64,000 bases of DNA, from positions 10,839 through 74,838 of IMG/VR virus record IMGVR_UViG_3300015214_000004; one strand, given 5' to 3'. A model generated the notes under the pieces. The model did no database searches. It was not told where the DNA came from and saw only the letters and a program-made list of their open reading frames with translations. The DNA comes from a virus (lineage: Duplodnaviria; Caudoviricetes). The translations under genes were made by a program, and so were the position numbers. This document shows positions 1 to 64,000 of this stretch, piece after piece; positions within the stretch are counted from its first letter, which is position 1; each line of letters opens with the position of its first letter.

Positions 1-7547: not shown

Positions 7548-7774
7548 AATAATTCCAATTGTTTTGATTTTTGTTTAGAATGATATCTTTTATAAACGCA
7601 AGCTGCAATATATCCCTTGCAGCAGGACAAGAAGTTAAATTCCTTTCGTGGAATGTTCATGCCGGTAACAATAGCAATATATTTATCATTTATAAATACT
7701 ATTGACCCAATTTTAAGGCCTGATTTATTGTCTATCAAGTCTATTCTATTGTTATATTTCTGTTCTGTGTACAT
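7544..7774 (-). CDS. Hypothetical protein
   Basis: 76 aa ORF with a 4-nt overlap. Confidence 0.55.
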   Translation of the reverse strand: MYTEQKYNNRIDLIDNKSGLKIGSIVFINDKYIAIVTGMNIPRKEFNFLSCCKGYIAACVYKRYHSKQKSKQLELL

Positions 7775-7862
7775 AATAAAACAAAAAAAAACAGCCCGGT
7801 TCTACAAAATTATTGAATAACCTAAATAATCGGTTATGTTAATTTATCCGGACTGTATGTTT

Positions 7863-8063
7863 TTAATTTAATTCCATTACCGAATAACTGTCGCTCATCC
7901 TGACTACCTCGTTCTCCAACCATTCAACCATTTTAATGGCTTTTGGAAAACCAGAATCAATTGCATCGGCAACTATTTCAATTTTATTTTCAAGCTGGGA
8001 AAGAAATTCATTGTTCAAAATTGCCAATGCAACTATTTTAAAACGTTTTTCTAATGTTTTCAT
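7863..8063 (-). CDS. Hypothetical protein
   Basis: 66 aa ORF overlapping the upstream gene by 4 nt. Confidence 0.55.
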   Translation of the reverse strand: MKTLEKRFKIVALAILNNEFLSQLENKIEIVADAIDSGFPKAIKMVEWLENEVVRMSDSYSVMELN

Positions 8064-8467
8064 TTTTTATTTTCATTTAATGTTTCAATTTCATTCCTTA
8101 AATAATTTATCTCACGTTGCAAATCGTCAATGGCATCACGTAGGTTTATTTTTTCATTCTGAAAGAAATTTAAATCAGAATAACCAAACACACGGTTAAA
8201 CTTAACAATATCATCTCTTCGTCCGGTTATTACACATTTATTGACATGTGATTTGTCTTCACCTATTATCTTTGCCGGTTCTTTTGAATAATCCATCTCG
8301 TTTTGATATTCCATTATATCAATAGACAATGGTTCATTATCAACAGCTATTGTTATTATGCCGTCATCATAAACAAAAATATTTTCATGTCCAACAACCG
8401 CAATCCTAACACCACATTCATGGTGTGATTTTTTAAATGATAAAATTTCGTATTTCATAACTTTCAA
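8060..8467 (-). CDS. Hypothetical protein with a C-terminal coiled coil
   Basis: 135 aa ORF; heptad-like C-terminus. Confidence 0.6.
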   Translation of the reverse strand: MKVMKYEILSFKKSHHECGVRIAVVGHENIFVYDDGIITIAVDNEPLSIDIMEYQNEMDYSKEPAKIIGEDKSHVNKCVITGRRDDIVKFNRVFGYSDLNFFQNEKINLRDAIDDLQREINYLRNEIETLNENKK

Positions 8468-8545
8468 TTTAATTGGTTAATAGCCCGCTAACCTCAACCG
8501 AATGAGCGTTTAATCTTGTTTCAAATAAAATTAGCGGAGAAAAAA

Positions 8546-8821
8546 TTATTCATAATGCATATGATATAATGCATTATAATGTAATTGTTTTTCTGAATAA
8601 ACAGTAAATCCTTCTTTCTCAAATTCTTTGATAAATTTATTTGCCTGTTTATTAGAGCGAAGGGGGCGAAATGAGTAGTTATTTCCTTTAATAGACTGTT
8701 TGCCTTTAGTTTTTAAATGACTAACAGGTATATATCTATTATACCACCACCCACCTTCTTCTGGACCACCGTACACACGTTCAATAGTGTAAGCTGTTAA
8801 ATAAAATGATTGTGGTTTCAT
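8546..8821 (-). CDS. Phage protein with a YGGPEEGGWWY motif
   Basis: Motif RVYGGPEEGGWWY recognised from small uncharacterised phage proteins. Confidence 0.6.
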   Translation of the reverse strand: MKPQSFYLTAYTIERVYGGPEEGGWWYNRYIPVSHLKTKGKQSIKGNNYSFRPLRSNKQANKFIKEFEKEGFTVYSEKQLHYNALYHMHYE

Positions 8822-9100
8822 AATTATAGTATTAATAAATAATTGTGCATTGCCTCAATCGAATGATAACAACCCATGTTCCAGGTTGAACAATGCATGC
8901 AAATGCGCCATATCCTTTAGCCAGTTTAGCCATTAAATTATTGCTTCTTTCCATTGTCTCTCACAATAAGCGATTAACTTACTCTTTCTGTTCGAGCATA
9001 TTCAGACTTAGTGACATTGCTTGTAATCGCAGCCAGTGACCTCTATACTTTCAGGCTTGTTTCACAGACATTCAAAGAACAATTATATGTAAATCCTCTA

Positions 9101-9132
9101 CAAATGTAAAACCAATAAAATTAATCTCCAAA
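9101..9132 (-). promoter_or_regulatory. Bacteroidota primary-sigma promoter of the leftward operon, followed by a boxA-like motif
   Basis: Minus strand: TTTG (9132-9129), 20 nt spacer, TACATTTG (9108-9101); TGTTCTTTGAA at 9081-9071. Confidence 0.75.
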
Positions 9133-9769
9133 TAATTTTGAAAAAAAATTCAAATAAAATTGAAAATAGTTTTGTAAGCCTTGATAGATAAGCAATACAG
9201 AAAGCATAAAAAAATACAATAATACAATATAAAAGAGAGAAAGGGAGGGAAGAAAGGGAAAGGACCAGGGAAATATAATTAAACAATCAAGGAAAAAGAA
9301 ATTAAGCAAAGAACCCAGGAAAGAAACCAAATATTAAAACCTCGTTGAGTTAATTGTTATAATAAATAACAAATCTTGAAAGAAATAATAACAATTGCTA
9401 TAAACAATAACATTTAAACATACAAAAAACGAACATGCAAAATAAGCCCATTTAAATGCGATTTAAAGAACTTAGACAAAAAACCACACTATCTATCCAA
9501 AATAAACAAGCAAATCAAATACAAGCCAAATAACATATAATCAAGAAAAAGAAAAAAGGAAGAAAAGGGAGGGGGGGGGAGAATAAAAAAATGAAAGGCA
9601 AACTATATTACAAACATAGTTACTAATAAACAAAATTATTTATTAATTTCTAAACGTGTTAATTATCAATATTATAAAAATTGTAACAATTCATATTAGT
9701 TTAGTAGGGATTAAATTAGATTATTTTTGTGTGTCCGTGTTAGAAATTATAGCAAAATATTGCAAGAAA

Positions 9770-10327
9770 TTATTGCAATGTTCCGTTTTTAAGTGATAAC
9801 AGCCTGTAAATAGAAGGTTTAGGAATGTTTAAATTTGTAGCAATGTAGTCTATTGTGTGCCTTTGTTTGCGTAATTTCATCACTTCTTTGATTGTTTTTT
9901 CTGTCCATTTGAAAGGAGGGCCAAGTTTTACACCCCTTGCTTTAGCCGCCTTTAAACCTGCTTTTGTGCGTTCAGATATTAAATTACGTTCAAACTCAGC
10001 AAATGCGGCAAATACTGTAAATATAAGTGTTCCCATTGCTGTTGTTGTATCAATATTATCTGTTACAGATATGAATTGAACGCCTTTATCCCTGAACATA
10101 TTTATAATATTGATCAATTCTATTGTAGAACGTCCTAAACGATCTAATTTATATACCTTTACAATGTCACCGCATTTTACTCTGTTAAGTAGTTTATTAA
10201 GCTCAGGACGATCTTTATGTTTACTACTTATTTTCTCTTGATACACTATATCACAGCCTTTTAAACTGTTCAATTGTAAATCTAAATTTTGCATTTCCGT
10301 AGAAACACGCGCATATCCGTAAATCAT
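9770..10327 (-). CDS. Serine recombinase (resolvase/invertase family) with a C-terminal HTH
   Basis: IYGYARVST (catalytic Ser), Q..L, DRPEL, VYKLDRLGRS, AFAEFERNLISERT..GL.AA..RG...G and HTH. Confidence 0.95.
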   Translation of the reverse strand: MIYGYARVSTEMQNLDLQLNSLKGCDIVYQEKISSKHKDRPELNKLLNRVKCGDIVKVYKLDRLGRSTIELINIINMFRDKGVQFISVTDNIDTTTAMGTLIFTVFAAFAEFERNLISERTKAGLKAAKARGVKLGPPFKWTEKTIKEVMKLRKQRHTIDYIATNLNIPKPSIYRLLSLKNGTLQ

Positions 10328-10351
10328 ATCATTATTTATTTATTGCAAATA

Positions 10352-10418
10352 TATCATAAATTGTTAATATACAACGCTAATACATTAATAATTATACAAT
10401 ATATCTTCATTTATGATA
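10352..10418. repeat. 10 bp inverted repeat upstream of the resolvase (candidate res/operator subsites)
   Basis: TATCATAAAT (10352-10361) and ATTTATGATA (10409-10418). Confidence 0.45.
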
Positions 10419-10708
10419 ATTTGAACCCTGCTATTAATATACTGATCAAGGATGATAAAGCCCTGTAAATGCCAATAAATAAAAGGAAAATTAATAATTG
10501 AAAAGACAGGGGGTGGGGTCGGTAAATCGGGTTTTCCTTTGAGATATAGCCCCCCGAAATAGTAGCATTAAACTCCCTCTTACCCATGTGAGTGTACGAT
10601 ACGTGTGTGTATAAGCTAACATGTTACTGGTAGATAATTACCGTATTTGTAATAATGTGATTGTTATATTAATTAGGTATTGATTATTGTAAAAAAGTAT
10701 AGATAAAG

Positions 10709-10740
10709 TTTGGAAAATAGAAAAAATAGGTTTTAATTTG
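10709..10740 (+). promoter_or_regulatory. Probable rightward Bacteroidota promoter
   Basis: TTTG (10709-10712), 20 nt spacer, TTAATTTG (one mismatch to TAnnTTTG). Confidence 0.5.
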
Positions 10741-10757
10741 TATCAAAAACGAACCAA

Positions 10758-10973
10758 ATGGTAGACAAGGACACCGGTAAGATAAACCGAATGGTTAAAT
10801 TAGTAGAAATTAGGAAGCAACAAAAGCGGACGATATCGGATATTGCTTATGAGATAGGGGTGAACCCGGTAAGTTTATCGAGATATGAGAGGGGGATAAG
10901 GGAGGTTCCTTATAGTGTATATTTGAAGTATGCTGGGGTATTGGGATATGAAGTAAGGGAGATATTAAAATAA
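10758..10973 (+). CDS. XRE-family helix-turn-helix regulator
   Basis: IRKQQKRTISDIAYEIGVNPVSLSRYERG..P pattern. Confidence 0.85.
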   Translation: MVDKDTGKINRMVKLVEIRKQQKRTISDIAYEIGVNPVSLSRYERGIREVPYSVYLKYAGVLGYEVREILK

Positions 10974-10986
10974 TAAATAAACGATT

Positions 10987-11334
10987 ATGAAAACTGATTT
11001 GCAAAATAACCTTATTGAATTGACAAAAAAAGAGATAACAGATTGTGAGAAAAAGTTATATGCCTTAAATCGATTATTATCGTTGTACACAAACGATTAT
11101 TTAAAGGTTGATAATATCGTTAAGCGCTCAAATGCAGGAAGAAAGGCCAAATATGATTTTAGGGGCATGAAAGTTGGGGACAGGATTGTTTTAAGCAACA
11201 GTTACAGCCGGTATGATCATGCGAAATATGGAAATTATGCACGTAATTTTGCAAGAAAAAGCCCTGATTGTAAGCATTATAAATTTAGCACGATAAGGGA
11301 AGGTGATAAAATTATAACAATAAGGATTGCTTAG
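10987..11334 (+). CDS. Hypothetical protein, possibly DNA-binding
   Basis: GRKAKYDFRGMKVGD motif typical of small phage DNA-binding proteins. Confidence 0.45.
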   Translation: MKTDLQNNLIELTKKEITDCEKKLYALNRLLSLYTNDYLKVDNIVKRSNAGRKAKYDFRGMKVGDRIVLSNSYSRYDHAKYGNYARNFARKSPDCKHYKFSTIREGDKIITIRIA

Positions 11335-11454
11335 CGTAATTGAAATAATTAAAAAACAAAATAACATGAATAAAATGGCAATAACAGAGAAGTTAAAACA
11401 GGCTATTACAGAGACGGTAAGGGAGATGTACTTATATCATTAATAAAATAAATT

Positions 11455-12024
11455 ATGGAAAACTGGAAAGTATTGCCATTGTATGAGCCATATGCCACAT
11501 TAGTAGTTCATGGTATTAAAAAAATAGAGACAAGGCCGTCAGCGACATCATGGGTTTATAAAAAAGATATTTATGGGAATGTTGTCAGTGGCAATTACCT
11601 GATATATTCTGCAAAGAAATGGGCAAGCGTACAGGAAAGGATATGTTACAGTGATTATTTTGCTGATGCTTTGCTTAAGTTGGGTATAATTGAGAAAAAA
11701 AGCACAGGATTGAGGTTAAACAAGGGGATGTTTAATTTTGGCAACATAATAGGGGCAGTTAATGTAATTGAATGTAAAAAAATACACATTACTGATGGTC
11801 CGTTAAAATTAAACCCGCATTATTTTAACGGGCTTGACGAAAATAATAAAGTAAGCATTACTTACATCCATGAGCCAGAACTTTCATTTGGAGATTATCG
11901 GGGAGGAAGGTATGCATGGCTGCTGCAAAACGCAAGGATACTTGAAAAACCAATCCCTTACAAAGCACAACAGGGATATTATCAGAATTATCATGGTGAT
12001 GTTTCGCAGTTAATATTTAAATAA
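11455..12024 (+). CDS. ASCH-domain protein
   Basis: L.LYEPYATLVVHGIKKIETR, G.IIG.V, GRYAW.L.N...LE.PIP.K.QQG motifs. Confidence 0.8.
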   Translation: MENWKVLPLYEPYATLVVHGIKKIETRPSATSWVYKKDIYGNVVSGNYLIYSAKKWASVQERICYSDYFADALLKLGIIEKKSTGLRLNKGMFNFGNIIGAVNVIECKKIHITDGPLKLNPHYFNGLDENNKVSITYIHEPELSFGDYRGGRYAWLLQNARILEKPIPYKAQQGYYQNYHGDVSQLIFK

Positions 12025-12026
12025 AA

Positions 12027-12206
12027 ATGGAGGATTACCTTATATTACAAAAAGAAGCTGAATATTATTATAGGCAATACCGTGATGAAATACGTAAAAA
12101 CGGTAGGAACGACATATCTGATGATTGGCATGACAAATACCATTATAGTAAAGTAAAAATGGGTTATATTAAAATTATGAATAATTTAGTATTTGAACTG
12201 TTATGA
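12027..12206 (+). CDS. Hypothetical protein, 59 aa
   Basis: Manual ORF MEDYLILQKEAEYYYRQ... with an ATGA overlap to the next gene. Confidence 0.5.
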   Translation: MEDYLILQKEAEYYYRQYRDEIRKNGRNDISDDWHDKYHYSKVKMGYIKIMNNLVFELL

Positions 12207-12343
12207 AAGAGAAGTCATTTAATGAAAACCTGACAGAACTGCAATGTGAGGATTGTGGTAGGTGGATATGGGAGAACGACCCGTATTATTTAATTGACGG
12301 TGATAAAATAGTATGCACTAATTGTGCGATGGATTATAAATAG
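12203..12343 (+). CDS. Small zinc-finger protein, 46 aa
   Basis: Manual ORF containing CEDC...CTNC. Confidence 0.6.
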   Translation: MKEKSFNENLTELQCEDCGRWIWENDPYYLIDGDKIVCTNCAMDYK

Positions 12344-12393
12344 AATCAATCAATTGATCTTATATTTAGAAAACAATTAAAATAAAGAAAATT

Positions 12394-12948
12394 ATGTGGA
12401 AATATGTTGTAACGTGGTGTATTGCATACACATCAATAACAAGCCCCCCTCCTTCTTATGACCAATGGGGCAGAATGTTAAACAATAATAGTTTAGTTTT
12501 GAATACTGAAATAAATTATGATTGTAATAATAAGAAAGCATTTTATGATCATGATAGTGCGTATTTATTTTATCAAGAAACATTAAATGAAATTGATCGT
12601 AATCCTGGATTTCCGAATTTGTTTATTTACTCAGATTATGATGGAATAATAAGTAGTTGTAAAATTGATAGTGAATATGTAGACACGTCACTATATGGTG
12701 TGTTAATGGGAAACGATTCATTGTTTCTATCTATATTATGGGACACATTATCTTTCTATTCATTACGCATCGATATACAACCGGACACATTAAAAGCAGA
12801 AATATTGATATCATGCAAGCCTGTTGTTTGTGTTATAGACGGGTACATTATTGATGGATGGGACGGATATGTGTTTTATGACGAAAACTGGAATGAAATA
12901 GAGGAATATAAAATTTGGGATTATAAAATAAATTATGAGGTCAAATGA
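12394..12948 (+). CDS. Hypothetical protein
   Basis: 184 aa ORF with a hydrophobic N-terminus. Confidence 0.55.
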   Translation: MWKYVVTWCIAYTSITSPPPSYDQWGRMLNNNSLVLNTEINYDCNNKKAFYDHDSAYLFYQETLNEIDRNPGFPNLFIYSDYDGIISSCKIDSEYVDTSLYGVLMGNDSLFLSILWDTLSFYSLRIDIQPDTLKAEILISCKPVVCVIDGYIIDGWDGYVFYDENWNEIEEYKIWDYKINYEVK

Positions 12949-13312
12949 CTGGTATAATAAACATCGTTGGAGGTTAAAGCATGGATATGCTGAAACGGAT
13001 AATTATTTAATAGCTGAATTAATTGACACGCAATGGAGTGAAAGGTTTGAACATCTGATGAGAAACAGGCTTGTAATGGGCGCACTTAGATACAGTCGTT
13101 TGTTGGGCAGTAATGAACCGAACAGGACAGGCTTAAAGTGGGTAGAATCTGCTATTAAAAGGCTAAACAACTACATGATAAGCGGTAACACAGAAAACCT
13201 TGTAGATGCAGCAAACCTATGCCTTTTAGAATTTGAAAAAGGAATACACTATAAAAAACATTTCTTGAGCATAGACGATGGAGATCATGTTGAAGTTGTA
13301 CAAATAATGTAG
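12935..13312 (+). CDS. Hypothetical protein, possibly an all-alpha nucleotide pyrophosphohydrolase-like fold
   Basis: RL..GA.RY and GN.E.LVDAAN...LE motifs; assignment uncertain. Confidence 0.35.
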   Translation: MRSNDWYNKHRWRLKHGYAETDNYLIAELIDTQWSERFEHLMRNRLVMGALRYSRLLGSNEPNRTGLKWVESAIKRLNNYMISGNTENLVDAANLCLLEFEKGIHYKKHFLSIDDGDHVEVVQIM

Positions 13313-13331
13313 TTCAATAAATATTATTTAT

Positions 13332-13883
13332 ATGATAGACATTTCACAAAAATTAATCGAGACAACTATTAAAAATAGCTATTTTGAAAAGAAAAGGGAC
13401 TATGTTTCAATGTCAAACGCATCCCTTTCAGTTGATGAACTGATAAGCCAATATTTTAATGGATTTGAATATTCTGAAAATATAGCTTTAAAATGTTATA
13501 AAGGTTATCAAATGGAATCAGACCTAAGGACCAGGATAATGTCATGTTTCCATGAAGAATGCCTGTTGGGATATGAACTTAAGGCATTTGACGGGATTGT
13601 CAAGGGCCATCCAGATTTATGGATATTCAATATGCCAGGTGACATAAAAAGTGTCCTTATGGATGAATGGATGCCGAAAAACGGTAAATTGCCCAAAAAA
13701 GTATACTGGCAGATGCAAGCATACATGCTTTTTTCTAATAGGAATCAATCAGTTGTTGTTTATGAATCAAGGGAAACTGGTTTGATAAATCATTTTTATC
13801 TGCGTGAGAACAAAATCGTACAGAAGGAAATATATGATAAATTTGAAACAGTAGTAAAAACAATAAAAAACAATAACCAATGA
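13332..13883 (+). CDS. Cas4-like PD-(D/E)XK exonuclease
   Basis: GHPD....GDIKS and YWQMQAYM motifs. Confidence 0.75.
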   Translation: MIDISQKLIETTIKNSYFEKKRDYVSMSNASLSVDELISQYFNGFEYSENIALKCYKGYQMESDLRTRIMSCFHEECLLGYELKAFDGIVKGHPDLWIFNMPGDIKSVLMDEWMPKNGKLPKKVYWQMQAYMLFSNRNQSVVVYESRETGLINHFYLRENKIVQKEIYDKFETVVKTIKNNNQ

Positions 13884-14326
13884 ACAAAGCAATTTTAGTA
13901 GGAAGGGTAGGTACAGACCCGGATGTTAGATACCTGCAAAACGACAACATGGTGGCCAATTTTTCGCTTGCCACATCAGAAACGAAAAAAGACGCATCAG
14001 GGACAAAGTATCAGGAAACCGACTGGCATAAAATTGTCTTATGGAAACATCTGGCAAAACTGGCAGAGCAGTTTGTCCATAAAGGTGATTTGATAAGCAT
14101 AACCGGAATGATCAAATACAGGTCATATGAAGGAAAAGACGGTATAAAAAAATACACGACAGAGATAGTGGCCAACGAACTGGAATTCCTTGGGAAGTCA
14201 AAAGAAAATGGAGGTTCAAAAGAGACAAAACCACAGATATCGCCTGAGAACGAATATGCCTCCGGGTATAACACTGGTAAAAAAGATGATTATATTGATG
14301 ATGGAGATGATCTACCTTTTAATTAA
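13880..14326 (+). CDS. ssb: Single-stranded DNA-binding protein
   Basis: MNKAILVGRVG.DP, VANFSLATSE, ETDWH, KGD.I.I.G.I..R.Y and acidic tail DDLPF. Confidence 0.95.
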   Translation: MNKAILVGRVGTDPDVRYLQNDNMVANFSLATSETKKDASGTKYQETDWHKIVLWKHLAKLAEQFVHKGDLISITGMIKYRSYEGKDGIKKYTTEIVANELEFLGKSKENGGSKETKPQISPENEYASGYNTGKKDDYIDDGDDLPFN

Positions 14327-14407
14327 GGGTTTAGCGTAATCCCGTAAAAACAAAACGCTACCATTTTAAATTACCGTTTTAAATTGTTTTATTTGCAATA
14401 AAAAATC

Positions 14408-14926
14408 ATGAAGATATGTTTTAAATGCAATGAGTTAAAGCCGTTATCTGAATATTATGTTCATAAACAAATGAGTGATGGCCATTTGAATAAATGTAAA
14501 GAATGTACTAAAAAAGATGCTGATAAGAGAGAGAAGGAGTTAAGAAAAAATCCAGAATGGGTTAAATGTGAAAAAACAAGGTCAAGAGAAAAGTATCATC
14601 GTTTAAATTACAAAGAAAAACATAAACCAAATAAGGCATATAAAAGACAGGTTATAGATTGTTACAAAAATAAATATCCAGAAAAATATAAAGCACATAT
14701 AAAAAGCCAAAGGATTAAAACCCCAGATGGAAAAGAAAAACATCATTGGTCTTATAATGATAATCACTTGACTGATATAATTTATTTAACCAACATTGAG
14801 CATAATAAAGCTCATAGGTATATGATATATGACCAAGAACGAAAAATGTATAGAAAATTAGATGGTGTTTTGTTAGACACAAAAGAAAAACATATTTATT
14901 ATATAAATAATTTACCAGATGATTAA
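14408..14926 (+). CDS. HNH homing endonuclease with an N-terminal zinc finger
   Basis: KICFKC.ELKPL.EYY...DG.LNKCKEC and HHWSY....L...EHNK.H. Confidence 0.7.
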
Positions 14927-14968
14927 ATAGTTTATTAACAACTTTATTAACAAATTAAATTAAAATTT

Positions 14969-15403
14969 ATGAAACGTGAACAAATCACAATCTTAGGATG
15001 CAAAGTAGGAAAAAGCATAAGCATGACTTACTTCCACATTGCAGAAAGCAAAAACTACACAGTAGAAAACGATGAAACGCCACACCCGGATTTAATGAAA
15101 GCGCTACATGCGTTTAACGTTGACCTGGCCGAATCGTTCCATGTGTCCGGTAACGATGTTGACAATTATAAAGCCACTGGTTTTATAATACATGAAAAGA
15201 AAGGAAATTTCTATGTTACAATAACTGGAAAAGTTGTCACTGCGCACGAAGCGACTGTTGGCATATCGTCTGGACAGATACCGTACAATGCCAATGGGGA
15301 CATTATGAACAATGAAATGGAAGAAAAGCTGCTTGATATGAGGGAAGCCTTGTTCCAATACATGTTTGAAGGTGTTGGTGCGCAACAAAAAATTCCTTTC
15401 TAA
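14969..15403 (+). CDS. Hypothetical protein
   Basis: 144 aa ORF. Confidence 0.6.
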   Translation: MKREQITILGCKVGKSISMTYFHIAESKNYTVENDETPHPDLMKALHAFNVDLAESFHVSGNDVDNYKATGFIIHEKKGNFYVTITGKVVTAHEATVGISSGQIPYNANGDIMNNEMEEKLLDMREALFQYMFEGVGAQQKIPF

Positions 15404-15467
15404 GAAGAAAAAAAAGAAAAAACTAAAAAATAACTTGACTTATATGTAACAATTATCGTAAATTTAC

Positions 15468-15583
15468 GTTGTTATATGTATGGATTTTTTTTCATGGTTT
15501 AGTTAGTAGCAGGTTTTTTAAAGTTATCAGTATTTAATTAAGGGTCTGGGGCGGTAACAAAATTACCGCCCCCTTCTTTTTTG
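15468..15583 (+). ncRNA. Candidate small RNA 1
   Basis: Near-consensus promoter (CTTG-N21-TAAATTTA, 15434-15466), no useful ORF, strong terminator GGGGCGGTAA/TTACCGCCCC plus T run. Confidence 0.4.
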
Positions 15584-15595
15584 CAAAAAATTGAT

Positions 15596-15603
15596 TATAT
15601 TTG
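15596..15603 (+). promoter_or_regulatory. -7 element for the permuted tmRNA precursor
   Basis: TATATTTG immediately upstream of the first paired segment; no canonical -33 at the normal spacing. Confidence 0.55.
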
Positions 15604-15606
15604 AAT

Positions 15607-15945
15607 TATAATGTTCGTTGATATTAAATAGAAAGTATGTTTGGACGAGGGTTCGATTCCCTCCGGCTCCACCATGCCATTTAAGATGATGCTGGGTAGC
15701 GCCCAGATGATTTTAGGAGATTTCGGGGAAGCCTAAAAGAGAACAACAAAAATAGACGAGGGGGCAAAAAAATGCGTTTTACCTCATCTGCCCGTCCAGG
15801 GGCCGACATGGTTTTGACAGCGTATAAGTATGTTTGAAGTAGAACATTATAGCCTATAAACGGCAAAACAATTGAAATGTTTAACCAACAGCTTAGAGCA
15901 GTGGGTTAACAAGTCCTCCGGGGAACTAAATCCCCGGTTTTTTTG
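15607..15945 (+). ncRNA. ssrA: Circularly permuted two-piece tmRNA (acceptor piece 15607-15674, intervening segment 15675-15798, coding piece from 15799)
   Basis: T arm GAGGG-TTCGATT-CCCTC then CGGCTCC-A-CCA precedes GGGGCCG-ACATGGTTTTGAC; acceptor stem with G3:U70; TATAATGTTC/GAACATTATA 10 bp helix; tag ORF 15862-15909 after ATAAAC; terminator hairpin. Confidence 0.9.
15917..15945 (+). terminator. Terminator of the tmRNA precursor
   Basis: CCGGGGA-ACTAAA-TCCCCGG followed by a T run. Confidence 0.8.
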
Positions 15946-15991
15946 TATATGCCCATTGTTGCATATTTCAAATTATCTGTTTATATTTGCG

Positions 15992-16059
15992 CTTCTTCCA
16001 TTTCAAAGAACATGACAGTAAATCCTTAAAACAGCTTCCGCCAGGGGGCTGTTTTTTTT
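15992..16059 (+). ncRNA. Candidate small RNA 2, complementary to the leftward operon leader
   Basis: Promoter GTTG-N20-TATATTTG (15958-15989), terminator AAACAGCTTCC/GGGGGCTGTTT plus T run; carries 11 nt and 9 nt blocks identical to the plus strand at 9071-9097. Confidence 0.5.
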
Positions 16060-16116
16060 ATAAAAAATTTATATATTTGCAATAATTGTCATATATTTGC
16101 ATGACCACAAAACAAT

Positions 16117-16440
16117 ATGAAAGTAGAATATATTACACATCAAGATATTTGCGGAGCTGATTGCTCCCTTGATAGTCGTTCTCTATTAGTGTTTTGTGGT
16201 CAAAAATACAAAATAGGGAGCTTTCACCCCGCAACTTCCAAAACTGATTTCATCGAGTTTAAAACAAAAGTGGGAGGCTGGTATTTAGGCCAGTCTATGT
16301 CGAAATTATCATCAACAAAACAATTTAAAATTAAGTGCTGGCAATGTCCTAAACTGACAACCAGTGACCTGAACTATGTTTTGTTGATAGGTCAAAATAT
16401 TATAAATAGAAGTATTTATAATTACGTAGGAATAGCGTAG
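16117..16440 (+). CDS. Hypothetical protein
   Basis: 107 aa ORF downstream of tandem TATATTTG elements (16072, 16092). Confidence 0.5.
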   Translation: MKVEYITHQDICGADCSLDSRSLLVFCGQKYKIGSFHPATSKTDFIEFKTKVGGWYLGQSMSKLSSTKQFKIKCWQCPKLTTSDLNYVLLIGQNIINRSIYNYVGIA

Positions 16441-16561
16441 GGATACCGATTGATAATAATTCGACTTGTTTGATATCTTAAATGAATGAATAAATAATTA
16501 AATTTATAAGTTCAGGGATATAAAGACTTTATTTATATATAATTAAAAAATAATTAAAAAA

Positions 16562-16909
16562 ATGGAAGAAAATAACATTTTTAACAGAATTATCTTAATC
16601 ATTAAAAACATTAAAGCGTATAAGTATTGGAAAGCAAAAAGAAAAGGAAAAAAGTTCTGTGAACATGAAAGGGGTTGTGGATATTATTTGACGCTTGGAT
16701 TACTTGGTCATAATGTAAAAGGCCAAAAATGGGAAACGGAAATGCAAAGCGGTAAAACAGGCATATATGAATTGGTAGGTTATGAAAGTTTCGGAGACCC
16801 TCATGATATGGTAAAGAAAAGCTGGTGGAATTTTATAGGTTATAAAGGGATTAAACCAATAAAAGAATGTAGTTTTAATGAATTTTTATCTATTTACTGC
16901 AAAAAATAA
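16562..16909 (+). CDS. Hypothetical protein
   Basis: 115 aa ORF. Confidence 0.6.
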   Translation: MEENNIFNRIILIIKNIKAYKYWKAKRKGKKFCEHERGCGYYLTLGLLGHNVKGQKWETEMQSGKTGIYELVGYESFGDPHDMVKKSWWNFIGYKGIKPIKECSFNEFLSIYCKK

Positions 16910-16915
16910 TCAGAG

Positions 16916-17099
16916 TGCTTTGGTATGTGCTTTGCCATTATTTACCAAAGCATTTTAAAAATAAAAAAACGAAAAAAAATGAATCAAAAAACAGAAACAC
17001 AAGTAATTAACAAAAATGCTTTGCCAGTTGCTTTGGTAAAAAATACCAAAGCATTTTTACAAAAAAAATATTAGTGCTTTGGTAAAAAATACCAGGGCA
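16916..17099. repeat. Array of eight 10-mers (TGCTTTGGTA / TACCAAAGCA and variants) in both orientations
   Basis: Copies at 16916, 16928, 16943 (inverted), 17017, 17029, 17044 (inverted), 17075 and 17090 (inverted, variant). Confidence 0.85.
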
Positions 17100-17127
17100 A
17101 AACATAAAAACTAAAATATGGAAAACA

Positions 17128-17556
17128 ATGGAAAGAGAAATTAAATTCCGTGCATGGGACAATAAAAACAAAAAATGGTTATTGGGATATGAATATCCAA
17201 ACCTGAGAGGTTTTTCTTTAACTGGTGAATGTGTAATGCTTGGTGAATGGGCAAGTGTATTTGAAATGTTCCTGTTTGAGAAAAACGGCTTAAAATGGGA
17301 TGATTTAAAGATTATGCAATATACTGGATTGAAAGATAAAAATGAAAAAGAAACATATGAAGGCGACATAGTAAAAACAGGATATGGTGTTGGATCGGTT
17401 ATTTTCGTAAATAGCTGTTTTATGATACAATGGTTAGATGATAAAGAATCATACGTTGAATTATTGATATCAAGGAAATTTCCACATGTAAGAAAAGATG
17501 ATGATATGTTTGAGGTTATTGGAAATATTTACGAAAACAATGAATTATTAAAATGA
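17128..17556 (+). CDS. YopX-family protein
   Basis: REIKFRAWD, MQYTGLKDKN....EGDIV, EVIGNIYEN.ELL. Confidence 0.9.
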   Translation: MEREIKFRAWDNKNKKWLLGYEYPNLRGFSLTGECVMLGEWASVFEMFLFEKNGLKWDDLKIMQYTGLKDKNEKETYEGDIVKTGYGVGSVIFVNSCFMIQWLDDKESYVELLISRKFPHVRKDDDMFEVIGNIYENNELLK

Positions 17557-17726
17557 CAACATTTGTAGTACCGATAGCATATAAAAAAATAATTATTAAA
17601 ATTATATGTTATATCATAATAAATTTATAATATTGTACAGTAAACAAATAAAAAAACACATGAACTACACGCCAAACGAAAAAAAAGTATATAATATACC
17701 ATCTATGTTTAAATTATATTGAATTT

Positions 17727-17960
17727 ATGTCAAATGAAACAGACATAAAAATAATATCGACCAAAATAACAAACATGGCGTTTACTAATGTAGGTTATTG
17801 TGAATTAAGGCAATTTATAATAAATTCAATAACAGAAATAGCTGTTGCATCATATAACAAAGGGTCTAAAGACAAACAAGAAACAATCACAAAGATAAAA
17901 GAAGCGCAGGATAGGATTATTAAGAATAAATTTAAAAAGATACTTAATGGATATATGTGA
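17727..17960 (+). CDS. Hypothetical protein
   Basis: 77 aa ORF ending at a terminator. Confidence 0.55.
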   Translation: MSNETDIKIISTKITNMAFTNVGYCELRQFIINSITEIAVASYNKGSKDKQETITKIKEAQDRIIKNKFKKILNGYM

Positions 17961-17961
17961 C

Positions 17962-17996
17962 AAAAAAAATGCCCAAGTAATGGGCATTAGTTTTTT
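17962..17996. terminator. Bidirectional terminator
   Basis: A8-TGCCCA-AGTAA-TGGGCA-TTAGTTTTTT between convergent genes. Confidence 0.7.
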
Positions 17997-18012
17997 AGCG
18001 GCAATGGTTTTT

Positions 18013-18276
18013 TTAATCATCCAATGCTTCAATAGTTTCTACTGTTGCTGTAACCCAGCATTTGATCATAGTTCCGTGTTCGCCTGCCCCATATCCGGTA
18101 CGAACCCAAATCTCAGAATTGACCAATCCATCAGAAACACCATCTTTATCGCAAACAGATGGAAAAGCAAGCATTCCAACAGTGTCAAAAGCCATAGTAA
18201 CAGAATCATAATCTACCGGTTTTCCGGCGCCAGACCCTTTCCTTATTCGTCTGACTACAAAATTTTCTAATGCCAT
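18013..18276 (-). CDS. Hypothetical protein (isolated minus-strand gene)
   Basis: 87 aa ORF with globular composition ending just before the bidirectional terminator. Confidence 0.6.
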   Translation of the reverse strand: MALENFVVRRIRKGSGAGKPVDYDSVTMAFDTVGMLAFPSVCDKDGVSDGLVNSEIWVRTGYGAGEHGTMIKCWVTATVETIEALDD

Positions 18277-18329
18277 GATATTATAAATTTTAAAAAAGTT
18301 AATAATTGTAACAAAAATATAGTAAAAAA

Positions 18330-19295
18330 ATGAGAAAAATCAAAAACATCCTTCTCTACATAGACAGTGAGAAAAGCGTGTGCAATTATTGGCGAGGTAC
18401 AGGTGTGTTCAACGAACTGGAAAGGGACGGCCATGTAAAGACAAAAATATCAGATTGGAAAGAATCGTTGATAACATTAAGGAAACATGACATTGCGTAT
18501 TTTCAAAGACCGATGTTTGGCCATTGCTTGCAACAGGTATTGATGGCGAAAGACTGCGGATTGAAGGTATGGGTAGACCTTGACGATTGGATGTCGTTAC
18601 CTGACAACCACCCGGCAAAAAAGACTTACGATTCCAATTTTGACCTAAAAGCATTTAAGACTATAATGATGGCGGCAGACATAGTGTCTGTAACAAACGA
18701 TAAAATGAAGGAATCATATTTAAGGTTCAATACCAATATAGTTGTAATACCAAATGCAATAAACGACAGGTTGTTCAAGCAAAGGCCGCAATCAACAAAT
18801 AAAGTTTTGTTATGGAGGGGGGGGGTGAACCATATTAACGACATAAGGACAGAAACAGAATCAATAAAATACATCCTTGAAACGCATAACGACTGGAATT
18901 TTGTAACTATTGGAGAAAGGCTGCCAGAATATGACAGGGTAAAGAACCATCAACATATTGGCAGGTTAAGTATGCATGATTATTTTGGTTTTATGTTACA
19001 ATTAAACCCGGCCATTGTAATCGCCCCACTTGAAGAAAACAAGTTCAATATGTTAAAAAGCAATATCGTTTGGCAAGAAGCAACTATTTCTGGTGCAGTA
19101 TGTGTCACACCTGAATTTTCATCTTGTTGTGATGGTATTAAATATTGCTATTCTATCAGGGACGAACTTGATAGGATAATGAAAAACAGAAGGCTGATAT
19201 ATGAAAACTTTAAATCTTCCGTTGTGTCATTGAGAAAAAACTATTATTTGTCCAATATTAACAAACTTAGATTAAAAATAATAAAGTCGCTATGA
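18330..19295 (+). CDS. Glycosyltransferase, GT-B fold (GT4-like)
   Basis: W.DLDD, VIPNAI, PLEENKFN..KSNI.W.E....GA.C motifs. Confidence 0.7.
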   Translation: MRKIKNILLYIDSEKSVCNYWRGTGVFNELERDGHVKTKISDWKESLITLRKHDIAYFQRPMFGHCLQQVLMAKDCGLKVWVDLDDWMSLPDNHPAKKTYDSNFDLKAFKTIMMAADIVSVTNDKMKESYLRFNTNIVVIPNAINDRLFKQRPQSTNKVLLWRGGVNHINDIRTETESIKYILETHNDWNFVTIGERLPEYDRVKNHQHIGRLSMHDYFGFMLQLNPAIVIAPLEENKFNMLKSNIVWQEATISGAVCVTPEFSSCCDGIKYCYSIRDELDRIMKNRRLIYENFKSSVVSLRKNYYLSNINKLRLKIIKSL

Positions 19296-20341
19296 TAAAA
19301 TACGAAGATCAAGTAGAACTTGTAAGGCCGTGGTGGAACCATAAAAAGTTCCATGAGGACAAATTGAAAGATGTCACGGTCCTTATATGCCAAAGGAAAA
19401 CGAAAGAATTAATAACCTTGTGCCTTGAGAGCCTTTTGAATTTTTACCATGACATAAACGTTTTAGTGGTGGACGGTGATAGTCAAGACGATTCTTTATT
19501 GTATCTAAAGTTTAAAGCTGCGATGTACCCGAACGTGAAGGTATGGGAGAGGAAAGGGATAAACTCTCATGGGGTAACTATGGACGAAGCTATAAAACAA
19601 CACATAAAAACAAAATATGTCCTTTTGATGGATTCAGATGTCATTACAATCCGGGGCGGATGGATAGAAGAAATGTTGGCAAGCATGAAAATGGGGGCAT
19701 ATGCGACTGGGGCACTGATGCTGGTCACACGATCGAATTATGCCATTGGACTTCCAAAAGACGAGGACGATGTTTTAAGGTATGTCCACCCGTCAACAGG
19801 TATGTATGACGTTGAACAGTACAAAAAAATGGAACCATTTGCAGATCATGGTGCTCCTTGCGTTTTTAACATGTTGGATGCAGAGAAAAAAAACCTTATT
19901 GTCGATTATTATCCAATTGACAGGTATGTCGCCCATTTGAGCGGAGCAAGCTGGTGTGTCCCGAAACCAATATGGCCACATGGGTTCAATGTTAGGCCGG
20001 TCTATTTCATGACAATAATACCATACGGGACAGAGCAAATGTACGAATCATTATATTGTCAGAAATATCAATGGTTTGATATTGTATTTGAAGGCGTATA
20101 TGTTAAGGAACATATTATAATGCACCAATTTGGGGAAAGGAACGTAGGAAATTCAAATTATCAAAACAGGATGCTTGTAAATGGCGAATATGTTTGTGAA
20201 ATAAATGAATGCGTCTCTGCGACATTTGAAGAAAAATTTATAAATTACATTATAGAGAACGGGGCTGTTGATGAATTGGAAATAGATAATATTAAAATTG
20301 TAAAACGCAATAAATGGCAACAGGAGAACGCATTGAGATAA
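19292..20341 (+). CDS. Glycosyltransferase, GT-A fold (GT2-like)
   Basis: VLVVDGDSQDDS, HG..MD.AI, YVLLMDSD (DxD). Confidence 0.8.
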   Translation: MIKYEDQVELVRPWWNHKKFHEDKLKDVTVLICQRKTKELITLCLESLLNFYHDINVLVVDGDSQDDSLLYLKFKAAMYPNVKVWERKGINSHGVTMDEAIKQHIKTKYVLLMDSDVITIRGGWIEEMLASMKMGAYATGALMLVTRSNYAIGLPKDEDDVLRYVHPSTGMYDVEQYKKMEPFADHGAPCVFNMLDAEKKNLIVDYYPIDRYVAHLSGASWCVPKPIWPHGFNVRPVYFMTIIPYGTEQMYESLYCQKYQWFDIVFEGVYVKEHIIMHQFGERNVGNSNYQNRMLVNGEYVCEINECVSATFEEKFINYIIENGAVDELEIDNIKIVKRNKWQQENALR

Positions 20342-20997
20342 ACATATTTTGGCACATACTATTGAAAAACCATGCCATTGAAATAATCCGGGAACAATTA
20401 CGCTGCATGAAAGAAAGCGGGCTTTTCGACAGGGCAAACAATATATTTATTGGGCTTATAGTTGTGGATTTTACTTTATTAAAAGAATTTCAATTAATAA
20501 TTTCATCAATAAAAACAAATATTGTTGCGGAAAGCGTAAATGAACTGGATTATGAATTTTTAACACTTGATTATGTTTATGAAAAATGTTGCAAAGAGAA
20601 CCCATTTTATGGTCTTTACATACACACTAAGGGGGTAAGTTATCCCGGAAATGAGGGAGGGAAATTTTGGCTTGATTATATGAACCATTATAACATTACA
20701 AGATGGAAAGAAGCGGTTGACAAATTGGACAAAGGATATGATTTATTTGGCGTAAATATGTTGACAGAAAATAATATCCCAGCAAATAGAAGGCATTATT
20801 CAGGAAATTTTTTTTGGTTTTGGTCTGATTATATATCAACGCTTACAGATCCTAAATTACTTGACAGGAGAAACAGGGGAGAAGCAGAGATGTGGGCATG
20901 TTCCAATTATCCCATAGCGGCTACCGGATGCCAGGTATTTGTTGATTATAACACAAAAGGAAAATTTGAACCATTTAAAATAAATAGCAACATATGA
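20314..20997 (+). CDS. Putative glycosyltransferase-like protein
   Basis: YEFLTL, LYIHTKGVS, HYSGNFFW, R..AE.W motifs seen in viral sugar-modifying clusters. Confidence 0.45.
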   Translation: MATGERIEINIFWHILLKNHAIEIIREQLRCMKESGLFDRANNIFIGLIVVDFTLLKEFQLIISSIKTNIVAESVNELDYEFLTLDYVYEKCCKENPFYGLYIHTKGVSYPGNEGGKFWLDYMNHYNITRWKEAVDKLDKGYDLFGVNMLTENNIPANRRHYSGNFFWFWSDYISTLTDPKLLDRRNRGEAEMWACSNYPIAATGCQVFVDYNTKGKFEPFKINSNI

Positions 20998-21779
20998 ACT
21001 ACGTACATTCGCTTTGTTGGAACCTTCCCTGGGAAGTAAAAGAAGCCACAAAATCGTTATATGAACTAAACGACAAAAAAGATTTTGTCCATATAATCGT
21101 TGATTTGGGTTTTCCGTTGATTAAAGATGTGGTTCCAAAAGATATTGAAGAAACAAAAAAACAACAATCACAATTATTGCAAGGAATAGCAAAGCAATTT
21201 GGTTCTGTCTATTTGCAATTGCCAAACGTTGGAGTTTCACAAAACTGGACCGCTGTCTATGAATGGTTAGTGGCATATCATGGTTTTACTGAAAAGGACA
21301 ACCTTATCTGTGCAGACCCTGACGAAAGGCCAAGGCCCAGGAATTGGGTACAGGCCATTGGTGATGTTTTGAGATCAGAAGAAAAATACGGATGGGTTTC
21401 ATTGTCGCTCCCAGAACATTTTCCGATATTGAACAAGTCAAATACCATAGAAAAAAAAATATCCGGCCATAGGGTATGGGAAATAATAGGTAACCTTAAT
21501 TGGGCGCAAGGTGGGTTTTCAGGAAAATTCCTGTCAGAAGAAGGGGGCATACCATACCTGGAAGAAATGCCTATTTATGGAGGCATTGAACATGCATCAT
21601 TGATTGTGATGAAAGAATTAGGGTACAAATGGTGCATGTTGCCTGATTATATTGTAGACCACACCGATTATGAAAAAGGGACAGAAGGAGCTTCAAGATT
21701 GTTAAGGGAATGGAAAAATGATATAATCTTTAATTTAAAACAACAAATAACATTTGAAGAATGGCTAAAAAGGTTTTAG
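20994..21779 (+). CDS. Putative GT-A glycosyltransferase
   Basis: HIIVDLG, N.GVSQNW, ADPDE (DxD) motifs; cluster context. Confidence 0.5.
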   Translation: MNYVHSLCWNLPWEVKEATKSLYELNDKKDFVHIIVDLGFPLIKDVVPKDIEETKKQQSQLLQGIAKQFGSVYLQLPNVGVSQNWTAVYEWLVAYHGFTEKDNLICADPDERPRPRNWVQAIGDVLRSEEKYGWVSLSLPEHFPILNKSNTIEKKISGHRVWEIIGNLNWAQGGFSGKFLSEEGGIPYLEEMPIYGGIEHASLIVMKELGYKWCMLPDYIVDHTDYEKGTEGASRLLREWKNDIIFNLKQQITFEEWLKRF

Positions 21780-22639
21780 TTCTTGGTGCTGCTGGGTTTA
21801 TAGGTAGCAATATTGCTAAATCGTTAAATGAAAACGGATATGTTGTTGCCGGTGTTGACAACATGAGTTTTGGAAGCGAGAAAAACGTACCTGATATTGT
21901 TTTTGGCCGTCAATGTATATCAACATTGGAAAAAGATTTGTTAAATACATTTGATGTAATAGTATCTTCTTATTGTTCAAACATAATATATGCAATGGAC
22001 AATATGGTTGAGACATATATCAATAATATTGTAAATGGTATAAAATGTTTTTCAAAATTCAATGGAAAAATAATATATCTTAGTACATCGTCTGTTTATG
22101 GAAATCAAAAAGAATATCCTACAAAAGAAGATGCTGAGATAAATTTACACGGGGCATACGCTATCTCGAAACATGTTATGGAACAATATCTAAAGCAGAG
22201 GGGAAACTTCACCACGCTTAGGCTGTCAAATGTATATGGCTATAACCATAGGCCTGAAAACCCTTATTGTGGTGTAATAAACAAGTTTATATATAATAAA
22301 TTGACAAATAATGTCAATAAAATATCAGGTGGATATAGTTCATCAAGGGACTATACGTTTGTTACCGATGTTGTAAATGCTTTAATAAAATGCATTCAAT
22401 TACCAGCATTTAATCAAGAGATCAATATTGGGACATCGACAGAAACAACTATCTTTGAATTGGCAAAGATGATAGGCGGTGACTATGAGGTTATTAAAAA
22501 AAGAGAGATTGATGTGATAGAAAGAAGGTGTTTGGATATAAGCAAGGCTAAAAAACTTCTTGGATGGGAACCAAAGGTATGTTTGGAAGAAGGCTTGAAA
22601 TTGACAGAACAATGGATCAAAGAAAACTATGTTAAATAA
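21761..22639 (+). CDS. NAD-dependent nucleotide-sugar epimerase/dehydratase (extended SDR)
   Basis: GAAGFIG, STSSVYG, YAISK (YxxxK), RLSNVYG, RDYTFV.DV. Confidence 0.9.
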   Translation: MAKKVLVLGAAGFIGSNIAKSLNENGYVVAGVDNMSFGSEKNVPDIVFGRQCISTLEKDLLNTFDVIVSSYCSNIIYAMDNMVETYINNIVNGIKCFSKFNGKIIYLSTSSVYGNQKEYPTKEDAEINLHGAYAISKHVMEQYLKQRGNFTTLRLSNVYGYNHRPENPYCGVINKFIYNKLTNNVNKISGGYSSSRDYTFVTDVVNALIKCIQLPAFNQEINIGTSTETTIFELAKMIGGDYEVIKKREIDVIERRCLDISKAKKLLGWEPKVCLEEGLKLTEQWIKENYVK

Positions 22640-22970
22640 TTTACGCAACATACACGCATACGTGAAACCGGAAGGTTTTGTCCTTTTGCCGGACGAATCT
22701 TTTATTTTAGACAAAGCAACAAACAGGAACCAAAAAAGGCTGTTAATGAAATATGTCAGGAAAATTCATGCCAATATAGCAGAATTAGAAAACTATTTCT
22801 ACGACAGCCTTTTTATTGACGAAAAAGGATACAATGAAGCGTATACGGAATGTCTTGATAAGTACCATGAAATATGTGAGCGGTTCAGGTGGGTCCGTGG
22901 AATAAATATGGATGAATATTATTTTGTTAAACTATTTAAACCATTGGAAAATGAAGCCGATTGTATTTGA
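22629..22970 (+). CDS. Hypothetical protein
   Basis: 113 aa ORF in an overlapping chain. Confidence 0.55.
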   Translation: MLNNLRNIHAYVKPEGFVLLPDESFILDKATNRNQKRLLMKYVRKIHANIAELENYFYDSLFIDEKGYNEAYTECLDKYHEICERFRWVRGINMDEYYFVKLFKPLENEADCI

Positions 22971-23463
22971 CAACGAAATGACCACTCATAATATAGTGTC
23001 TTTAATGGAATCAATACATGATTCAATTAGTAAGGAAAAAATCATTTTATATTTTAGCGGGCACGGAATAAATATATCAGGGGAGAAGATGTTGATAAAC
23101 TTTATAAATAATTTGGATTTAAACAATGTTCAAATAGAAATAATTGCATTTAACCATTTGTTTGAAAGTGCATTTAATGTTTTTTTTAAATGTTGTCCGC
23201 AAAAGTCAATTTTAAAGACTGTAATAGGTATGATAAGGTTGCCGCAAGACCCTGCCGCTTTAAAAGAAATTAGGGTTGAAAACAGGTTTTTATACGATGT
23301 GGCAAAAAAAGATAATGAAACATTTTTAAAATGGATAAGCCCTGTAAATTTTACAGAAAGGGAAGCAAGAAAGATAAAGTCTGGAAAACAATTAATGTTG
23401 GACAACAACAGGCTTATGACAATATTACACGGATATTATAACATATTATCAGAACCGGTGTAA
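22948..23463 (+). CDS. Degenerate ClpP/crotonase-fold protein
   Basis: IILYFSGHG aligns by eye to ClpP ILYINSPGG and GMIRLP to IMIHQP; start taken at MKPIVF. Confidence 0.5.
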   Translation, partial: KMKPIVFDNEMTTHNIVSLMESIHDSISKEKIILYFSGHGINISGEKMLINFINNLDLNNVQIEIIAFNHLFESAFNVFFKCCPQKSILKTVIGMIRLPQDPAALKEIRVENRFLYDVAKKDNETFLKWISPVNFTEREARKIKSGKQLMLDNNRLMTILHGYYNILSEPV

Positions 23464-24714
23464 ACTACCCACCCACAGCTAACGCTGATGGGATGGGCTT
23501 TAAACAATAAACAAGATGCGTATTACAACACAAAATACTCTGTTTTTCAGGCTGGCTTACAACACAGCCCCATGCGGCAATATTCTTAGCAGCGTTATGA
23601 TCTGCATCAGAAATATTACCACAATTTTCACATCTAAAGTGTTTGCCATTTCTTTTGCCAATATGCAAACATTCGCTACACGTTTGAGAAGTGTAAGCTG
23701 GCGGAATAGCGAACAACTTAATCCCATTAAGTTTAGCATTATATTCCAAAAACTGACGAAGTTGGTAAAAACTCCAACGGTTCAATTCGGTTTTAAGTGC
23801 TTTGCTTTTTGGCTTTGCTGTTTTGCGTATGCCTCTCAAATCTTCAATAGCTATGCCTTTATTTTCTTTTTTGGCTTTAGCTACTATTTGTTTACTTATT
23901 GTGTGGTTGTTTATGGTAACAAACCTTCGTTCTCTGCCACTCAACCGTTTCAGCAGCTTGCGGCTGCTTCTTGTGCCTTTAGCCTGAACGCTGGCTCTCA
24001 CTTTAGAATATTTTTTACGAAGTTTTTTAAGTTGTTCAGAATTATAGTTAGTTCCATCACTCAATGTAACGATATCCGATTGCCCAAAATCGCAACCAAT
24101 AAATTCTTCTACATCCTCAACATCTTCTTCGGGAACGTCAACTGTTTGAAAAAGGTAAAACTTGCCTTTCTTGTAAACCAAATCGGCTTCTCCTTTAATG
24201 TAAGGAATGTAGCTTGGATTATGGCAAACAAAGTCAATCTTTTGCCTACCACCAATACACCACAAAGAAACCACATTGTTAGGCTTGTAGGTCATTATCC
24301 TACTGTCATAAGCAATACTTCCAAGTGGCTTGAAGGTGCGTTTGGTTTTCTTGTCCAACTTATAAGCATCAGCAACTTTAGCTATTTGCCTAATAAGTAT
24401 TTGGGAAGAAAGTTGAAATGTAGCTTTATACGAATGGTAAACTCGGTGGTGAAGTTTAAAGTTATTGAAAATCTTTTCTTGCCAAGCCACATCAGAAATA
24501 GCATTGCAAACAGCATTAGCTTCCTTCATTGTTTCGAGAAGCAAGTCAGCCTGCTGGTCAGTAGGCAAAAGTTTTATTTTCAACGTCAACTTCATGCCAT
24601 GAATATACAAAATATTTCTGATATAAGAAAATTGTTTAACTTTGGTAATGCGAAAGCAGGCGCATTCCTCCCATCGGCACTTCGTGACCAATGGGTTTCC
24701 TGCGCTTAGATTTT
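23460..24714 (-). mobile_element. IS200/IS605-family TnpB-only element (IS1341-like), 1255 bp
   Basis: Left-end hairpin GCGCATTCCTCCCAT...ATGGGTTTCCTGCGC; right end ...GGGTAGTTTAC on the minus strand; no tnpA; removal restores an ATGA gene overlap. Confidence 0.85.
23465..24595 (-). CDS. tnpB: TnpB RNA-guided endonuclease
   Basis: RuvC-I IGCDFG, RuvC-II IAIEDL, zinc finger YTSQTCSEC...CENC, RuvC-III DADHNAAKNI; start MKLTLKIKL. Confidence 0.95.
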   Translation of the reverse strand: MKLTLKIKLLPTDQQADLLLETMKEANAVCNAISDVAWQEKIFNNFKLHHRVYHSYKATFQLSSQILIRQIAKVADAYKLDKKTKRTFKPLGSIAYDSRIMTYKPNNVVSLWCIGGRQKIDFVCHNPSYIPYIKGEADLVYKKGKFYLFQTVDVPEEDVEDVEEFIGCDFGQSDIVTLSDGTNYNSEQLKKLRKKYSKVRASVQAKGTRSSRKLLKRLSGRERRFVTINNHTISKQIVAKAKKENKGIAIEDLRGIRKTAKPKSKALKTELNRWSFYQLRQFLEYNAKLNGIKLFAIPPAYTSQTCSECLHIGKRNGKHFRCENCGNISDADHNAAKNIAAWGCVVSQPEKQSILCCNTHLVYCLKPIPSALAVGG

Positions 24715-25491
24715 ATGAAAGACGAGATAGAATATATAAGGTTATCGAGAGAAGAACTGGAAAAAATAAAACTTGTTCCTGGAAACAATAAGGTATTGCT
24801 GAAAAAACTTACCAATAATCAAAACCAAAGGACAAAAAGCGGTATATGGATAGCGCCAAAACCATTGATACAAAATGTTATTGACCATATAGACAGGGTA
24901 TTCGAAGTTGTACAGGCTCCTGTTAAATTAAGATATGAACCAGCACATATGAGGGGATGGGTAGATAAATGGCACAAATATTTCTGGACGCCTCCTTGGA
25001 AAGCACAGATAGAAATACAAAAGGGTGACATAGTAATTTCTGCTAAAATACAGATACCAAAAAGCGTTCATGTAAAATGTGAAGATGAAATATATTTATT
25101 TCTGGACTACCATGAACTTTATTTGGCATTTAGGCCGGGAGACGGTGAAAAGGAAATAATGGGAAGGAGCATAAAAGAGATAATACCTTTAAATGGATTT
25201 GTAGTTTGTAAAACGATAAAAGATTGTTTACATTCTAAAGTAATATGGTTGCCAAAAAATCCCAATGATAAAATAAAAAGAGGCGAAGTGGTGCTTGTTG
25301 GAAAACCAAACTTAGTATATTCAAATAAGTCAGATACAGATGAAGGGTTTGAGAATTTAAAACCAGGAATGATTATTATGAAAAAAAGCACGCTTGTGCA
25401 CCGGGACTTGGAAAATGTAATGCACGCTGTATTTGATGGCGACAATGAACACTTTGTAATTCAACGGAAAGATATAATACATGCTGAATAA
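24715..25491 (+). CDS. Tandem GroES-like co-chaperonin
   Basis: Two GroES-like starts (KLVPGNNKVLLK; IIPLNGFVVCK), RGEVVLVGKP and VIQRKDII; start ATG at 24715. Confidence 0.6.
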   Translation: MKDEIEYIRLSREELEKIKLVPGNNKVLLKKLTNNQNQRTKSGIWIAPKPLIQNVIDHIDRVFEVVQAPVKLRYEPAHMRGWVDKWHKYFWTPPWKAQIEIQKGDIVISAKIQIPKSVHVKCEDEIYLFLDYHELYLAFRPGDGEKEIMGRSIKEIIPLNGFVVCKTIKDCLHSKVIWLPKNPNDKIKRGEVVLVGKPNLVYSNKSDTDEGFENLKPGMIIMKKSTLVHRDLENVMHAVFDGDNEHFVIQRKDIIHAE

Positions 25492-26150
25492 TGGGAAAAG
25501 TAAACTTAGATAGTATAAACACAGAAAAATTTTATTTTAATCCAAAGAAACCTGATTTTGTCAGGGAATCATTTAAATATAAAGAATTTGATTTGAAAGA
25601 TTTTCCAGAACTCAGGGAAAACTTATTAACATACATAATTGTTTTGTACGACAAAGAATCACCTATAAGGAAGGACAAAGACGCCCAATTTGTACAAAAG
25701 AAAAGACATGCCGCTGAAATATCGGGATTAATGGACAGGGGCAAGATAATAGAAAAAGTGGTTGATGTCCTTTTGGGGGCAAATGACCAGTTCAATAAAG
25801 CAATGGCCAAGTACCTCACATTTCAGCATAGCCTCGAACTGACAAGGGTTGCTATATTGGAACTTGCACAAGAGAAGGCTATTATAAACACCATGAGGGA
25901 CGGTGACGCAAAGTCAATAGATTTGGCCATGAGGACAACAAAAGACCTTGAATCTGCTTTGAACGAAGTATCTGGTGGAAGCGAATGGTATAAGATGCGG
26001 GAAGCGATACAGGAAGAAGCGTCAAAGATGATTGACGGGATAAGGGTTGAAGACCATGTTGAGATACACGAGAAAGGAGAACTTGAAAGCCCTTATCCAA
26101 ATTATAAACAAAAAGACGTCAAATTTATATCACACAGAAAACCGGAATAG
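25491..26150 (+). CDS. Hypothetical protein, possible terminase small subunit
   Basis: Helical 219 aa ORF directly before terL; the TerS guess is positional only. Confidence 0.35.
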   Translation: MGKVNLDSINTEKFYFNPKKPDFVRESFKYKEFDLKDFPELRENLLTYIIVLYDKESPIRKDKDAQFVQKKRHAAEISGLMDRGKIIEKVVDVLLGANDQFNKAMAKYLTFQHSLELTRVAILELAQEKAIINTMRDGDAKSIDLAMRTTKDLESALNEVSGGSEWYKMREAIQEEASKMIDGIRVEDHVEIHEKGELESPYPNYKQKDVKFISHRKPE

Positions 26151-26208
26151 TGACAAATCAAAAGTAGTCATGAAAAAAATATAAATTTGTAGCTCATAAA
26201 CAGGGATT

Positions 26209-28572
26209 ATGAGCATATTGAATAAAGTACCAGAGAGAATTGATTATAAAGACTACTTGCCAGCAGATAAATACGTAGGAATAAACGAGGACGATTCAGT
26301 CCTGACACCAATATACCTATCACTTCCAGAACCTCCAAAATTACAATATATTGACGGATACGGTAAAAACCCATTAGAACAAAAATGGAAACGCCTTGAA
26401 ACACCAAAAAGACTTGAACAACTTGAAATAAAAGCAATAGAACAATTGACAGAAGAACAGCGTGTAAACAAACACGAGACTGTAACTGCATTTAAAATAC
26501 AAGAACGTTTTTGGGAACTGCTGTATGCGCAAAAAGAACATTATGAAGAAGAAATTAAATTCATTAAAAGAATACATTATTATTTACGGTACGGTTATTG
26601 GTGTTTTATAAAAGGAAAACCTACATGGATACCACCGTTTTATTTTTTCTTTTTACAGTATTGTTTTATGCCGGAAGAAGAAATCCATTATCCTGAATTT
26701 AGGGATGCCCATAGAAAATCTGAAATATTTGAACATTATTCATATACGACCAAAGAGACGTTTGTAAATATAGACAAAGATGGGAAAGCTGTCCCTGACG
26801 AATTTGGTGATTTGTATATGCAGGAGATGAACGACCGTGTATCATATGGTGACCAAGAATCAAAAAGAAGAAGGTTTGGGGTGTCTATGAGAAGCATATG
26901 CAAATTGTTTGTAATAGCAATTACAGGTAAAGGGAGAAAATGTATAATAACATCATTTACCCCGGAGGAAGCAAAAGAGAAATTATGGGACCCGATAGTT
27001 ATTCCAATATGGCAAAACCTACCGTTATTCCTAAAACCTGTCAACAACATGACAGACAATCCTGAATACTCATTAGTCTTTAATAAGCCGAGAAATTCGT
27101 TTACAAAAAAATTTCTAAATAGCCGCATAATAATGGCTGAAAACTCAAAACTGACAGCAAGTGATGGTGGCAAATCACATGGCAGGCTTGATGATGAGCA
27201 AGGAAAAATAAAAATTGTAAACACAGAAAAAAGATGGGACATAAATAAACTTACCATGTCGCAAGGTGCAAGGATATTTGGGTACGCCAAACACCCTTCT
27301 ACTGTTGAAGAATTAAACGAGGGAGGAAGGGAATTTCAGAAAATGTGGGAATATTCTAATTTTTATATAAGAAAACCGAATGGACAGACATTCTCTGGGT
27401 TGTTTAGACAGTTTTGGAAAGCATGGGACGGGTATGATGGATTTATAGACCCTTGGGGGTATTCAGTAATAGAAACGCCTACAAAAGAACAATTGCAATA
27501 TGCCCCAAAAAGCGCAACATATAAATCAAAGAAAATAGGGGCGAAACAGTATATAATTGAAAACAGGGAAATACTAAAAGCTAAAGGAGATCAGGATTCC
27601 TTAGATAAATATAGGGAGACTATACGAAAAGAGCCAATTGATTCCACGGAATGTTTTATGGGTTCCAGTGGAAGTATAGGGTTTGACATACAGATATTGG
27701 ACGCAAGGATAAAAGAACTTGAATCTATGAAAAAGCAAACCGTTTCTGGTAATTTTAGGTGGGTTGCGGAAAGATTTGGCAGGGTAGAATGGGATCCGTC
27801 AGAAAACGGCAAATTTGAAAAGTCATTTGATTTGAACCCAAACGAAACAAATAGGAGATTGCCAGGGGAAACATATTCTGTAATACAAGGAAAAATGATA
27901 CCTTCATGGAGGCCTGAGCATCCAAATAAGTTTATTATAGGAGTAGACCCTATTGAATATACCAACAAGTCAGAGGCTAAATTACTTGACAAAAAAATAA
28001 GGCAAAGTGATTTTGCGTTAGCGTTAAAAATAAGAAAATTAAAAACAGACATCGATCTTGATAAAAGAAAATGGGAGGGGTGTCTTGCTGGGTTGACGTA
28101 TAGGTATAGGACTGAATCAATAGATGAAATGTGCGAAGACGTTTTAATGGCAGCTATATGGTCTGAATCTCTTATATTTTTTGAACGAAACAAAGGAACA
28201 ACACTTTGGAGAAACATAATTGAATGGGGGTTTGCCGGGTATCTTGGATATGGTACATCCCCTGACGGGAAGGTAAACGATTCACCGGGAACATATATTC
28301 AGGGAACAAATAAAAACGAAGGGTTCGAATTGACAAGCGACCATATAAAATTTAGGGGGCATAAGGAAAACCATATAGCGCTATTAAAAGAATTTAGAGA
28401 AATACCTGGTCCCGAAATGTTAAAAAAATATGACCTTGTTGCAGCATGGATACAATGTGAATTAGGGGAGAGGTCTGGATATGTTGATTACCTTGAACAG
28501 GTAAATACAGAAAGCTCTTTGGACATAAGTGTATTTATGGAATATATGAATTCTCAAAATTATTTATCGTAA
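26209..28572 (+). CDS. terL: Terminase large subunit, crAss-like
   Basis: KRRRFGVS Walker A-like, DGGK...RLDDEQGK Walker B region, GYAKHPST, nuclease IGVDP and YD. Confidence 0.85.
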   Translation: MSILNKVPERIDYKDYLPADKYVGINEDDSVLTPIYLSLPEPPKLQYIDGYGKNPLEQKWKRLETPKRLEQLEIKAIEQLTEEQRVNKHETVTAFKIQERFWELLYAQKEHYEEEIKFIKRIHYYLRYGYWCFIKGKPTWIPPFYFFFLQYCFMPEEEIHYPEFRDAHRKSEIFEHYSYTTKETFVNIDKDGKAVPDEFGDLYMQEMNDRVSYGDQESKRRRFGVSMRSICKLFVIAITGKGRKCIITSFTPEEAKEKLWDPIVIPIWQNLPLFLKPVNNMTDNPEYSLVFNKPRNSFTKKFLNSRIIMAENSKLTASDGGKSHGRLDDEQGKIKIVNTEKRWDINKLTMSQGARIFGYAKHPSTVEELNEGGREFQKMWEYSNFYIRKPNGQTFSGLFRQFWKAWDGYDGFIDPWGYSVIETPTKEQLQYAPKSATYKSKKIGAKQYIIENREILKAKGDQDSLDKYRETIRKEPIDSTECFMGSSGSIGFDIQILDARIKELESMKKQTVSGNFRWVAERFGRVEWDPSENGKFEKSFDLNPNETNRRLPGETYSVIQGKMIPSWRPEHPNKFIIGVDPIEYTNKSEAKLLDKKIRQSDFALALKIRKLKTDIDLDKRKWEGCLAGLTYRYRTESIDEMCEDVLMAAIWSESLIFFERNKGTTLWRNIIEWGFAGYLGYGTSPDGKVNDSPGTYIQGTNKNEGFELTSDHIKFRGHKENHIALLKEFREIPGPEMLKKYDLVAAWIQCELGERSGYVDYLEQVNTESSLDISVFMEYMNSQNYLS

Positions 28573-28596
28573 TCAATAACTTTGTATAAAAAAAAG

Positions 28597-30945
28597 ATGT
28601 ACAGGGACGAAAAATATGTCAATGGCACTTTTCTTATGCCAGATTTTGAAAACACACCTTTTGAAGAAAAGAAGAAAAAAGAATTCTGCATATCGGTAGG
28701 AAAGTGGCTATATCATTTACATTTGAATGACAAAACGGCAATACCAGCTTCGCTTGAACCATTGTTTCAATTGGCAAGGTTATATGGGGAAGGAAAGCAG
28801 CCTAAAGAAATATATGAAAAAACACCAAATAAAAGCAGTTCAACCGGCACAACAAATTATTTTGACAGAGAGGTAAGAAGAAAAGGGCTTGCCAATCAAA
28901 ATGACAGGATAGTATCGTTGATGCCTAAGATAAAATCTATTATTATCCCAATGTTAAAAAATATAGATTTTGATGTTAGGTGTGATGCTGTTGACCCGGT
29001 GTCTGGATCAGAAGAAGAAGATAAGATGATGAGGGTATGGATGCGGTCACATCTTGGCGGTGTCCTTGATGAAATAGCATTAAGGGCTGGCCTTCCTATA
29101 ACAAACGATGAGATATTCCCGGAAGATTCAAACGACTTAAAGCAATTAAGAATGGAAGGTATGTTCAAGCCAGAACATACAATTGAAGTGGAGGAAATAA
29201 TAAAGCATATACTGAACATATCAAAATGGGACGAAGAGCTTAGTGAAAAGTTTTCAAACGAAGCGTTGGACACGGGATATATCTGCGGATATTGTGATTA
29301 TGACTATGAAGACAAATCAGAAAAAATACATTTTTCATACCCGGAAGACACAATAAAACAATATTCAAAATCAAGGATGTATGCTGATTCAGATTTTGAA
29401 GGTGTAATAATTGATTATCCTATTTCAATTTTAAGATTAATATTACCTGATGTAAGTTTAACGGAATGGATGAATTTGGCCAAAAAATTTCAAGGGTATA
29501 AAGGGAATCAAAATATAGCTGATTTTAACAGGTGGTCAGACACGTATTCAGGTTATGGGTCACCGTGGGACGAATTTAATGTCCCTGTGTTTTGTTATAA
29601 TTGGACAGATGTTGAAAAACAAGAAAAAGTAAAATATACTACCAAAAAAGGCAAAAAAGTAATTTCAGATAAAGACAGGACAATAGAATCGCTTCATACA
29701 AAAGACAACTTGTTTACACACAGAAGAAGGTTAAAAATGGGATGTAAATGGATATTATGTACAGACCTTGCATGGGATTATGGTCCATATCCGAACCAAC
29801 CACACAAAATGACCAGGCCGTTGTCATCTGTATTTATATATCGGTTCCCCTATGAATCTCTTACTATACGTTGTATGCCTTTAATGGACGATTTACAGTT
29901 TGCTTGGAAGAAATATAATGATGCAATGGCCAAAGCGTTTCCTGGGGCGGTGGCCATAGATATAAGCATGTTAAATAACATTAGCGATAACAAGAGCCCT
30001 GGAAGGAAATTAGATTGGACGGAAAACATAAAAAACATGTACAATACAGGGATATTGGCATTTATGCCAAACCCTATAAATGTACATGTCACCGCAAGCG
30101 GTGGAGGGATACCAATACACGAAATACCGTCAACTGTATTGAAAGCATTGTCAGAATACTTATCTGTCATAAACCAGATAGTGTTGTTATTTGAAACATT
30201 TACGGGGTTTAGTCCTGTGTTTTTAGGAGGTACGCCAACAGACAAACAAGCGGTAAAGAATACGGAATTATCTTACAATTCTACATTAAAATCATTACAA
30301 CATGTTGTAGACGGTAAAGGTCTTTTTAAACAAGCGGCAGCGGAATATTGCGCTGAACGCATGAGGATAATACTTGAAATAGATGAAGACGCAAGAAAAG
30401 TATATGAAAGCATTATAGGTGTTGAAGGCGTATCTCTTATTAGAATGGCTAAAAAAAGAGGCGCACAATACGGGTTTAAAATGGCTGCACGTCCGTCAGA
30501 CCAAGACAAACAGGCTGTAATAGAACAAGCAACATTATCATATCAAGCGCATCAACAAGGACAGCCAGGATTAAATGAAGGGCAAAGGACACGTATTATA
30601 TTTATGGTAAACAGCGGTGTCAATCTTGGGAATGTGTCAAGGTATATGGATATGTGGATACGTAAAGACAGAAAAGAAAAAGAAATAGCCCAAATACGTA
30701 TGGTACAGGCACAAAGCCAAGAGGTACAAAAACAAGACCAAACAAGGGGCGCTATAAAAGAAGCGGAAGATAAACGGGCGTATCAGGACAAAGTAAATTT
30801 TGACAAAATAGAAACCGATAATAACATTAGGGAAATAGTTGTACAGAAAGACTGGGAAAGGAAAATAAAACAGGCTGAAAGGAACGCACAATATAAACAA
30901 TCATTAAAAGAAGAAATAAATGCCGGGGCTTCATCCAAAATCTAA
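28597..30945 (+). CDS. Portal protein, crAss-like
   Basis: About 780 aa gene after terL with helical character and a coiled-coil C-terminus; DPVS..E motif; ATG start chosen. Confidence 0.7.
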   Translation: MYRDEKYVNGTFLMPDFENTPFEEKKKKEFCISVGKWLYHLHLNDKTAIPASLEPLFQLARLYGEGKQPKEIYEKTPNKSSSTGTTNYFDREVRRKGLANQNDRIVSLMPKIKSIIIPMLKNIDFDVRCDAVDPVSGSEEEDKMMRVWMRSHLGGVLDEIALRAGLPITNDEIFPEDSNDLKQLRMEGMFKPEHTIEVEEIIKHILNISKWDEELSEKFSNEALDTGYICGYCDYDYEDKSEKIHFSYPEDTIKQYSKSRMYADSDFEGVIIDYPISILRLILPDVSLTEWMNLAKKFQGYKGNQNIADFNRWSDTYSGYGSPWDEFNVPVFCYNWTDVEKQEKVKYTTKKGKKVISDKDRTIESLHTKDNLFTHRRRLKMGCKWILCTDLAWDYGPYPNQPHKMTRPLSSVFIYRFPYESLTIRCMPLMDDLQFAWKKYNDAMAKAFPGAVAIDISMLNNISDNKSPGRKLDWTENIKNMYNTGILAFMPNPINVHVTASGGGIPIHEIPSTVLKALSEYLSVINQIVLLFETFTGFSPVFLGGTPTDKQAVKNTELSYNSTLKSLQHVVDGKGLFKQAAAEYCAERMRIILEIDEDARKVYESIIGVEGVSLIRMAKKRGAQYGFKMAARPSDQDKQAVIEQATLSYQAHQQGQPGLNEGQRTRIIFMVNSGVNLGNVSRYMDMWIRKDRKEKEIAQIRMVQAQSQEVQKQDQTRGAIKEAEDKRAYQDKVNFDKIETDNNIREIVVQKDWERKIKQAERNAQYKQSLKEEINAGASSKI

Positions 30946-31546
30946 ATTAGAGATAATTGAGAATATAGAGAAAAAGAATGTTGATGACATAGATTATATT
31001 GATGTCATGGACAAAATTGAATCTATGATGGAAAAATATTCTACTGTTGACACGGGGGATGAAACATTAGAATCCTTTGATTATTCTGTTTTAAAAGGCA
31101 TGTCCCCTAAAAGCATAACTGATTTTGTTTATGACAACAAAGAAGCATTAGAAAAAGAATATGGAATAACAAATGAAAACATTGATAAATTTATATCAGG
31201 CATTAACAAAGCAAATATAATTCCATATAAGGCACGTAAATCTGGTGGAATTAAGGATGAATATGGAAATATAATAAATACTGGACAGAAATGGGGGTTT
31301 TATAAAGAAATAGATCGTTATGAAAAAGCAAACGACCGTCAAAACAAACCTATATATTTAAGATATTACAAAGATGGCACATATGATGTTTTAGATGAAC
31401 CAACATTTAATGATGAAAAATATTTTAACCTATTGCCAGAAAACATGAAAAATAAAACAGCAATACCGATAAATGAAGGGGAAATGGAAAAATCACAAAG
31501 AGAATTAATGTATGACCGTATATTGTCGCATCAATCTAAGCTGTAA
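30920..31546 (+). CDS. Hypothetical protein
   Basis: 208 aa ORF overlapping the end of the portal gene. Confidence 0.55.
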   Translation: MPGLHPKSKLEIIENIEKKNVDDIDYIDVMDKIESMMEKYSTVDTGDETLESFDYSVLKGMSPKSITDFVYDNKEALEKEYGITNENIDKFISGINKANIIPYKARKSGGIKDEYGNIINTGQKWGFYKEIDRYEKANDRQNKPIYLRYYKDGTYDVLDEPTFNDEKYFNLLPENMKNKTAIPINEGEMEKSQRELMYDRILSHQSKL

Positions 31547-31553
31547 GTCACTT

Positions 31554-31586
31554 TTTGAAAAATGAAAAATTTAATATATATTTTTG
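31554..31586 (+). promoter_or_regulatory. Host-type promoter for the scaffold/capsid genes
   Basis: TTTG (31554-31557), 21 nt spacer, TATTTTTG (31579-31586). Confidence 0.6.
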
Positions 31587-31612
31587 TAAGGAACAAATAA
31601 CAAACAAACATT

Positions 31613-32797
31613 ATGGCAGATGAAAATTTAAACAGCAACGCAGAAACAGTTGAAACAGGAGGCCGGGCTACAACAGAAGGCCAACCAGTAGAAAATAAGT
31701 CAAGTATTGACATTGAAAGTTTAAATACGTTCCTTGAAATACCAGAAGACAAAAGGTTTAAATCGGCAGATGAATTTAAGTCCACTTATTCAGACATGCA
31801 CGGCAGATATGACCAGTATAAAGATGTAGAAAGGGTAAAAAAAGAATTGGGTGAGAAGCAATCTGAGTATGAAACCCATATGAAGGAGGTAGAAGCCCTT
31901 TACCAAGAAGCAAACCCGGAGAAAATATTTGGAAGCAAAGAGGCGTACAAAAATTATTTGATACGCCAACAAATAACACAGGACGGGTCAAAAGATGCCG
32001 GTGTTGTTGACACAATATTAAACAACGACATAAGCAAGTTTGATGAATTGGAGCTTATCTTTTACAATAAAATGATGAATATCCCAGGATTAGATATGAA
32101 CGAAGCGATTGGTGATATCATATTTAATGATTTAAGAAAAAGCGAAGATGATTTTGTTGACGAAGATGGCAATAAAATCCCATTGGACAAAATTAACAAA
32201 GCCGAATTATTCAAGATTTTGAAACCTCATGAAGTTGGCAAATTGAAAGCAATGGCTGCAAATGCAAAGAAAGAACTATTGTCCATAAAGAACACTGACG
32301 TTCAGGCGGACAATAATTATTTCACATCGTTTCAGGCAAAACGTGATGCTGAAAAGAAAGCCAAAGAGGACAAAATAAATTCTTTAAAGGAATCATGGAA
32401 ACCGGTGTACGATTCTTTTAAAGACATTAAAAGCGTTCAATTGACAGAGAAAGACAAAGAAGGAAACGAACAAGTTATTTTTGACTTCCCGATTGACAGT
32501 GGGGTATTGTCAAAGATGGACAAAATCGCAGAGGAGTATGTCGTATTTCATAACATTGAACGGACTGACGAGAACATCCAAAAGGTGAAGGATGATCTTA
32601 TTGATGGGTACGCAAGTAAAAATTGGAGGAAACTTGTTACGGCTGCACTTACCCAGTCTGCGCAACGGGAAGTGGAGAAAAACATTTCTGAAAGGGAAAA
32701 CAGGCAACCCATGAACACCAGGTTAAACACCGAACAGCCTACAACGGATGTAGCCAAAATTAACGATGAAAGGCTCCGAAAGGCAGGTTTTATTTAG
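31613..32797 (+). CDS. Acidic coiled-coil protein, probable capsid scaffold
   Basis: Highly acidic and helical, immediately upstream of the major capsid gene. Confidence 0.55.
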   Translation: MADENLNSNAETVETGGRATTEGQPVENKSSIDIESLNTFLEIPEDKRFKSADEFKSTYSDMHGRYDQYKDVERVKKELGEKQSEYETHMKEVEALYQEANPEKIFGSKEAYKNYLIRQQITQDGSKDAGVVDTILNNDISKFDELELIFYNKMMNIPGLDMNEAIGDIIFNDLRKSEDDFVDEDGNKIPLDKINKAELFKILKPHEVGKLKAMAANAKKELLSIKNTDVQADNNYFTSFQAKRDAEKKAKEDKINSLKESWKPVYDSFKDIKSVQLTEKDKEGNEQVIFDFPIDSGVLSKMDKIAEEYVVFHNIERTDENIQKVKDDLIDGYASKNWRKLVTAALTQSAQREVEKNISERENRQPMNTRLNTEQPTTDVAKINDERLRKAGFI

Positions 32798-32819
32798 TAA
32801 CAATTAAAATTTAAAAAAA

Positions 32820-34343
32820 ATGGCTTTAACAACAAATATTACAATGCCCGAATCCGGCGTAAGGCAGGGGGCGTTTCGTTCAGCGTGGATAAATTCCTCG
32901 TTTTTGGACGACCAGACATTCCGTAAAATGTTCAATCAAGCGGGCAATGTACCGTTAATGGTTGACTTTCTTGATAAACCTGAAAGCAAAATTTATATTG
33001 CAAACCAGGATATGGATATTTATGAAAAACAATATCCTGAAATGGCGTTATTATTAGCTGCCGATATTACTGCCGGTGCAGCAGGTGCTACAATTAATGC
33101 AGTAGTGGATTCATCACAGATTACCGGAGGAAAACATGCGTTCAGGGTAGGCAAATCATTGTTTGTACCGGCTGAATATATGCCAGCAGGAGTTGTTATA
33201 CCACAGGAATATATCATTGAATCACTTGCAACTACCAATAGTGCAAATGATACATGTGTTTGCCGTCCTGTAAATGCAACTGGAACATATTCAACAGCAG
33301 CCCAGATTACATCAACTATACCGGCAGGTGAATACCTTTCATTAGGGGCTGGTGCATCTGGTCCTGAAACAGGTCAACCAGAAGGATTGACATATAGTTG
33401 GGCAAAAAAGACATTTAGTCCACGTGTCATCAAAGAAACCGGTAAGTTAGGTGTAGGTGTTGCCGCAAAACAATGGCTTGAACCGATCAAACTTGACCTT
33501 ATTGGCGGTGGAGAAGGTATATTAAGCAGGATACGTGTTGATTTGGAAAAAAGGTTGCGTAAACAATCTGACCTTTCATTTATAGCCGGTCAAAGGGATG
33601 ACAATGCTGCATTAGTTGCAACGTCTGACTTTGGTGATTCAAACCTGATAAAATCAAGTGACGGTATTGGACATTTGGCTGCACAGTATGCGCAGAATGT
33701 TATAATGCCTTCAAGTGGCGACATAGTGATTGACGACTTTGACAATCTTGCTGAGGTATGGGAATCAGTAGGCATGGAGGCCCGAAACGCAATTGCATAC
33801 ATGTCTCCTGTTGTAAACAGGATGCTGCAACGTTCAGGTCTTGATATAATCAAAGATTATTCAGGAGGTTCAGACCTATTAAACCGTGAAAAAACAAGGC
33901 TTGGTATAACATTGCAAGGCATTACCCGTGGAGGCATCAATTATACGTTTTATCCATTGGCTACATTGACCGATCCGGCAGGTCTTGGCGCTAAAAAGTC
34001 AAATGGTACATATATGTATCCACAATATGCCGAGATGATGCTTATTGTACCTGAAATGGACATTGAAATGAAAATGGCAGGCTCATATGCTAATTATTCA
34101 TCAGGAGAAAGATATTCAGCAGGGACAGTTGGTAAATTTCCTAACATGTTTTTAGGTGTTATCGAGAACAATGGCGAATCACTTGAAAGATGGGGAGGTA
34201 TTTATGAAGGACCTAATGGATTTAGCGGTCCTGACGGTAAAGTTTCTACCGACAAAGCAAAAATTGAAGTATATCACAACACCTCAATAATGCTTATCTG
34301 GGGAGAAATCAATAAGTGTATTTACGTAAGAAGGAAACATTAG
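32820..34343 (+). CDS. Major capsid protein
   Basis: 507 aa Gly/Ala-rich protein after the scaffold, followed by a strong terminator; synteny with crAss-like phages. Confidence 0.7.
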   Translation: MALTTNITMPESGVRQGAFRSAWINSSFLDDQTFRKMFNQAGNVPLMVDFLDKPESKIYIANQDMDIYEKQYPEMALLLAADITAGAAGATINAVVDSSQITGGKHAFRVGKSLFVPAEYMPAGVVIPQEYIIESLATTNSANDTCVCRPVNATGTYSTAAQITSTIPAGEYLSLGAGASGPETGQPEGLTYSWAKKTFSPRVIKETGKLGVGVAAKQWLEPIKLDLIGGGEGILSRIRVDLEKRLRKQSDLSFIAGQRDDNAALVATSDFGDSNLIKSSDGIGHLAAQYAQNVIMPSSGDIVIDDFDNLAEVWESVGMEARNAIAYMSPVVNRMLQRSGLDIIKDYSGGSDLLNREKTRLGITLQGITRGGINYTFYPLATLTDPAGLGAKKSNGTYMYPQYAEMMLIVPEMDIEMKMAGSYANYSSGERYSAGTVGKFPNMFLGVIENNGESLERWGGIYEGPNGFSGPDGKVSTDKAKIEVYHNTSIMLIWGEINKCIYVRRKH

Positions 34344-34349
34344 TCAATA

Positions 34350-34373
34350 TAAGGGGGATTTATTTCCCCCTTA
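34350..34373 (+). terminator. Terminator after the major capsid gene
   Basis: TAAGGGGGA-TTTATT-TCCCCCTTA. Confidence 0.7.
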
Positions 34374-34409
34374 ACTTTTATAATTTAATAAATAAACAAA
34401 CAAAGAATT

Positions 34410-35555
34410 ATGCTTTTAGTAAACATGAAACAAATTGACGATAACTCTAAAATCGGTCAATTTATGAACGCAAAAGTTGCCAAATACCAGGCAATGGATA
34501 AACCAATCGAGTTTGAAAGTTATTTACAGAAGATCAGAAAAAGGTTTTTGGTAGATGAGACAGGTTCTCCTACCGGAATGAGGGAGAGGACACAGGGATT
34601 ATGGATAGGTACACAGGAAAGATATGTTGTTCCGGGAGTAGGAAGTGTTATTGTAAATTATGTCGATAACCTTCCAAATGTAAAACCAGACGGAACTTAT
34701 GATGTAAAAAAAGGTTTAATTGGCATAACAAACGGAATATTAAGGATTGTTCCGAGCGAAAACCCGGACAAAGCCTTTTTTCTATGTGAAATATCAAGTA
34801 TAACAAAAGACGGTGAAATATCTATTGTTGACAGGGTATCAGAGGACAAACAGGAGAATGATAAGATTGCAGATGCCAGTATGGTAGATTTTATGGTCAG
34901 CCATAAAAGTTCACCAATATCGCCTGAGACAATAGGAAGTGAAAACATAATCAGGGACTTAGCGGCAGCGTGGGGCGTCTCTGACAGTGAGAACAAACCA
35001 TTGCCTACCATAAGGAAAGAATTGAGGTTAAACGTCCATAACAGCCACAAGAAAAAACAAACAACAAAACGTGGTTATGATGAATTTTTTAGGGACATTA
35101 ACGATGCCCAAAGAGGTGGCAATGCAGAGATAAAAATGAGAAAAGACATACAACTTGCCATTGAGAAAAACAAAATATCTCATGTTGAAACAAGGGTAGT
35201 ATTATTTCCAGGCACAACAGTTGAAAGGGAATTGTTAAGGCATCGCCCAACAGAATCCGATGTATGGATCGATAAATTATTGACATATTTATTGGCCAAC
35301 CCCGACACGCTGAAAGAATTACGTGATGAACTGTATTTTGTTGAATCAATGACCCAAGAAGAAAAAGGCCGGAATTTTGATATATTGAACATACAGGACA
35401 AAATTGAACAGGTTGGAAAGATGAAAGCATGGACGCAGGTATTAAAATTGTACAAAGAAGAATGCGGCTTGTCAGAAGACGATATACCGGAAGCAAACAA
35501 AATGGCTTACGTTAAAGAAAAGATTATTGAGTATTATAAAAATACCGGAAATTAA
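34410..35555 (+). CDS. Putative virion-associated protein
   Basis: 381 aa gene between the capsid and tail ring genes, with its own terminator at 35580-35611. Confidence 0.45.
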   Translation: MLLVNMKQIDDNSKIGQFMNAKVAKYQAMDKPIEFESYLQKIRKRFLVDETGSPTGMRERTQGLWIGTQERYVVPGVGSVIVNYVDNLPNVKPDGTYDVKKGLIGITNGILRIVPSENPDKAFFLCEISSITKDGEISIVDRVSEDKQENDKIADASMVDFMVSHKSSPISPETIGSENIIRDLAAAWGVSDSENKPLPTIRKELRLNVHNSHKKKQTTKRGYDEFFRDINDAQRGGNAEIKMRKDIQLAIEKNKISHVETRVVLFPGTTVERELLRHRPTESDVWIDKLLTYLLANPDTLKELRDELYFVESMTQEEKGRNFDILNIQDKIEQVGKMKAWTQVLKLYKEECGLSEDDIPEANKMAYVKEKIIEYYKNTGN

Positions 35556-35655
35556 TTCCTGTTTGTTTATTTGTTTAATGCCCCGTTTCACGTATGTGTT
35601 CGGGGTTTTTTAATTTCAAAGAATTTAATATATTAAATTTGTTAAAAAAAAAAGG

Positions 35656-36279
35656 ATGCATATAGGGGACATAACAAAGACCGTTGCAACAATAGCTGAA
35701 TCTTATGGTAAATTTATACTGTGGAATGTAGATCAATTGAACCATGTTTATAAGTTGGTGAATTATGATGTTTTAAAACTGCTTATAAGGAAAGCAGAAA
35801 TAGACAAAATAGTATCAGCATCTTTATTGCCTTTTCAGTCTGACCCTGTAACTATAAATTTAACATCCGGTACTGGTACGCTTCCTTCGGATTTTTATCA
35901 AAAAGCTAAAGTAACTGCAAATGGAAGGTCTGTGGACATACTTACCCAGATGGAGGACGAAGAAAGGGAAACAAGTCCTGTAAGAATGGCATCAACAAGG
36001 TATCCGACAGCAATAATATATGATGGACAAATTAGGGTAAAGCCTACAACTATTGCAAACATATCAATGGTATATTGGAAACGTCCGACAGACCCGGTAT
36101 ATGCCGTTACAGAGACAAACGGTATATTAGCATATAGCCCGTCAAGCGTACAATTTGATTATAATGAAGAAAATTATTCTGACATAATAAGGTTTACATT
36201 AGAATATATGGGCATTGTTGTCAAGAATGAAGAAATAATCCCTTTTGTACAAAGTAAAAAAATAGAACAACCTGTATGA
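35656..36279 (+). CDS. Tail ring/tubular protein paralog 1
   Basis: G.LPSDF and Y.K.P..P motifs shared with the next two genes. Confidence 0.6.
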   Translation: MHIGDITKTVATIAESYGKFILWNVDQLNHVYKLVNYDVLKLLIRKAEIDKIVSASLLPFQSDPVTINLTSGTGTLPSDFYQKAKVTANGRSVDILTQMEDEERETSPVRMASTRYPTAIIYDGQIRVKPTTIANISMVYWKRPTDPVYAVTETNGILAYSPSSVQFDYNEENYSDIIRFTLEYMGIVVKNEEIIPFVQSKKIEQPV

Positions 36280-36935
36280 ACGTCAGTCAAGCATATTATA
36301 TAGTAAATACGCTCAGAAAGGATAAATTTAATGTCCCTGAGATCATAAAAGAAGAATTTAATGACCTTCTTTTGTTTTCTAATGATTCATATTTTACAAG
36401 ATTATTTGCACAAAAAAAAGCAGAAGCCGAAAAGATGTCAATTACATTTGAAGAATATCTGTCAAAAGATGAAGATTTCAGGCCATTAAAAAAGACCGAG
36501 ACAATAGCGCTTACAACTGGGGTTGGAAACCTCCCTTCCGATTACCATAAATACATCTATGTAAGAAACGCATCAATAGGGGCAACTGTGGTACAAAGCC
36601 ATGTAGATATTGTAAGCGACAAAGAACTTATAGAGGGGGCGTATAATGTTTTTGGTTTAATGGAATATCATCCAAAAATCGTAATTGATGGTGCTTCTAT
36701 AAAAGTATTACCAAGTAATATAACAAGTATTGGACTTACATATATTAAAAACCCGGCTACACCGGTATACGGTGAAGCATACAATGCGACATCTGGGCTT
36801 AACGAATATGCTGCCGGAAGTTCTACGCAATGGGAATGGGGGGAAAGGAACCATGTAAACATATTGCTTGAAATATTTAATTTAATGAATTTGTCTGTAT
36901 CGTTGGACGATGTTAAAAAATACGTAGAGAAATGA
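36276..36935 (+). CDS. Tail ring/tubular protein paralog 2
   Basis: GVGNLPSDY, YIKNPATP. Confidence 0.6.
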   Translation: MNVSQAYYIVNTLRKDKFNVPEIIKEEFNDLLLFSNDSYFTRLFAQKKAEAEKMSITFEEYLSKDEDFRPLKKTETIALTTGVGNLPSDYHKYIYVRNASIGATVVQSHVDIVSDKELIEGAYNVFGLMEYHPKIVIDGASIKVLPSNITSIGLTYIKNPATPVYGEAYNATSGLNEYAAGSSTQWEWGERNHVNILLEIFNLMNLSVSLDDVKKYVEK

Positions 36936-37672
36936 CATTAGCGCAAATATATAAACTTATAAACCTTGTCTCATTAAAAGAGAACAATGGCAACCTGTTT
37001 AAGATATATGACATGAACAATGCCATTATAGGTATTGATAGTGAATTTCTCTTAGATAATATTAAAGAATATGAAAAATACCAAGACAACCCTAAAGTAA
37101 AACAATCTGTACTTGCCGGGAAGTCAATAAACGAATTAATAACACCAAGTGACATTATTATGACATTAGGGGCAGGTACATTGCCTTCAAATTACGGTTA
37201 TTTTAAATCAGCAACCGGTATATACAATGGTTCGTTAAGGGAAGTGGAATTGGTAACAGAAGAAGAAAAATCACACAGGCTAACAAACAGGTTCTCAAAA
37301 TTAGTTGAAAGATACCCTATTTGTACTATCCGGGGCACATCAATAAACGTATGGCCTAAAACAATTACACCTTTAAGCATACTGTATTACAGAAAACCGA
37401 CAACGCCATATTTAGATTATTACATAAATTCAAATGACAGGGAAACTGTATTGGCAGTTGGGACAAGCCATTTGTTGACCACAAACGAAGAAGGGTCTGA
37501 AGGACAGACGGCGGGGACAACCGTAAATTCACTTACAGTAGAGTTAAGTTACCATGAAGACCTTCATATGAAATATGTGTATAAAATATTATCTATGTTA
37601 GGAGTAAGGATAAATTATCCACAATTGGTACAGTATTCAGAAGCAATGCAACAAAAATCTAAAGAAGAATGA
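36932..37672 (+). CDS. Tail ring/tubular protein paralog 3
   Basis: GAGTLPSNY, YYRKPTTP. Confidence 0.6.
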   Translation: MTLAQIYKLINLVSLKENNGNLFKIYDMNNAIIGIDSEFLLDNIKEYEKYQDNPKVKQSVLAGKSINELITPSDIIMTLGAGTLPSNYGYFKSATGIYNGSLREVELVTEEEKSHRLTNRFSKLVERYPICTIRGTSINVWPKTITPLSILYYRKPTTPYLDYYINSNDRETVLAVGTSHLLTTNEEGSEGQTAGTTVNSLTVELSYHEDLHMKYVYKILSMLGVRINYPQLVQYSEAMQQKSKEE

Positions 37673-38292
37673 CAATAGAGCAGACTGTTGACATATTGAG
37701 TTCAAGATTAAAAGAAATTGATGAAACATCGCAATTTCATCCTGAGACAATTAGGATTGCAATGTCGTTTATATGGGGACAACAAATATCTGATATAATT
37801 GCAAAAGGAGATATTAACAATCTTGATTATTATGCAAAAGAACATACTAATCAAATAGCCTCACTTGATAATATTACAGGGGAATACTACATAGAACTTC
37901 CCGTTTCAATTGTACCTACCATAAATGACAAAGACATTCAAAAAGCAGTACGAAATTTAAATTTTGTTGGGGGTAGAGGCCTTAATTTTATACCTGTGTC
38001 ATCAAAACAGTATTCATTATATTCTGGCCAAGACGTTTTAAGTATTATTTCTAATAAGATGTTTTATGTAGTAAGGCATGACAAAATTATATTTGTAGGA
38101 GGCGTTTCAACTGCAAATGCCGCAATATTGACAAGTACAGGTATTAGATACGATCTTGTACAGTCATTGGACAATTACGGTTATACCGAAAACTTCATGG
38201 CGCCAGGTGGAAAATTTGAGGATTTTCTTTTAAAGACTATTAATTATCTTATGGGGACACCGCCGAAAGATTTATTAAACAATAATGCATAA
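37669..38292 (+). CDS. Putative tail ring protein 4
   Basis: Similar size, YIELP motif, position in the ring cluster. Confidence 0.5.
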   Translation: MTIEQTVDILSSRLKEIDETSQFHPETIRIAMSFIWGQQISDIIAKGDINNLDYYAKEHTNQIASLDNITGEYYIELPVSIVPTINDKDIQKAVRNLNFVGGRGLNFIPVSSKQYSLYSGQDVLSIISNKMFYVVRHDKIIFVGGVSTANAAILTSTGIRYDLVQSLDNYGYTENFMAPGGKFEDFLLKTINYLMGTPPKDLLNNNA

Positions 38293-39014
38293 TGGCACAC
38301 ATAACAGCATATAAAACATTAGATGATATTATTAAAACTGCATTGGACAGGGCAGAGGAAGACATATCAAAATATATAAAATATTATGATTTAGCCGTAG
38401 AATGCTATACAAATTTACGGCTGAACCATATAAAAGAAGGTGATGTAGTAGAAAAGTTAAGTGTTAATTCCAATTTAAAAACAGTTGATTTCCCTGACGA
38501 TATGGTTGACTATATTGCCATTGGTATACCAATAAACGGAGAATTGTGGACATTTACAAAAAAACATGGGCTTATAAAAACCACATCATATGCCAATGGC
38601 CAGTATTACTATGATACAGATATTGGAGAAGGGGAAGATATCTTGCAAGACAATGATGATGGGTATAGCGCAAGGGGTGGCGTAAATACAGAGGGGTATT
38701 TTGATGTTGATTTCAAAGAAAAAAGATTTGTGCTAAAAAACACTACCGCAACGACAGTTTGGTTGGCGTATATTACCAGGGGTATTGACCTTAGCCAGAC
38801 GGAACAATATATCAATATAAAATATGAAAAATGTATTATATCATATATAATATGGCAATCAGAAGTATATGTTAAAGGAGTGGCCGCAAACCGGTTATTG
38901 CATTTGGAACGTCAATATGAGCAACAATTAAAAGATTTAAGAAATTCTGAGATCAATTTAGGTGCAATATTAGATTTGTTTTATGAATTATATCATTTAC
39001 AGCGTAGGTTATGA
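38292..39014 (+). CDS. Putative tail ring protein 5
   Basis: VDFPDDMVDY motif; directly before the muzzle gene. Confidence 0.5.
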   Translation: MAHITAYKTLDDIIKTALDRAEEDISKYIKYYDLAVECYTNLRLNHIKEGDVVEKLSVNSNLKTVDFPDDMVDYIAIGIPINGELWTFTKKHGLIKTTSYANGQYYYDTDIGEGEDILQDNDDGYSARGGVNTEGYFDVDFKEKRFVLKNTTATTVWLAYITRGIDLSQTEQYINIKYEKCIISYIIWQSEVYVKGVAANRLLHLERQYEQQLKDLRNSEINLGAILDLFYELYHLQRRL

Positions 39015-42000
39015 GGCAAATAGTCGATAAAATACAGTTTGTACAAGGACGGTTAAACAGTGATGTTGATGTAGAACTTATGCCAAAAGGGGACAGTCCG
39101 GTAGACCCGTCACAGCAAAATTCAGGTAGGCTTAACCTTGCACATTTAGATGGCAATTTAGGGGTGTTGTCAACATTAAAAGGATCAACACAGATCAGCA
39201 TATCTGGAATATTTTACGTTTCAATTATGGGGAGCAAATATTACGAAGAAGATAATTCACTTATAGTATTTTTAAACGATTTTAGCCGTGGTGTAATTGT
39301 GAAAATATCTAATTCGGGAGTGGTCAGTGTAATATATAATGCTACATCCGTTGGTGGCCAATCATTAAATTTTACAACAGATGTTATAAAAAACATTATA
39401 ATAATAGGAAGTGGGGATGATGCTCAGTTAATATGGATAAGCAAAGTAAACCCTCCGAGATGTATAAATATAGCACAAATAATAGCAAACCCTACGACAA
39501 CACCAATAGACCTTGCTTTAGATTCACCGGTAACATTGCCGGGTGTAACAATAGGAAGTGATACGCTTATAGGGACAAATAACCTTTATAACAAAGGATA
39601 TCAATTTTCTATTAAGTATGTTTATTTTGACGGGAAAGAAAGTTCTTGGTCTGATTGGACAGAACCGGTGTACCCTGCATTTGTATATGAAGGGTATAAT
39701 GGAGTAGCCAATAATAACCTTACAGCATACAACAAACTTATCATAACACATACAGGCATACCGATAGGCGTTGTCTCTGTAAAAATAGCATATAGGTATG
39801 TGGATATAGGAAACGGCGTAGCGGGTGCGTGGTATTTGTATGATACTGTTGATGTGGTTGGATCATCTATTACTTATGATTTTTATGACAATAAAATAAA
39901 AACACCGGTAGATGTAGACGATATATTTACACAATACTATGATGTGCCTTTGTATGGTTCTGATATACAGATTTTAAAAGATAATAAATTAGCCATATCA
40001 GATCCGGTATTGGGATATGACAATGTTGATATTAACATATCGCTTGTTACGCTATACAAAGAAATATCGCAACAAGTAATATATAGTAATTCATATTATA
40101 TATATGACGGGACATCACAAAATGTCAGCATATCATTAACAGCAAACACATCGGTAATTTTTATATTTTATTTAGATGAGGGCGCTACTGCAAATAGTTT
40201 TCATGTAGTAATAAATGTAGGGGACATAAATAATGATTATTCATATCAATTAGCTAAAGCGGTAAATGAATCTGCGTTAAACGTTGGTGTAACAGCCACA
40301 AGGATGTCCAAAAATGTTGTCAGGTTTACAACAAGTGCGATATACGACACAACAGTAAGACAACTTGTTATAAGAAATTCATCATTAAGAAATAAGTCAC
40401 AAAAAACCGGGGCTATTCATTATTTTGCATTGGCATACACATATGATAATAAAAACAGAAAAGGAAGGGCAAATATATCATCAAGTTCATACATATCTAT
40501 ACCATACTGGCCTGATCTTAATTTACCATTAACATATGATGGCTATCATATAGCTGTTGGTTATGAAATAATAAATACTGCCCCAACGGGCGCTACCGCA
40601 TGGGAATTATTATACGGAGGTTCAAATATAGCCGCATATTATTCATTGCCTGTGGTGTGTAATTCAGTTGATTCAGGAGATATAGCGGATATTACATATG
40701 ATGGTGGGTTTATTTATATAGATGTAAATGCTGCTGACAACAGGATATTAGCTGAAAATACAAAATATAGCACACTAATTACATTTGATGCAAGAAAAGG
40801 GGACCGGGTAAGGTTTAAGGCTAAAGGGTATAGGGAAATAGGAAGTTTAATAGATGACATGGATTTGTTTACAAACAATATAGACCTTGAAATAATAGAT
40901 GTTGATGAAAATGGTGTGATCAAAATAGAATCAAATGTTGTAGATGAAATATCAAATGAATTAAATGATATTATTGGAGACGGTAGTTACGATGTAATAA
41001 CAATAGAAGTTTACAGAATAGATAAAGAAATATCGGCGGATAACCTTGAATATGTTTCAATAGGGCATAAAGGTATTGTGTCGGGAGGATATCATTATCA
41101 TGATTCAGAAAGCGGTACATGGTACAGAAATTCAGACCAAACAGTGTTTACTCCAAGAAACCAAACAGCATCGTTGTCATGTAGGGGAATAGTTATATGT
41201 GACAATTTTCATTTGTTTGGAAACATGTATCCTATGTACCAAAGTGGTGACATAAAAACAATGTCTCTTGTTCGGTCAGGCATAGAAACCAACAAAGCAT
41301 CGTTATCATATAATTCAAGATATCAGGGAGGTAAAGTAAACTATGTCGATTCACAGGCAAAACAAAGGACAATAAGAGGGGTAAAGTTTGGGGGGGCATA
41401 TAGCGAAGATGGATTAATATATAATGAACTAAACAAATTTATGCCTGACACTGATTTGGTTGACCTGACAGATAGTTATGGAGATGTGTGCGGATTGGAA
41501 CTTGTAGGGTTTACATTAAAGGCATTTCAGCAATCAAAAGTTACATCAATAGGAAACAGGGTAAATGAGAATTTCAATGCAGATGGAACCAGTTACCAGG
41601 TAGCTATAAATGAGACATTGGGAGAGCCAAGACAAATGATAGATGACTATGGTACTGTGTTTTCAAAATCAATAGTCAAAAAAGACAGCTATGTTTATTT
41701 TTATGACATTCACAATTATTGCCCAGTAAGGAATGCCCCAAACGGGAACCAAGAGATAACATACGGAATGTCAAATTTCTGGAAGGCAAGGTCAAAAGCA
41801 TTGCTTGCTTCCGGGATAAGTAATTTAAAAGTACACGCTGTTTATGATTATATACTTGACATGTATGTCTTGACAGTAATAGACAACGCCAATTCATCAA
41901 ATAGTTTTACATTGGGGTTTTGTGAAGCGAACAGTAGATGGGGCAACACATTGCCTGGGTGGTATTCATTTTTTAGTTATCTTCCAGATGGTTATGCGAA

Positions 42001-42499
42001 TATGTCCAGGAACAGGATGTTCTTTTGGAAGAACAATATATTTCATGAAATGCATGTAAACAGTGTAAGAAATAATTTCTTGACAGAACAGTCATCGTCA
42101 TATATTACAATAGTATCAAACGAGGCATTGGGCATAATGAAGGTGTTTGAATCAATATGGATAAACAGTAATAGTTCATTATGGGAATCGCCAAATAACA
42201 CAGACATTATCATACATGAAGACGGAGGTACATACAGAGACCAAGATGGACGTACAAGACATAAAATAAAAATGCAATCAAGGTTAAAATCTACATTGTT
42301 TAAACCAATAGAAGGAATGTTTAAAGCAGGGTATTTGAAGAACCTTATTTCATCAAGTTCAACGCCAAAACAATCTGATTTGTACCGTGGTGATGTTTTA
42401 AGGGGCAGGTATTTAAAACAGACACTAAGGAATACAGCGACAACGGGAGTCCATTTAAGGGACGTGACTATAATTTCAAGTGCAAGCGAAGGAAATTAG
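39011..42499 (+). CDS. Tail muzzle/stabilisation protein (P22 gp10-like, crAss muzzle)
   Basis: 1162 aa beta-rich protein; LN.D.D..L.P.G N-terminus, GYQFSIKYVY.DG..S.WS; position after the rings. Confidence 0.65.
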   Translation: MRQIVDKIQFVQGRLNSDVDVELMPKGDSPVDPSQQNSGRLNLAHLDGNLGVLSTLKGSTQISISGIFYVSIMGSKYYEEDNSLIVFLNDFSRGVIVKISNSGVVSVIYNATSVGGQSLNFTTDVIKNIIIIGSGDDAQLIWISKVNPPRCINIAQIIANPTTTPIDLALDSPVTLPGVTIGSDTLIGTNNLYNKGYQFSIKYVYFDGKESSWSDWTEPVYPAFVYEGYNGVANNNLTAYNKLIITHTGIPIGVVSVKIAYRYVDIGNGVAGAWYLYDTVDVVGSSITYDFYDNKIKTPVDVDDIFTQYYDVPLYGSDIQILKDNKLAISDPVLGYDNVDINISLVTLYKEISQQVIYSNSYYIYDGTSQNVSISLTANTSVIFIFYLDEGATANSFHVVINVGDINNDYSYQLAKAVNESALNVGVTATRMSKNVVRFTTSAIYDTTVRQLVIRNSSLRNKSQKTGAIHYFALAYTYDNKNRKGRANISSSSYISIPYWPDLNLPLTYDGYHIAVGYEIINTAPTGATAWELLYGGSNIAAYYSLPVVCNSVDSGDIADITYDGGFIYIDVNAADNRILAENTKYSTLITFDARKGDRVRFKAKGYREIGSLIDDMDLFTNNIDLEIIDVDENGVIKIESNVVDEISNELNDIIGDGSYDVITIEVYRIDKEISADNLEYVSIGHKGIVSGGYHYHDSESGTWYRNSDQTVFTPRNQTASLSCRGIVICDNFHLFGNMYPMYQSGDIKTMSLVRSGIETNKASLSYNSRYQGGKVNYVDSQAKQRTIRGVKFGGAYSEDGLIYNELNKFMPDTDLVDLTDSYGDVCGLELVGFTLKAFQQSKVTSIGNRVNENFNADGTSYQVAINETLGEPRQMIDDYGTVFSKSIVKKDSYVYFYDIHNYCPVRNAPNGNQEITYGMSNFWKARSKALLASGISNLKVHAVYDYILDMYVLTVIDNANSSNSFTLGFCEANSRWGNTLPGWYSFFSYLPDGYANMSRNRMFFWKNNIFHEMHVNSVRNNFLTEQSSSYITIVSNEALGIMKVFESIWINSNSSLWESPNNTDIIIHEDGGTYRDQDGRTRHKIKMQSRLKSTLFKPIEGMFKAGYLKNLISSSSTPKQSDLYRGDVLRGRYLKQTLRNTATTGVHLRDVTIISSASEGN

Positions 42500-42522
42500 T
42501 AAATTTGTAAAAATTAAAAGAT

Positions 42523-43767
42523 ATGCCATTAGATCGTTCATTATTTGGAACAAGGGTAAGCAAAGGACATGTTTATGAAACATGGGAAGATTTATATAGC
42601 GCAATAGAACGAGGTGAAATAAATCCTCATACTGAATATTATGATATATATCAAAGAGGACTTATTAATAAAAAAACAAAAGAACAAGAAGCGAAAGCAA
42701 GGTATGACAAATACGAAGCAAGACAAAACCAAGAAAAAGAAATAGACAAAAGGGAAGCTAAACAAGATGCTGCTGATGCTGCAATAAATAAAATATTTGA
42801 AAACTTTCCTCAATTAGCAGACAACCAACCATTCATAGATGAACTTCAAAAAGGGCTTGAAAAACAAGGAAAAACATTAGCTGATGTTTACACTAACATA
42901 CAAAAGGAAGGCGGCACATATCTTGACCGTTTAGCAAAATCAGTAGGGTCGTCAAAACAAGAATTAAAAAGAAGCGAAACAACGGCACAGCAGGGTATAG
43001 ATAAAGGCCTTGACATATACCGTAACCTTGCAAAAAGAACAACTGTTCCCGGAGAACAAAATATACGTGACACTATTTCTGAAAGTAGCGCATCTGCAAT
43101 TTCCGATATAAAAAAATACGGAGGCGGTAGAGGGTTAAGTGCGCTTACAGAAGTATATAAAAATAAAATGGCGCAAGAAAGGGAGTTGGGCATTCAAAAT
43201 GCAAATTATCAGACACAAATGGATTTGCAGTTAGCGGGAGCAGAAACGTCTGCCGGGATGTCTATGGCAGATATAATAGCCCGGAATGCAATATCAAGCA
43301 CTAATTTGTCGTCAACATTATATGGTGCGCAAAGCGATTATTTAAATAAGTTGTCTACCGCAAAAACAAATATTGCACAACAAGAAGGCAATATGGCCAC
43401 AACAATGTATGGGGTAAACACAGAAAACCAAATGAACCAGTTTATGTATGGTAAAGATGGGATGGCAAAGACACAAGCCCAATTAGGATGGGAACAAACA
43501 AAATATCAAATAAATGACCCATTTTCAGCACGTATGCAGATGTTCGGTGAAGATATGGGGTTTGCGTATGCAGAAATGATGAGGGCTATACAGCAAAGAA
43601 ATGCAAATAACAAATTGCTTACAGATACTTTATTAGGTGGTTTAAAGCTAATAGACCCATCAAAAGTAAGTAGTTTTTTAAATTTTAATTCAAATCAATC
43701 AGGTAAAATAATACCTTATGATTATACATTACCGGGAAACAATAATCAAGATATATTACCAACATAA
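42523..43767 (+). CDS. Putative ejection/cargo protein
   Basis: Helical Ala/Gly/Gln-rich protein following the muzzle gene. Confidence 0.5.
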   Translation: MPLDRSLFGTRVSKGHVYETWEDLYSAIERGEINPHTEYYDIYQRGLINKKTKEQEAKARYDKYEARQNQEKEIDKREAKQDAADAAINKIFENFPQLADNQPFIDELQKGLEKQGKTLADVYTNIQKEGGTYLDRLAKSVGSSKQELKRSETTAQQGIDKGLDIYRNLAKRTTVPGEQNIRDTISESSASAISDIKKYGGGRGLSALTEVYKNKMAQERELGIQNANYQTQMDLQLAGAETSAGMSMADIIARNAISSTNLSSTLYGAQSDYLNKLSTAKTNIAQQEGNMATTMYGVNTENQMNQFMYGKDGMAKTQAQLGWEQTKYQINDPFSARMQMFGEDMGFAYAEMMRAIQQRNANNKLLTDTLLGGLKLIDPSKVSSFLNFNSNQSGKIIPYDYTLPGNNNQDILPT

Positions 43768-45038
43768 TGGCATATACACCTATACAACCGCTTCCAATAA
43801 CCGAAAACCCGTTGCTTAAAATAGCATCGGAGGGACTTTCATATATCCGCCAAGTCAATGAGATCAAGAGACAGGAAAACCAAAAAAGGCAGGAAGAAAT
43901 AATAAAGTTATTGCGTGATGTTGACTTTCCAACAGCAATGGAGATGGTCAATAAAAAAAAGCAGATGGAAATATTTAAAGCAGGTGAAAATGCTTTGATG
44001 TCTACGCTTGCAAAGTCTGCAAAAAACAATGGAATGATAAGTATGCAAGACCGGTTGGAGCAAGAAAGGATTGTAAGGACATTAGAACAGGAACTAACAT
44101 CTATTAAACAAGGAGAAGACAAGTTTAAAAAAAAGATGGAGGAAATTGCAAAATCTCCGGGGCAGTATACTTTGGAAAGCATGAATAAGTTTAATGACCT
44201 ATATTTAAAAGAAGGAGAATATAGGGAAGACATATTACAATATACCCCTGTCCCATTTTCTGTAGTTGAAAACGGGTTTTATACAATGTTTAAAGACGGA
44301 GTAAAGGATGTACAGACAGTTGAAAATGGAAAAGAAGTTACGAGGCAAATAATTGATATGCCAGATAGTGAAAAGCAGGCAAATTATGAAGCTATAAGAA
44401 ATAAGATGCCTGGTGTTGCAGAATATGAAATACAGACATTCCGTGCATTGAAAGAAAATGACCCTGCCATGTACAACAAGTACAAACAAGAAGGCATAGA
44501 CGAAAAGACAGCAGCAAATATGTGGGCAATGGATGAAGTGGCAACTAAATTAGGTACAGGAAGGGTAACGGATATTAGGCCGTATGAGCCGAAAAAAACT
44601 AACGATGAAAACGATAGACCATTATTAAAAATGACTGAAAGAGAAGATGGTTTTAAAGTATGGCATGGAGGAACACAAGCAAAACCATTTAACGGAACAA
44701 TAACAACTATTGATGGTAAAAAAGAGATTGTAAGCAATGGAAGGCTTACTGAAGTTTATCAAGGAAGCGATGGAAAATCATACGCTGTTATCATAAACAA
44801 TAAGAAAGGCGTTGCTGAACCAAAATTAACAGGTGATCCTGATACGGATAAAACTATACGTGCATTGACGGCTGCTTTTGGTGGCAAAGAAACAACTATA
44901 ACAGAAGAAATAATTATCCCATACGAAGGTAATCAGGAGCTTATAAAAGGAGCTTATAATTTAGAAAATGCTTATCTGCTTGATAAACAAACCTCATCTT
45001 CAACTAAATTTAAAGGTGTCCCAAAAGGAGGGTTTTAA
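43767..45038 (+). CDS. Putative ejection/cargo protein
   Basis: 423 aa charged helical protein in the cargo position. Confidence 0.45.
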   Translation: MAYTPIQPLPITENPLLKIASEGLSYIRQVNEIKRQENQKRQEEIIKLLRDVDFPTAMEMVNKKKQMEIFKAGENALMSTLAKSAKNNGMISMQDRLEQERIVRTLEQELTSIKQGEDKFKKKMEEIAKSPGQYTLESMNKFNDLYLKEGEYREDILQYTPVPFSVVENGFYTMFKDGVKDVQTVENGKEVTRQIIDMPDSEKQANYEAIRNKMPGVAEYEIQTFRALKENDPAMYNKYKQEGIDEKTAANMWAMDEVATKLGTGRVTDIRPYEPKKTNDENDRPLLKMTEREDGFKVWHGGTQAKPFNGTITTIDGKKEIVSNGRLTEVYQGSDGKSYAVIINNKKGVAEPKLTGDPDTDKTIRALTAAFGGKETTITEEIIIPYEGNQELIKGAYNLENAYLLDKQTSSSTKFKGVPKGGF

Positions 45039-45040
45039 TT

Positions 45041-48000
45041 ATGCCAAATAATCAAATATATAATTTTTTAAAAGAAAATGGTCTTACAGAAAAGAGTGAG
45101 ACTGATTTCATAAATGAATATTCTAACCCGAACAAAGCAAATGAACTATATTTGTTTTTTAAAGAAAATAATCTTACACAAAAAAATAGCGATGAGTTTT
45201 ATAATGAATATTTAAAAAAAAAAGAAGATGGTTTCCGTACTGTGGCAGAAAAAGGGGCAACGCAAAAAGAACTTGAAAAAAATATTGGTGCAGAATTTGA
45301 AAAACCTATTGAGATTCTTGAAGCAGAATCAAATATACTTACAGCTAAAAACAAAGATTTAAATTTTGTAAAACGGGCGACAGAACCAGACAAATACCCT
45401 TCATTACAAACGGAAGATGGGAAAGAGAAAACGCATAAACTTGAATGGGGCGATGATGGAGTTGGTAATTATTATGTATATCCCACGATAATACAAGATA
45501 AAAAAACAGGCGAATTAAAAGAACTTAATAGTAAAGATGCTTTTAATTATGCTATGGAAAGTGGTGAATATATAAAAACAGATTCTCCGCAAACAGCAGA
45601 ATATTATAAAAACAATGGGTTGTTAAATAGAGAACAATTGCCCGAACAGTCAGATACGTCAGAAGGGTTTAGAACAATACATGAAAAAATAAACGCACCA
45701 AATGTAAATGATAAAATTGAGGCAACAGATATCCCAGAATATATTACGACTATAAAAAATAAGTATAAAGAATATGAAAGTGGCGAATTTCAGAAAAAGG
45801 CAGAAAAAGGTGAAATAGATAAACCGCCCAAAATAGAAGGTGATATTAAGATAATGGATGACAAACAAATCCCATTATCAGCAGAGGTATTTGATTATGA
45901 AGATAAGTCAAAACAAAAACCAGGAAGTTCCCTTGAATATATTTTAGAAAAAGGATATAACCAATCTATGATAGGATTGGCAGATGCCATACACAACAAA
46001 AATTACCGTATAAACCCTGAATATCTTGAAAAATATGATGCGAATACATTAGAGAACACATTAGCAACAGCGTTTGGATTTATACTTGATGCTCCGTTTT
46101 TTTGGATGGGGGGCAAAGCAGGGTCAACGGCTGCTAAGCCCATTGTGAATAAAATAGTAAATAACGGCACGCAAAAACTTGTCAATTCAGGTATTGAACG
46201 AAAAGTGGCTGAACAGATAGCAAAAAAATCAATGGCAAAATTAACAGGGGCTATAAATAGCATGGCTTCATCTGGTGTTGCATTAGGTTCTTATGGCTTT
46301 ACTATGGGCGCAATGGAACAATGGGCTGACCCTGAAAATGATTTTAAAGATATAGAATGGTCACAAGCATTGGCAAGAGGGGGTAAAGATTTTTTATTAG
46401 GCACATCGGTAGGATTGATTGGTTCACAATTTGCAAATTTGGGTAAAGCTGCACAAAGAATAGAATCTCCAATAACAAGGAAAACAATTCAGACAGCATT
46501 AGTTCCTACTGCAATTACAGCAGAAAATACAGTATTTATTTATGGGGGGGCTTTATTGGATGGCCGTAAATTAAGCGATGTTACTGCAAAAGAGTTTTTA
46601 GAAGGCGAATTATTATTGGGAGTATTGAAAGCTAAAGAACCTATAAAATTTGCCAAAGATTTTAAACGTTCATTAAAATACGAAAATGAAAAAGCAGGGA
46701 AGGGCATTTATGAAATAGATTTAACGCAATCTGAATTGAATGATCTGAAATATAAAAACTATGATGAAGCGATAACAGACCTTTCAAAAAATGATGCAAA
46801 ACTTACAGAGGTTTTTAAGGATAAAGATATTCCTGCTATAACAAAGGCAAAATTATTATGGGGATCAAGAGGTATTAAATGGGAAAAGAATTTTTATGCA
46901 GATTATACATATGCGGAAGGGAATGAAGTAAAAACATTTAATAAAGAAGGGGTTTTGTTAGATAAAGAAGCATTTACATCAAAAGAAGAAGCAAACAGCA
47001 TTGCTATGGAAAGGCAGTCAATGATTGAAAATTCAAAGAAATTGCAGCAAGCAGCGTCATTGACAGAAAGTGACAAGGCTAAAGTGATAAACAATATAAG
47101 CGTTGAAGCAGAACCTTTGAACGATGCTTTAAGGAAAAGCCCGCAACAAAGGACTGCCGAAGAAAGAAAAATGGTAAGCGATTTTAATAAAGAAGTTGAT
47201 AAGATAATTGTAGATGCACAGAAAAAAGGGTTGTACGAACCGATTCCAGAGTTAAGATTAAGCGATGAAACATTATACACATTAAATAAAATAGAAGACA
47301 AAGAACCTGTAATTAACCAAAGAATTAAAGATGCGGCAAATGAATTGTTCAGGGAATATCAAAGGATTGGTAAATTAAAAGAAATACCTGGTAGAAAAAA
47401 TACAATTGAACAATTAAATGAAAGCCGTGCGTTTCTTGAAAAAGAAATTACCCGATTAGACAATATGGTGAAAGAACAAGAGAACACAAGAAAGTTTGTT
47501 AAAGATGATATGAATGAAACTTTTAATAAACAAGAAAAACCAAAAGAAATAAAGAAAGATGAGATTAAGTTCGAAGAAAAGACAGAAGTTAAAGGAGTTG
47601 AAAAGCCTGTTGATATAATTAGAAAGCCAGATGCAAAAACAGAAACATTAAAAGAAGAATTAGTCCAATTTGGTGATGAAATGCCAGCTAAAAAATCAAT
47701 GGTCAATTTCTTAAAATCTGATCCTGAGAATACATTTACAACACCAATTGTGAAAAACGGTGAAAAAATAGGTGACATTACCATTGATAAAAAAGACAAG
47801 ACATGGGACGTAAAGTGGATAGAAATAGACCCTGATAAACGTGATCATGGCAACGGGAAAGATACATACAGGAAAATGAACGAACTTGCCCAAAAAGAAG
47901 GAAAGGTGCTTCAATCAGACACGAAACCAAAGTTAAATACAGAGACGGCAGGATATGTATGGGAATCATTGGTCAAGTCAAAAGAAGCAATAAAGACAGA

Positions 48001-51000
48001 AGATGGCAGATACCAGATGTTGCCATTAAAAGAAACTGCGCAACCAGGTGTTGAGGCAGCAACGAAGCCGTCTACTGAAAAAGAGGCGGTTTCTGAACCT
48101 TTAAAAACAGAACAAAATGAACCAACAATTAAGCCCACAGAAACTAAAGAAGCTAAAAAGCCTGAACCAAAAGAAGTAACATTTGAGTTTATAGGTGAGC
48201 CAAGAAAAGGTATTATTACGGAACAAGGTGATGGGTTTGTAAAAGTAAAAGATAGCCGGGGAATAAACCATACCATAAAAGAAGGAGATACAAAGTATCG
48301 AAATGTAAAAATGGAAGGGATGGAATTTAAAGAGACGGTTTCTGCTGCTCAAATATTAGATAAAGAAATAGCAAAGACACGTAAAGAAAAACTAACAGAA
48401 AAAGAACAGGAGGTAAAAAATAGACTGGCAGAAAGGTTACAAAAACTTAGCGGAGCTAAATTTATAACCATCGAAGAAAAGTCAAATAATCTGAAAGAAA
48501 TATATGGTGTTATAAATGACCTTGCTGAATTAGGGCTTATTAAAATTGAAAAAGGAATTGATCATGTAATGTCTGAACTAAAAAAATATTTTCCAGATAA
48601 AGATATAGATAAATATAAAACAGACATTGAAGAAAATATATTTGGGAAACAAGAAAAACCAAAAGCAGAAAATTATGATAATGTATTAAAATCTATTGAA
48701 GAAAGAAAAATTGCCGAAAAATCTTTTAGGGAAAAAACAAGGAAAAAAATAAAATCACAATTTAATAAATTGGTGGTTGATAAGTCAGAGAATTTTAGGC
48801 AGAAAATATTGTCAATTGATAAAGAAGAAGGCCAGAGGGCTGTCAACTATTTTAATTTACAGGCAGGGTCATCAAGCAAATCAAAAATGGATTTTGACAA
48901 GGCAAGGCGTAAAATATTTGGAGGAGTTGGGAAAATAATGGACATAAGGGAACAGGAGTTATTGGGAGAATACATAGACAAAAAAAGGATTGTAGAATTA
49001 GATAATCTGTATGACAAAAGAAAACAGGAAAGGTTAAAACATGAAGGTGGTGTTACTGGTGAAGAAGCTCAATTGTTTTTAGATGCTATAAAAAATAAAG
49101 ACCAAAAATTATTAGACAAGTTTAATTTATCAGATGTAGATGCCAAGAAATTAGAAAATGCCGCAAACGAATATTATGATGTGATGCGGAATAATTTAAA
49201 ACGGTTATATGATGAAGGGATTATTTCTGAACAGTCTTATAATAAATTAGCAGAAGAACAACCATTCTATTCAAAGCGAATGTACATAGACCATATAAAC
49301 AGCATAGATGGCAACGGTAAATTAAGTGGTATAGAATCATTAAAAGAGGGAAGTGAATCAAGTAAGGTTGTTGATGTACAGACATTATTGGGCGACAATA
49401 TAACAAGGACAGACCGGATCATATTTGCCAATAGGGCTAAAAAAGCATTGAACGATGTTGCAGTAAAATTCCCTGAAAATGGATATATAGCAGAAGCGGA
49501 ATATTCTAATGAATATTTTAACAAACTGGCAAAGGAACTTGAAAAGCCTGAAAAAGACAGGCAGTTTATAGAACCGTCCTTTAAAGAAGCTCCAAAAGGT
49601 TTTACTATTGTCGAATTTATGGACAATGGCAAAAAGAAAGGTTTCTATTTAGAAAATGAACTGTATAAAGAATATGAATTTAATCCTGACCCTGAATGGC
49701 TTGATTTAACAAAAAACATTATAGGGTGGGCAAGTGGAACAAAATTATTGAAAGCAGGGGCTACTGGGTACAATCCTGAATTCGCCATTAAGAATGTTCC
49801 ATTAGATATGTTGCACATAATGACATCTACCGAGGAGTATTCATCTACATATGCTATTGCCACACCACAGATGTTAAACGATATGCGAAAAGTGTTTAAA
49901 GATGCCTCAACGAGGTCAGGCCGGTTTATTGATTATATGGAGCAAGGTGGTGGAATGGATTATCTTACAACGCAAGGAAGTTTGTCACCAAGAAAATATA
50001 AAAAATATAATAATCTGAACAACGGACTTAAAGCATTGTCGGATGTGGCTTCATATATGGGAAATACCAGTGAGATATTGACACGTTTGGCATTAAGGGA
50101 AAGATATATTGACAATAGGTTAAACGCACTTAAAAAGGAAGGTATTACCCCTACAAAAGAAAATATAAAAGAAATAGAATTTGCGGCAACAGCTTATGCG
50201 AGAAATTATTTAGATTTTGCACAAGGGGGGAAAGCTATAAAACTTATGGATGCCGGGATACCATATCTAAATGCTGGAATACAGGTTACAAGAGGGACTT
50301 TACGGGCGGCGGCGAGAAATAAGAAAGCATTTTGGTACAAGTTTGGTCAATTAGGATTGACCGCAGCAGCAATAACAGCGTATAATATGGGGGTATTTAG
50401 TAGAGGTGACGATGAAGAAAAAAACGAACGTGCCGAATATTATAAAAATGAGATATCTGACAGGAACAAAGCCAATAACTTCATTATAATGACTGGTCTC
50501 AATTATATAGATAAACAAGGAAACAAAAGGTATTTATATATCAAAATACCAAAAGACCAGACACAACAATTAGTGACAGGGCTGTTTGAAGATTTATATT
50601 TAAAATATGTACATGGAGACTCAGAACACCAAATATTAAACGACAGAAGGTTTATGGAGCTGAAAGCATTGACAAAGAATGTTGGTGATGTAGCTGGTAT
50701 GCCTCCAATGATTACTGCTATTACAGGATATAAAAACAATGTGAATTTATTTTATCAAGAAGCAATATGGTATGGAGACGAACTTGGAAAAGACAAGTCA
50801 GAAGAATATTACATAGGAAGAACCCCTGAAAGGTTTATTGAATGGGGAAAATTAACAGGAATGTCACCGGAAAGAACAAGATATGCGACACAACAGTTTA
50901 TTACAGGGTCAAACATGTTTGGGACTATATTGGGTGAAGGTCTTGATTATATGGTTGCCGATTTGGATAAAGAAATAAAAACAGAATTAAATAAAACAAC

Positions 51001-51481
51001 ATCGGAGAAAGTAAAGAATATGCCGTTTGCCAGGAGGTTTATAGGGGAAACAAGCCCTTATTCAAGAGAATCATCAGCAAAAACAGCGCAACAAGAAATA
51101 AACAGAGAGCAGACAAAGAATGACCATGAACTTGATAGAATATTATTAAGTGATTCAAAACCAGATGATATAGTTGATTTTATTGTAAAACAAGAACCTT
51201 ATGAAGCTAAAAGGCTTGTTGATAGATATTTTGACAAGTTAAAATTAGAAGGGGTCAACAAACAGGTAAAAGATTTAATGTTTTATCCCCCGGAAGCAAG
51301 AGCAAAAGGTTTTTATGATATGATAAAAAATAAACCAGACAAAGAAGTGCAAAAGATAATGTCTGATGCTGTAAGGATAGGCGGTATAATAACAGAAGGA
51401 AGATTTATGGAAGAACTTATTAAGTTAAGTTTAGAGGACGGGAAGAAGATACAAGAAATCAAAGCAATAAAAAACAAATAA
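45041..51481 (+). CDS. Large polyvalent cargo protein (GNAT-like and LPD38-like regions)
   Basis: 2146 aa; WIEIDPDKRDHGNGK (GNAT R/Q-x-x-G-x-G-like); ATGYNPEF...N, DF..GG, IPYLNA.IQ of LPD38-like C-termini. Confidence 0.6.
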   Translation: MPNNQIYNFLKENGLTEKSETDFINEYSNPNKANELYLFFKENNLTQKNSDEFYNEYLKKKEDGFRTVAEKGATQKELEKNIGAEFEKPIEILEAESNILTAKNKDLNFVKRATEPDKYPSLQTEDGKEKTHKLEWGDDGVGNYYVYPTIIQDKKTGELKELNSKDAFNYAMESGEYIKTDSPQTAEYYKNNGLLNREQLPEQSDTSEGFRTIHEKINAPNVNDKIEATDIPEYITTIKNKYKEYESGEFQKKAEKGEIDKPPKIEGDIKIMDDKQIPLSAEVFDYEDKSKQKPGSSLEYILEKGYNQSMIGLADAIHNKNYRINPEYLEKYDANTLENTLATAFGFILDAPFFWMGGKAGSTAAKPIVNKIVNNGTQKLVNSGIERKVAEQIAKKSMAKLTGAINSMASSGVALGSYGFTMGAMEQWADPENDFKDIEWSQALARGGKDFLLGTSVGLIGSQFANLGKAAQRIESPITRKTIQTALVPTAITAENTVFIYGGALLDGRKLSDVTAKEFLEGELLLGVLKAKEPIKFAKDFKRSLKYENEKAGKGIYEIDLTQSELNDLKYKNYDEAITDLSKNDAKLTEVFKDKDIPAITKAKLLWGSRGIKWEKNFYADYTYAEGNEVKTFNKEGVLLDKEAFTSKEEANSIAMERQSMIENSKKLQQAASLTESDKAKVINNISVEAEPLNDALRKSPQQRTAEERKMVSDFNKEVDKIIVDAQKKGLYEPIPELRLSDETLYTLNKIEDKEPVINQRIKDAANELFREYQRIGKLKEIPGRKNTIEQLNESRAFLEKEITRLDNMVKEQENTRKFVKDDMNETFNKQEKPKEIKKDEIKFEEKTEVKGVEKPVDIIRKPDAKTETLKEELVQFGDEMPAKKSMVNFLKSDPENTFTTPIVKNGEKIGDITIDKKDKTWDVKWIEIDPDKRDHGNGKDTYRKMNELAQKEGKVLQSDTKPKLNTETAGYVWESLVKSKEAIKTEDGRYQMLPLKETAQPGVEAATKPSTEKEAVSEPLKTEQNEPTIKPTETKEAKKPEPKEVTFEFIGEPRKGIITEQGDGFVKVKDSRGINHTIKEGDTKYRNVKMEGMEFKETVSAAQILDKEIAKTRKEKLTEKEQEVKNRLAERLQKLSGAKFITIEEKSNNLKEIYGVINDLAELGLIKIEKGIDHVMSELKKYFPDKDIDKYKTDIEENIFGKQEKPKAENYDNVLKSIEERKIAEKSFREKTRKKIKSQFNKLVVDKSENFRQKILSIDKEEGQRAVNYFNLQAGSSSKSKMDFDKARRKIFGGVGKIMDIREQELLGEYIDKKRIVELDNLYDKRKQERLKHEGGVTGEEAQLFLDAIKNKDQKLLDKFNLSDVDAKKLENAANEYYDVMRNNLKRLYDEGIISEQSYNKLAEEQPFYSKRMYIDHINSIDGNGKLSGIESLKEGSESSKVVDVQTLLGDNITRTDRIIFANRAKKALNDVAVKFPENGYIAEAEYSNEYFNKLAKELEKPEKDRQFIEPSFKEAPKGFTIVEFMDNGKKKGFYLENELYKEYEFNPDPEWLDLTKNIIGWASGTKLLKAGATGYNPEFAIKNVPLDMLHIMTSTEEYSSTYAIATPQMLNDMRKVFKDASTRSGRFIDYMEQGGGMDYLTTQGSLSPRKYKKYNNLNNGLKALSDVASYMGNTSEILTRLALRERYIDNRLNALKKEGITPTKENIKEIEFAATAYARNYLDFAQGGKAIKLMDAGIPYLNAGIQVTRGTLRAAARNKKAFWYKFGQLGLTAAAITAYNMGVFSRGDDEEKNERAEYYKNEISDRNKANNFIIMTGLNYIDKQGNKRYLYIKIPKDQTQQLVTGLFEDLYLKYVHGDSEHQILNDRRFMELKALTKNVGDVAGMPPMITAITGYKNNVNLFYQEAIWYGDELGKDKSEEYYIGRTPERFIEWGKLTGMSPERTRYATQQFITGSNMFGTILGEGLDYMVADLDKEIKTELNKTTSEKVKNMPFARRFIGETSPYSRESSAKTAQQEINREQTKNDHELDRILLSDSKPDDIVDFIVKQEPYEAKRLVDRYFDKLKLEGVNKQVKDLMFYPPEARAKGFYDMIKNKPDKEVQKIMSDAVRIGGIITEGRFMEELIKLSLEDGKKIQEIKAIKNK

Positions 51482-51513
51482 ATATATTTAGTAAATTTGA
51501 AAAAACAAAAGAC

Positions 51514-51990
51514 ATGAAAAAGATAGCGTTTTTAATAGGTTTTATGGTCACAATGATGTCCTTTGGGCAGTTTTCAGCGCCAAGGTTACATTATTATAAA
51601 GAAATAATAATTGACAGCGTATCCGGCACAGACAGTATATATGTTTACGAAGACGACAATGAAAGGACGCCTTTTAAAATAAAAAGCGGCTATGTCGGTA
51701 TCATTGTAGAATATTATTCAGTAGATGACAATGATGCAACATTTGATATAGGCGTATCAAATGGATATTCATTTAATTCTATTGACACGGCAAAACTTCC
51801 ATTATTGTTAGATTTACAAAATGACAGCGCAAGCGTAAATGGTGTTTTAAAAGGAAATACAGCAGGGGTAACAGCAACAAAAACATGGAAATCAGATTAT
51901 CCTGTACCGTATGAAAATTTAGCCTTTAAACTGATATTGAACAGCGTGTCTTCTGGAACAGTAAAACTTTGGATATATGGTTATGAATAA
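51514..51990 (+). CDS. Signal-peptide-bearing small beta protein (fibre/tail accessory position)
   Basis: MKKIAFLIGFMVTMMSFG-Q signal peptide; 4 D[ST][AILVMT] sequons. Confidence 0.65.
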   Translation: MKKIAFLIGFMVTMMSFGQFSAPRLHYYKEIIIDSVSGTDSIYVYEDDNERTPFKIKSGYVGIIVEYYSVDDNDATFDIGVSNGYSFNSIDTAKLPLLLDLQNDSASVNGVLKGNTAGVTATKTWKSDYPVPYENLAFKLILNSVSSGTVKLWIYGYE

Positions 51991-54900
51991 GATCAAATCA
52001 TTAATAATATTATTGTTTACGTCATGTATCTTGGTTAATTCTCAGGTACAAGACGTTTATAAGAATTATTCATATGACAATTACACGTATTGGATAGGAA
52101 GGAGTTCGAGTAAGTTGGCAGAATTTGAACCAAACATGGTACAATTGGCCAATTATTATTGTATTTACCTTATAGCGAATTATAATTCGGACACAGCAAC
52201 AGCAGATAGTGCAAGGGCTATAATAAATGCTATATGGAACTCTAATTATTCAAGCACGGAAATACCATCATTTCCTAATTTTAATACGTTGTATCAAAAT
52301 GTATTAGATTCCATATCAAATAGCGCTGTGGATAGTTTAGTAACGACTGGATTGGCATCAGCAGACACATTACAATATTATTATTTGATAACAGTGGTAA
52401 ATGACAGTCTTTCTGCAATAAGGGGTGATTTAGTCGGTGTTGTTACAGCCATGAACGATTATGTTTTAACATCGGTATTTACATCTACGCTTACAGACAG
52501 TATGGCCGATATTAGGTCAGAATTATTATCAATAACAAATTCATTAAGCAATTACGTAACAAATACTGTTTTATCTGATAGTTTAGCTTATTATGATGCA
52601 AAAGCACAAGCGTATGTTGATGATACCTTGCCGTCATATACACTATTGTCGGTATTTTTGGACAGTGTTGGTGATTTAAGAGGGGATATATCCTTGTTTG
52701 TACCATCAACCGAATTGACAGATACATTAGCTTATTATTGGACAGGGGTGCGAACAAACGACAGTATAAACGCAAAGATAGCCAGGGACGGGGGGGGAAA
52801 CATTGATGATACATTGTCTTATTATTATTTAGGGGAAAGGGTTGATGACAGTATAGCGGCAGCAATAGCAGCGCTGACATATTTGGATTATACCGGGACA
52901 CCGGCGCAATATTATATTCCTTTTATGTCAGATTTAAATACGATACAAACAAATTCACAATTCAGGTTTACTGGAAATACAAGATTAGTAGATGCGATAT
53001 ATTTAGGGACAAGTGACCCTAACAATTCAACAAGGATAAACTGGAACTACCATGTTTATGCATATGAGATAAATTCTATAAATGGCCTAAATGTATATTA
53101 TCCATTAGGCGCATCTGGAAGCCCGATAGAAATAACAACCCCGTCTTTAACAGCGACACAAAACGACCCGTATATAAGCATATCAAGGGTTCAAAACTAT
53201 GGCAGTAGAAGTTTATTGGGAGATATAATATATGTTGATGATAGCCCTATAACAGTCGGAACAAAGGGGGGGGCAATATTAAGGACGCTGGTAGATGAAA
53301 ATCTCCGTACATTAATTGACCCAAGAGGATATTATGGTGTATCATTTCACCAATGGGGCACATCTATTGATATAGGGACTGATGACCACACGGTATGGGT
53401 AAACCTCAATGATACTATTATGAGGCTTGACACAACCGGATTATATGTTGACAATTTATTTGTTGACGGGACAGATATTGTAGATTTTATTGTAGAACAA
53501 TCGGCAGTTGACAGTACATGGGACATAATAACAATCAATGAAGGGATATTGTTAAATTCAGGTGACACATTAAAAGACATGTACCATTTGAATGACAGTG
53601 TAATGGCTGTTTTAAATAGCGATACAGTATGTGTTTCAGGGTGCAATTCCTTGTTTATGATTTCTTCGTCCGGGGATACCTTAAAAGGAGTGGACTGTAT
53701 TGATGTAAACTGTGATTCGGCTTATGTGCTTATCAATAACAGGACATTAAAAATAACAACAGTCACCCCCGGATATTTACCAACAGGTAATGAAAGTGCC
53801 TTTGACGGATGGGACAAGGATGCGTCAAACGACTTTGATGGGGACTATAATTCACTGACAAACCAGCCGAATTTTGAAGATTCGGTTTTGCTATATGAAG
53901 ATGATTCTACATTTTTAAAAAGCGTAGCCTATTTAATTGATGCGGCAGATACAACGGCATGGAATGCAGAGATTGGAAGTATTTCAGAAGTAGTTGAAGA
54001 TTTAACACCGACATTGGGGGGGGATTTGACAATTGATGGGTATGATTTTGTTGGAAATGCACAGATAACAGGTAATTTAACCGTACAAGGGAATACCTAT
54101 TTAAACACATCATCTACTGACAGTACAACAATATATGGAAAACTTACAATTATAGATGGTATAAACCGGTTGATAGCAGGTAGCGGGGGGATAACATTTT
54201 CAAATGGTAACACATTGGTATCGGTATATCCGTTGAATGATTCTGTAATGGCCGTTGTAGGGACAGATACAATATGTATATCAGGATGTATTGGGTTAAC
54301 GGAAGAAAGCGACCCGGTTTATGCAGCCGATTCTGCCAATTTGGTTGATAGAAATGAACTTACAGACACGGCCACGGCAATTAGGTCAGATATCCCAGAC
54401 ATATCCTCATTAGCTACACAAAGCGCATTGGAAGATACTGCGGCTGCAATAAGGGCGGATATTGGAACTGGAAGTGGGACGGGAGAGACAGATTCAATAG
54501 GTGTAGTTTTGGATGTTGACCTGACAGCAGGGACAACAACGAGCATAAACACGAATCAAAGCGATGCTGTGCCAAAAGTTGTTTCAATCCAAGATACGTC
54601 AAACAACGAACTGGCAGATGATTTATTTGTAGTAGGGTACACGTTGAACACTACATGGTATATCAATATTTATAGTTCAACTGCTTATGACAGCCTTACT
54701 GTTTATTATTTAAAAAATGACCTTGATTATTTAGGTGGAAGTTCGACAACAACCTATGATACAGTAGGGATAAATGATTCGTTAAGGATTGGTGCTACAT
54801 GGTTTACAAGTGATGATATTGGTTCTGGTGGCGGTTCAGGCAATATAACAAGCGCAGTTACACAAAATTTATCTACACAAATAAATAATGGGATATTGCA

Positions 54901-55678
54901 TGTTCGAGGTGATAGTTTATCCACAACCGACAGTTTAAAATGGGAAGATGGTGGATTAAATATAACAGGTAATATATCAATATCAAACGATGCGTTGATA
55001 GGAGACCAAATAAAATATGATAATTTACCATTTCCAAAATTATATTTTACAGATTTTGGTAATGAAGATACTATAATTACATTTGATTTCCGATCAGCAA
55101 AAGCATGGTTATTAAAACATGGAGATAAATTTACCATTGCCTCAGATGAAAGCCATATATCACCAACATTATATAATGTATTATGTCAATTTTGGCACAG
55201 GCCTGATGGATTATTTGATTTTCAACTATATAATCCAAATAAAACAGGAGTGGCTATTAGGTCAAGTGCAGATGATTCGACTATATATTTAAATGCAATT
55301 AATGGAATTGATTTAACTGGACAAGTAACTATTAATAGTTATCTAACAGTTGATGGAAATACAACATTTAACGGAGACAGTAATATTTATTCAGGATATA
55401 TCAGAACCGATTCTGTGATAACACTAACTCAAACTTACGCTGACTACGTATTCCAAGAAGGATATAACACCTCTACATTTGAACAAGACTTAAACTATGC
55501 TTTAGAAAACAAAACCCTTCCCGCCTTACAGGTTAAGAATGGAAACATGGGAAGAAGGATAGAAAGCACGGTAGAACAACTTGAAAGGCTATATCTTCAA
55601 ATGGCAAAAGAACTTGAAAAGCGGGATGAAGAAATAGAACTTTTAAAACAGGAAATTGAACTTTTAAAAAACAGATAA
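51983..55678 (+). CDS. Signal-peptide-bearing fibre protein with a C-terminal chaperone-like (S74-like) coiled-coil domain
   Basis: MNKIKSLIILLFTSCILVNS-Q; internal repeats; ADYVF...Y...LP...VEQLERLYLQM tail. Confidence 0.65.
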   Translation: MNKIKSLIILLFTSCILVNSQVQDVYKNYSYDNYTYWIGRSSSKLAEFEPNMVQLANYYCIYLIANYNSDTATADSARAIINAIWNSNYSSTEIPSFPNFNTLYQNVLDSISNSAVDSLVTTGLASADTLQYYYLITVVNDSLSAIRGDLVGVVTAMNDYVLTSVFTSTLTDSMADIRSELLSITNSLSNYVTNTVLSDSLAYYDAKAQAYVDDTLPSYTLLSVFLDSVGDLRGDISLFVPSTELTDTLAYYWTGVRTNDSINAKIARDGGGNIDDTLSYYYLGERVDDSIAAAIAALTYLDYTGTPAQYYIPFMSDLNTIQTNSQFRFTGNTRLVDAIYLGTSDPNNSTRINWNYHVYAYEINSINGLNVYYPLGASGSPIEITTPSLTATQNDPYISISRVQNYGSRSLLGDIIYVDDSPITVGTKGGAILRTLVDENLRTLIDPRGYYGVSFHQWGTSIDIGTDDHTVWVNLNDTIMRLDTTGLYVDNLFVDGTDIVDFIVEQSAVDSTWDIITINEGILLNSGDTLKDMYHLNDSVMAVLNSDTVCVSGCNSLFMISSSGDTLKGVDCIDVNCDSAYVLINNRTLKITTVTPGYLPTGNESAFDGWDKDASNDFDGDYNSLTNQPNFEDSVLLYEDDSTFLKSVAYLIDAADTTAWNAEIGSISEVVEDLTPTLGGDLTIDGYDFVGNAQITGNLTVQGNTYLNTSSTDSTTIYGKLTIIDGINRLIAGSGGITFSNGNTLVSVYPLNDSVMAVVGTDTICISGCIGLTEESDPVYAADSANLVDRNELTDTATAIRSDIPDISSLATQSALEDTAAAIRADIGTGSGTGETDSIGVVLDVDLTAGTTTSINTNQSDAVPKVVSIQDTSNNELADDLFVVGYTLNTTWYINIYSSTAYDSLTVYYLKNDLDYLGGSSTTTYDTVGINDSLRIGATWFTSDDIGSGGGSGNITSAVTQNLSTQINNGILHVRGDSLSTTDSLKWEDGGLNITGNISISNDALIGDQIKYDNLPFPKLYFTDFGNEDTIITFDFRSAKAWLLKHGDKFTIASDESHISPTLYNVLCQFWHRPDGLFDFQLYNPNKTGVAIRSSADDSTIYLNAINGIDLTGQVTINSYLTVDGNTTFNGDSNIYSGYIRTDSVITLTQTYADYVFQEGYNTSTFEQDLNYALENKTLPALQVKNGNMGRRIESTVEQLERLYLQMAKELEKRDEEIELLKQEIELLKNR

Positions 55679-57639
55679 TGAAAAACATCATAACCATATT
55701 ATTGCTATTAATAAGCAGTTTTGTTTTTTCACAGGACAGGTCACAGGGATGGAAGCCGGAGGAAAAGAAGTTTTATTTTAAAGACAGCTTAAAAATTGAC
55801 GGATATATCATATTCAAGGACGGAGATACAGCTACAATTGTTAAAGTAAATGATTCAATTTGTGTTGTTATTAATGGCGACACTGTCAGGATAGATGGAA
55901 GCGGCAGCATAGATAATGAAACCGACCCTATTTTTACATCAACCGGTGCAACCCAAAGCGCTTTAGAAGACACGGCAAGCGCATTGAGAAGCGCAATAGT
56001 GACAGGCGGTGGCATTGAATCAGACCCCGTGTTCACCGCAAGTGATGCGTTTAACATAACATCAACAGATATAACAAATCTGGGATACCTTTCAGGGACA
56101 AACACCGGTGACCAGGATACGGCATTTATATATGCAAGGATGGATTCTATTATTTATGTATTAAACGACACAATATCAGCAGACAGTATACTTGTATTGA
56201 AAAGAGATACTTTGCAAAATGGTTTAATATGGACGCAAAGACAGATTGATAGTGCGATTACTGCAAATGCAATAACACAGGAGCTAATTGAAGACTATGT
56301 AGGGGCAATGGTGAGTGGCAATACAGAAACAAACATCACCGTTACATATCAAGATGCAGATGGCACATTGGATTTTGTTGCAGAGGCATCAGGGGGAAGT
56401 GGCGGGGCAAGTTCTGATACAGTATTTACAGCATCAAATGACACCGTGACAGCCCCACGTGCAATTAACAGATATCCATTTTATCAAACTAAACAATCAG
56501 TTGATTCGATGTTCATCGATACAACAGGAATGAACAAAAATGCTGTGATAAAACTATCTGTTGTTGACACTACCGGGACTGATTCAATAGTGTTTTACTC
56601 TCAAATACCAATCCGGTTTAAAAACAGCACAGATACTTTTAATAATACGCAAAATGTGTATCATGATTATTGGTTCAACCTCACAGGAACCGGAGCAAGG
56701 TGGAAATGGTTAGGGGAACTAATGGACACCATGTACATAGCAAGTGCCGGTGATGTGACAGCTCCTACATTTGTTAGTGCCGAAATTGGCACATATAATG
56801 ATAGTATTGTTGTTGTCATATTTAGTGAAAACCTACACCAAGATTCGATTCCTTCGAAAGATCAGTTTGGTGTGTCAGAAGGAGGAACAACAATGGGGAT
56901 AGCTGAAATTACTATAAATGCAGATACTTTGTTTATCGCATTGGACAGTGTAGGACATAATGGGCTTACATATACAATGAGTTATACACATACAATTGGT
57001 GATACAGCAATACAGGATAGTTCTTATAATCAAGTCGCTAATTTTGCTGATTCTGCAATCACAAATAATATTTCAAGTGGAAGCATTACATGGCTTTATG
57101 AAGATAATTTTGATTCGTATACAGATGGTGCTTTGGTTGGTCAAGGCAATTGGATTTCAGGTACATTAGGAGCGATAGTTGCTGGTGACCCCGACAACTA
57201 TGTGTATGGGAACACTGGTCTTACGCTGTCATGTGTGATATATAATCAATCATTAAACAATGATCAAAGGGCAGGCATCACAGTTCAATCAATGTCATCA
57301 ACCGGGTTTGTTGGAGCGGGTGTTAGAATAACTGGTTCTGGTGCTACATTAGACGGATATGGTTTCTTTGGCAACAACTCATTGTCACGTATATTTAGAA
57401 TTGATGATGGTGTAAGGACAAATATATCACAAGGAGCAGCATTTTCACCAGGTGATGTTTTGTGGTTGGAAGCAGAAGGAACAACAATTACCCTTTACAG
57501 AAATGGAGTAGTTGACGCAACTCATGATAACAACGGGTTCACAGATGCAAATTATAGTTCAGGACAAGCAGGATTGATGTTGTATGATTCACAACAAACA
57601 TCTAACTGTGATGATTGGAGAGCTGGTAATATTGAATAG
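55678..57639 (+). CDS. Signal-peptide-bearing fibre protein with a C-terminal beta-sandwich (lectin-like) domain
   Basis: MKNIITILLLLISSFVFS-Q; ETDP/ESDP repeats; beta-rich C-terminus. Confidence 0.65.
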   Translation: MKNIITILLLLISSFVFSQDRSQGWKPEEKKFYFKDSLKIDGYIIFKDGDTATIVKVNDSICVVINGDTVRIDGSGSIDNETDPIFTSTGATQSALEDTASALRSAIVTGGGIESDPVFTASDAFNITSTDITNLGYLSGTNTGDQDTAFIYARMDSIIYVLNDTISADSILVLKRDTLQNGLIWTQRQIDSAITANAITQELIEDYVGAMVSGNTETNITVTYQDADGTLDFVAEASGGSGGASSDTVFTASNDTVTAPRAINRYPFYQTKQSVDSMFIDTTGMNKNAVIKLSVVDTTGTDSIVFYSQIPIRFKNSTDTFNNTQNVYHDYWFNLTGTGARWKWLGELMDTMYIASAGDVTAPTFVSAEIGTYNDSIVVVIFSENLHQDSIPSKDQFGVSEGGTTMGIAEITINADTLFIALDSVGHNGLTYTMSYTHTIGDTAIQDSSYNQVANFADSAITNNISSGSITWLYEDNFDSYTDGALVGQGNWISGTLGAIVAGDPDNYVYGNTGLTLSCVIYNQSLNNDQRAGITVQSMSSTGFVGAGVRITGSGATLDGYGFFGNNSLSRIFRIDDGVRTNISQGAAFSPGDVLWLEAEGTTITLYRNGVVDATHDNNGFTDANYSSGQAGLMLYDSQQTSNCDDWRAGNIE

Positions 57640-57640
57640 T

Positions 57641-60430
57641 ATGAGAAAATTAATTACATATATAGTATTGTTAATTGGCTGTGCACTATATTCACAGCCT
57701 ATTGTCGTAGACCATCGTCATATAAAGTACTATGACGATATACCCCAGCAATACATAGATTCAATTAAAAAAAGATGGCTGAGTTATGCAGGGGAATCTC
57801 ATTCGCTTGGTTTACGGGTAGGTTTAGCTGCTTTGGAAGATTCAAATTCTGTTTACCAGGTCAATGTGAGAGAATCAGGCACACCCGAAACAGCCACATC
57901 TAATTATTTACGTGTTTCAAGGGCAACCTGGGGTGACCATGACAACAGCACCGGATGGATTTATTATTATGGGGAAGAAGATTGGTGGACAAACAGTGTT
58001 GCGGTTACAAGAACGAAATCAAGCATTGCATATTGTAATGACAATGGTTACCAATTAGATTATTTCGCATTTGGATGGTGTTGGGACCAGAGCGGTACCA
58101 ATGATGTTGGCGGAAGTTATGACCCTGTGTATTATACAAGATGGGCAGGTAGGAGCGTTGATGGACCTGACGGGAACCAACGATGGGGGCTTGACAGTGG
58201 GGACAGTATATTGACTGATAACCGGGTAAACATGAATACTTATTTGTCAGTGACAAGGGAATATATAGAATATTGTGAATCGAACGGATATCCAACAAAA
58301 GTATTTTTCACAACTGGTCCTGTTGACAACACAGCAGACCCTTTATTGGGTTATGCAACCGGGGAACGTGGATATCAGGGATATTTGAAATGGGAACATA
58401 TAAGGAATTATGTGGACACAACGGATTTTGCATTGTTTGATTTTGCGGACATACTCTCATATAACAATGCAGGTGTTCAGAACACAACCACATGGACAGA
58501 CAACAATGGCACATTGCAGACATTTCCGATTATTGCAGTTGAGAATAGAAATGACTTGTCTGATTACCATTATAGTTTGCAAGGAGCCGTGAAGCTGGCA
58601 AAAGGAATGTGGGTATTCCTTGCCATGATGGAAGGATGGGACACTACGTCAACGGAAAGCACAAGCGACACTACAAAATGGTATATGTCAAATACGGGTG
58701 ACAATAGTTATTCAGGGCATCATCCTGATTCAGCGATAAGGACAATTGCAGAATTGATTACCCGTGACATTGAGCCGGGAGATTCTATATTGTTTGAGGC
58801 TGGTGGGGTTTGGAGGGAGACATTACAAATATTATGGTCAGGCACACAAGGAAATCAAATAACTTTTTCAAGTTATGGAACAGGTAATAAACCAAAATTA
58901 TTAGGTTCAAACGTTGCTACTGACTGGACTGCACAAGGAACGGCGAATATATGGCAGACTGCTACATCACTTTCAAACAGGTCAACAGAATATTATCCGG
59001 GACGGTTGTGGTTCATTGAAAATGATTCAGTGATATGGGGTAGATATAGGGCATGGGGTACTGGTGATTTTAGCAATTTAACACAGGAATATGATTACAC
59101 AGTCAATGGTACTACACATTATGTCTATGCACCAACTGATCCTGACACAAGATATGATTCAATAGAGGTTAATCAACGTCAAAGATGTATAGCTGTGCCG
59201 GATGGTAGTTCAGAAAGTTATTTAACATTTGACGGACTTGAAATAAAATTTGCCCGTTTAGCTGGCTTTGATGCAGGATACCCTGCTTATAGGGGTGCTA
59301 CTGATTTATGTTTCAGAAATTGTGAAATTGGTTATATAGGGGCCACTCCTTCAAATTTTGCCTATGGAATAGCTGCCTGGCACAGTAATTTCCTTGCTGA
59401 GAACAATCTAATCACTGATTGTGGTAGAAGGGGGATTTCAATTAACCTTTATCTTGAAAGGGTTCCCGGGAGCCAACGGAACATCCAAAATATAATTGTC
59501 AGGGACAATATTTTCAAAAGGGGGTATCACACAACCGGTCTTGATTTTAGTAATCAGGCAACCGGAAATGACACACTTGAACACATTTATTTTTACAATA
59601 ATATCGTAGATGATTCAGAATTTAATTCTATCTGTACAAATTGTTATTCAAACCAGGTATTTTTCCAGAAAGGTGATAGCGTGAGTGTAATGAATGATAT
59701 TTATGTGATTGGAAACCTGTTTATTCATGCCTCTGCAAGGAATATTCTTTGTGAAGGCATAGACACAATTTATATTTCAAACAATACGATAATAGGGCAC
59801 AATCCAAATATTGCAGAGAATCCTTATAATAACGTTGGATTTAATTCTAATCAGGCAAATGTGTACTACAGGAACAATATTCTTTATGATAATCTTCCAA
59901 ATAACACAATGCAAAACCATGGTGTTTTCATTTATGATGCTTACACGGGTGTGTTTGAAGCAAAAGATTATAATTTATATTATTCTCTGTTCCCTGGTGC
60001 TGCATCTGATAACAGAAACTTCTCTGCTCATAGGGTTAACAGCAGTGGCGGTATGGGCTATTGGAACACAAATGAATGGAGTTCATATGTATCTACTAAT
60101 ACAGCATTTGAGCAAAATTCACCTTCACCGATAAATCCGTATTTTGTCAATTATAGCAATCATGATTATCATATAACTGACAGTTCAGCAGCTGACAGTG
60201 CAGGGGTTGTTCTTGATTATATAATTGTAACAGACTTATTTGGTGTTGTAGACACAATAAATAAATATGATCTTGATGGATTAGAGATTTCAAGGACTTA
60301 CCCGCCCATCGGAGCATATGCAACGGCAGGAAATGTAGATGGAGAAGAACCTACAGTGCCAGCAACTACGAAAAAAGTCAGGTATGGAAATATGTATATC
60401 AGATATAATGGTAAATTTATAGTTTATTAA
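57641..60430 (+). CDS. Signal-peptide-bearing tailspike-like protein with a right-handed beta-helix
   Basis: MRKLITYIVLLIGCALYS-Q; GDSILFEAG..WRE and Asn-ladder NN.I repeats of pectin-lyase-like beta-helices. Confidence 0.65.
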   Translation: MRKLITYIVLLIGCALYSQPIVVDHRHIKYYDDIPQQYIDSIKKRWLSYAGESHSLGLRVGLAALEDSNSVYQVNVRESGTPETATSNYLRVSRATWGDHDNSTGWIYYYGEEDWWTNSVAVTRTKSSIAYCNDNGYQLDYFAFGWCWDQSGTNDVGGSYDPVYYTRWAGRSVDGPDGNQRWGLDSGDSILTDNRVNMNTYLSVTREYIEYCESNGYPTKVFFTTGPVDNTADPLLGYATGERGYQGYLKWEHIRNYVDTTDFALFDFADILSYNNAGVQNTTTWTDNNGTLQTFPIIAVENRNDLSDYHYSLQGAVKLAKGMWVFLAMMEGWDTTSTESTSDTTKWYMSNTGDNSYSGHHPDSAIRTIAELITRDIEPGDSILFEAGGVWRETLQILWSGTQGNQITFSSYGTGNKPKLLGSNVATDWTAQGTANIWQTATSLSNRSTEYYPGRLWFIENDSVIWGRYRAWGTGDFSNLTQEYDYTVNGTTHYVYAPTDPDTRYDSIEVNQRQRCIAVPDGSSESYLTFDGLEIKFARLAGFDAGYPAYRGATDLCFRNCEIGYIGATPSNFAYGIAAWHSNFLAENNLITDCGRRGISINLYLERVPGSQRNIQNIIVRDNIFKRGYHTTGLDFSNQATGNDTLEHIYFYNNIVDDSEFNSICTNCYSNQVFFQKGDSVSVMNDIYVIGNLFIHASARNILCEGIDTIYISNNTIIGHNPNIAENPYNNVGFNSNQANVYYRNNILYDNLPNNTMQNHGVFIYDAYTGVFEAKDYNLYYSLFPGAASDNRNFSAHRVNSSGGMGYWNTNEWSSYVSTNTAFEQNSPSPINPYFVNYSNHDYHITDSSAADSAGVVLDYIIVTDLFGVVDTINKYDLDGLEISRTYPPIGAYATAGNVDGEEPTVPATTKKVRYGNMYIRYNGKFIVY

Positions 60431-60451
60431 ATAAATTTAAAATGAAAAAAG

Positions 60452-60757
60452 ATGAACACTGGCCATTGGATAACAATAGGAATGTTTGGGGTAACACAGT
60501 TAACAGCATTAATAATAACATATATCAATGTCCGGTTAAAGATAAAAGAACTTGAAATTAAAATAGAAAACATGAAACAGTCTATTCTTGATAAAGAAGA
60601 TTCTTTAAATGAAAAGATAAAGACAAATCAACATTCATTTCATATACATGAACAACAAAATGAACGGATGTTCGACAAGTATGAGAAAAAACTTGATGAT
60701 GTATACGATGTTGTAAGCGAGGTAAAGAATATTTTGATCAACAAAAATTTTAGTTAA
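60452..60757 (+). CDS. Single-TM coiled-coil protein (holin- or spanin-like)
   Basis: N-terminal TM segment then a coiled coil; directly before the endolysin. Confidence 0.5.
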   Translation: MNTGHWITIGMFGVTQLTALIITYINVRLKIKELEIKIENMKQSILDKEDSLNEKIKTNQHSFHIHEQQNERMFDKYEKKLDDVYDVVSEVKNILINKNFS

Positions 60758-61215
60758 TGAGGCCAATAAACAAAATAATAATCCACTGTGCAGCTACGCC
60801 GGAAGGAATGAACGTAGACGCTAAACTTATTGATAAGTGGCATAAAAAAAGAGGGTTTAAAAAGATAGGCTATCACTATTTTATCAAACTTGACGGGACA
60901 ATTGAAAGGGGCCGGCCGATTGAAGAAATGGGGTCGCATTGTTCAGGCCATAATTATGATTCGATAGGAATATGCTATGCCGGAGGGCTTGACAAAAACA
61001 AACAACCAAAAGATACGAGGACATCACAGCAAAAACAATCTTTTGAATATTGGATAAAAGCCCTTGTAGATACATATCCGTCAATCAAAGAAATCAAAGG
61101 GCACAGGGATTATTCTCCTGATAGAAACAAAGACGGCGAGATAAGCCCGGATGAATGGATTAAGGTTTGTCCATGTTTTGATGCTGAAAAAGAATATAAA
61201 CATTTATTGTCATGA
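60757..61215 (+). CDS. Endolysin, N-acetylmuramoyl-L-alanine amidase (Amidase_2, T7 lysozyme-like)
   Basis: IIIHCAAT, IGYHYFI, GICYAGG, GHRD, K.CPCFD zinc-binding motifs. Confidence 0.95.
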   Translation: MRPINKIIIHCAATPEGMNVDAKLIDKWHKKRGFKKIGYHYFIKLDGTIERGRPIEEMGSHCSGHNYDSIGICYAGGLDKNKQPKDTRTSQQKQSFEYWIKALVDTYPSIKEIKGHRDYSPDRNKDGEISPDEWIKVCPCFDAEKEYKHLLS

Positions 61216-61610
61216 GATCATTTATAATATTCATATTATTTACAGTCCAGATCGTCTTTCAAGCAAGATGGGAAGCTGAATTATTGTCACCGGGAACCAG
61301 TAACCATATATATCAAATTGTTCAATTATCATCAATAATATTGTTATTGATAGTTGTGGCAAAGTTTGAACACAACTGGAAACAGATAATGTATATTGGT
61401 ATTGGGTATCCATTGTTACGGTTCTGTTTGTTTGACTATATGATTAATTTCTTCCGTGGATTAAGTTGGAATTACGTTTCATCCGAAGAAAAAATAAAAG
61501 CATATTTAGGTGACAGTATCGCAGTATTAAAGATATCCGCTATGGCAATAGTTGTATATTGTATAATTGCATTTATTATTGAAGAAGAAAATAAAATGAA
61601 AAGAATATGA
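61212..61610 (+). CDS. Membrane protein
   Basis: About 4 hydrophobic segments. Confidence 0.55.
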   Translation: MRSFIIFILFTVQIVFQARWEAELLSPGTSNHIYQIVQLSSIILLLIVVAKFEHNWKQIMYIGIGYPLLRFCLFDYMINFFRGLSWNYVSSEEKIKAYLGDSIAVLKISAMAIVVYCIIAFIIEEENKMKRI

Positions 61611-62140
61611 AAACAAAAAAATATTTAATCGGTAGCCTTGTCCTGACAATCTTCTACCTAATATTGTGTTATGCGCAGTTCGGTATGGCTCCATCAATAA
61701 GCCATTATGCTATTGATTGGAGAGATACAAGCATGCAATATATGCCATTTGTATGGGTAACATCAATACTTGTTATGATAGGGGTATATTGTTTTGATGC
61801 AGGAAAATATGGGTGGATGTTGTTTACATCCATTTTGGTGTTGACGGGTATCGGGTATTTTACCGGATACAACCCTGAATTTATGAACAACAAAGTAGAG
61901 AATTTTATCCATGTTGCTTGTGTGTACATTTCAATACCTCTTGCATTGACATATATTATAATAAGTTCAAAGAGTAAAGGTTTATCTATATTGTTAACAA
62001 TTACATTTTTAATATTTACGGTTCTAATGTTAACATTTGAAGTAAAAAACCATACTACATACATTGAAGAATATTGCTTTGCGGTAATATATTTTTATTT
62101 GATATACCGGGATGATTTGAATATTATTAAAAGTGAATGA
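61607..62140 (+). CDS. Multi-pass membrane protein
   Basis: About 6 hydrophobic segments. Confidence 0.6.
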   Translation: MKTKKYLIGSLVLTIFYLILCYAQFGMAPSISHYAIDWRDTSMQYMPFVWVTSILVMIGVYCFDAGKYGWMLFTSILVLTGIGYFTGYNPEFMNNKVENFIHVACVYISIPLALTYIIISSKSKGLSILLTITFLIFTVLMLTFEVKNHTTYIEEYCFAVIYFYLIYRDDLNIIKSE

Positions 62141-62372
62141 CATGAAAGAATTTTGGATGTATACGGCTATTTTCTTTGCAGGGTCAACAGCAATATTGAC
62201 ATTAATAGTATTTGCACAGATGAAAAGGATGGGGAATGAGATAACAATAAGAAAGCAAGTACAAAGGAACAGAAGGTCTCCAAACAATAACCAGGAATAC
62301 CAGGCATCACAGGAAAATCAAAATAAAAAGAAAAGAAAATTGTTTAATTTAAAACGTAAAAAAAATGAATGA
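62133..62372 (+). CDS. Single-TM protein with a basic tail
   Basis: One TM segment and a Lys/Arg-rich C-terminus. Confidence 0.5.
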   Translation: MNDMKEFWMYTAIFFAGSTAILTLIVFAQMKRMGNEITIRKQVQRNRRSPNNNQEYQASQENQNKKKRKLFNLKRKKNE

Positions 62373-62631
62373 AATTTTAGCAAACGTTGATTTAGGCACG
62401 GTCTTAACTATAATATTGGCCGGGCTAACAACCTTTTTAGGTGTGTTCTGGAAAAAAGCAAAAACAAAGATTACTAAAGTAATTGATCTTGGAAGGCAAG
62501 CATTTGAATTAATGAATTCATTTGAAAATGCTATTGAAGATGATAAAGTAACAAAAGAAGAAATTGCCCAAATAAAAAAAGAGGCCGCTGATGTTAAGGC
62601 GGCTTGGAAAGCATTAGTACAAAAAGAATAA
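62365..62631 (+). CDS. Holin-like protein
   Basis: N-terminal TM followed by KK and an amphipathic helix; end of the lysis operon, terminator at 62664-62700. Confidence 0.5.
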   Translation: MNEILANVDLGTVLTIILAGLTTFLGVFWKKAKTKITKVIDLGRQAFELMNSFENAIEDDKVTKEEIAQIKKEAADVKAAWKALVQKE

Positions 62632-62724
62632 GGCAAGTAGTTTTTTGTTTTCATAATTTTTAATTTTCCCCCGGTTATGATATTTAACCGGGGTTTTTTA
62701 TTTTTATACAAAAAATTAAAACAT

Positions 62725-62895
62725 ATGGAACCGCATGATGAATTTAGAAATTTTATAATATTTGTCATAAAGAGACTGACAAGGATATTGTTTAAAATAG
62801 ACAGGAAGAAAGAATTCAACGAAGAAGAAATAATATTAATGGAAGGCATTTTCAATTTGTACCGTAAAGTATACGATAAAGAACGTGATTCATAG
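62725..62895 (+). CDS. Hypothetical protein
   Basis: ATG start downstream of the terminator; MEPHDEFRNF... Confidence 0.4.
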   Translation: MEPHDEFRNFIIFVIKRLTRILFKIDRKKEFNEEEIILMEGIFNLYRKVYDKERDS

Positions 62896-62946
62896 ATATA
62901 TGTAAAAAAATACATGATATTTAATTGAAATAAAATTCAAAAATAA

Positions 62947-62977
62947 TTTGTTTGAATTAAAATTTAATTTAAATTTG
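62947..62977 (+). promoter_or_regulatory. Host-type promoter upstream of the cassette-like genes
   Basis: TTTG (62947-62950), 19 nt spacer, TAAATTTG (62970-62977). Confidence 0.65.
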
Positions 62978-63020
62978 TCTTGGAAGAAATAAATAATGAA
63001 ATGGGGAAAAAATCAGAAAA

Positions 63021-63197
63021 ATGTCAATAGAAGCTGAAATACATGAATGTGAACAAGAAATTCGTTATCTGAATAAAGCTATGCAAGCCAGTCATAGATA
63101 TTATAATCATATTATGGCACAGAAGTATTTTAAAAGGAGAAACGAATTTCAAGATAGATTAAATGAACTAAAAAAATTAAAAAGAAGCGATGCGTAG
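63021..63197 (+). CDS. Hypothetical protein, 58 aa
   Basis: Manual ORF MSIEAEIHECEQEIRYL...DA ending GCG TAG just before element B. Confidence 0.55.
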   Translation: MSIEAEIHECEQEIRYLNKAMQASHRYYNHIMAQKYFKRRNEFQDRLNELKKLKRSDA

Positions 63198-63220
63198 GGT
63201 TGGCTTGTGGGAGGAATTGC

Positions 63221-63340
63221 GTGGAACGGTTAGTATATGAAGCGTTGCTTCACAAAACTTAAAAAATGAGATTAACTTATAAATTAAAATAAATGTTTAA
63301 CCAACGGTACACAGGCAATGCCTTATATACATTGTTATGC
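63221..63340. repeat. attC-like inverted-repeat element B
   Basis: GTGGAAC-GGTTA-GTATATGAAGCGTTGC ... GCAATGCCTTATATAC-ATT-GTTATGC. Confidence 0.7.
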
Positions 63341-63609
63341 ACCGTGCAATATTAAAAATTATGCCAACATTTGAAAATTATGAAATACAATTGTCTGATA
63401 AAATAGACATAGATTTTGAGGTATATTGCGGCACTTGCGGGGCTGGCTTATGTTCTGAAAGTGATACAAGGCAAAGTAGGAATAGGGGATATTTGCAAGT
63501 TACAGTAAATGTCTGCCCTGATTGCATGAAAGAAAAGGATGATGAAATAAAAGCACTTAAAGAACAAATAGAAGAACTTGAAAAATCGTTAGATGCTTGC
63601 GGTGCGTAG
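63337..63609 (+). CDS. Small zinc-binding coiled-coil protein (cassette gene; start possibly 63361)
   Basis: CGTC...LC and CPDC followed by a coiled coil; lies between elements B and C. Confidence 0.6.
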   Translation: MHRAILKIMPTFENYEIQLSDKIDIDFEVYCGTCGAGLCSESDTRQSRNRGYLQVTVNVCPDCMKEKDDEIKALKEQIEELEKSLDACGA

Positions 63610-63617
63610 GGCATGGT

Positions 63618-63747
63618 GCCTAACGGTGAGCGTATGAAATCGAAAGGGAGTTGAGAATACGCCTTTATCCCACGAGAAAAACGCCAATAGAAAGCAGAAC
63701 ACAACGCATACCGATACAACCCTTTTGTTTTATACGCTATGTTATGC
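63618..63747. repeat. attC-like inverted-repeat element C
   Basis: GCCTAAC-GGTGA-GCGTATGAAA ... TTTTATACGC-TAT-GTTATGC; RYYYAAC/GTTRRRY-like cores. Confidence 0.75.
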
Positions 63748-63791
63748 AATCGGCTTTTTAATTTAATTATTCATTAAAAACTTAAATAACA

Positions 63792-64000
63792 ATGAAAGTA
63801 TCTTTAAAAAAAGCGTTTTCAATCTTAGATGGTAGATTGTCAACTGAAATCGGTGATGTTTACGAAATGCTAAATTACATTTTTGATGCAAATTTCTTCA
63901 CTCACCAATTACCAACAGCGATGAGAACTTTACAGGAAAAAAATCCTGAATGGTTTCAAAATGGTGTAAATATCATAAACGATATTAAACGCACTAATAA
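63792..64000 (+). CDS. Hypothetical protein (partial, runs off the window)
   Basis: Open frame MKVSLKKAFSILDGRLSTEIGDVYEMLNYI... Confidence 0.55.
   Translation, partial: MKVSLKKAFSILDGRLSTEIGDVYEMLNYIFDANFFTHQLPTAMRTLQEKNPEWFQNGVNIINDIKRTN

What the first reader, a model, noticed from the sequence alone, without database searches (positions are those of the whole stretch)
51514..60430. Four consecutive fibre-position genes all begin with Sec signal peptides cleaved before Gln
Seen: MKKIAFLIGFMVTMMSFG/Q, MNKIKSLIILLFTSCILVNS/Q, MKNIITILLLLISSFVFS/Q and MRKLITYIVLLIGCALYS/Q; basic N-region, hydrophobic core, small residue at -1. Established: most Bacteroidota signal-peptidase-I substrates expose an N-terminal Gln that is cyclised (Q-rule), whereas ordinary tail fibres fold in the cytoplasm and lack signal peptides. 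Inference: these fibres or spikes are exported to the periplasm, mature there and join the virion only at or after lysis, or they decorate the infected cell surface. Either would be an unusual assembly route for a tailed phage.
Basis: partly seen in the sequence, partly recalled or inferred. Interest (0 to 1): 0.86.

Follow-up and report, generated by a model that had tools for sequence, protein, structure and literature searches.

The report
Phage tail fibres built for export
A complete crAss-like phage of Bacteroidota makes all four of its fibre- and spike-like host-recognition proteins with its host's secretion signal and packs them with the host's sugar-attachment motif, so they very probably mature outside the cytoplasm, which is not how tailed-phage fibres are known to be made.

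Summary
The window is the last 64 kb of a complete 74.8-kb crAss-like podophage genome with direct terminal repeats. Four translationally coupled genes (51514-60430) lie between a 2146-aa giant protein and the lysis cassette. All four start with a short Sec/SPase-I-type signal peptide followed by Gln at +1. No other large protein of the phage does.

Orthologs of all four in related phage contigs keep the leader. The hydrophobic core diverges, while the cleavage region and mature N-terminus are conserved.

The four proteins also carry 4 times the shuffle-expected number of the Bacteroidota O-glycosylation sequon (z 3.9-10). The 24 other phage proteins tested carry none in excess.

- P0003 is a fibre with an Ig-like domain and a lectin tip.
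- P0004 is an SGNH esterase plus beta-helix. It was taken from cellular T9SS-secreted enzymes but lacks their T9SS sorting domain.
- No other fibre candidate exists in the genome.

In the cultured relative Cellulophaga phage phi18:3, three consecutive leader-bearing Q+1 proteins in the same slot are annotated as MS/MS-detected structural proteins.

Export is well supported. Attachment to virions at or after holin action is inferred, not shown. This scan has noted the same pattern in at least eight other phage genomes. I found no paper describing it.

The parts
51514..51990 (+). P0001, 158 aa: signal peptide (cleavage SFG|Q after residue 18) plus a small beta-rich domain of unknown role. It directly follows the giant protein.
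   Evidence: Orthologs P0276/P0277 and L028 keep the leader and the Q+1 junction. 4 sequons against 0.8 expected. The nearest ESM-Atlas clusters are viral hypothetical proteins (a lead only).
51983..55678 (+). P0002, 1231 aa: signal peptide (VNS|Q) plus a long repetitive fibre-like protein. It holds two copies of the module that follows the leader in P0003 and ends in a coiled coil.
   Evidence: The L028 ortholog keeps the leader, and the L003 ortholog keeps the C-terminal coiled coil. 40 sequons against 10 expected, z 10.2. No Pfam, PHROG or PDB match.
55678..57639 (+). P0003, 653 aa: signal peptide (VFS|Q), fibre repeats (about 60-260), an Ig-like domain (about 345-470) and a C-terminal lectin-type beta-sandwich (473-651).
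   Evidence: weak Big_5/SWM_repeat; the repeats are shared with leaderless classical phage fibres and with leader-bearing Bacteroidota proteins; the AF2 C-terminal domain matches CBM66/galectin folds and a mycobacteriophage baseplate fibre. 24 sequons against 5 expected, z 9.2.
57641..60430 (+). P0004, 929 aa: signal peptide (LYS|Q), an SGNH/GDSL-fold carbohydrate esterase (about 20-340), a right-handed beta-helix (345-893), and a Pro-rich linker with a short C-terminal tail. It has no T9SS sorting domain.
   Evidence: about 50% identity to hundreds of cellular secreted proteins, aligned from residue 1, many with PF18962. AF2 pLDDT 82.7, Foldseek hits to PatB and acetyl-xylan esterases; the closest beta-helix relatives lie in bacterial chromosomes; no CTD. 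14 sequons against 3.6 expected, z 5.9.
60452..62372 (+). Lysis cassette directly downstream: a holin-like membrane protein (60452-60757), a leaderless Amidase_2 endolysin (60757-61215), and membrane or spanin-like proteins (61212-61610, 61607-62140, 62133-62372).
   Evidence: for the N-termini. Amidase_2 at E 1e-14. The holin and spanin roles are inferred from size, membrane segments and position.
45041..51481 (+). Giant 2146-aa late protein directly upstream (context). It is conserved next to the P0001-like gene in relatives.
   Evidence: no family. 61% identity to the L028 upstream gene. 27% identity to the giant protein of Maribacter phage Panino.
18330..22639 (+). Phage glycan-synthesis gene cluster (WsaF_C-like, GT2, two unknowns, NDP-sugar epimerase/dehydratase). 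A link to glycosylation of the exported proteins is possible but untested.
   Evidence: The link is inference only.

Best explanation
The four genes encode the phage's host-recognition set: a long fibre (P0002), a lectin-tipped fibre (P0003), a two-enzyme polysaccharide esterase/beta-helix spike (P0004) and a small accessory protein (P0001).

They are made late as Sec preproteins and exported to the periplasm of a Bacteroidota host. SPase I cleaves them before Gln. The host then probably cyclises the new N-terminus to pyroglutamate and O-glycosylates the many D-S/T-[AILVMT] sites through its general O-glycosylation system.

They have no T9SS or lipoprotein signal, so they stay in the periplasm. 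They would meet the cytoplasmically assembled, DNA-filled particles only when the holin opens the inner membrane, or after lysis, and attach to the tail then.

Shown: the leaders, their conservation, the sequon excess, the domain folds, the gene order and the absence of other fibre genes. Inferred: actual export and cleavage, glycosylation, and late attachment to virions.
For: 1. Leaders with n/h/c regions and Q+1 occur on all four genes and on no other large protein.
2. Orthologs of each keep the leader. The core sequence diverges while the junction and mature N-terminus stay conserved, which is the signature of a cleaved signal under selection.
3. P0004 aligns from residue 1 with cellular T9SS cargo, which must use Sec.
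4. Sequon D-[ST]-[AILVMT]: 82 observed against about 19 expected in the four proteins, and 82 of 94 D[ST]x tripeptides fit. The 24 other proteins hold 16 in about 11,800 aa, none in excess. The closest leader-bearing homologs of P0003 are equally dense. Leaderless fibres of PhicrAss001 and Panino are not. The review PMC12871550 states that this glycosylation occurs only on non-cytoplasmic proteins.
5. Fibre or spike nature: repeats shared with classical phage fibres, a lectin tip, and SGNH plus beta-helix.
6. The order 'fibres then lysis cassette' matches PhicrAss001 gp21-26/gp27-30, phi18:3 and contigs L004, L012 and L015.
7. I saw no other fibre candidate. Outside the window the 74.8-kb genome holds only replication-type genes, and the other window proteins searched gave no fibre match.
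8. phi18:3 gp085-087 are three consecutive leader-bearing Q+1 proteins. Their GenBank annotation reads 'structural protein ... experimental MS/MS proteomics'. The N-terminal modules of gp086 and gp087, leader included, recur in other PHROG families annotated as tail fibre or pectate lyase.
9. The endolysin has no leader, so lysis depends on holin lesions that would let the compartments mix.
Against: - No experiment exists on this phage, and SignalP was not run.
- No recognisable N-terminal tail-anchor domain was found in any of the four. In P0004 the esterase starts right after the leader, as in the cellular enzymes.
- The phi18:3 proteins share no detectable sequence similarity with these four and are not sequon-rich.
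- MS detection in a virion preparation does not exclude co-purifying secreted proteins. It also does not say whether the leader is removed.
- At least one related phage (L015) also carries a classical leaderless fibre, so in that phage the exported pair could be accessory.
- No precedent is known for post-lysis fibre attachment in tailed phages.
Confidence: 0.55

Rival explanations
1. The proteins are exported but are not virion parts. They are soluble or envelope-acting late proteins, such as a periplasmic or released depolymerase/esterase with lectin-like helpers. They could strip or mask the receptor polysaccharide of the dying cell and its neighbours, aid release through capsule or biofilm, or block superinfection. 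They would be freed at lysis.
For: - P0004 is a near-complete copy of cellular secreted enzymes, with the enzyme directly after the leader and no tail-anchor domain.
- The genes abut the lysis cassette.
- Relative L015 also has a classical leaderless fibre.
- Q-rule secreted proteins of unknown function are already reported in Porphyromonas gingivalis prophages (PMC10367356).
- Sec-exported phage lysis enzymes are known (own knowledge: fOg44 Lys44).
Against: - This phage would then have no fibre or receptor-binding candidate apart from the muzzle-like protein.
- P0002 and P0003 are non-enzymatic and built from phage-fibre repeats with a lectin tip.
- The phi18:3 counterparts are annotated as MS-detected in virions.
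- 9 kb, or 12% of the genome, is a large investment for accessory proteins.
Confidence: 0.3
2. The hydrophobic N-termini are not used for export. The fibres fold and join tails in the cytoplasm as usual. The segment is either an inherited relic of captured bacterial genes or a transient membrane tether.
For: Cytoplasmic assembly is the rule for all studied tailed phages. P0004 was clearly captured from a cellular secreted protein, leader included.
Against: - A relic would decay. Instead the leaders are kept in four unrelated proteins and in their diverged orthologs, with conserved junctions and Q+1.
- The sequon excess is confined to these proteins and is higher in phage P0004 (1.5 per 100 aa) than in its homologs, which are mostly cellular (0.44 per 100 aa), which implies selection for periplasmic glycosylation.
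- Functional Sec leaders are hard to keep in the cytoplasm.
Confidence: 0.08
3. The proteins are delivered to the infected cell's surface before lysis, as lipoproteins or via T9SS, where they act as adhesins or decoys.
For: - Cellular homologs of P0004 are T9SS cargo.
- P0002 and P0004 each have a Cys in the leader (FTSC, LIGC).
- A related phage contig (L012) encodes a 92-aa protein consisting of a leader plus a T9SS sorting domain.
Against: - None of the four has a PF18962 or other CTD hit.
- The Cys residues are absent from orthologs.
- P0001 and P0003 have no Cys in the leader.
Confidence: 0.05

Closest known systems
Cellulophaga phage phi18:3 (Pachyviridae) gp085-gp087
   Same: Three consecutive late genes sit directly upstream of the lysis cassette. 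Each has a Sec-type leader with Q at +1. The phage is a flavobacterial podophage whose TerL is the best database match (E 2e-35). The GenBank record marks the three proteins as structural by MS/MS.
   Different: There is no detectable sequence similarity to the four proteins here, and no sequon excess (1 each). I found no paper in the searchable library that mentions their leaders. The original proteomics paper could not be read.
PhicrAss001 tail fibre cluster gp21-gp26 (Crassvirales)
   Same: This is a crAss-like phage. A block of fibre, tailspike and lectin genes is followed at once by the lysis cassette. The enzymatic beta-helix and lectin content is similar.
   Different: None of gp21-26 has a leader or a sequon excess. 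They are assembled in the cytoplasm as far as is known.
Cellular T9SS-secreted SGNH and beta-helix enzymes of Bacteroidota (e.g. P0006, P0027, P0036)
   Same: 45-60% identity to the two halves of P0004, with the same leader-Q junction and mature N-terminus.
   Different: The cellular proteins carry a T9SS C-terminal sorting domain or other cell-surface modules and few sequons (0.44 per 100 aa). The phage protein fuses both enzymes, lacks the CTD and has 1.5 sequons per 100 aa.
Q-rule signal-peptide proteins of Porphyromonas gingivalis prophages (PMC10367356)
   Same: These are phage-encoded proteins predicted to be SPase I substrates with Gln at +1 in a Bacteroidota host.
   Different: They are small genes of unknown function in temperate phages, read as host-envelope modifiers. 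They are not fibre-like late proteins in the virion/lysis block.
Substrates of the general O-glycosylation system of Bacteroidota (PMC12871550, PMC8550257)
   Same: Sec leader plus D-S/T-[AILVMT] motifs in soluble regions.
   Different: The known substrates are cellular. No phage protein is reported as a substrate in the papers read.

Membership tests
Sec/SPase I substrates obeying the Bacteroidota Q-rule | N-terminal tripartite leader: basic n-region, hydrophobic core of about 10-15 residues, small residues at -3/-1 | tested here: met
   by inspection and a Kyte-Doolittle/charge heuristic. SignalP was not available.
Sec/SPase I substrates obeying the Bacteroidota Q-rule | Gln at +1 of the mature protein | tested here: met
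   4 of 4 here. 10 of 11 P0003-like homologs, both P0001 orthologs and the P0002 ortholog. The rule is described in PMC5837995 and PMC10653852.
Sec/SPase I substrates obeying the Bacteroidota Q-rule | Actual export, cleavage and pyroglutamate formation | not testable with these tools
   Needs N-terminal proteomics or reporter fusions.
Bacteroidota general O-glycosylation substrates | D-(S/T)-(A/I/L/V/M/T) sequons on a non-cytoplasmic protein | tested here: met
   82 sequons against about 19 expected, z 3.9-10.2. The other 24 phage proteins show no excess.
Bacteroidota general O-glycosylation substrates | Glycan attached | not testable with these tools
   Needs glycoproteomics.
Phage tail fibres / tailspikes | Fibre repeats, a receptor-binding or depolymerase domain, and a position in the late structural/lysis block | tested here: met
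   Gene order as in PhicrAss001 and phi18:3.
Phage tail fibres / tailspikes | N-terminal domain that docks to the tail | tested here: inconclusive
   No match to known anchors. The N-terminal 360 aa of P0003 is unmodelled. P0004 starts with the enzyme. A conserved Pro-rich linker plus short C-terminal tail in the phage enzymes is a candidate docking element only.
Phage tail fibres / tailspikes | Presence in purified virions | not testable with these tools
   Indirect only: the phi18:3 gp085-087 MS/MS annotation.
T9SS cargo | C-terminal sorting domain (PF18962 or type B) | tested here: not met
   No hit in any of the four, including their C-terminal pieces at E 0.1. Homologs have it.
Lipoproteins (SPase II) | Conserved lipobox Cys at +1 | tested here: not met
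   The Cys in the P0002 and P0004 leaders is not conserved in orthologs. There is none in P0001 or P0003.
SGNH/GDSL hydrolases (P0004 residues 20-340) | SGNH fold with a nucleophile Ser in block I and a His in block V | tested here: met
   Fold: Foldseek probability 1.0 to PatB, CJ0610C and acetyl-xylan esterases. Ser53/His54 and His310 are invariant in 18 sequences. Activity and substrate are untested.

The most novel reading that the evidence does not exclude
A tailed phage routes its whole host-recognition apparatus through the host's Sec pathway. The fibres and the depolymerase spike fold in the periplasm. The host caps them with pyroglutamate and coats them with O-glycan, possibly tailored by the phage's own glycosyltransferase cluster at 18330-22639. 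They are added to finished, fibreless particles only when the holin breaches the inner membrane. This would be a two-compartment assembly line for Caudoviricetes, and it would produce host-glycosylated virions.
Probability: 0.4. Interest if true: 0.9.

Novelty: new variant of a known kind. Interest (0 to 1): 0.78.

Why it matters
Tailed-phage morphogenesis is taught as a purely cytoplasmic process. Exported, host-glycosylated fibres would add a periplasmic branch and a lysis-coupled last assembly step. They would also mean that virions of abundant Bacteroidota phages, including crAss-like ones, wear host-type glycans, which bears on protease resistance, mucus or particle adhesion and immune recognition.

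There are practical consequences too:
- Gene callers can hide the leader, as happened with P0002.
- Fibres expressed in E. coli for receptor-binding or depolymerase studies may need the leader removed, or a Bacteroidota host.
- Leaders and sequons become a cheap host-phylum predictor for uncultured phages.

Cellulophaga phage phi18:3 is cultured, so the question can be tested directly.

Tried and rejected
- Megablast and tblastn of the region and of P0002, P0003 and P0004 against 50,697 phage records gave no match.
- IMG/VR pattern scans with the giant protein's C-terminus, with P0004 and with a P0003 alignment gave nothing useful.
- Pfam and PHROGs gave no family for the four proteins except weak Ig-like hits.
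- PDB sequence searches were negative.
- The near-length homolog search for P0002 found only itself. Orthologs appeared only on short contigs (L003, L028).
- Leaders are not a general trait of flavobacterial podophage fibres: Flavobacterium phage elemo and Maribacter phage Panino fibres have none.
- A lipoprotein reading for P0002 and P0004 was rejected because the Cys is not conserved.
- A T9SS route was rejected because there is no CTD.
- The sequon excess is not a by-product of fibre repeats. Leaderless fibres with the same repeats show a ratio of 0.47, against 0.78-0.87 here.
- Host identification via the TnpB element gave only 67-91% identical copies in MAGs of several phyla, with Flavobacterium and Chitinophagaceae first. 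This is consistent with Bacteroidota but not decisive.
- The Holmfeldt 2013 proteomics paper could not be read.
- The AF2 monomer model of P0003 is poor for residues 18-358.
Full report
**Where the window lies.** The window is bases 10839-74838 of a 74,838-bp virus record with direct terminal repeats, rated complete. It encodes a crAss-type large terminase (phrog_6681), a portal (phrog_6547) and a 1162-aa protein with a weak Crassvirus muzzle C-terminal hit. The nearest cultured relatives by TerL are flavobacterial podophages: Cellulophaga phi18:3, phi13:2, phi46:3 and phi19:3 (E about 1e-35, 26% identity) and the Flavobacterium 'elemo' phages. By portal the nearest is Maribacter phage Panino. 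G+C is about 34%. A Bacteroidota host, probably Flavobacteriales or Chitinophagales, fits three things: these relatives, the cellular homologs of P0004, and the TnpB copies found in MAGs.

**The observation.** Four same-strand genes fill 51514-60430, between a 2146-aa giant protein and the lysis cassette.
- The longest ORF of the fourth gene starts at 57584, but the leader-bearing Met is at 57641, 1 nt after the stop of the third gene.
- The third gene's ATG shares one base with the second gene's stop.
- The second gene's ATG overlaps the end of the first gene by 8 nt.
- The junctions are SFG|Q, VNS|Q, VFS|Q and LYS|Q. The hydrophobic cores are 12-14 residues long, so these are cleavable leaders and not membrane anchors.
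- A simple hydrophobicity/charge scan of about 75 ORFs flags only these four, two small membrane proteins of the lysis cassette, and one false positive on a Rossmann fold.
- The public gene call for the second protein starts at a TTG 132 nt further on (1187 aa) and so misses the leader.

**Conservation of the leaders.**
- P0001 has two orthologs at 62-64% identity. Their leaders differ in most core positions, but the FSQ/FGQ junction and the mature N-terminus are conserved.
- Contig L028 comes from a close relative (giant protein 61% identical). It carries the P0001 ortholog, an extra 83-aa lipoprotein, and a P0002 ortholog with a different core, no Cys, and the same VNS|QVQD junction.
- Among 150 representatives found with P0003, the 11 that share its Ig-like and C-terminal domains all start with a leader, 10 of them with Q at +1.
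- The contexts of those homologs repeat the local gene order. First comes a P0003-like protein with a leader, then a beta-helix enzyme with a leader, then holin-like, endolysin and spanin-like genes (L003, L004, L005, L011, L012 and the 68.5-kb contig L015).

**What the proteins are.**
- *P0004* has two modules.
  - Residues 1-340, leader included, align from residue 1 at about 50% identity with hundreds of cellular proteins, mostly from Bacteroidota. Many of these carry a T9SS sorting domain (PF18962), Big_2 or fn3 modules.
  - An AlphaFold model of this module (pLDDT 82.7) has the SGNH/GDSL esterase fold: peptidoglycan O-acetyltransferase PatB, CJ0610C and acetyl-xylan esterases. Ser53/His54 and His310 are invariant.
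  - Residues 345-893 are a beta-helix, 45-59% identical to proteins that sit in bacterial chromosomes.
  - The phage protein has neither a T9SS domain nor any other C-terminal sorting signal.
  - Related phages combine the same two modules in the opposite order (L012, L015).
  - Three of the four phage enzymes compared end in a Pro-rich linker and a short tail where the cellular proteins carry the sorting domain.
- *P0003* has several parts.
  - It has fibre repeats that also occur in classical leaderless phage tail fibres.
  - It has an Ig-like domain (weak Big_5/SWM_repeat).
  - It has a confident C-terminal beta-sandwich of the CBM66/galectin type, which also matches a mycobacteriophage baseplate fibre.
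- *P0002* contains two copies of the module that follows the leader in P0003. It ends in a coiled coil that is conserved in L003.
- *P0001* is a small beta-rich protein. Its nearest Atlas clusters are viral, which is a lead only.

**No other fibre genes.** The 10.8 kb outside the window holds replication-type genes only. The remaining structural proteins gave no fibre-like match.

**A second, independent mark of export.** Another first-stage note on this stretch pointed to the Bacteroidota O-glycosylation sequon. I tested it.
- D-[ST]-[AILVMT] occurs 4, 40, 24 and 14 times in the four proteins. Composition-preserving shuffles expect 0.8, 10.0, 5.0 and 3.6 (z 3.9, 10.2, 9.2, 5.9).
- 82 of the 94 D[ST]x tripeptides are followed by an allowed residue, where about 40% is expected.
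- The 24 other phage proteins (about 11,800 aa) hold 16 sequons, none in excess, and only 16 of 58 D[ST]x fit.
- The leader-bearing homologs of P0003 are equally dense (1.6-3.7 per 100 aa, 176 of 225 fitting).
- Leaderless fibres with the same repeats, the homologs of P0004 found (mostly cellular), and the fibres of PhicrAss001 and Panino are not enriched.
- This glycosylation takes place in the periplasm and only on non-cytoplasmic proteins. The glycan is built on undecaprenyl phosphate by cytoplasmic glycosyltransferases, and its outer part is species-specific (PMC12871550; motif in PMC8550257).
- The phage carries its own glycan-synthesis cluster: WsaF_C-like, GT2 and an NDP-sugar epimerase at 18330-22639. 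A link to the exported proteins is speculation.

**Are they virion parts?** Direct evidence is lacking. Three points favour it.
- First, PhicrAss001 keeps its fibre, spike and lectin genes gp21-26 directly upstream of its lysis genes gp27-30, the same order as here. Those proteins have no leaders.
In cultured Cellulophaga phage phi18:3, gp085, gp086 and gp087 lie directly upstream of the lysis genes. All three have leaders with Q at +1, and all three are annotated 'structural protein, annotation based on experimental MS/MS proteomics analysis'. The N-terminal 60-115 residues of gp086 and gp087, leader included, recur at the N-termini of other PHROG families named tail fibre or pectate lyase, as the conserved anchor modules of tailspikes do.
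- Third, this phage has no other receptor-binding candidate.

Several points count against it.
- The phi18:3 proteins are unrelated in sequence to the four here and are not sequon-rich.
- MS detection does not exclude co-purification.
- I found no anchor domain.
- One relative (L015) also has a classical leaderless fibre.

**Mechanism.** The endolysin (Amidase_2) has no leader, so lysis needs holin lesions. The most economical model has four steps.
1. Sec export late in infection.
2. SPase I cleavage before Gln.
3. Periplasmic folding with pyroglutamate capping and O-glycosylation. The Q-rule is known to stabilise extracytoplasmic proteins (PMC10653852).
4. Attachment to cytoplasmic particles once the holin removes the barrier.

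My estimates are about 0.85 for export, about 0.6 for virion association given export, and 0.55 for the whole model as stated. The main rival, at 0.3, is that these are exported, non-virion depolymerase and lectin proteins released at lysis.

**Comparison with what is known.**
- Phage proteins obeying the Q-rule have been noted once, as small genes of unknown function in Porphyromonas gingivalis prophages (PMC10367356).
- A study of phage DGR targets states that phage target proteins lack signal peptides, unlike bacterial surface proteins (PMC6199706).
- Searches for signal peptides on tail fibres of crAss-like, Bacteroidota or Cellulophaga phages found no paper that describes them.
- From my own knowledge, Sec leaders are known on some endolysins and on filamentous-phage coat proteins, and cytoplasmic virion glycosylation is known in mycobacteriophages. 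None of these is an exported tail fibre.
- This scan has already recorded the same combination (leader plus sequons on fibre-like late proteins) in at least eight other Bacteroidota phage genomes. The trait is therefore recurrent, not unique to this genome.

**Verdict.** I rate it a new variant of a known kind (tail fibres and spikes with a periplasmic maturation route), with interest 0.78.

Noticed in passing
window 23465-24691 (-): A TnpB-like gene (408 aa) sits antisense between two + strand late genes. Copies 67-91% identical occur in MAGs labelled Flavobacterium, Chitinophagaceae, Flavobacteriales, Saccharibacteria, Thermoclostridium and Planctomycetaceae. This looks like a recently mobile IS200/605-type element in a phage.
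   Followed up: partly
window 18330-22639: Five-gene glycan cluster: a WsaF_C-like GT, a GT2, two unknowns and an NDP-sugar epimerase/dehydratase. It might tailor the O-glycan put on the exported fibres, or modify host surface glycans. This was not tested.
   Followed up: partly
L012 7809-8087: A related phage contig encodes, within its lysis region, a 92-aa protein consisting only of a signal peptide and a T9SS C-terminal sorting domain (PF18962). It could interfere with, or borrow, the host's T9SS.
   Followed up: no
window 60300-60430; L004 4200-4325; L012 7350-7475: The phage SGNH/beta-helix enzymes end in a Pro/Glu-rich linker and a tail of about 20-25 residues rich in Gly, Lys and aromatic/aliphatic residues, where the cellular homologs carry the T9SS domain. 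This is a candidate docking peptide.
   Followed up: no
window 51983 vs 52115: The public protein record for the second gene is 1187 aa and starts at a TTG 132 nt downstream of the coupled ATG, which removes the signal peptide. Start-codon miscalls may hide such leaders in databases.
   Followed up: yes
L028 2667-2918: A close relative has an extra 83-aa lipoprotein gene (lipobox IISC) inserted between the P0001-like and P0002-like genes.
   Followed up: no
window 45041-51481: The 2146-aa giant protein has no Pfam or PHROG family. It is 27% identical over 800 aa to the giant protein of Maribacter phage Panino, which is annotated there as 'tRNA methyltransferase'. It occupies the slot of the crAss-like giant virion proteins.
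   Followed up: partly
window 2315-3985: A 556-aa protein matches phrog_850 'RNA-binding protein' and DUF7788/DUF2828. I read this as a possible Ro60/TROVE-like protein in a phage that another reader says also carries a tmRNA-like gene.
   Followed up: no
window 24691-25491: A 266-aa protein upstream of TerL has a Cpn10/GroES-like C-terminal part. A cpn10-like gene also sits just upstream of TerL in phi18:3, elemo and Panino.
   Followed up: no

What the first reader, a model, noticed from the sequence alone, without database searches (positions are those of the whole stretch)
51514..60430. Extreme enrichment of the Bacteroidota O-glycosylation sequon D-[ST]-[AILVMT] only in the signal-peptide proteins
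Seen (manual counts): about 40 of 43 D[ST] dipeptides in the 1233 aa protein, 24 of 28 in the 653 aa protein, 14 of 19 in the 948 aa protein and 4 of 4 in the 158 aa protein fit the sequon, versus 0 of 8 in the 2146 aa cargo protein and 0 of 3 in the major capsid protein. In the 653 aa protein the sites cover the stalk and stop before the C-terminal head domain. Established: Bacteroidota O-glycosylate extracytoplasmic proteins at this motif in the periplasm. Inference: the phage has selected for dense host-type glycosylation of its fibres, a glycan coat that could give protease resistance, stiffness, host mimicry or receptor interaction. With the signal peptides and the phage glycosyltransferase cluster this forms a coherent candidate system.
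Basis: partly seen in the sequence, partly recalled or inferred. Interest (0 to 1): 0.9.

Follow-up and report, generated by a model that had tools for sequence, protein, structure and literature searches.

The report
Exported, sequon-packed crassvirus fibre proteins
A complete crAss-like phage from landfill puts bacterial export signals on all four of its host-recognition-type late proteins and packs them with four times the chance number of its Bacteroidota host's sugar-attachment motif, so these proteins very probably leave the cytoplasm and are sugar-coated by the host, which is not how tailed-phage fibres are known to be made.

Summary
D-[ST]-[AILVMT] makes up 4/4, 40/43, 24/28 and 14/19 of the D[ST] sites in the four consecutive proteins at 51514-60430. 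It makes up 0/8 in the 2146-aa protein and 0/3 in the capsid protein.

- **Size of the excess:** pooled, there are 82 sites against 19.4 in shuffles (z 14).
- **Specificity:** the reverse motif, E[ST]phi, D[AG]phi and Dphi[ST] all sit at chance. All other ORFs of the 74.8-kb genome pool to 35 against 43 expected.
- **Export signals:** all four proteins start with a signal peptide followed by Gln, the Bacteroidetes Q-rule.
- **Relatives:** homologues of the 653-aa fibre without a signal peptide are not enriched (0.91x). Signal-bearing ones have a median of 2.8x. In the shared Ig-like domain, homologues that lack Bacteroidota-type signals and have ordinary motif counts carry G or A where these carry the motif's D.

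Best reading: these are Sec-exported host-recognition proteins that the host's general O-glycosylation system glycosylates in the periplasm. They are a long fibre, a fibre with a lectin head, and an esterase plus beta-helix glycanase.

Three things remain unproven: that glycan is attached, that the proteins are part of the virion, and that the phage glycosyltransferase cluster is involved.

Cultured crassviruses phi14:2 and crAss001 lack both features. Cellulophaga phage phi18:3 has virion proteins detected by MS/MS that carry signal peptides but are poor in the motif.

This scan has already reported the same pattern in at least 27 other genomes. I found no paper describing it.

The parts
51514..51990 (+). 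158-aa small exported partner protein. Signal peptide is residues 1-18 with Gln19 at +1. It has 4 of 4 D[ST] sites in the motif.
   Evidence: By language-model features it resembles only small viral proteins of unknown function (0.90, a lead only). No Pfam or PHROG family.
51977..55678 (+). 1233-aa fibre-like protein. Signal peptide is residues 1-22 with Gln23 at +1 (Cys17 lipobox is an alternative). It has 40 motif sites, a motif-free stretch at residues 292-478, and a C-terminal coiled coil.
   Evidence: No sequence relative other than itself. Language-model lead (0.86) to viral tail fibres with a Peptidase_S74 domain. The public gene call starts at residue 47 and so drops the signal.
55678..57639 (+). 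653-aa fibre. Signal peptide is residues 1-18 with Gln19. The stalk has 24 motif sites (residues 36-458). An Ig-like domain covers about 360-468 and a ConA/CBM66-like lectin head covers 470-653 with no site.
   Evidence: 2400 relatives. Foldseek top hits are the mycobacteriophage Douge baseplate and central fibre, and CBM66.
57641..60430 (+). 929-aa enzyme. Signal peptide is residues 1-18 with Gln19 (Cys14 lipobox is an alternative). It has an SGNH/GDSL-like esterase domain (about 20-330) and a right-handed beta-helix glycanase (about 345-895), with 14 motif sites and no T9SS C-terminal domain.
   Evidence: It is 59% identical to Bacteroidota proteins that carry PF18962. Model pLDDT is 83.
45041..51481 (+). 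2146-aa protein just upstream, in the position of a crassvirus cargo or virion RNA polymerase gene. It serves as an internal negative control: no signal peptide and 0 of 8 D[ST] sites in the motif.
   Evidence: Only 32 nt separate it from the first exported gene.
39011..42499 (+). Crassvirus muzzle-like virion protein. It marks the structural operon and has no enrichment (3 of 11).
   Evidence: PF25729 crAss_MUZ_C, phrog_14478.
60452..62140 (+). Lysis cassette directly downstream: membrane proteins and an Amidase_2 endolysin at 60757-61215.
18330..22639 (+). Cytoplasmic sugar-metabolism cluster: a weak WsaF-like glycosyltransferase match, a GT2 glycosyltransferase, two unknown proteins, and an NAD-dependent epimerase/dehydratase. 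Any link to the exported proteins is untested.

Best explanation
The four late genes at 51514-60430 encode the phage's host-recognition gear: a 1233-aa fibre, a 653-aa fibre with an Ig-like domain and a lectin head, a 929-aa esterase plus beta-helix glycanase, and a 158-aa partner.

Proposed mechanism:
1. Each protein is made with a Sec/signal-peptidase-I leader that exposes an N-terminal Gln, so each is exported to the periplasm of a Bacteroidota host.
2. There the host's general O-glycosylation system adds its glycan at most of the 82 D-(S/T)-(A/I/L/V/M/T) sites. Selection has multiplied these sites along the stalks and kept them off the lectin head.
3. Lacking a type IX secretion (T9SS) domain, the proteins stay in the periplasm until the holin and endolysin break the envelope.
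4. At that point they most likely join the cytoplasmically built, fibreless particles.

Shown here: the motif excess, its specificity, the leaders, the folds, and the comparative pattern. Inferred: actual export, glycan attachment, and attachment to virions.
For: **Motif statistics**
- 82 sites against 19.4 in shuffles (z 14.4), with all control motifs at chance.
- The rest of the genome is at 35 against 43 expected.
- Codon use at the sites is diverse.
- The third-position spectrum is I, L, A, V, T, M, S. This matches the set seen in glycoproteomes (PMC12871550).

**What the review says**
- The motif is used only in non-cytoplasmic proteins and is nearly fully occupied.
- An engineered motif becomes glycosylated.
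- Glycosylation works across species.

**Export signals**
- All four proteins have a K/R-containing N-terminus, a hydrophobic core, and Gln at +1. This is the Bacteroidetes Q-rule (PMC5837995).
- In bacterial homologues of the 929-aa protein, the mature end aligns at the same Gln.

**Comparative evidence**
- Among 150 representatives related to the 653-aa fibre: 106 without a leader pool to 0.91x, and 26 leader-bearing ones have a median of 2.82x (Mann-Whitney P 9e-7). Eight leader-bearing head-only proteins are depleted (2 against 9.5 expected).
- In the shared Ig-like domain, the giant homologues that lack Bacteroidota-type signals and have ordinary motif counts (presumably from other phyla; their taxa are not recorded) carry G or A where the leader-bearing ones carry the D.
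- Site positions partly turn over between relatives: 56 alignment columns hold a site in only one sequence.
- Two other viral contigs show leader-bearing proteins with z of 6.0, 9.0 and 4.4, next to unenriched virion genes without leaders.

**Virion link**
- The genes lie between virion genes and the lysis cassette, on the same strand, with overlaps or gaps of 32 nt at most.
- No other fibre-like gene turned up among the ORFs examined.
- Folds resemble a phage baseplate fibre, a lectin, and tailspike-like beta-helices.
- Cellulophaga phage phi18:3 gp085-087 are annotated as structural by MS/MS, and each carries a Q-rule leader.
Against: - No experiment of any kind. There is no RNA, proteome or glycoproteome for this uncultured phage.
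- The host is unknown. It is inferred to be Bacteroidota from the Q-rule, the crassvirus genes and the nearest homologues.
- Signal peptides were judged by a hydropathy heuristic and by homologues, not by a trained predictor.
- The public gene call for the 1233-aa protein starts downstream of the leader.
- No recognisable virion-attachment domain follows the leaders.
- The cultured crassviruses phi14:2 and crAss001 make fibres without leaders and without enrichment. The route is therefore not a general property of the order.
- The one experimental precedent for leader-bearing virion proteins (phi18:3 and its relative phi46:3) is poor in the motif, not rich (3 against 9.6, and 3 against 15.5).
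- About half of the sites in the 929-aa enzyme are inherited from bacterial relatives.
Confidence: 0.62

Rival explanations
1. The proteins are exported and glycosylated but are not virion parts. They act as free or envelope-bound factors: glycan-degrading enzymes and lectins released at lysis to clear capsule or destroy receptors on debris, or periplasmic or surface proteins that block superinfection.
For: - The nearest relatives of the 929-aa protein are chromosomal secreted enzymes of Bacteroidota.
- No virion-attachment domain was recognised.
- Virions assemble in the cytoplasm, so exported proteins are physically separated from them until lysis.
- P. gingivalis phages carry Q-rule proteins that were interpreted as modifiers of the host surface (PMC10367356).
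Against: - The genes sit inside the late virion-to-lysis gene string, and no alternative fibre gene turned up among the ORFs examined.
- The 653-aa protein shares stalk modules with many fibre-like proteins that lack leaders, and its model matches a phage baseplate fibre.
- Leader-bearing neighbours of the same kind were detected in purified phi18:3 virions.
Confidence: 0.25
2. The D-[ST]-hydrophobic excess is a structural or compositional feature of fibre and beta-helix folds, such as turn or helix-cap motifs, and has nothing to do with glycosylation.
For: - Some sites are conserved in position within the Ig-like domain and the beta-helix.
- In the beta-helix model several sites sit at the turn just before a strand.
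Against: - Homologues with the same modules but no leader are at or below chance (0.91x). The same Ig-like positions hold G or A in the giant homologues that have no motif excess.
- Only the exact tripeptide is enriched. Neither E nor N variants at comparable level, nor the reverse motif, show it.
- The enrichment spans four unrelated folds but only the exported proteins of this genome.
- Exported fibre proteins of Cellulophaga phages are significantly depleted, which a fold requirement would not predict.
Confidence: 0.06
3. The phage's own glycosyltransferase cluster supplies or remodels the glycan. Either it alters the lipid-linked host glycan before it is flipped, or it glycosylates the proteins directly. 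This would give a phage-specific coat, the first reader's 'coherent system'.
For: - A GT2 glycosyltransferase, an NAD-dependent epimerase/dehydratase and a weak WsaF-like match are real.
- Host glycans are assembled on the cytoplasmic face by soluble glycosyltransferases (PMC12871550), so cytoplasmic phage enzymes could in principle edit them.
Against: - The cluster is 28 kb away, in the early/middle region.
- A TnpB-type transposon gene lies between it and the virion module.
- None of its proteins has a leader or a multi-pass membrane domain, and the genome has no flippase- or ligase-like protein.
- Phage glycosyltransferase clusters more commonly modify surface polysaccharides or DNA (own knowledge).
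- Two related viral fragments that carry sequon-rich leader proteins show no GT2, but they are only about 45% complete.
Confidence: 0.1

Closest known systems
Substrates of the general protein O-glycosylation system of Bacteroidota (review PMC12871550)
   Same: - The same three-residue acceptor motif with the same third-position spectrum.
- Non-cytoplasmic targeting by Sec leaders.
- Some chromosomal T9SS cargo relatives of the 929-aa protein are equally dense in the motif (3.9-5.8x).
   Different: - These are phage late proteins with fibre and tailspike architecture.
- Density is one site per 31 residues in the longest protein, against a pooled 1.3x in 119 homologues of the 929-aa enzyme (those named or context-checked are bacterial).
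- No phage protein is mentioned as a substrate in the review (0 occurrences of 'phage').
Cellulophaga phage phi18:3 gp085-gp087 and phi46:3 gp079-gp083 (Pachyviridae; GenBank KC821620, KC821622)
   Same: - Consecutive tailspike- or pectate-lyase-like late proteins, each with a Q-rule signal peptide.
- The phi18:3 proteins are annotated as structural from MS/MS of virions.
   Different: - They are depleted in the motif (3 against 9.6, and 3 against 15.5 with P 1e-4), not enriched.
- They come from a different phage family with no sequence similarity to the window's proteins.
Tail fibres and spikes of cultured crassviruses: crAss001 gp22-gp26 and phi14:2 gp091-gp097
   Same: Same viral order and the same kind of proteins: beta-helix spikes, lectin and fibres.
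   Different: They have no signal peptides and no motif excess (z from -1.5 to 1.6), so they are assembled in the cytoplasm. In crAss001 the fibre genes lie after the portal gene, whereas here they lie after the cargo genes.
Mycobacteriophage virion glycosylation by phage-encoded glycosyltransferases (Freeman et al. 2023, from my own knowledge; cited by papers listed)
   Same: A tailed phage whose virion proteins carry glycans, and a phage genome that holds glycosyltransferase genes.
   Different: - There, capsid and tail-tube proteins are glycosylated in the cytoplasm by phage enzymes.
- Here, the capsid protein has no motif site, the candidate substrates are exported, and the transferase would be the host's periplasmic enzyme.
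Q-rule signal-peptide proteins of Porphyromonas gingivalis prophages (PMC10367356)
   Same: Bacteroidota phage genes whose products carry host-type leaders with Gln at +1.
   Different: Those are proteins of unknown function, interpreted as modifiers of the host surface. No fibre architecture and no glycosylation motif analysis was reported (0 occurrences of 'glycosyl').

Membership tests
Substrate of Bacteroidota general O-glycosylation | Acceptor motif D-(S/T)-(A/I/L/V/M/T) | tested here: met
   82 sites in four proteins, 4.2 times the shuffle expectation, with control motifs at chance.
Substrate of Bacteroidota general O-glycosylation | Non-cytoplasmic location (Sec signal peptide or membrane topology) | tested here: met
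   All four proteins have a hydrophobic leader with Gln at +1. The leader is conserved in relatives of the 653-aa and 929-aa proteins. This rests on a heuristic and homology only, with no trained predictor and no experiment.
Substrate of Bacteroidota general O-glycosylation | Produced in a Bacteroidota cell that has the glycosylation machinery | tested here: inconclusive
   The host is unknown (landfill metagenome). Bacteroidota is inferred from the Q-rule, the crassvirus genes, and relatives 59% identical that carry T9SS domains or are named Bacteroidales.
Substrate of Bacteroidota general O-glycosylation | Glycan demonstrably attached to the Ser/Thr | not testable with these tools
   Needs glycoproteomics or a mass-shift assay.
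Tailed-phage receptor-binding fibre or tailspike | Fibre, lectin or beta-helix architecture | tested here: met
   - 653 aa: repeat stalk, Ig-like domain, ConA/CBM66-like head, with top fold hits to the phage Douge baseplate fibre.
- 929 aa: beta-helix like glycoside hydrolases, lyases and tailspikes.
- 1233 aa: only a language-model lead.
Tailed-phage receptor-binding fibre or tailspike | Encoded within the late virion operon | tested here: met
   The genes lie between the cargo genes and the lysis cassette, on the same strand, with overlaps or gaps of 32 nt at most. No terminator-like site lies in the gaps between these genes; the scan's eight hits, not above the shuffles, all fall inside coding sequence.
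Tailed-phage receptor-binding fibre or tailspike | N-terminal domain that docks on the tail | tested here: inconclusive
   The N-termini are leaders. No family was recognised after them, and the stalk of the 653-aa model has low confidence.
Tailed-phage receptor-binding fibre or tailspike | Physically present in virions | not testable with these tools
   The only support is a precedent in another family: phi18:3 gp085-087, detected by MS/MS.
Type IX secretion cargo | C-terminal sorting domain (PF18962) | tested here: not met
   No Pfam hit in any of the four proteins. In the 929-aa protein only about 35 low-confidence residues follow the beta-helix, whereas many of its bacterial relatives carry PF18962.
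Phage-encoded virion glycosylation (mycobacteriophage type) | Phage glycosyltransferases acting on capsid or tail proteins in the cytoplasm | tested here: inconclusive
   Glycosyltransferase genes are present. However, the capsid has 0 motif sites, the motif-rich proteins are exported, and there is no membrane transferase.

The most novel reading that the evidence does not exclude
A tailed phage builds its particle in two compartments. Heads and tails assemble in the cytoplasm. The whole receptor-binding apparatus is sent through Sec into the periplasm, trimmed to pyroglutamate, and coated with roughly 80 host O-glycans. It meets the particle only when the envelope is breached at lysis. The virion would then wear a glycan coat made by its host, with site density tuned up or down by selection: rich here, depleted in Cellulophaga phages.
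Probability: 0.4. Interest if true: 0.85.

Novelty: new variant of a known kind. Interest (0 to 1): 0.72.

Why it matters
- **Assembly.** Tailed-phage assembly is taught as a cytoplasmic process, and phage fibres are assumed to be unmodified. If fibres of many Bacteroidota phages mature in the periplasm and carry host glycans, the assembly pathway needs a post-lysis or envelope-coupled step.
- **Applied consequences.** Host range, antibody recognition and protease stability of gut and environmental phages would depend on the host's glycosylation genotype. Recombinant fibres made in E. coli would lack a major feature.
- **New use for the motif.** The Bacteroidota O-glycosylation motif would also serve as a readable mark of which phage proteins see the periplasm.
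- **Testability.** The claim can be tested directly with existing genetics in Bacteroides or Flavobacterium.

Tried and rejected
**Searches that found nothing or too little**
- Megablast and tblastn of the region, the three large proteins and the capsid protein against GenBank phages: no match.
- Related loci in IMG/VR: none for the 1233-aa protein, the 653-aa protein or the C-terminal half of the 2146-aa protein. The terminase found one 9-kb contig, too short to reach any fibre genes. A family-wide survey of this phage's own relatives was therefore not possible.
- The first alignment was too diverse for the locus search.
- The word-index search for the 1233-aa protein found only itself.
- PDB sequence searches: nothing.
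- The contigs carrying the sequon-rich relatives P0028 and P0023 are 4-5 kb, too short to tell phage from cell.
- Promoter and terminator scan of 50500-62500: not above shuffles.
- No RNA holder is listed for this DNA.
- Five literature searches found no paper on exported or host-glycosylated phage fibres.

**Ideas rejected**
- The 397-aa plus-strand ORF at 23516-24709 is not a membrane transferase. It is the antisense shadow of a TnpB/Cas12f-like gene on the minus strand.
- The excess is not a DNA-level motif.
- The excess is not due to recent internal duplication.

**Inconclusive**
- The GT2 search in two related viral fragments was negative, but both are only about 45% complete.
- The absence of sites in the 653-aa head is not significant on its own (0 against 1.0 expected). 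Only the pooled head-only relatives show depletion.
Full report
**What the window is.** It is bases 10839-74838 of a 74,838-bp IMG/VR virus record with direct terminal repeats, estimated 100% complete. The record was recovered from landfill metagenomes of two studies.

It is a divergent crAss-like phage. The evidence is a terminase (phrog_6681), a portal (phrog_6547), a muzzle protein (PF25729 crAss_MUZ_C, phrog_14478) and a 2146-aa protein in the cargo or virion-polymerase position. Nearly all genes are on the plus strand.

The finding covers four consecutive genes between that 2146-aa gene and the lysis cassette. The cassette includes an Amidase_2 endolysin at 60757-61215.

**The observation.** I translated every ORF of 100 aa or more and counted D[ST] and D[ST][AILVMT] against 2000 composition-preserving shuffles.

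| Protein | Motif sites / D[ST] sites | z |
|---|---|---|
| 158 aa | 4/4 | 3.9 |
| 1233 aa | 40/43 | 10.1 |
| 653 aa | 24/28 | 9.4 |
| 948 aa | 14/19 | 5.8 |
| 2146 aa | 0/8 | -2.3 |
| capsid | 0/3 | -1.2 |

Pooled, the four proteins hold 82 sites against 19.4 expected (z 14.4). The excess belongs to the exact tripeptide only:
- The reverse motif, E[ST]phi, D[AG]phi, Dphi[ST] and D.[ST] are all at chance.
- N[ST]phi is mildly up (26 against 17.1).
- After D[ST] the next residue is A/I/L/V/M/T in 87% of cases, against 27-53% after the other commoner residues before S/T (the five rarest, 1-8 sites each, scatter 0-80%).

The sites use 16 different codon pairs, and BLAST finds no significant internal repeats. 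All remaining ORFs of the whole genome pool to 35 observed against 43 expected, with 33% of D[ST] followed by phi.

Two small ORFs without a convincing leader carry four sites each. This is a minor blemish on 'only'.

**The leaders.** All four proteins begin with a K/R-containing N-terminus, a hydrophobic core and Gln at +1: FG|Q19, NS|Q23, FS|Q19 and YS|Q19.
- The 948-aa ORF most likely starts at its 20th codon (57641). That start abuts the stop of the upstream gene and matches the public 929-aa gene call.
- Gln at +1 is the Bacteroidetes Q-rule for signal peptidase I substrates (PMC5837995).
- In bacterial relatives of the 929-aa protein the mature end aligns at the same Gln.
- Two of the leaders also contain a Cys that could serve as a lipobox.
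- I had no trained signal-peptide predictor, so export is an inference.

**What the proteins are.**

*653-aa protein.* It has 2400 relatives in the representative library. Its model has a low-confidence stalk, as expected for a monomer of a trimeric fibre. It has a confident Ig-like domain at about 360-468 and a beta-sandwich head at 470-653. Foldseek matches the Ig-plus-head part to the baseplate and central fibre of mycobacteriophage Douge, and the head to CBM66 and other ConA-like lectins.

*929-aa protein.* It models well (pLDDT 83) as an SGNH/GDSL-like esterase followed by a right-handed beta-helix. The helix resembles GH120, GH136, BT_1002, pectate lyases and phage tailspikes. Its closest relatives, up to 59% identical, are proteins of which many carry the T9SS sorting domain PF18962; the few with a source name are from Bacteroidota or Bacteroidales MAGs, and the three whose contigs I read lie among ordinary chromosomal genes. 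The phage copy has no such domain, so it would remain in the periplasm.

*1233-aa protein.* It has no sequence relative. There is only a language-model lead to viral fibres with a Peptidase_S74 domain (0.86).

*158-aa protein.* It resembles only small viral proteins of unknown function.

**Is the motif excess selected, or a by-product of the folds?** Five comparisons bear on this.

1. Among the 150 best representatives related to the 653-aa fibre:

| Group | n | Motif observed/expected |
|---|---|---|
| No leader | 106 | 0.91 (pooled) |
| Leader, 'SPEKMSYQAVIR' type | 10 | 0.98 |
| Other leader-bearing, mostly MKK...Q | 26 | 2.82 (median; Mann-Whitney P 9e-7 against no leader) |
| Leader, head domain only | 8 | 2 sites against 9.5 expected (P 0.004) |

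2. In the shared Ig-like domain, the giant homologues that lack Bacteroidota-type signals and have ordinary motif counts (presumably from other phyla; the library holds no taxa) have G or A exactly where the leader-bearing ones have the D of four motifs. Examples are GS[AT]V against DSLF, and LAS against LDS. The fold therefore does not need the Asp.

3. Across 14 leader-bearing relatives, 56 alignment columns carry a site in only one sequence, while a few columns are shared by 10-13 sequences. Density is kept while positions turn over.

4. The 119 relatives of the 929-aa enzyme pool to 1.3x against 3.9x for the phage copy. Three chromosomal T9SS proteins reach 3.9-5.8x, so dense motifs also occur in true host secreted proteins. 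About half of the phage enzyme's 14 sites are inherited.

5. Two other IMG/VR contigs that share the Ig-like domain show the same picture. Leader-bearing late proteins have z of 6.0, 9.0 and 4.4, and lie beside unenriched virion genes without leaders.

**Cultured controls.**
- *phi14:2* (a Cellulophaga crassvirus). Its virion proteins, verified by MS/MS, have no leaders and no excess.
- *crAss001*. Fibres and spikes gp22-gp26 likewise have neither.
- *phi18:3* (Pachyviridae). gp085-087 are annotated 'structural protein, experimental MS/MS', and each carries a Q-rule leader. This is public, uncommented evidence that leader-bearing spike-like proteins can end up in virions of a Bacteroidota phage.

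The phi18:3 proteins, and the five equivalents in phi46:3, are depleted in the motif (3 against 9.6, and 3 against 15.5 with P 1e-4). The motif therefore seems to be under selection in exported phage proteins in both directions. That fits a motif with a consequence, namely glycosylation, better than a neutral one.

**What is established about the motif.** According to the review PMC12871550:
- The motif is used only in non-cytoplasmic proteins.
- Asp is almost obligatory and Glu is not tolerated in B. fragilis.
- The third residue is most often L, I, V, T, A, S or M.
- Sites are nearly fully occupied.
- An engineered motif becomes glycosylated.
- Proteins are cross-glycosylated between species.

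It follows by inference that any exported protein with 82 such sites would be heavily glycosylated in such a host. The review does not mention phages.

**The glycosyltransferase cluster.** A GT2, an NAD-dependent epimerase/dehydratase and a weak WsaF-like match are real. All are cytoplasmic and lie 28 kb upstream. A TnpB/Cas12f-like gene on the minus strand lies between the cluster and the virion module. The apparent 397-aa plus-strand ORF in that position is its antisense shadow. The genome has no large multi-pass membrane protein. The proposed link to fibre glycosylation is therefore untested speculation.

**Verdict.**
- The best explanation is Sec export plus host O-glycosylation of the phage's host-recognition proteins. 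I put export and glycosylation at about 0.75, and all steps including virion attachment at about 0.4-0.6.
- I found no paper describing this. The nearest are a passing note on Q-rule proteins in P. gingivalis prophages (PMC10367356) and the MS/MS annotations above.
- This scan has already reported the same pattern in at least 27 other genomes. Those are AI notes, not independent evidence. I re-tested the phi18:3 lead myself.

Noticed in passing
window 23465-24691 (minus strand): A TnpB/Cas12f-like gene (PF07282 at 3e-23, OrfB_IS605) lies on the minus strand between the sugar-metabolism cluster and the terminase. The 397-aa plus-strand ORF at 23516-24709 is its antisense shadow, not a real gene.
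   Followed up: partly
window 12394-12948; genome 3824-4315 (upstream of the window): Two small ORFs (184 aa and 163 aa) without a convincing signal peptide carry 4 motif sites each (4/6 and 4/4, expected 0.4-0.7). This is unexplained.
   Followed up: no
L025 (crAss001) 25093-25695, gp27; L015 (phi14:2) 39231-39809, gp087: Small membrane-anchored or leader-bearing proteins in the lysis regions of two cultured crassviruses are rich in the motif (4/4 with z 6.9; 4/5 with z 4.6). Periplasm-facing lysis proteins of Bacteroidota phages may also be glycosylated.
   Followed up: no
L021 6344-14946 (phi46:3 gp079-083); L022 3348-9040 (phi18:3 gp085-087): Leader-bearing spike-like structural proteins of Cellulophaga Pachyviridae are significantly depleted in the motif (3 against 15.5, and 3 against 9.6). 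This is the opposite of the window's proteins.
   Followed up: partly
L006 3964-5769, L007 6451-8361, L008 411-2339: Chromosomal Bacteroidota T9SS cargo proteins related to the N-terminal esterase domain carry 14-17 motif sites (3.9-5.8 times expected). Sister proteins with the same domain have none. Motif density therefore varies sharply between lineages of one family.
   Followed up: partly
P0051, P0054, P0057, P0069, P0073, P0077, P0103, P0112: The lectin head of the 653-aa fibre also exists as stand-alone leader-bearing proteins of about 220 aa. These almost completely lack the motif (2 against 9.5 expected).
   Followed up: partly
window 51977-52114: The public gene call for the 1233-aa protein starts at residue 47 (1187 aa) and so omits the signal peptide. 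Automated annotation may systematically hide such leaders.
   Followed up: no
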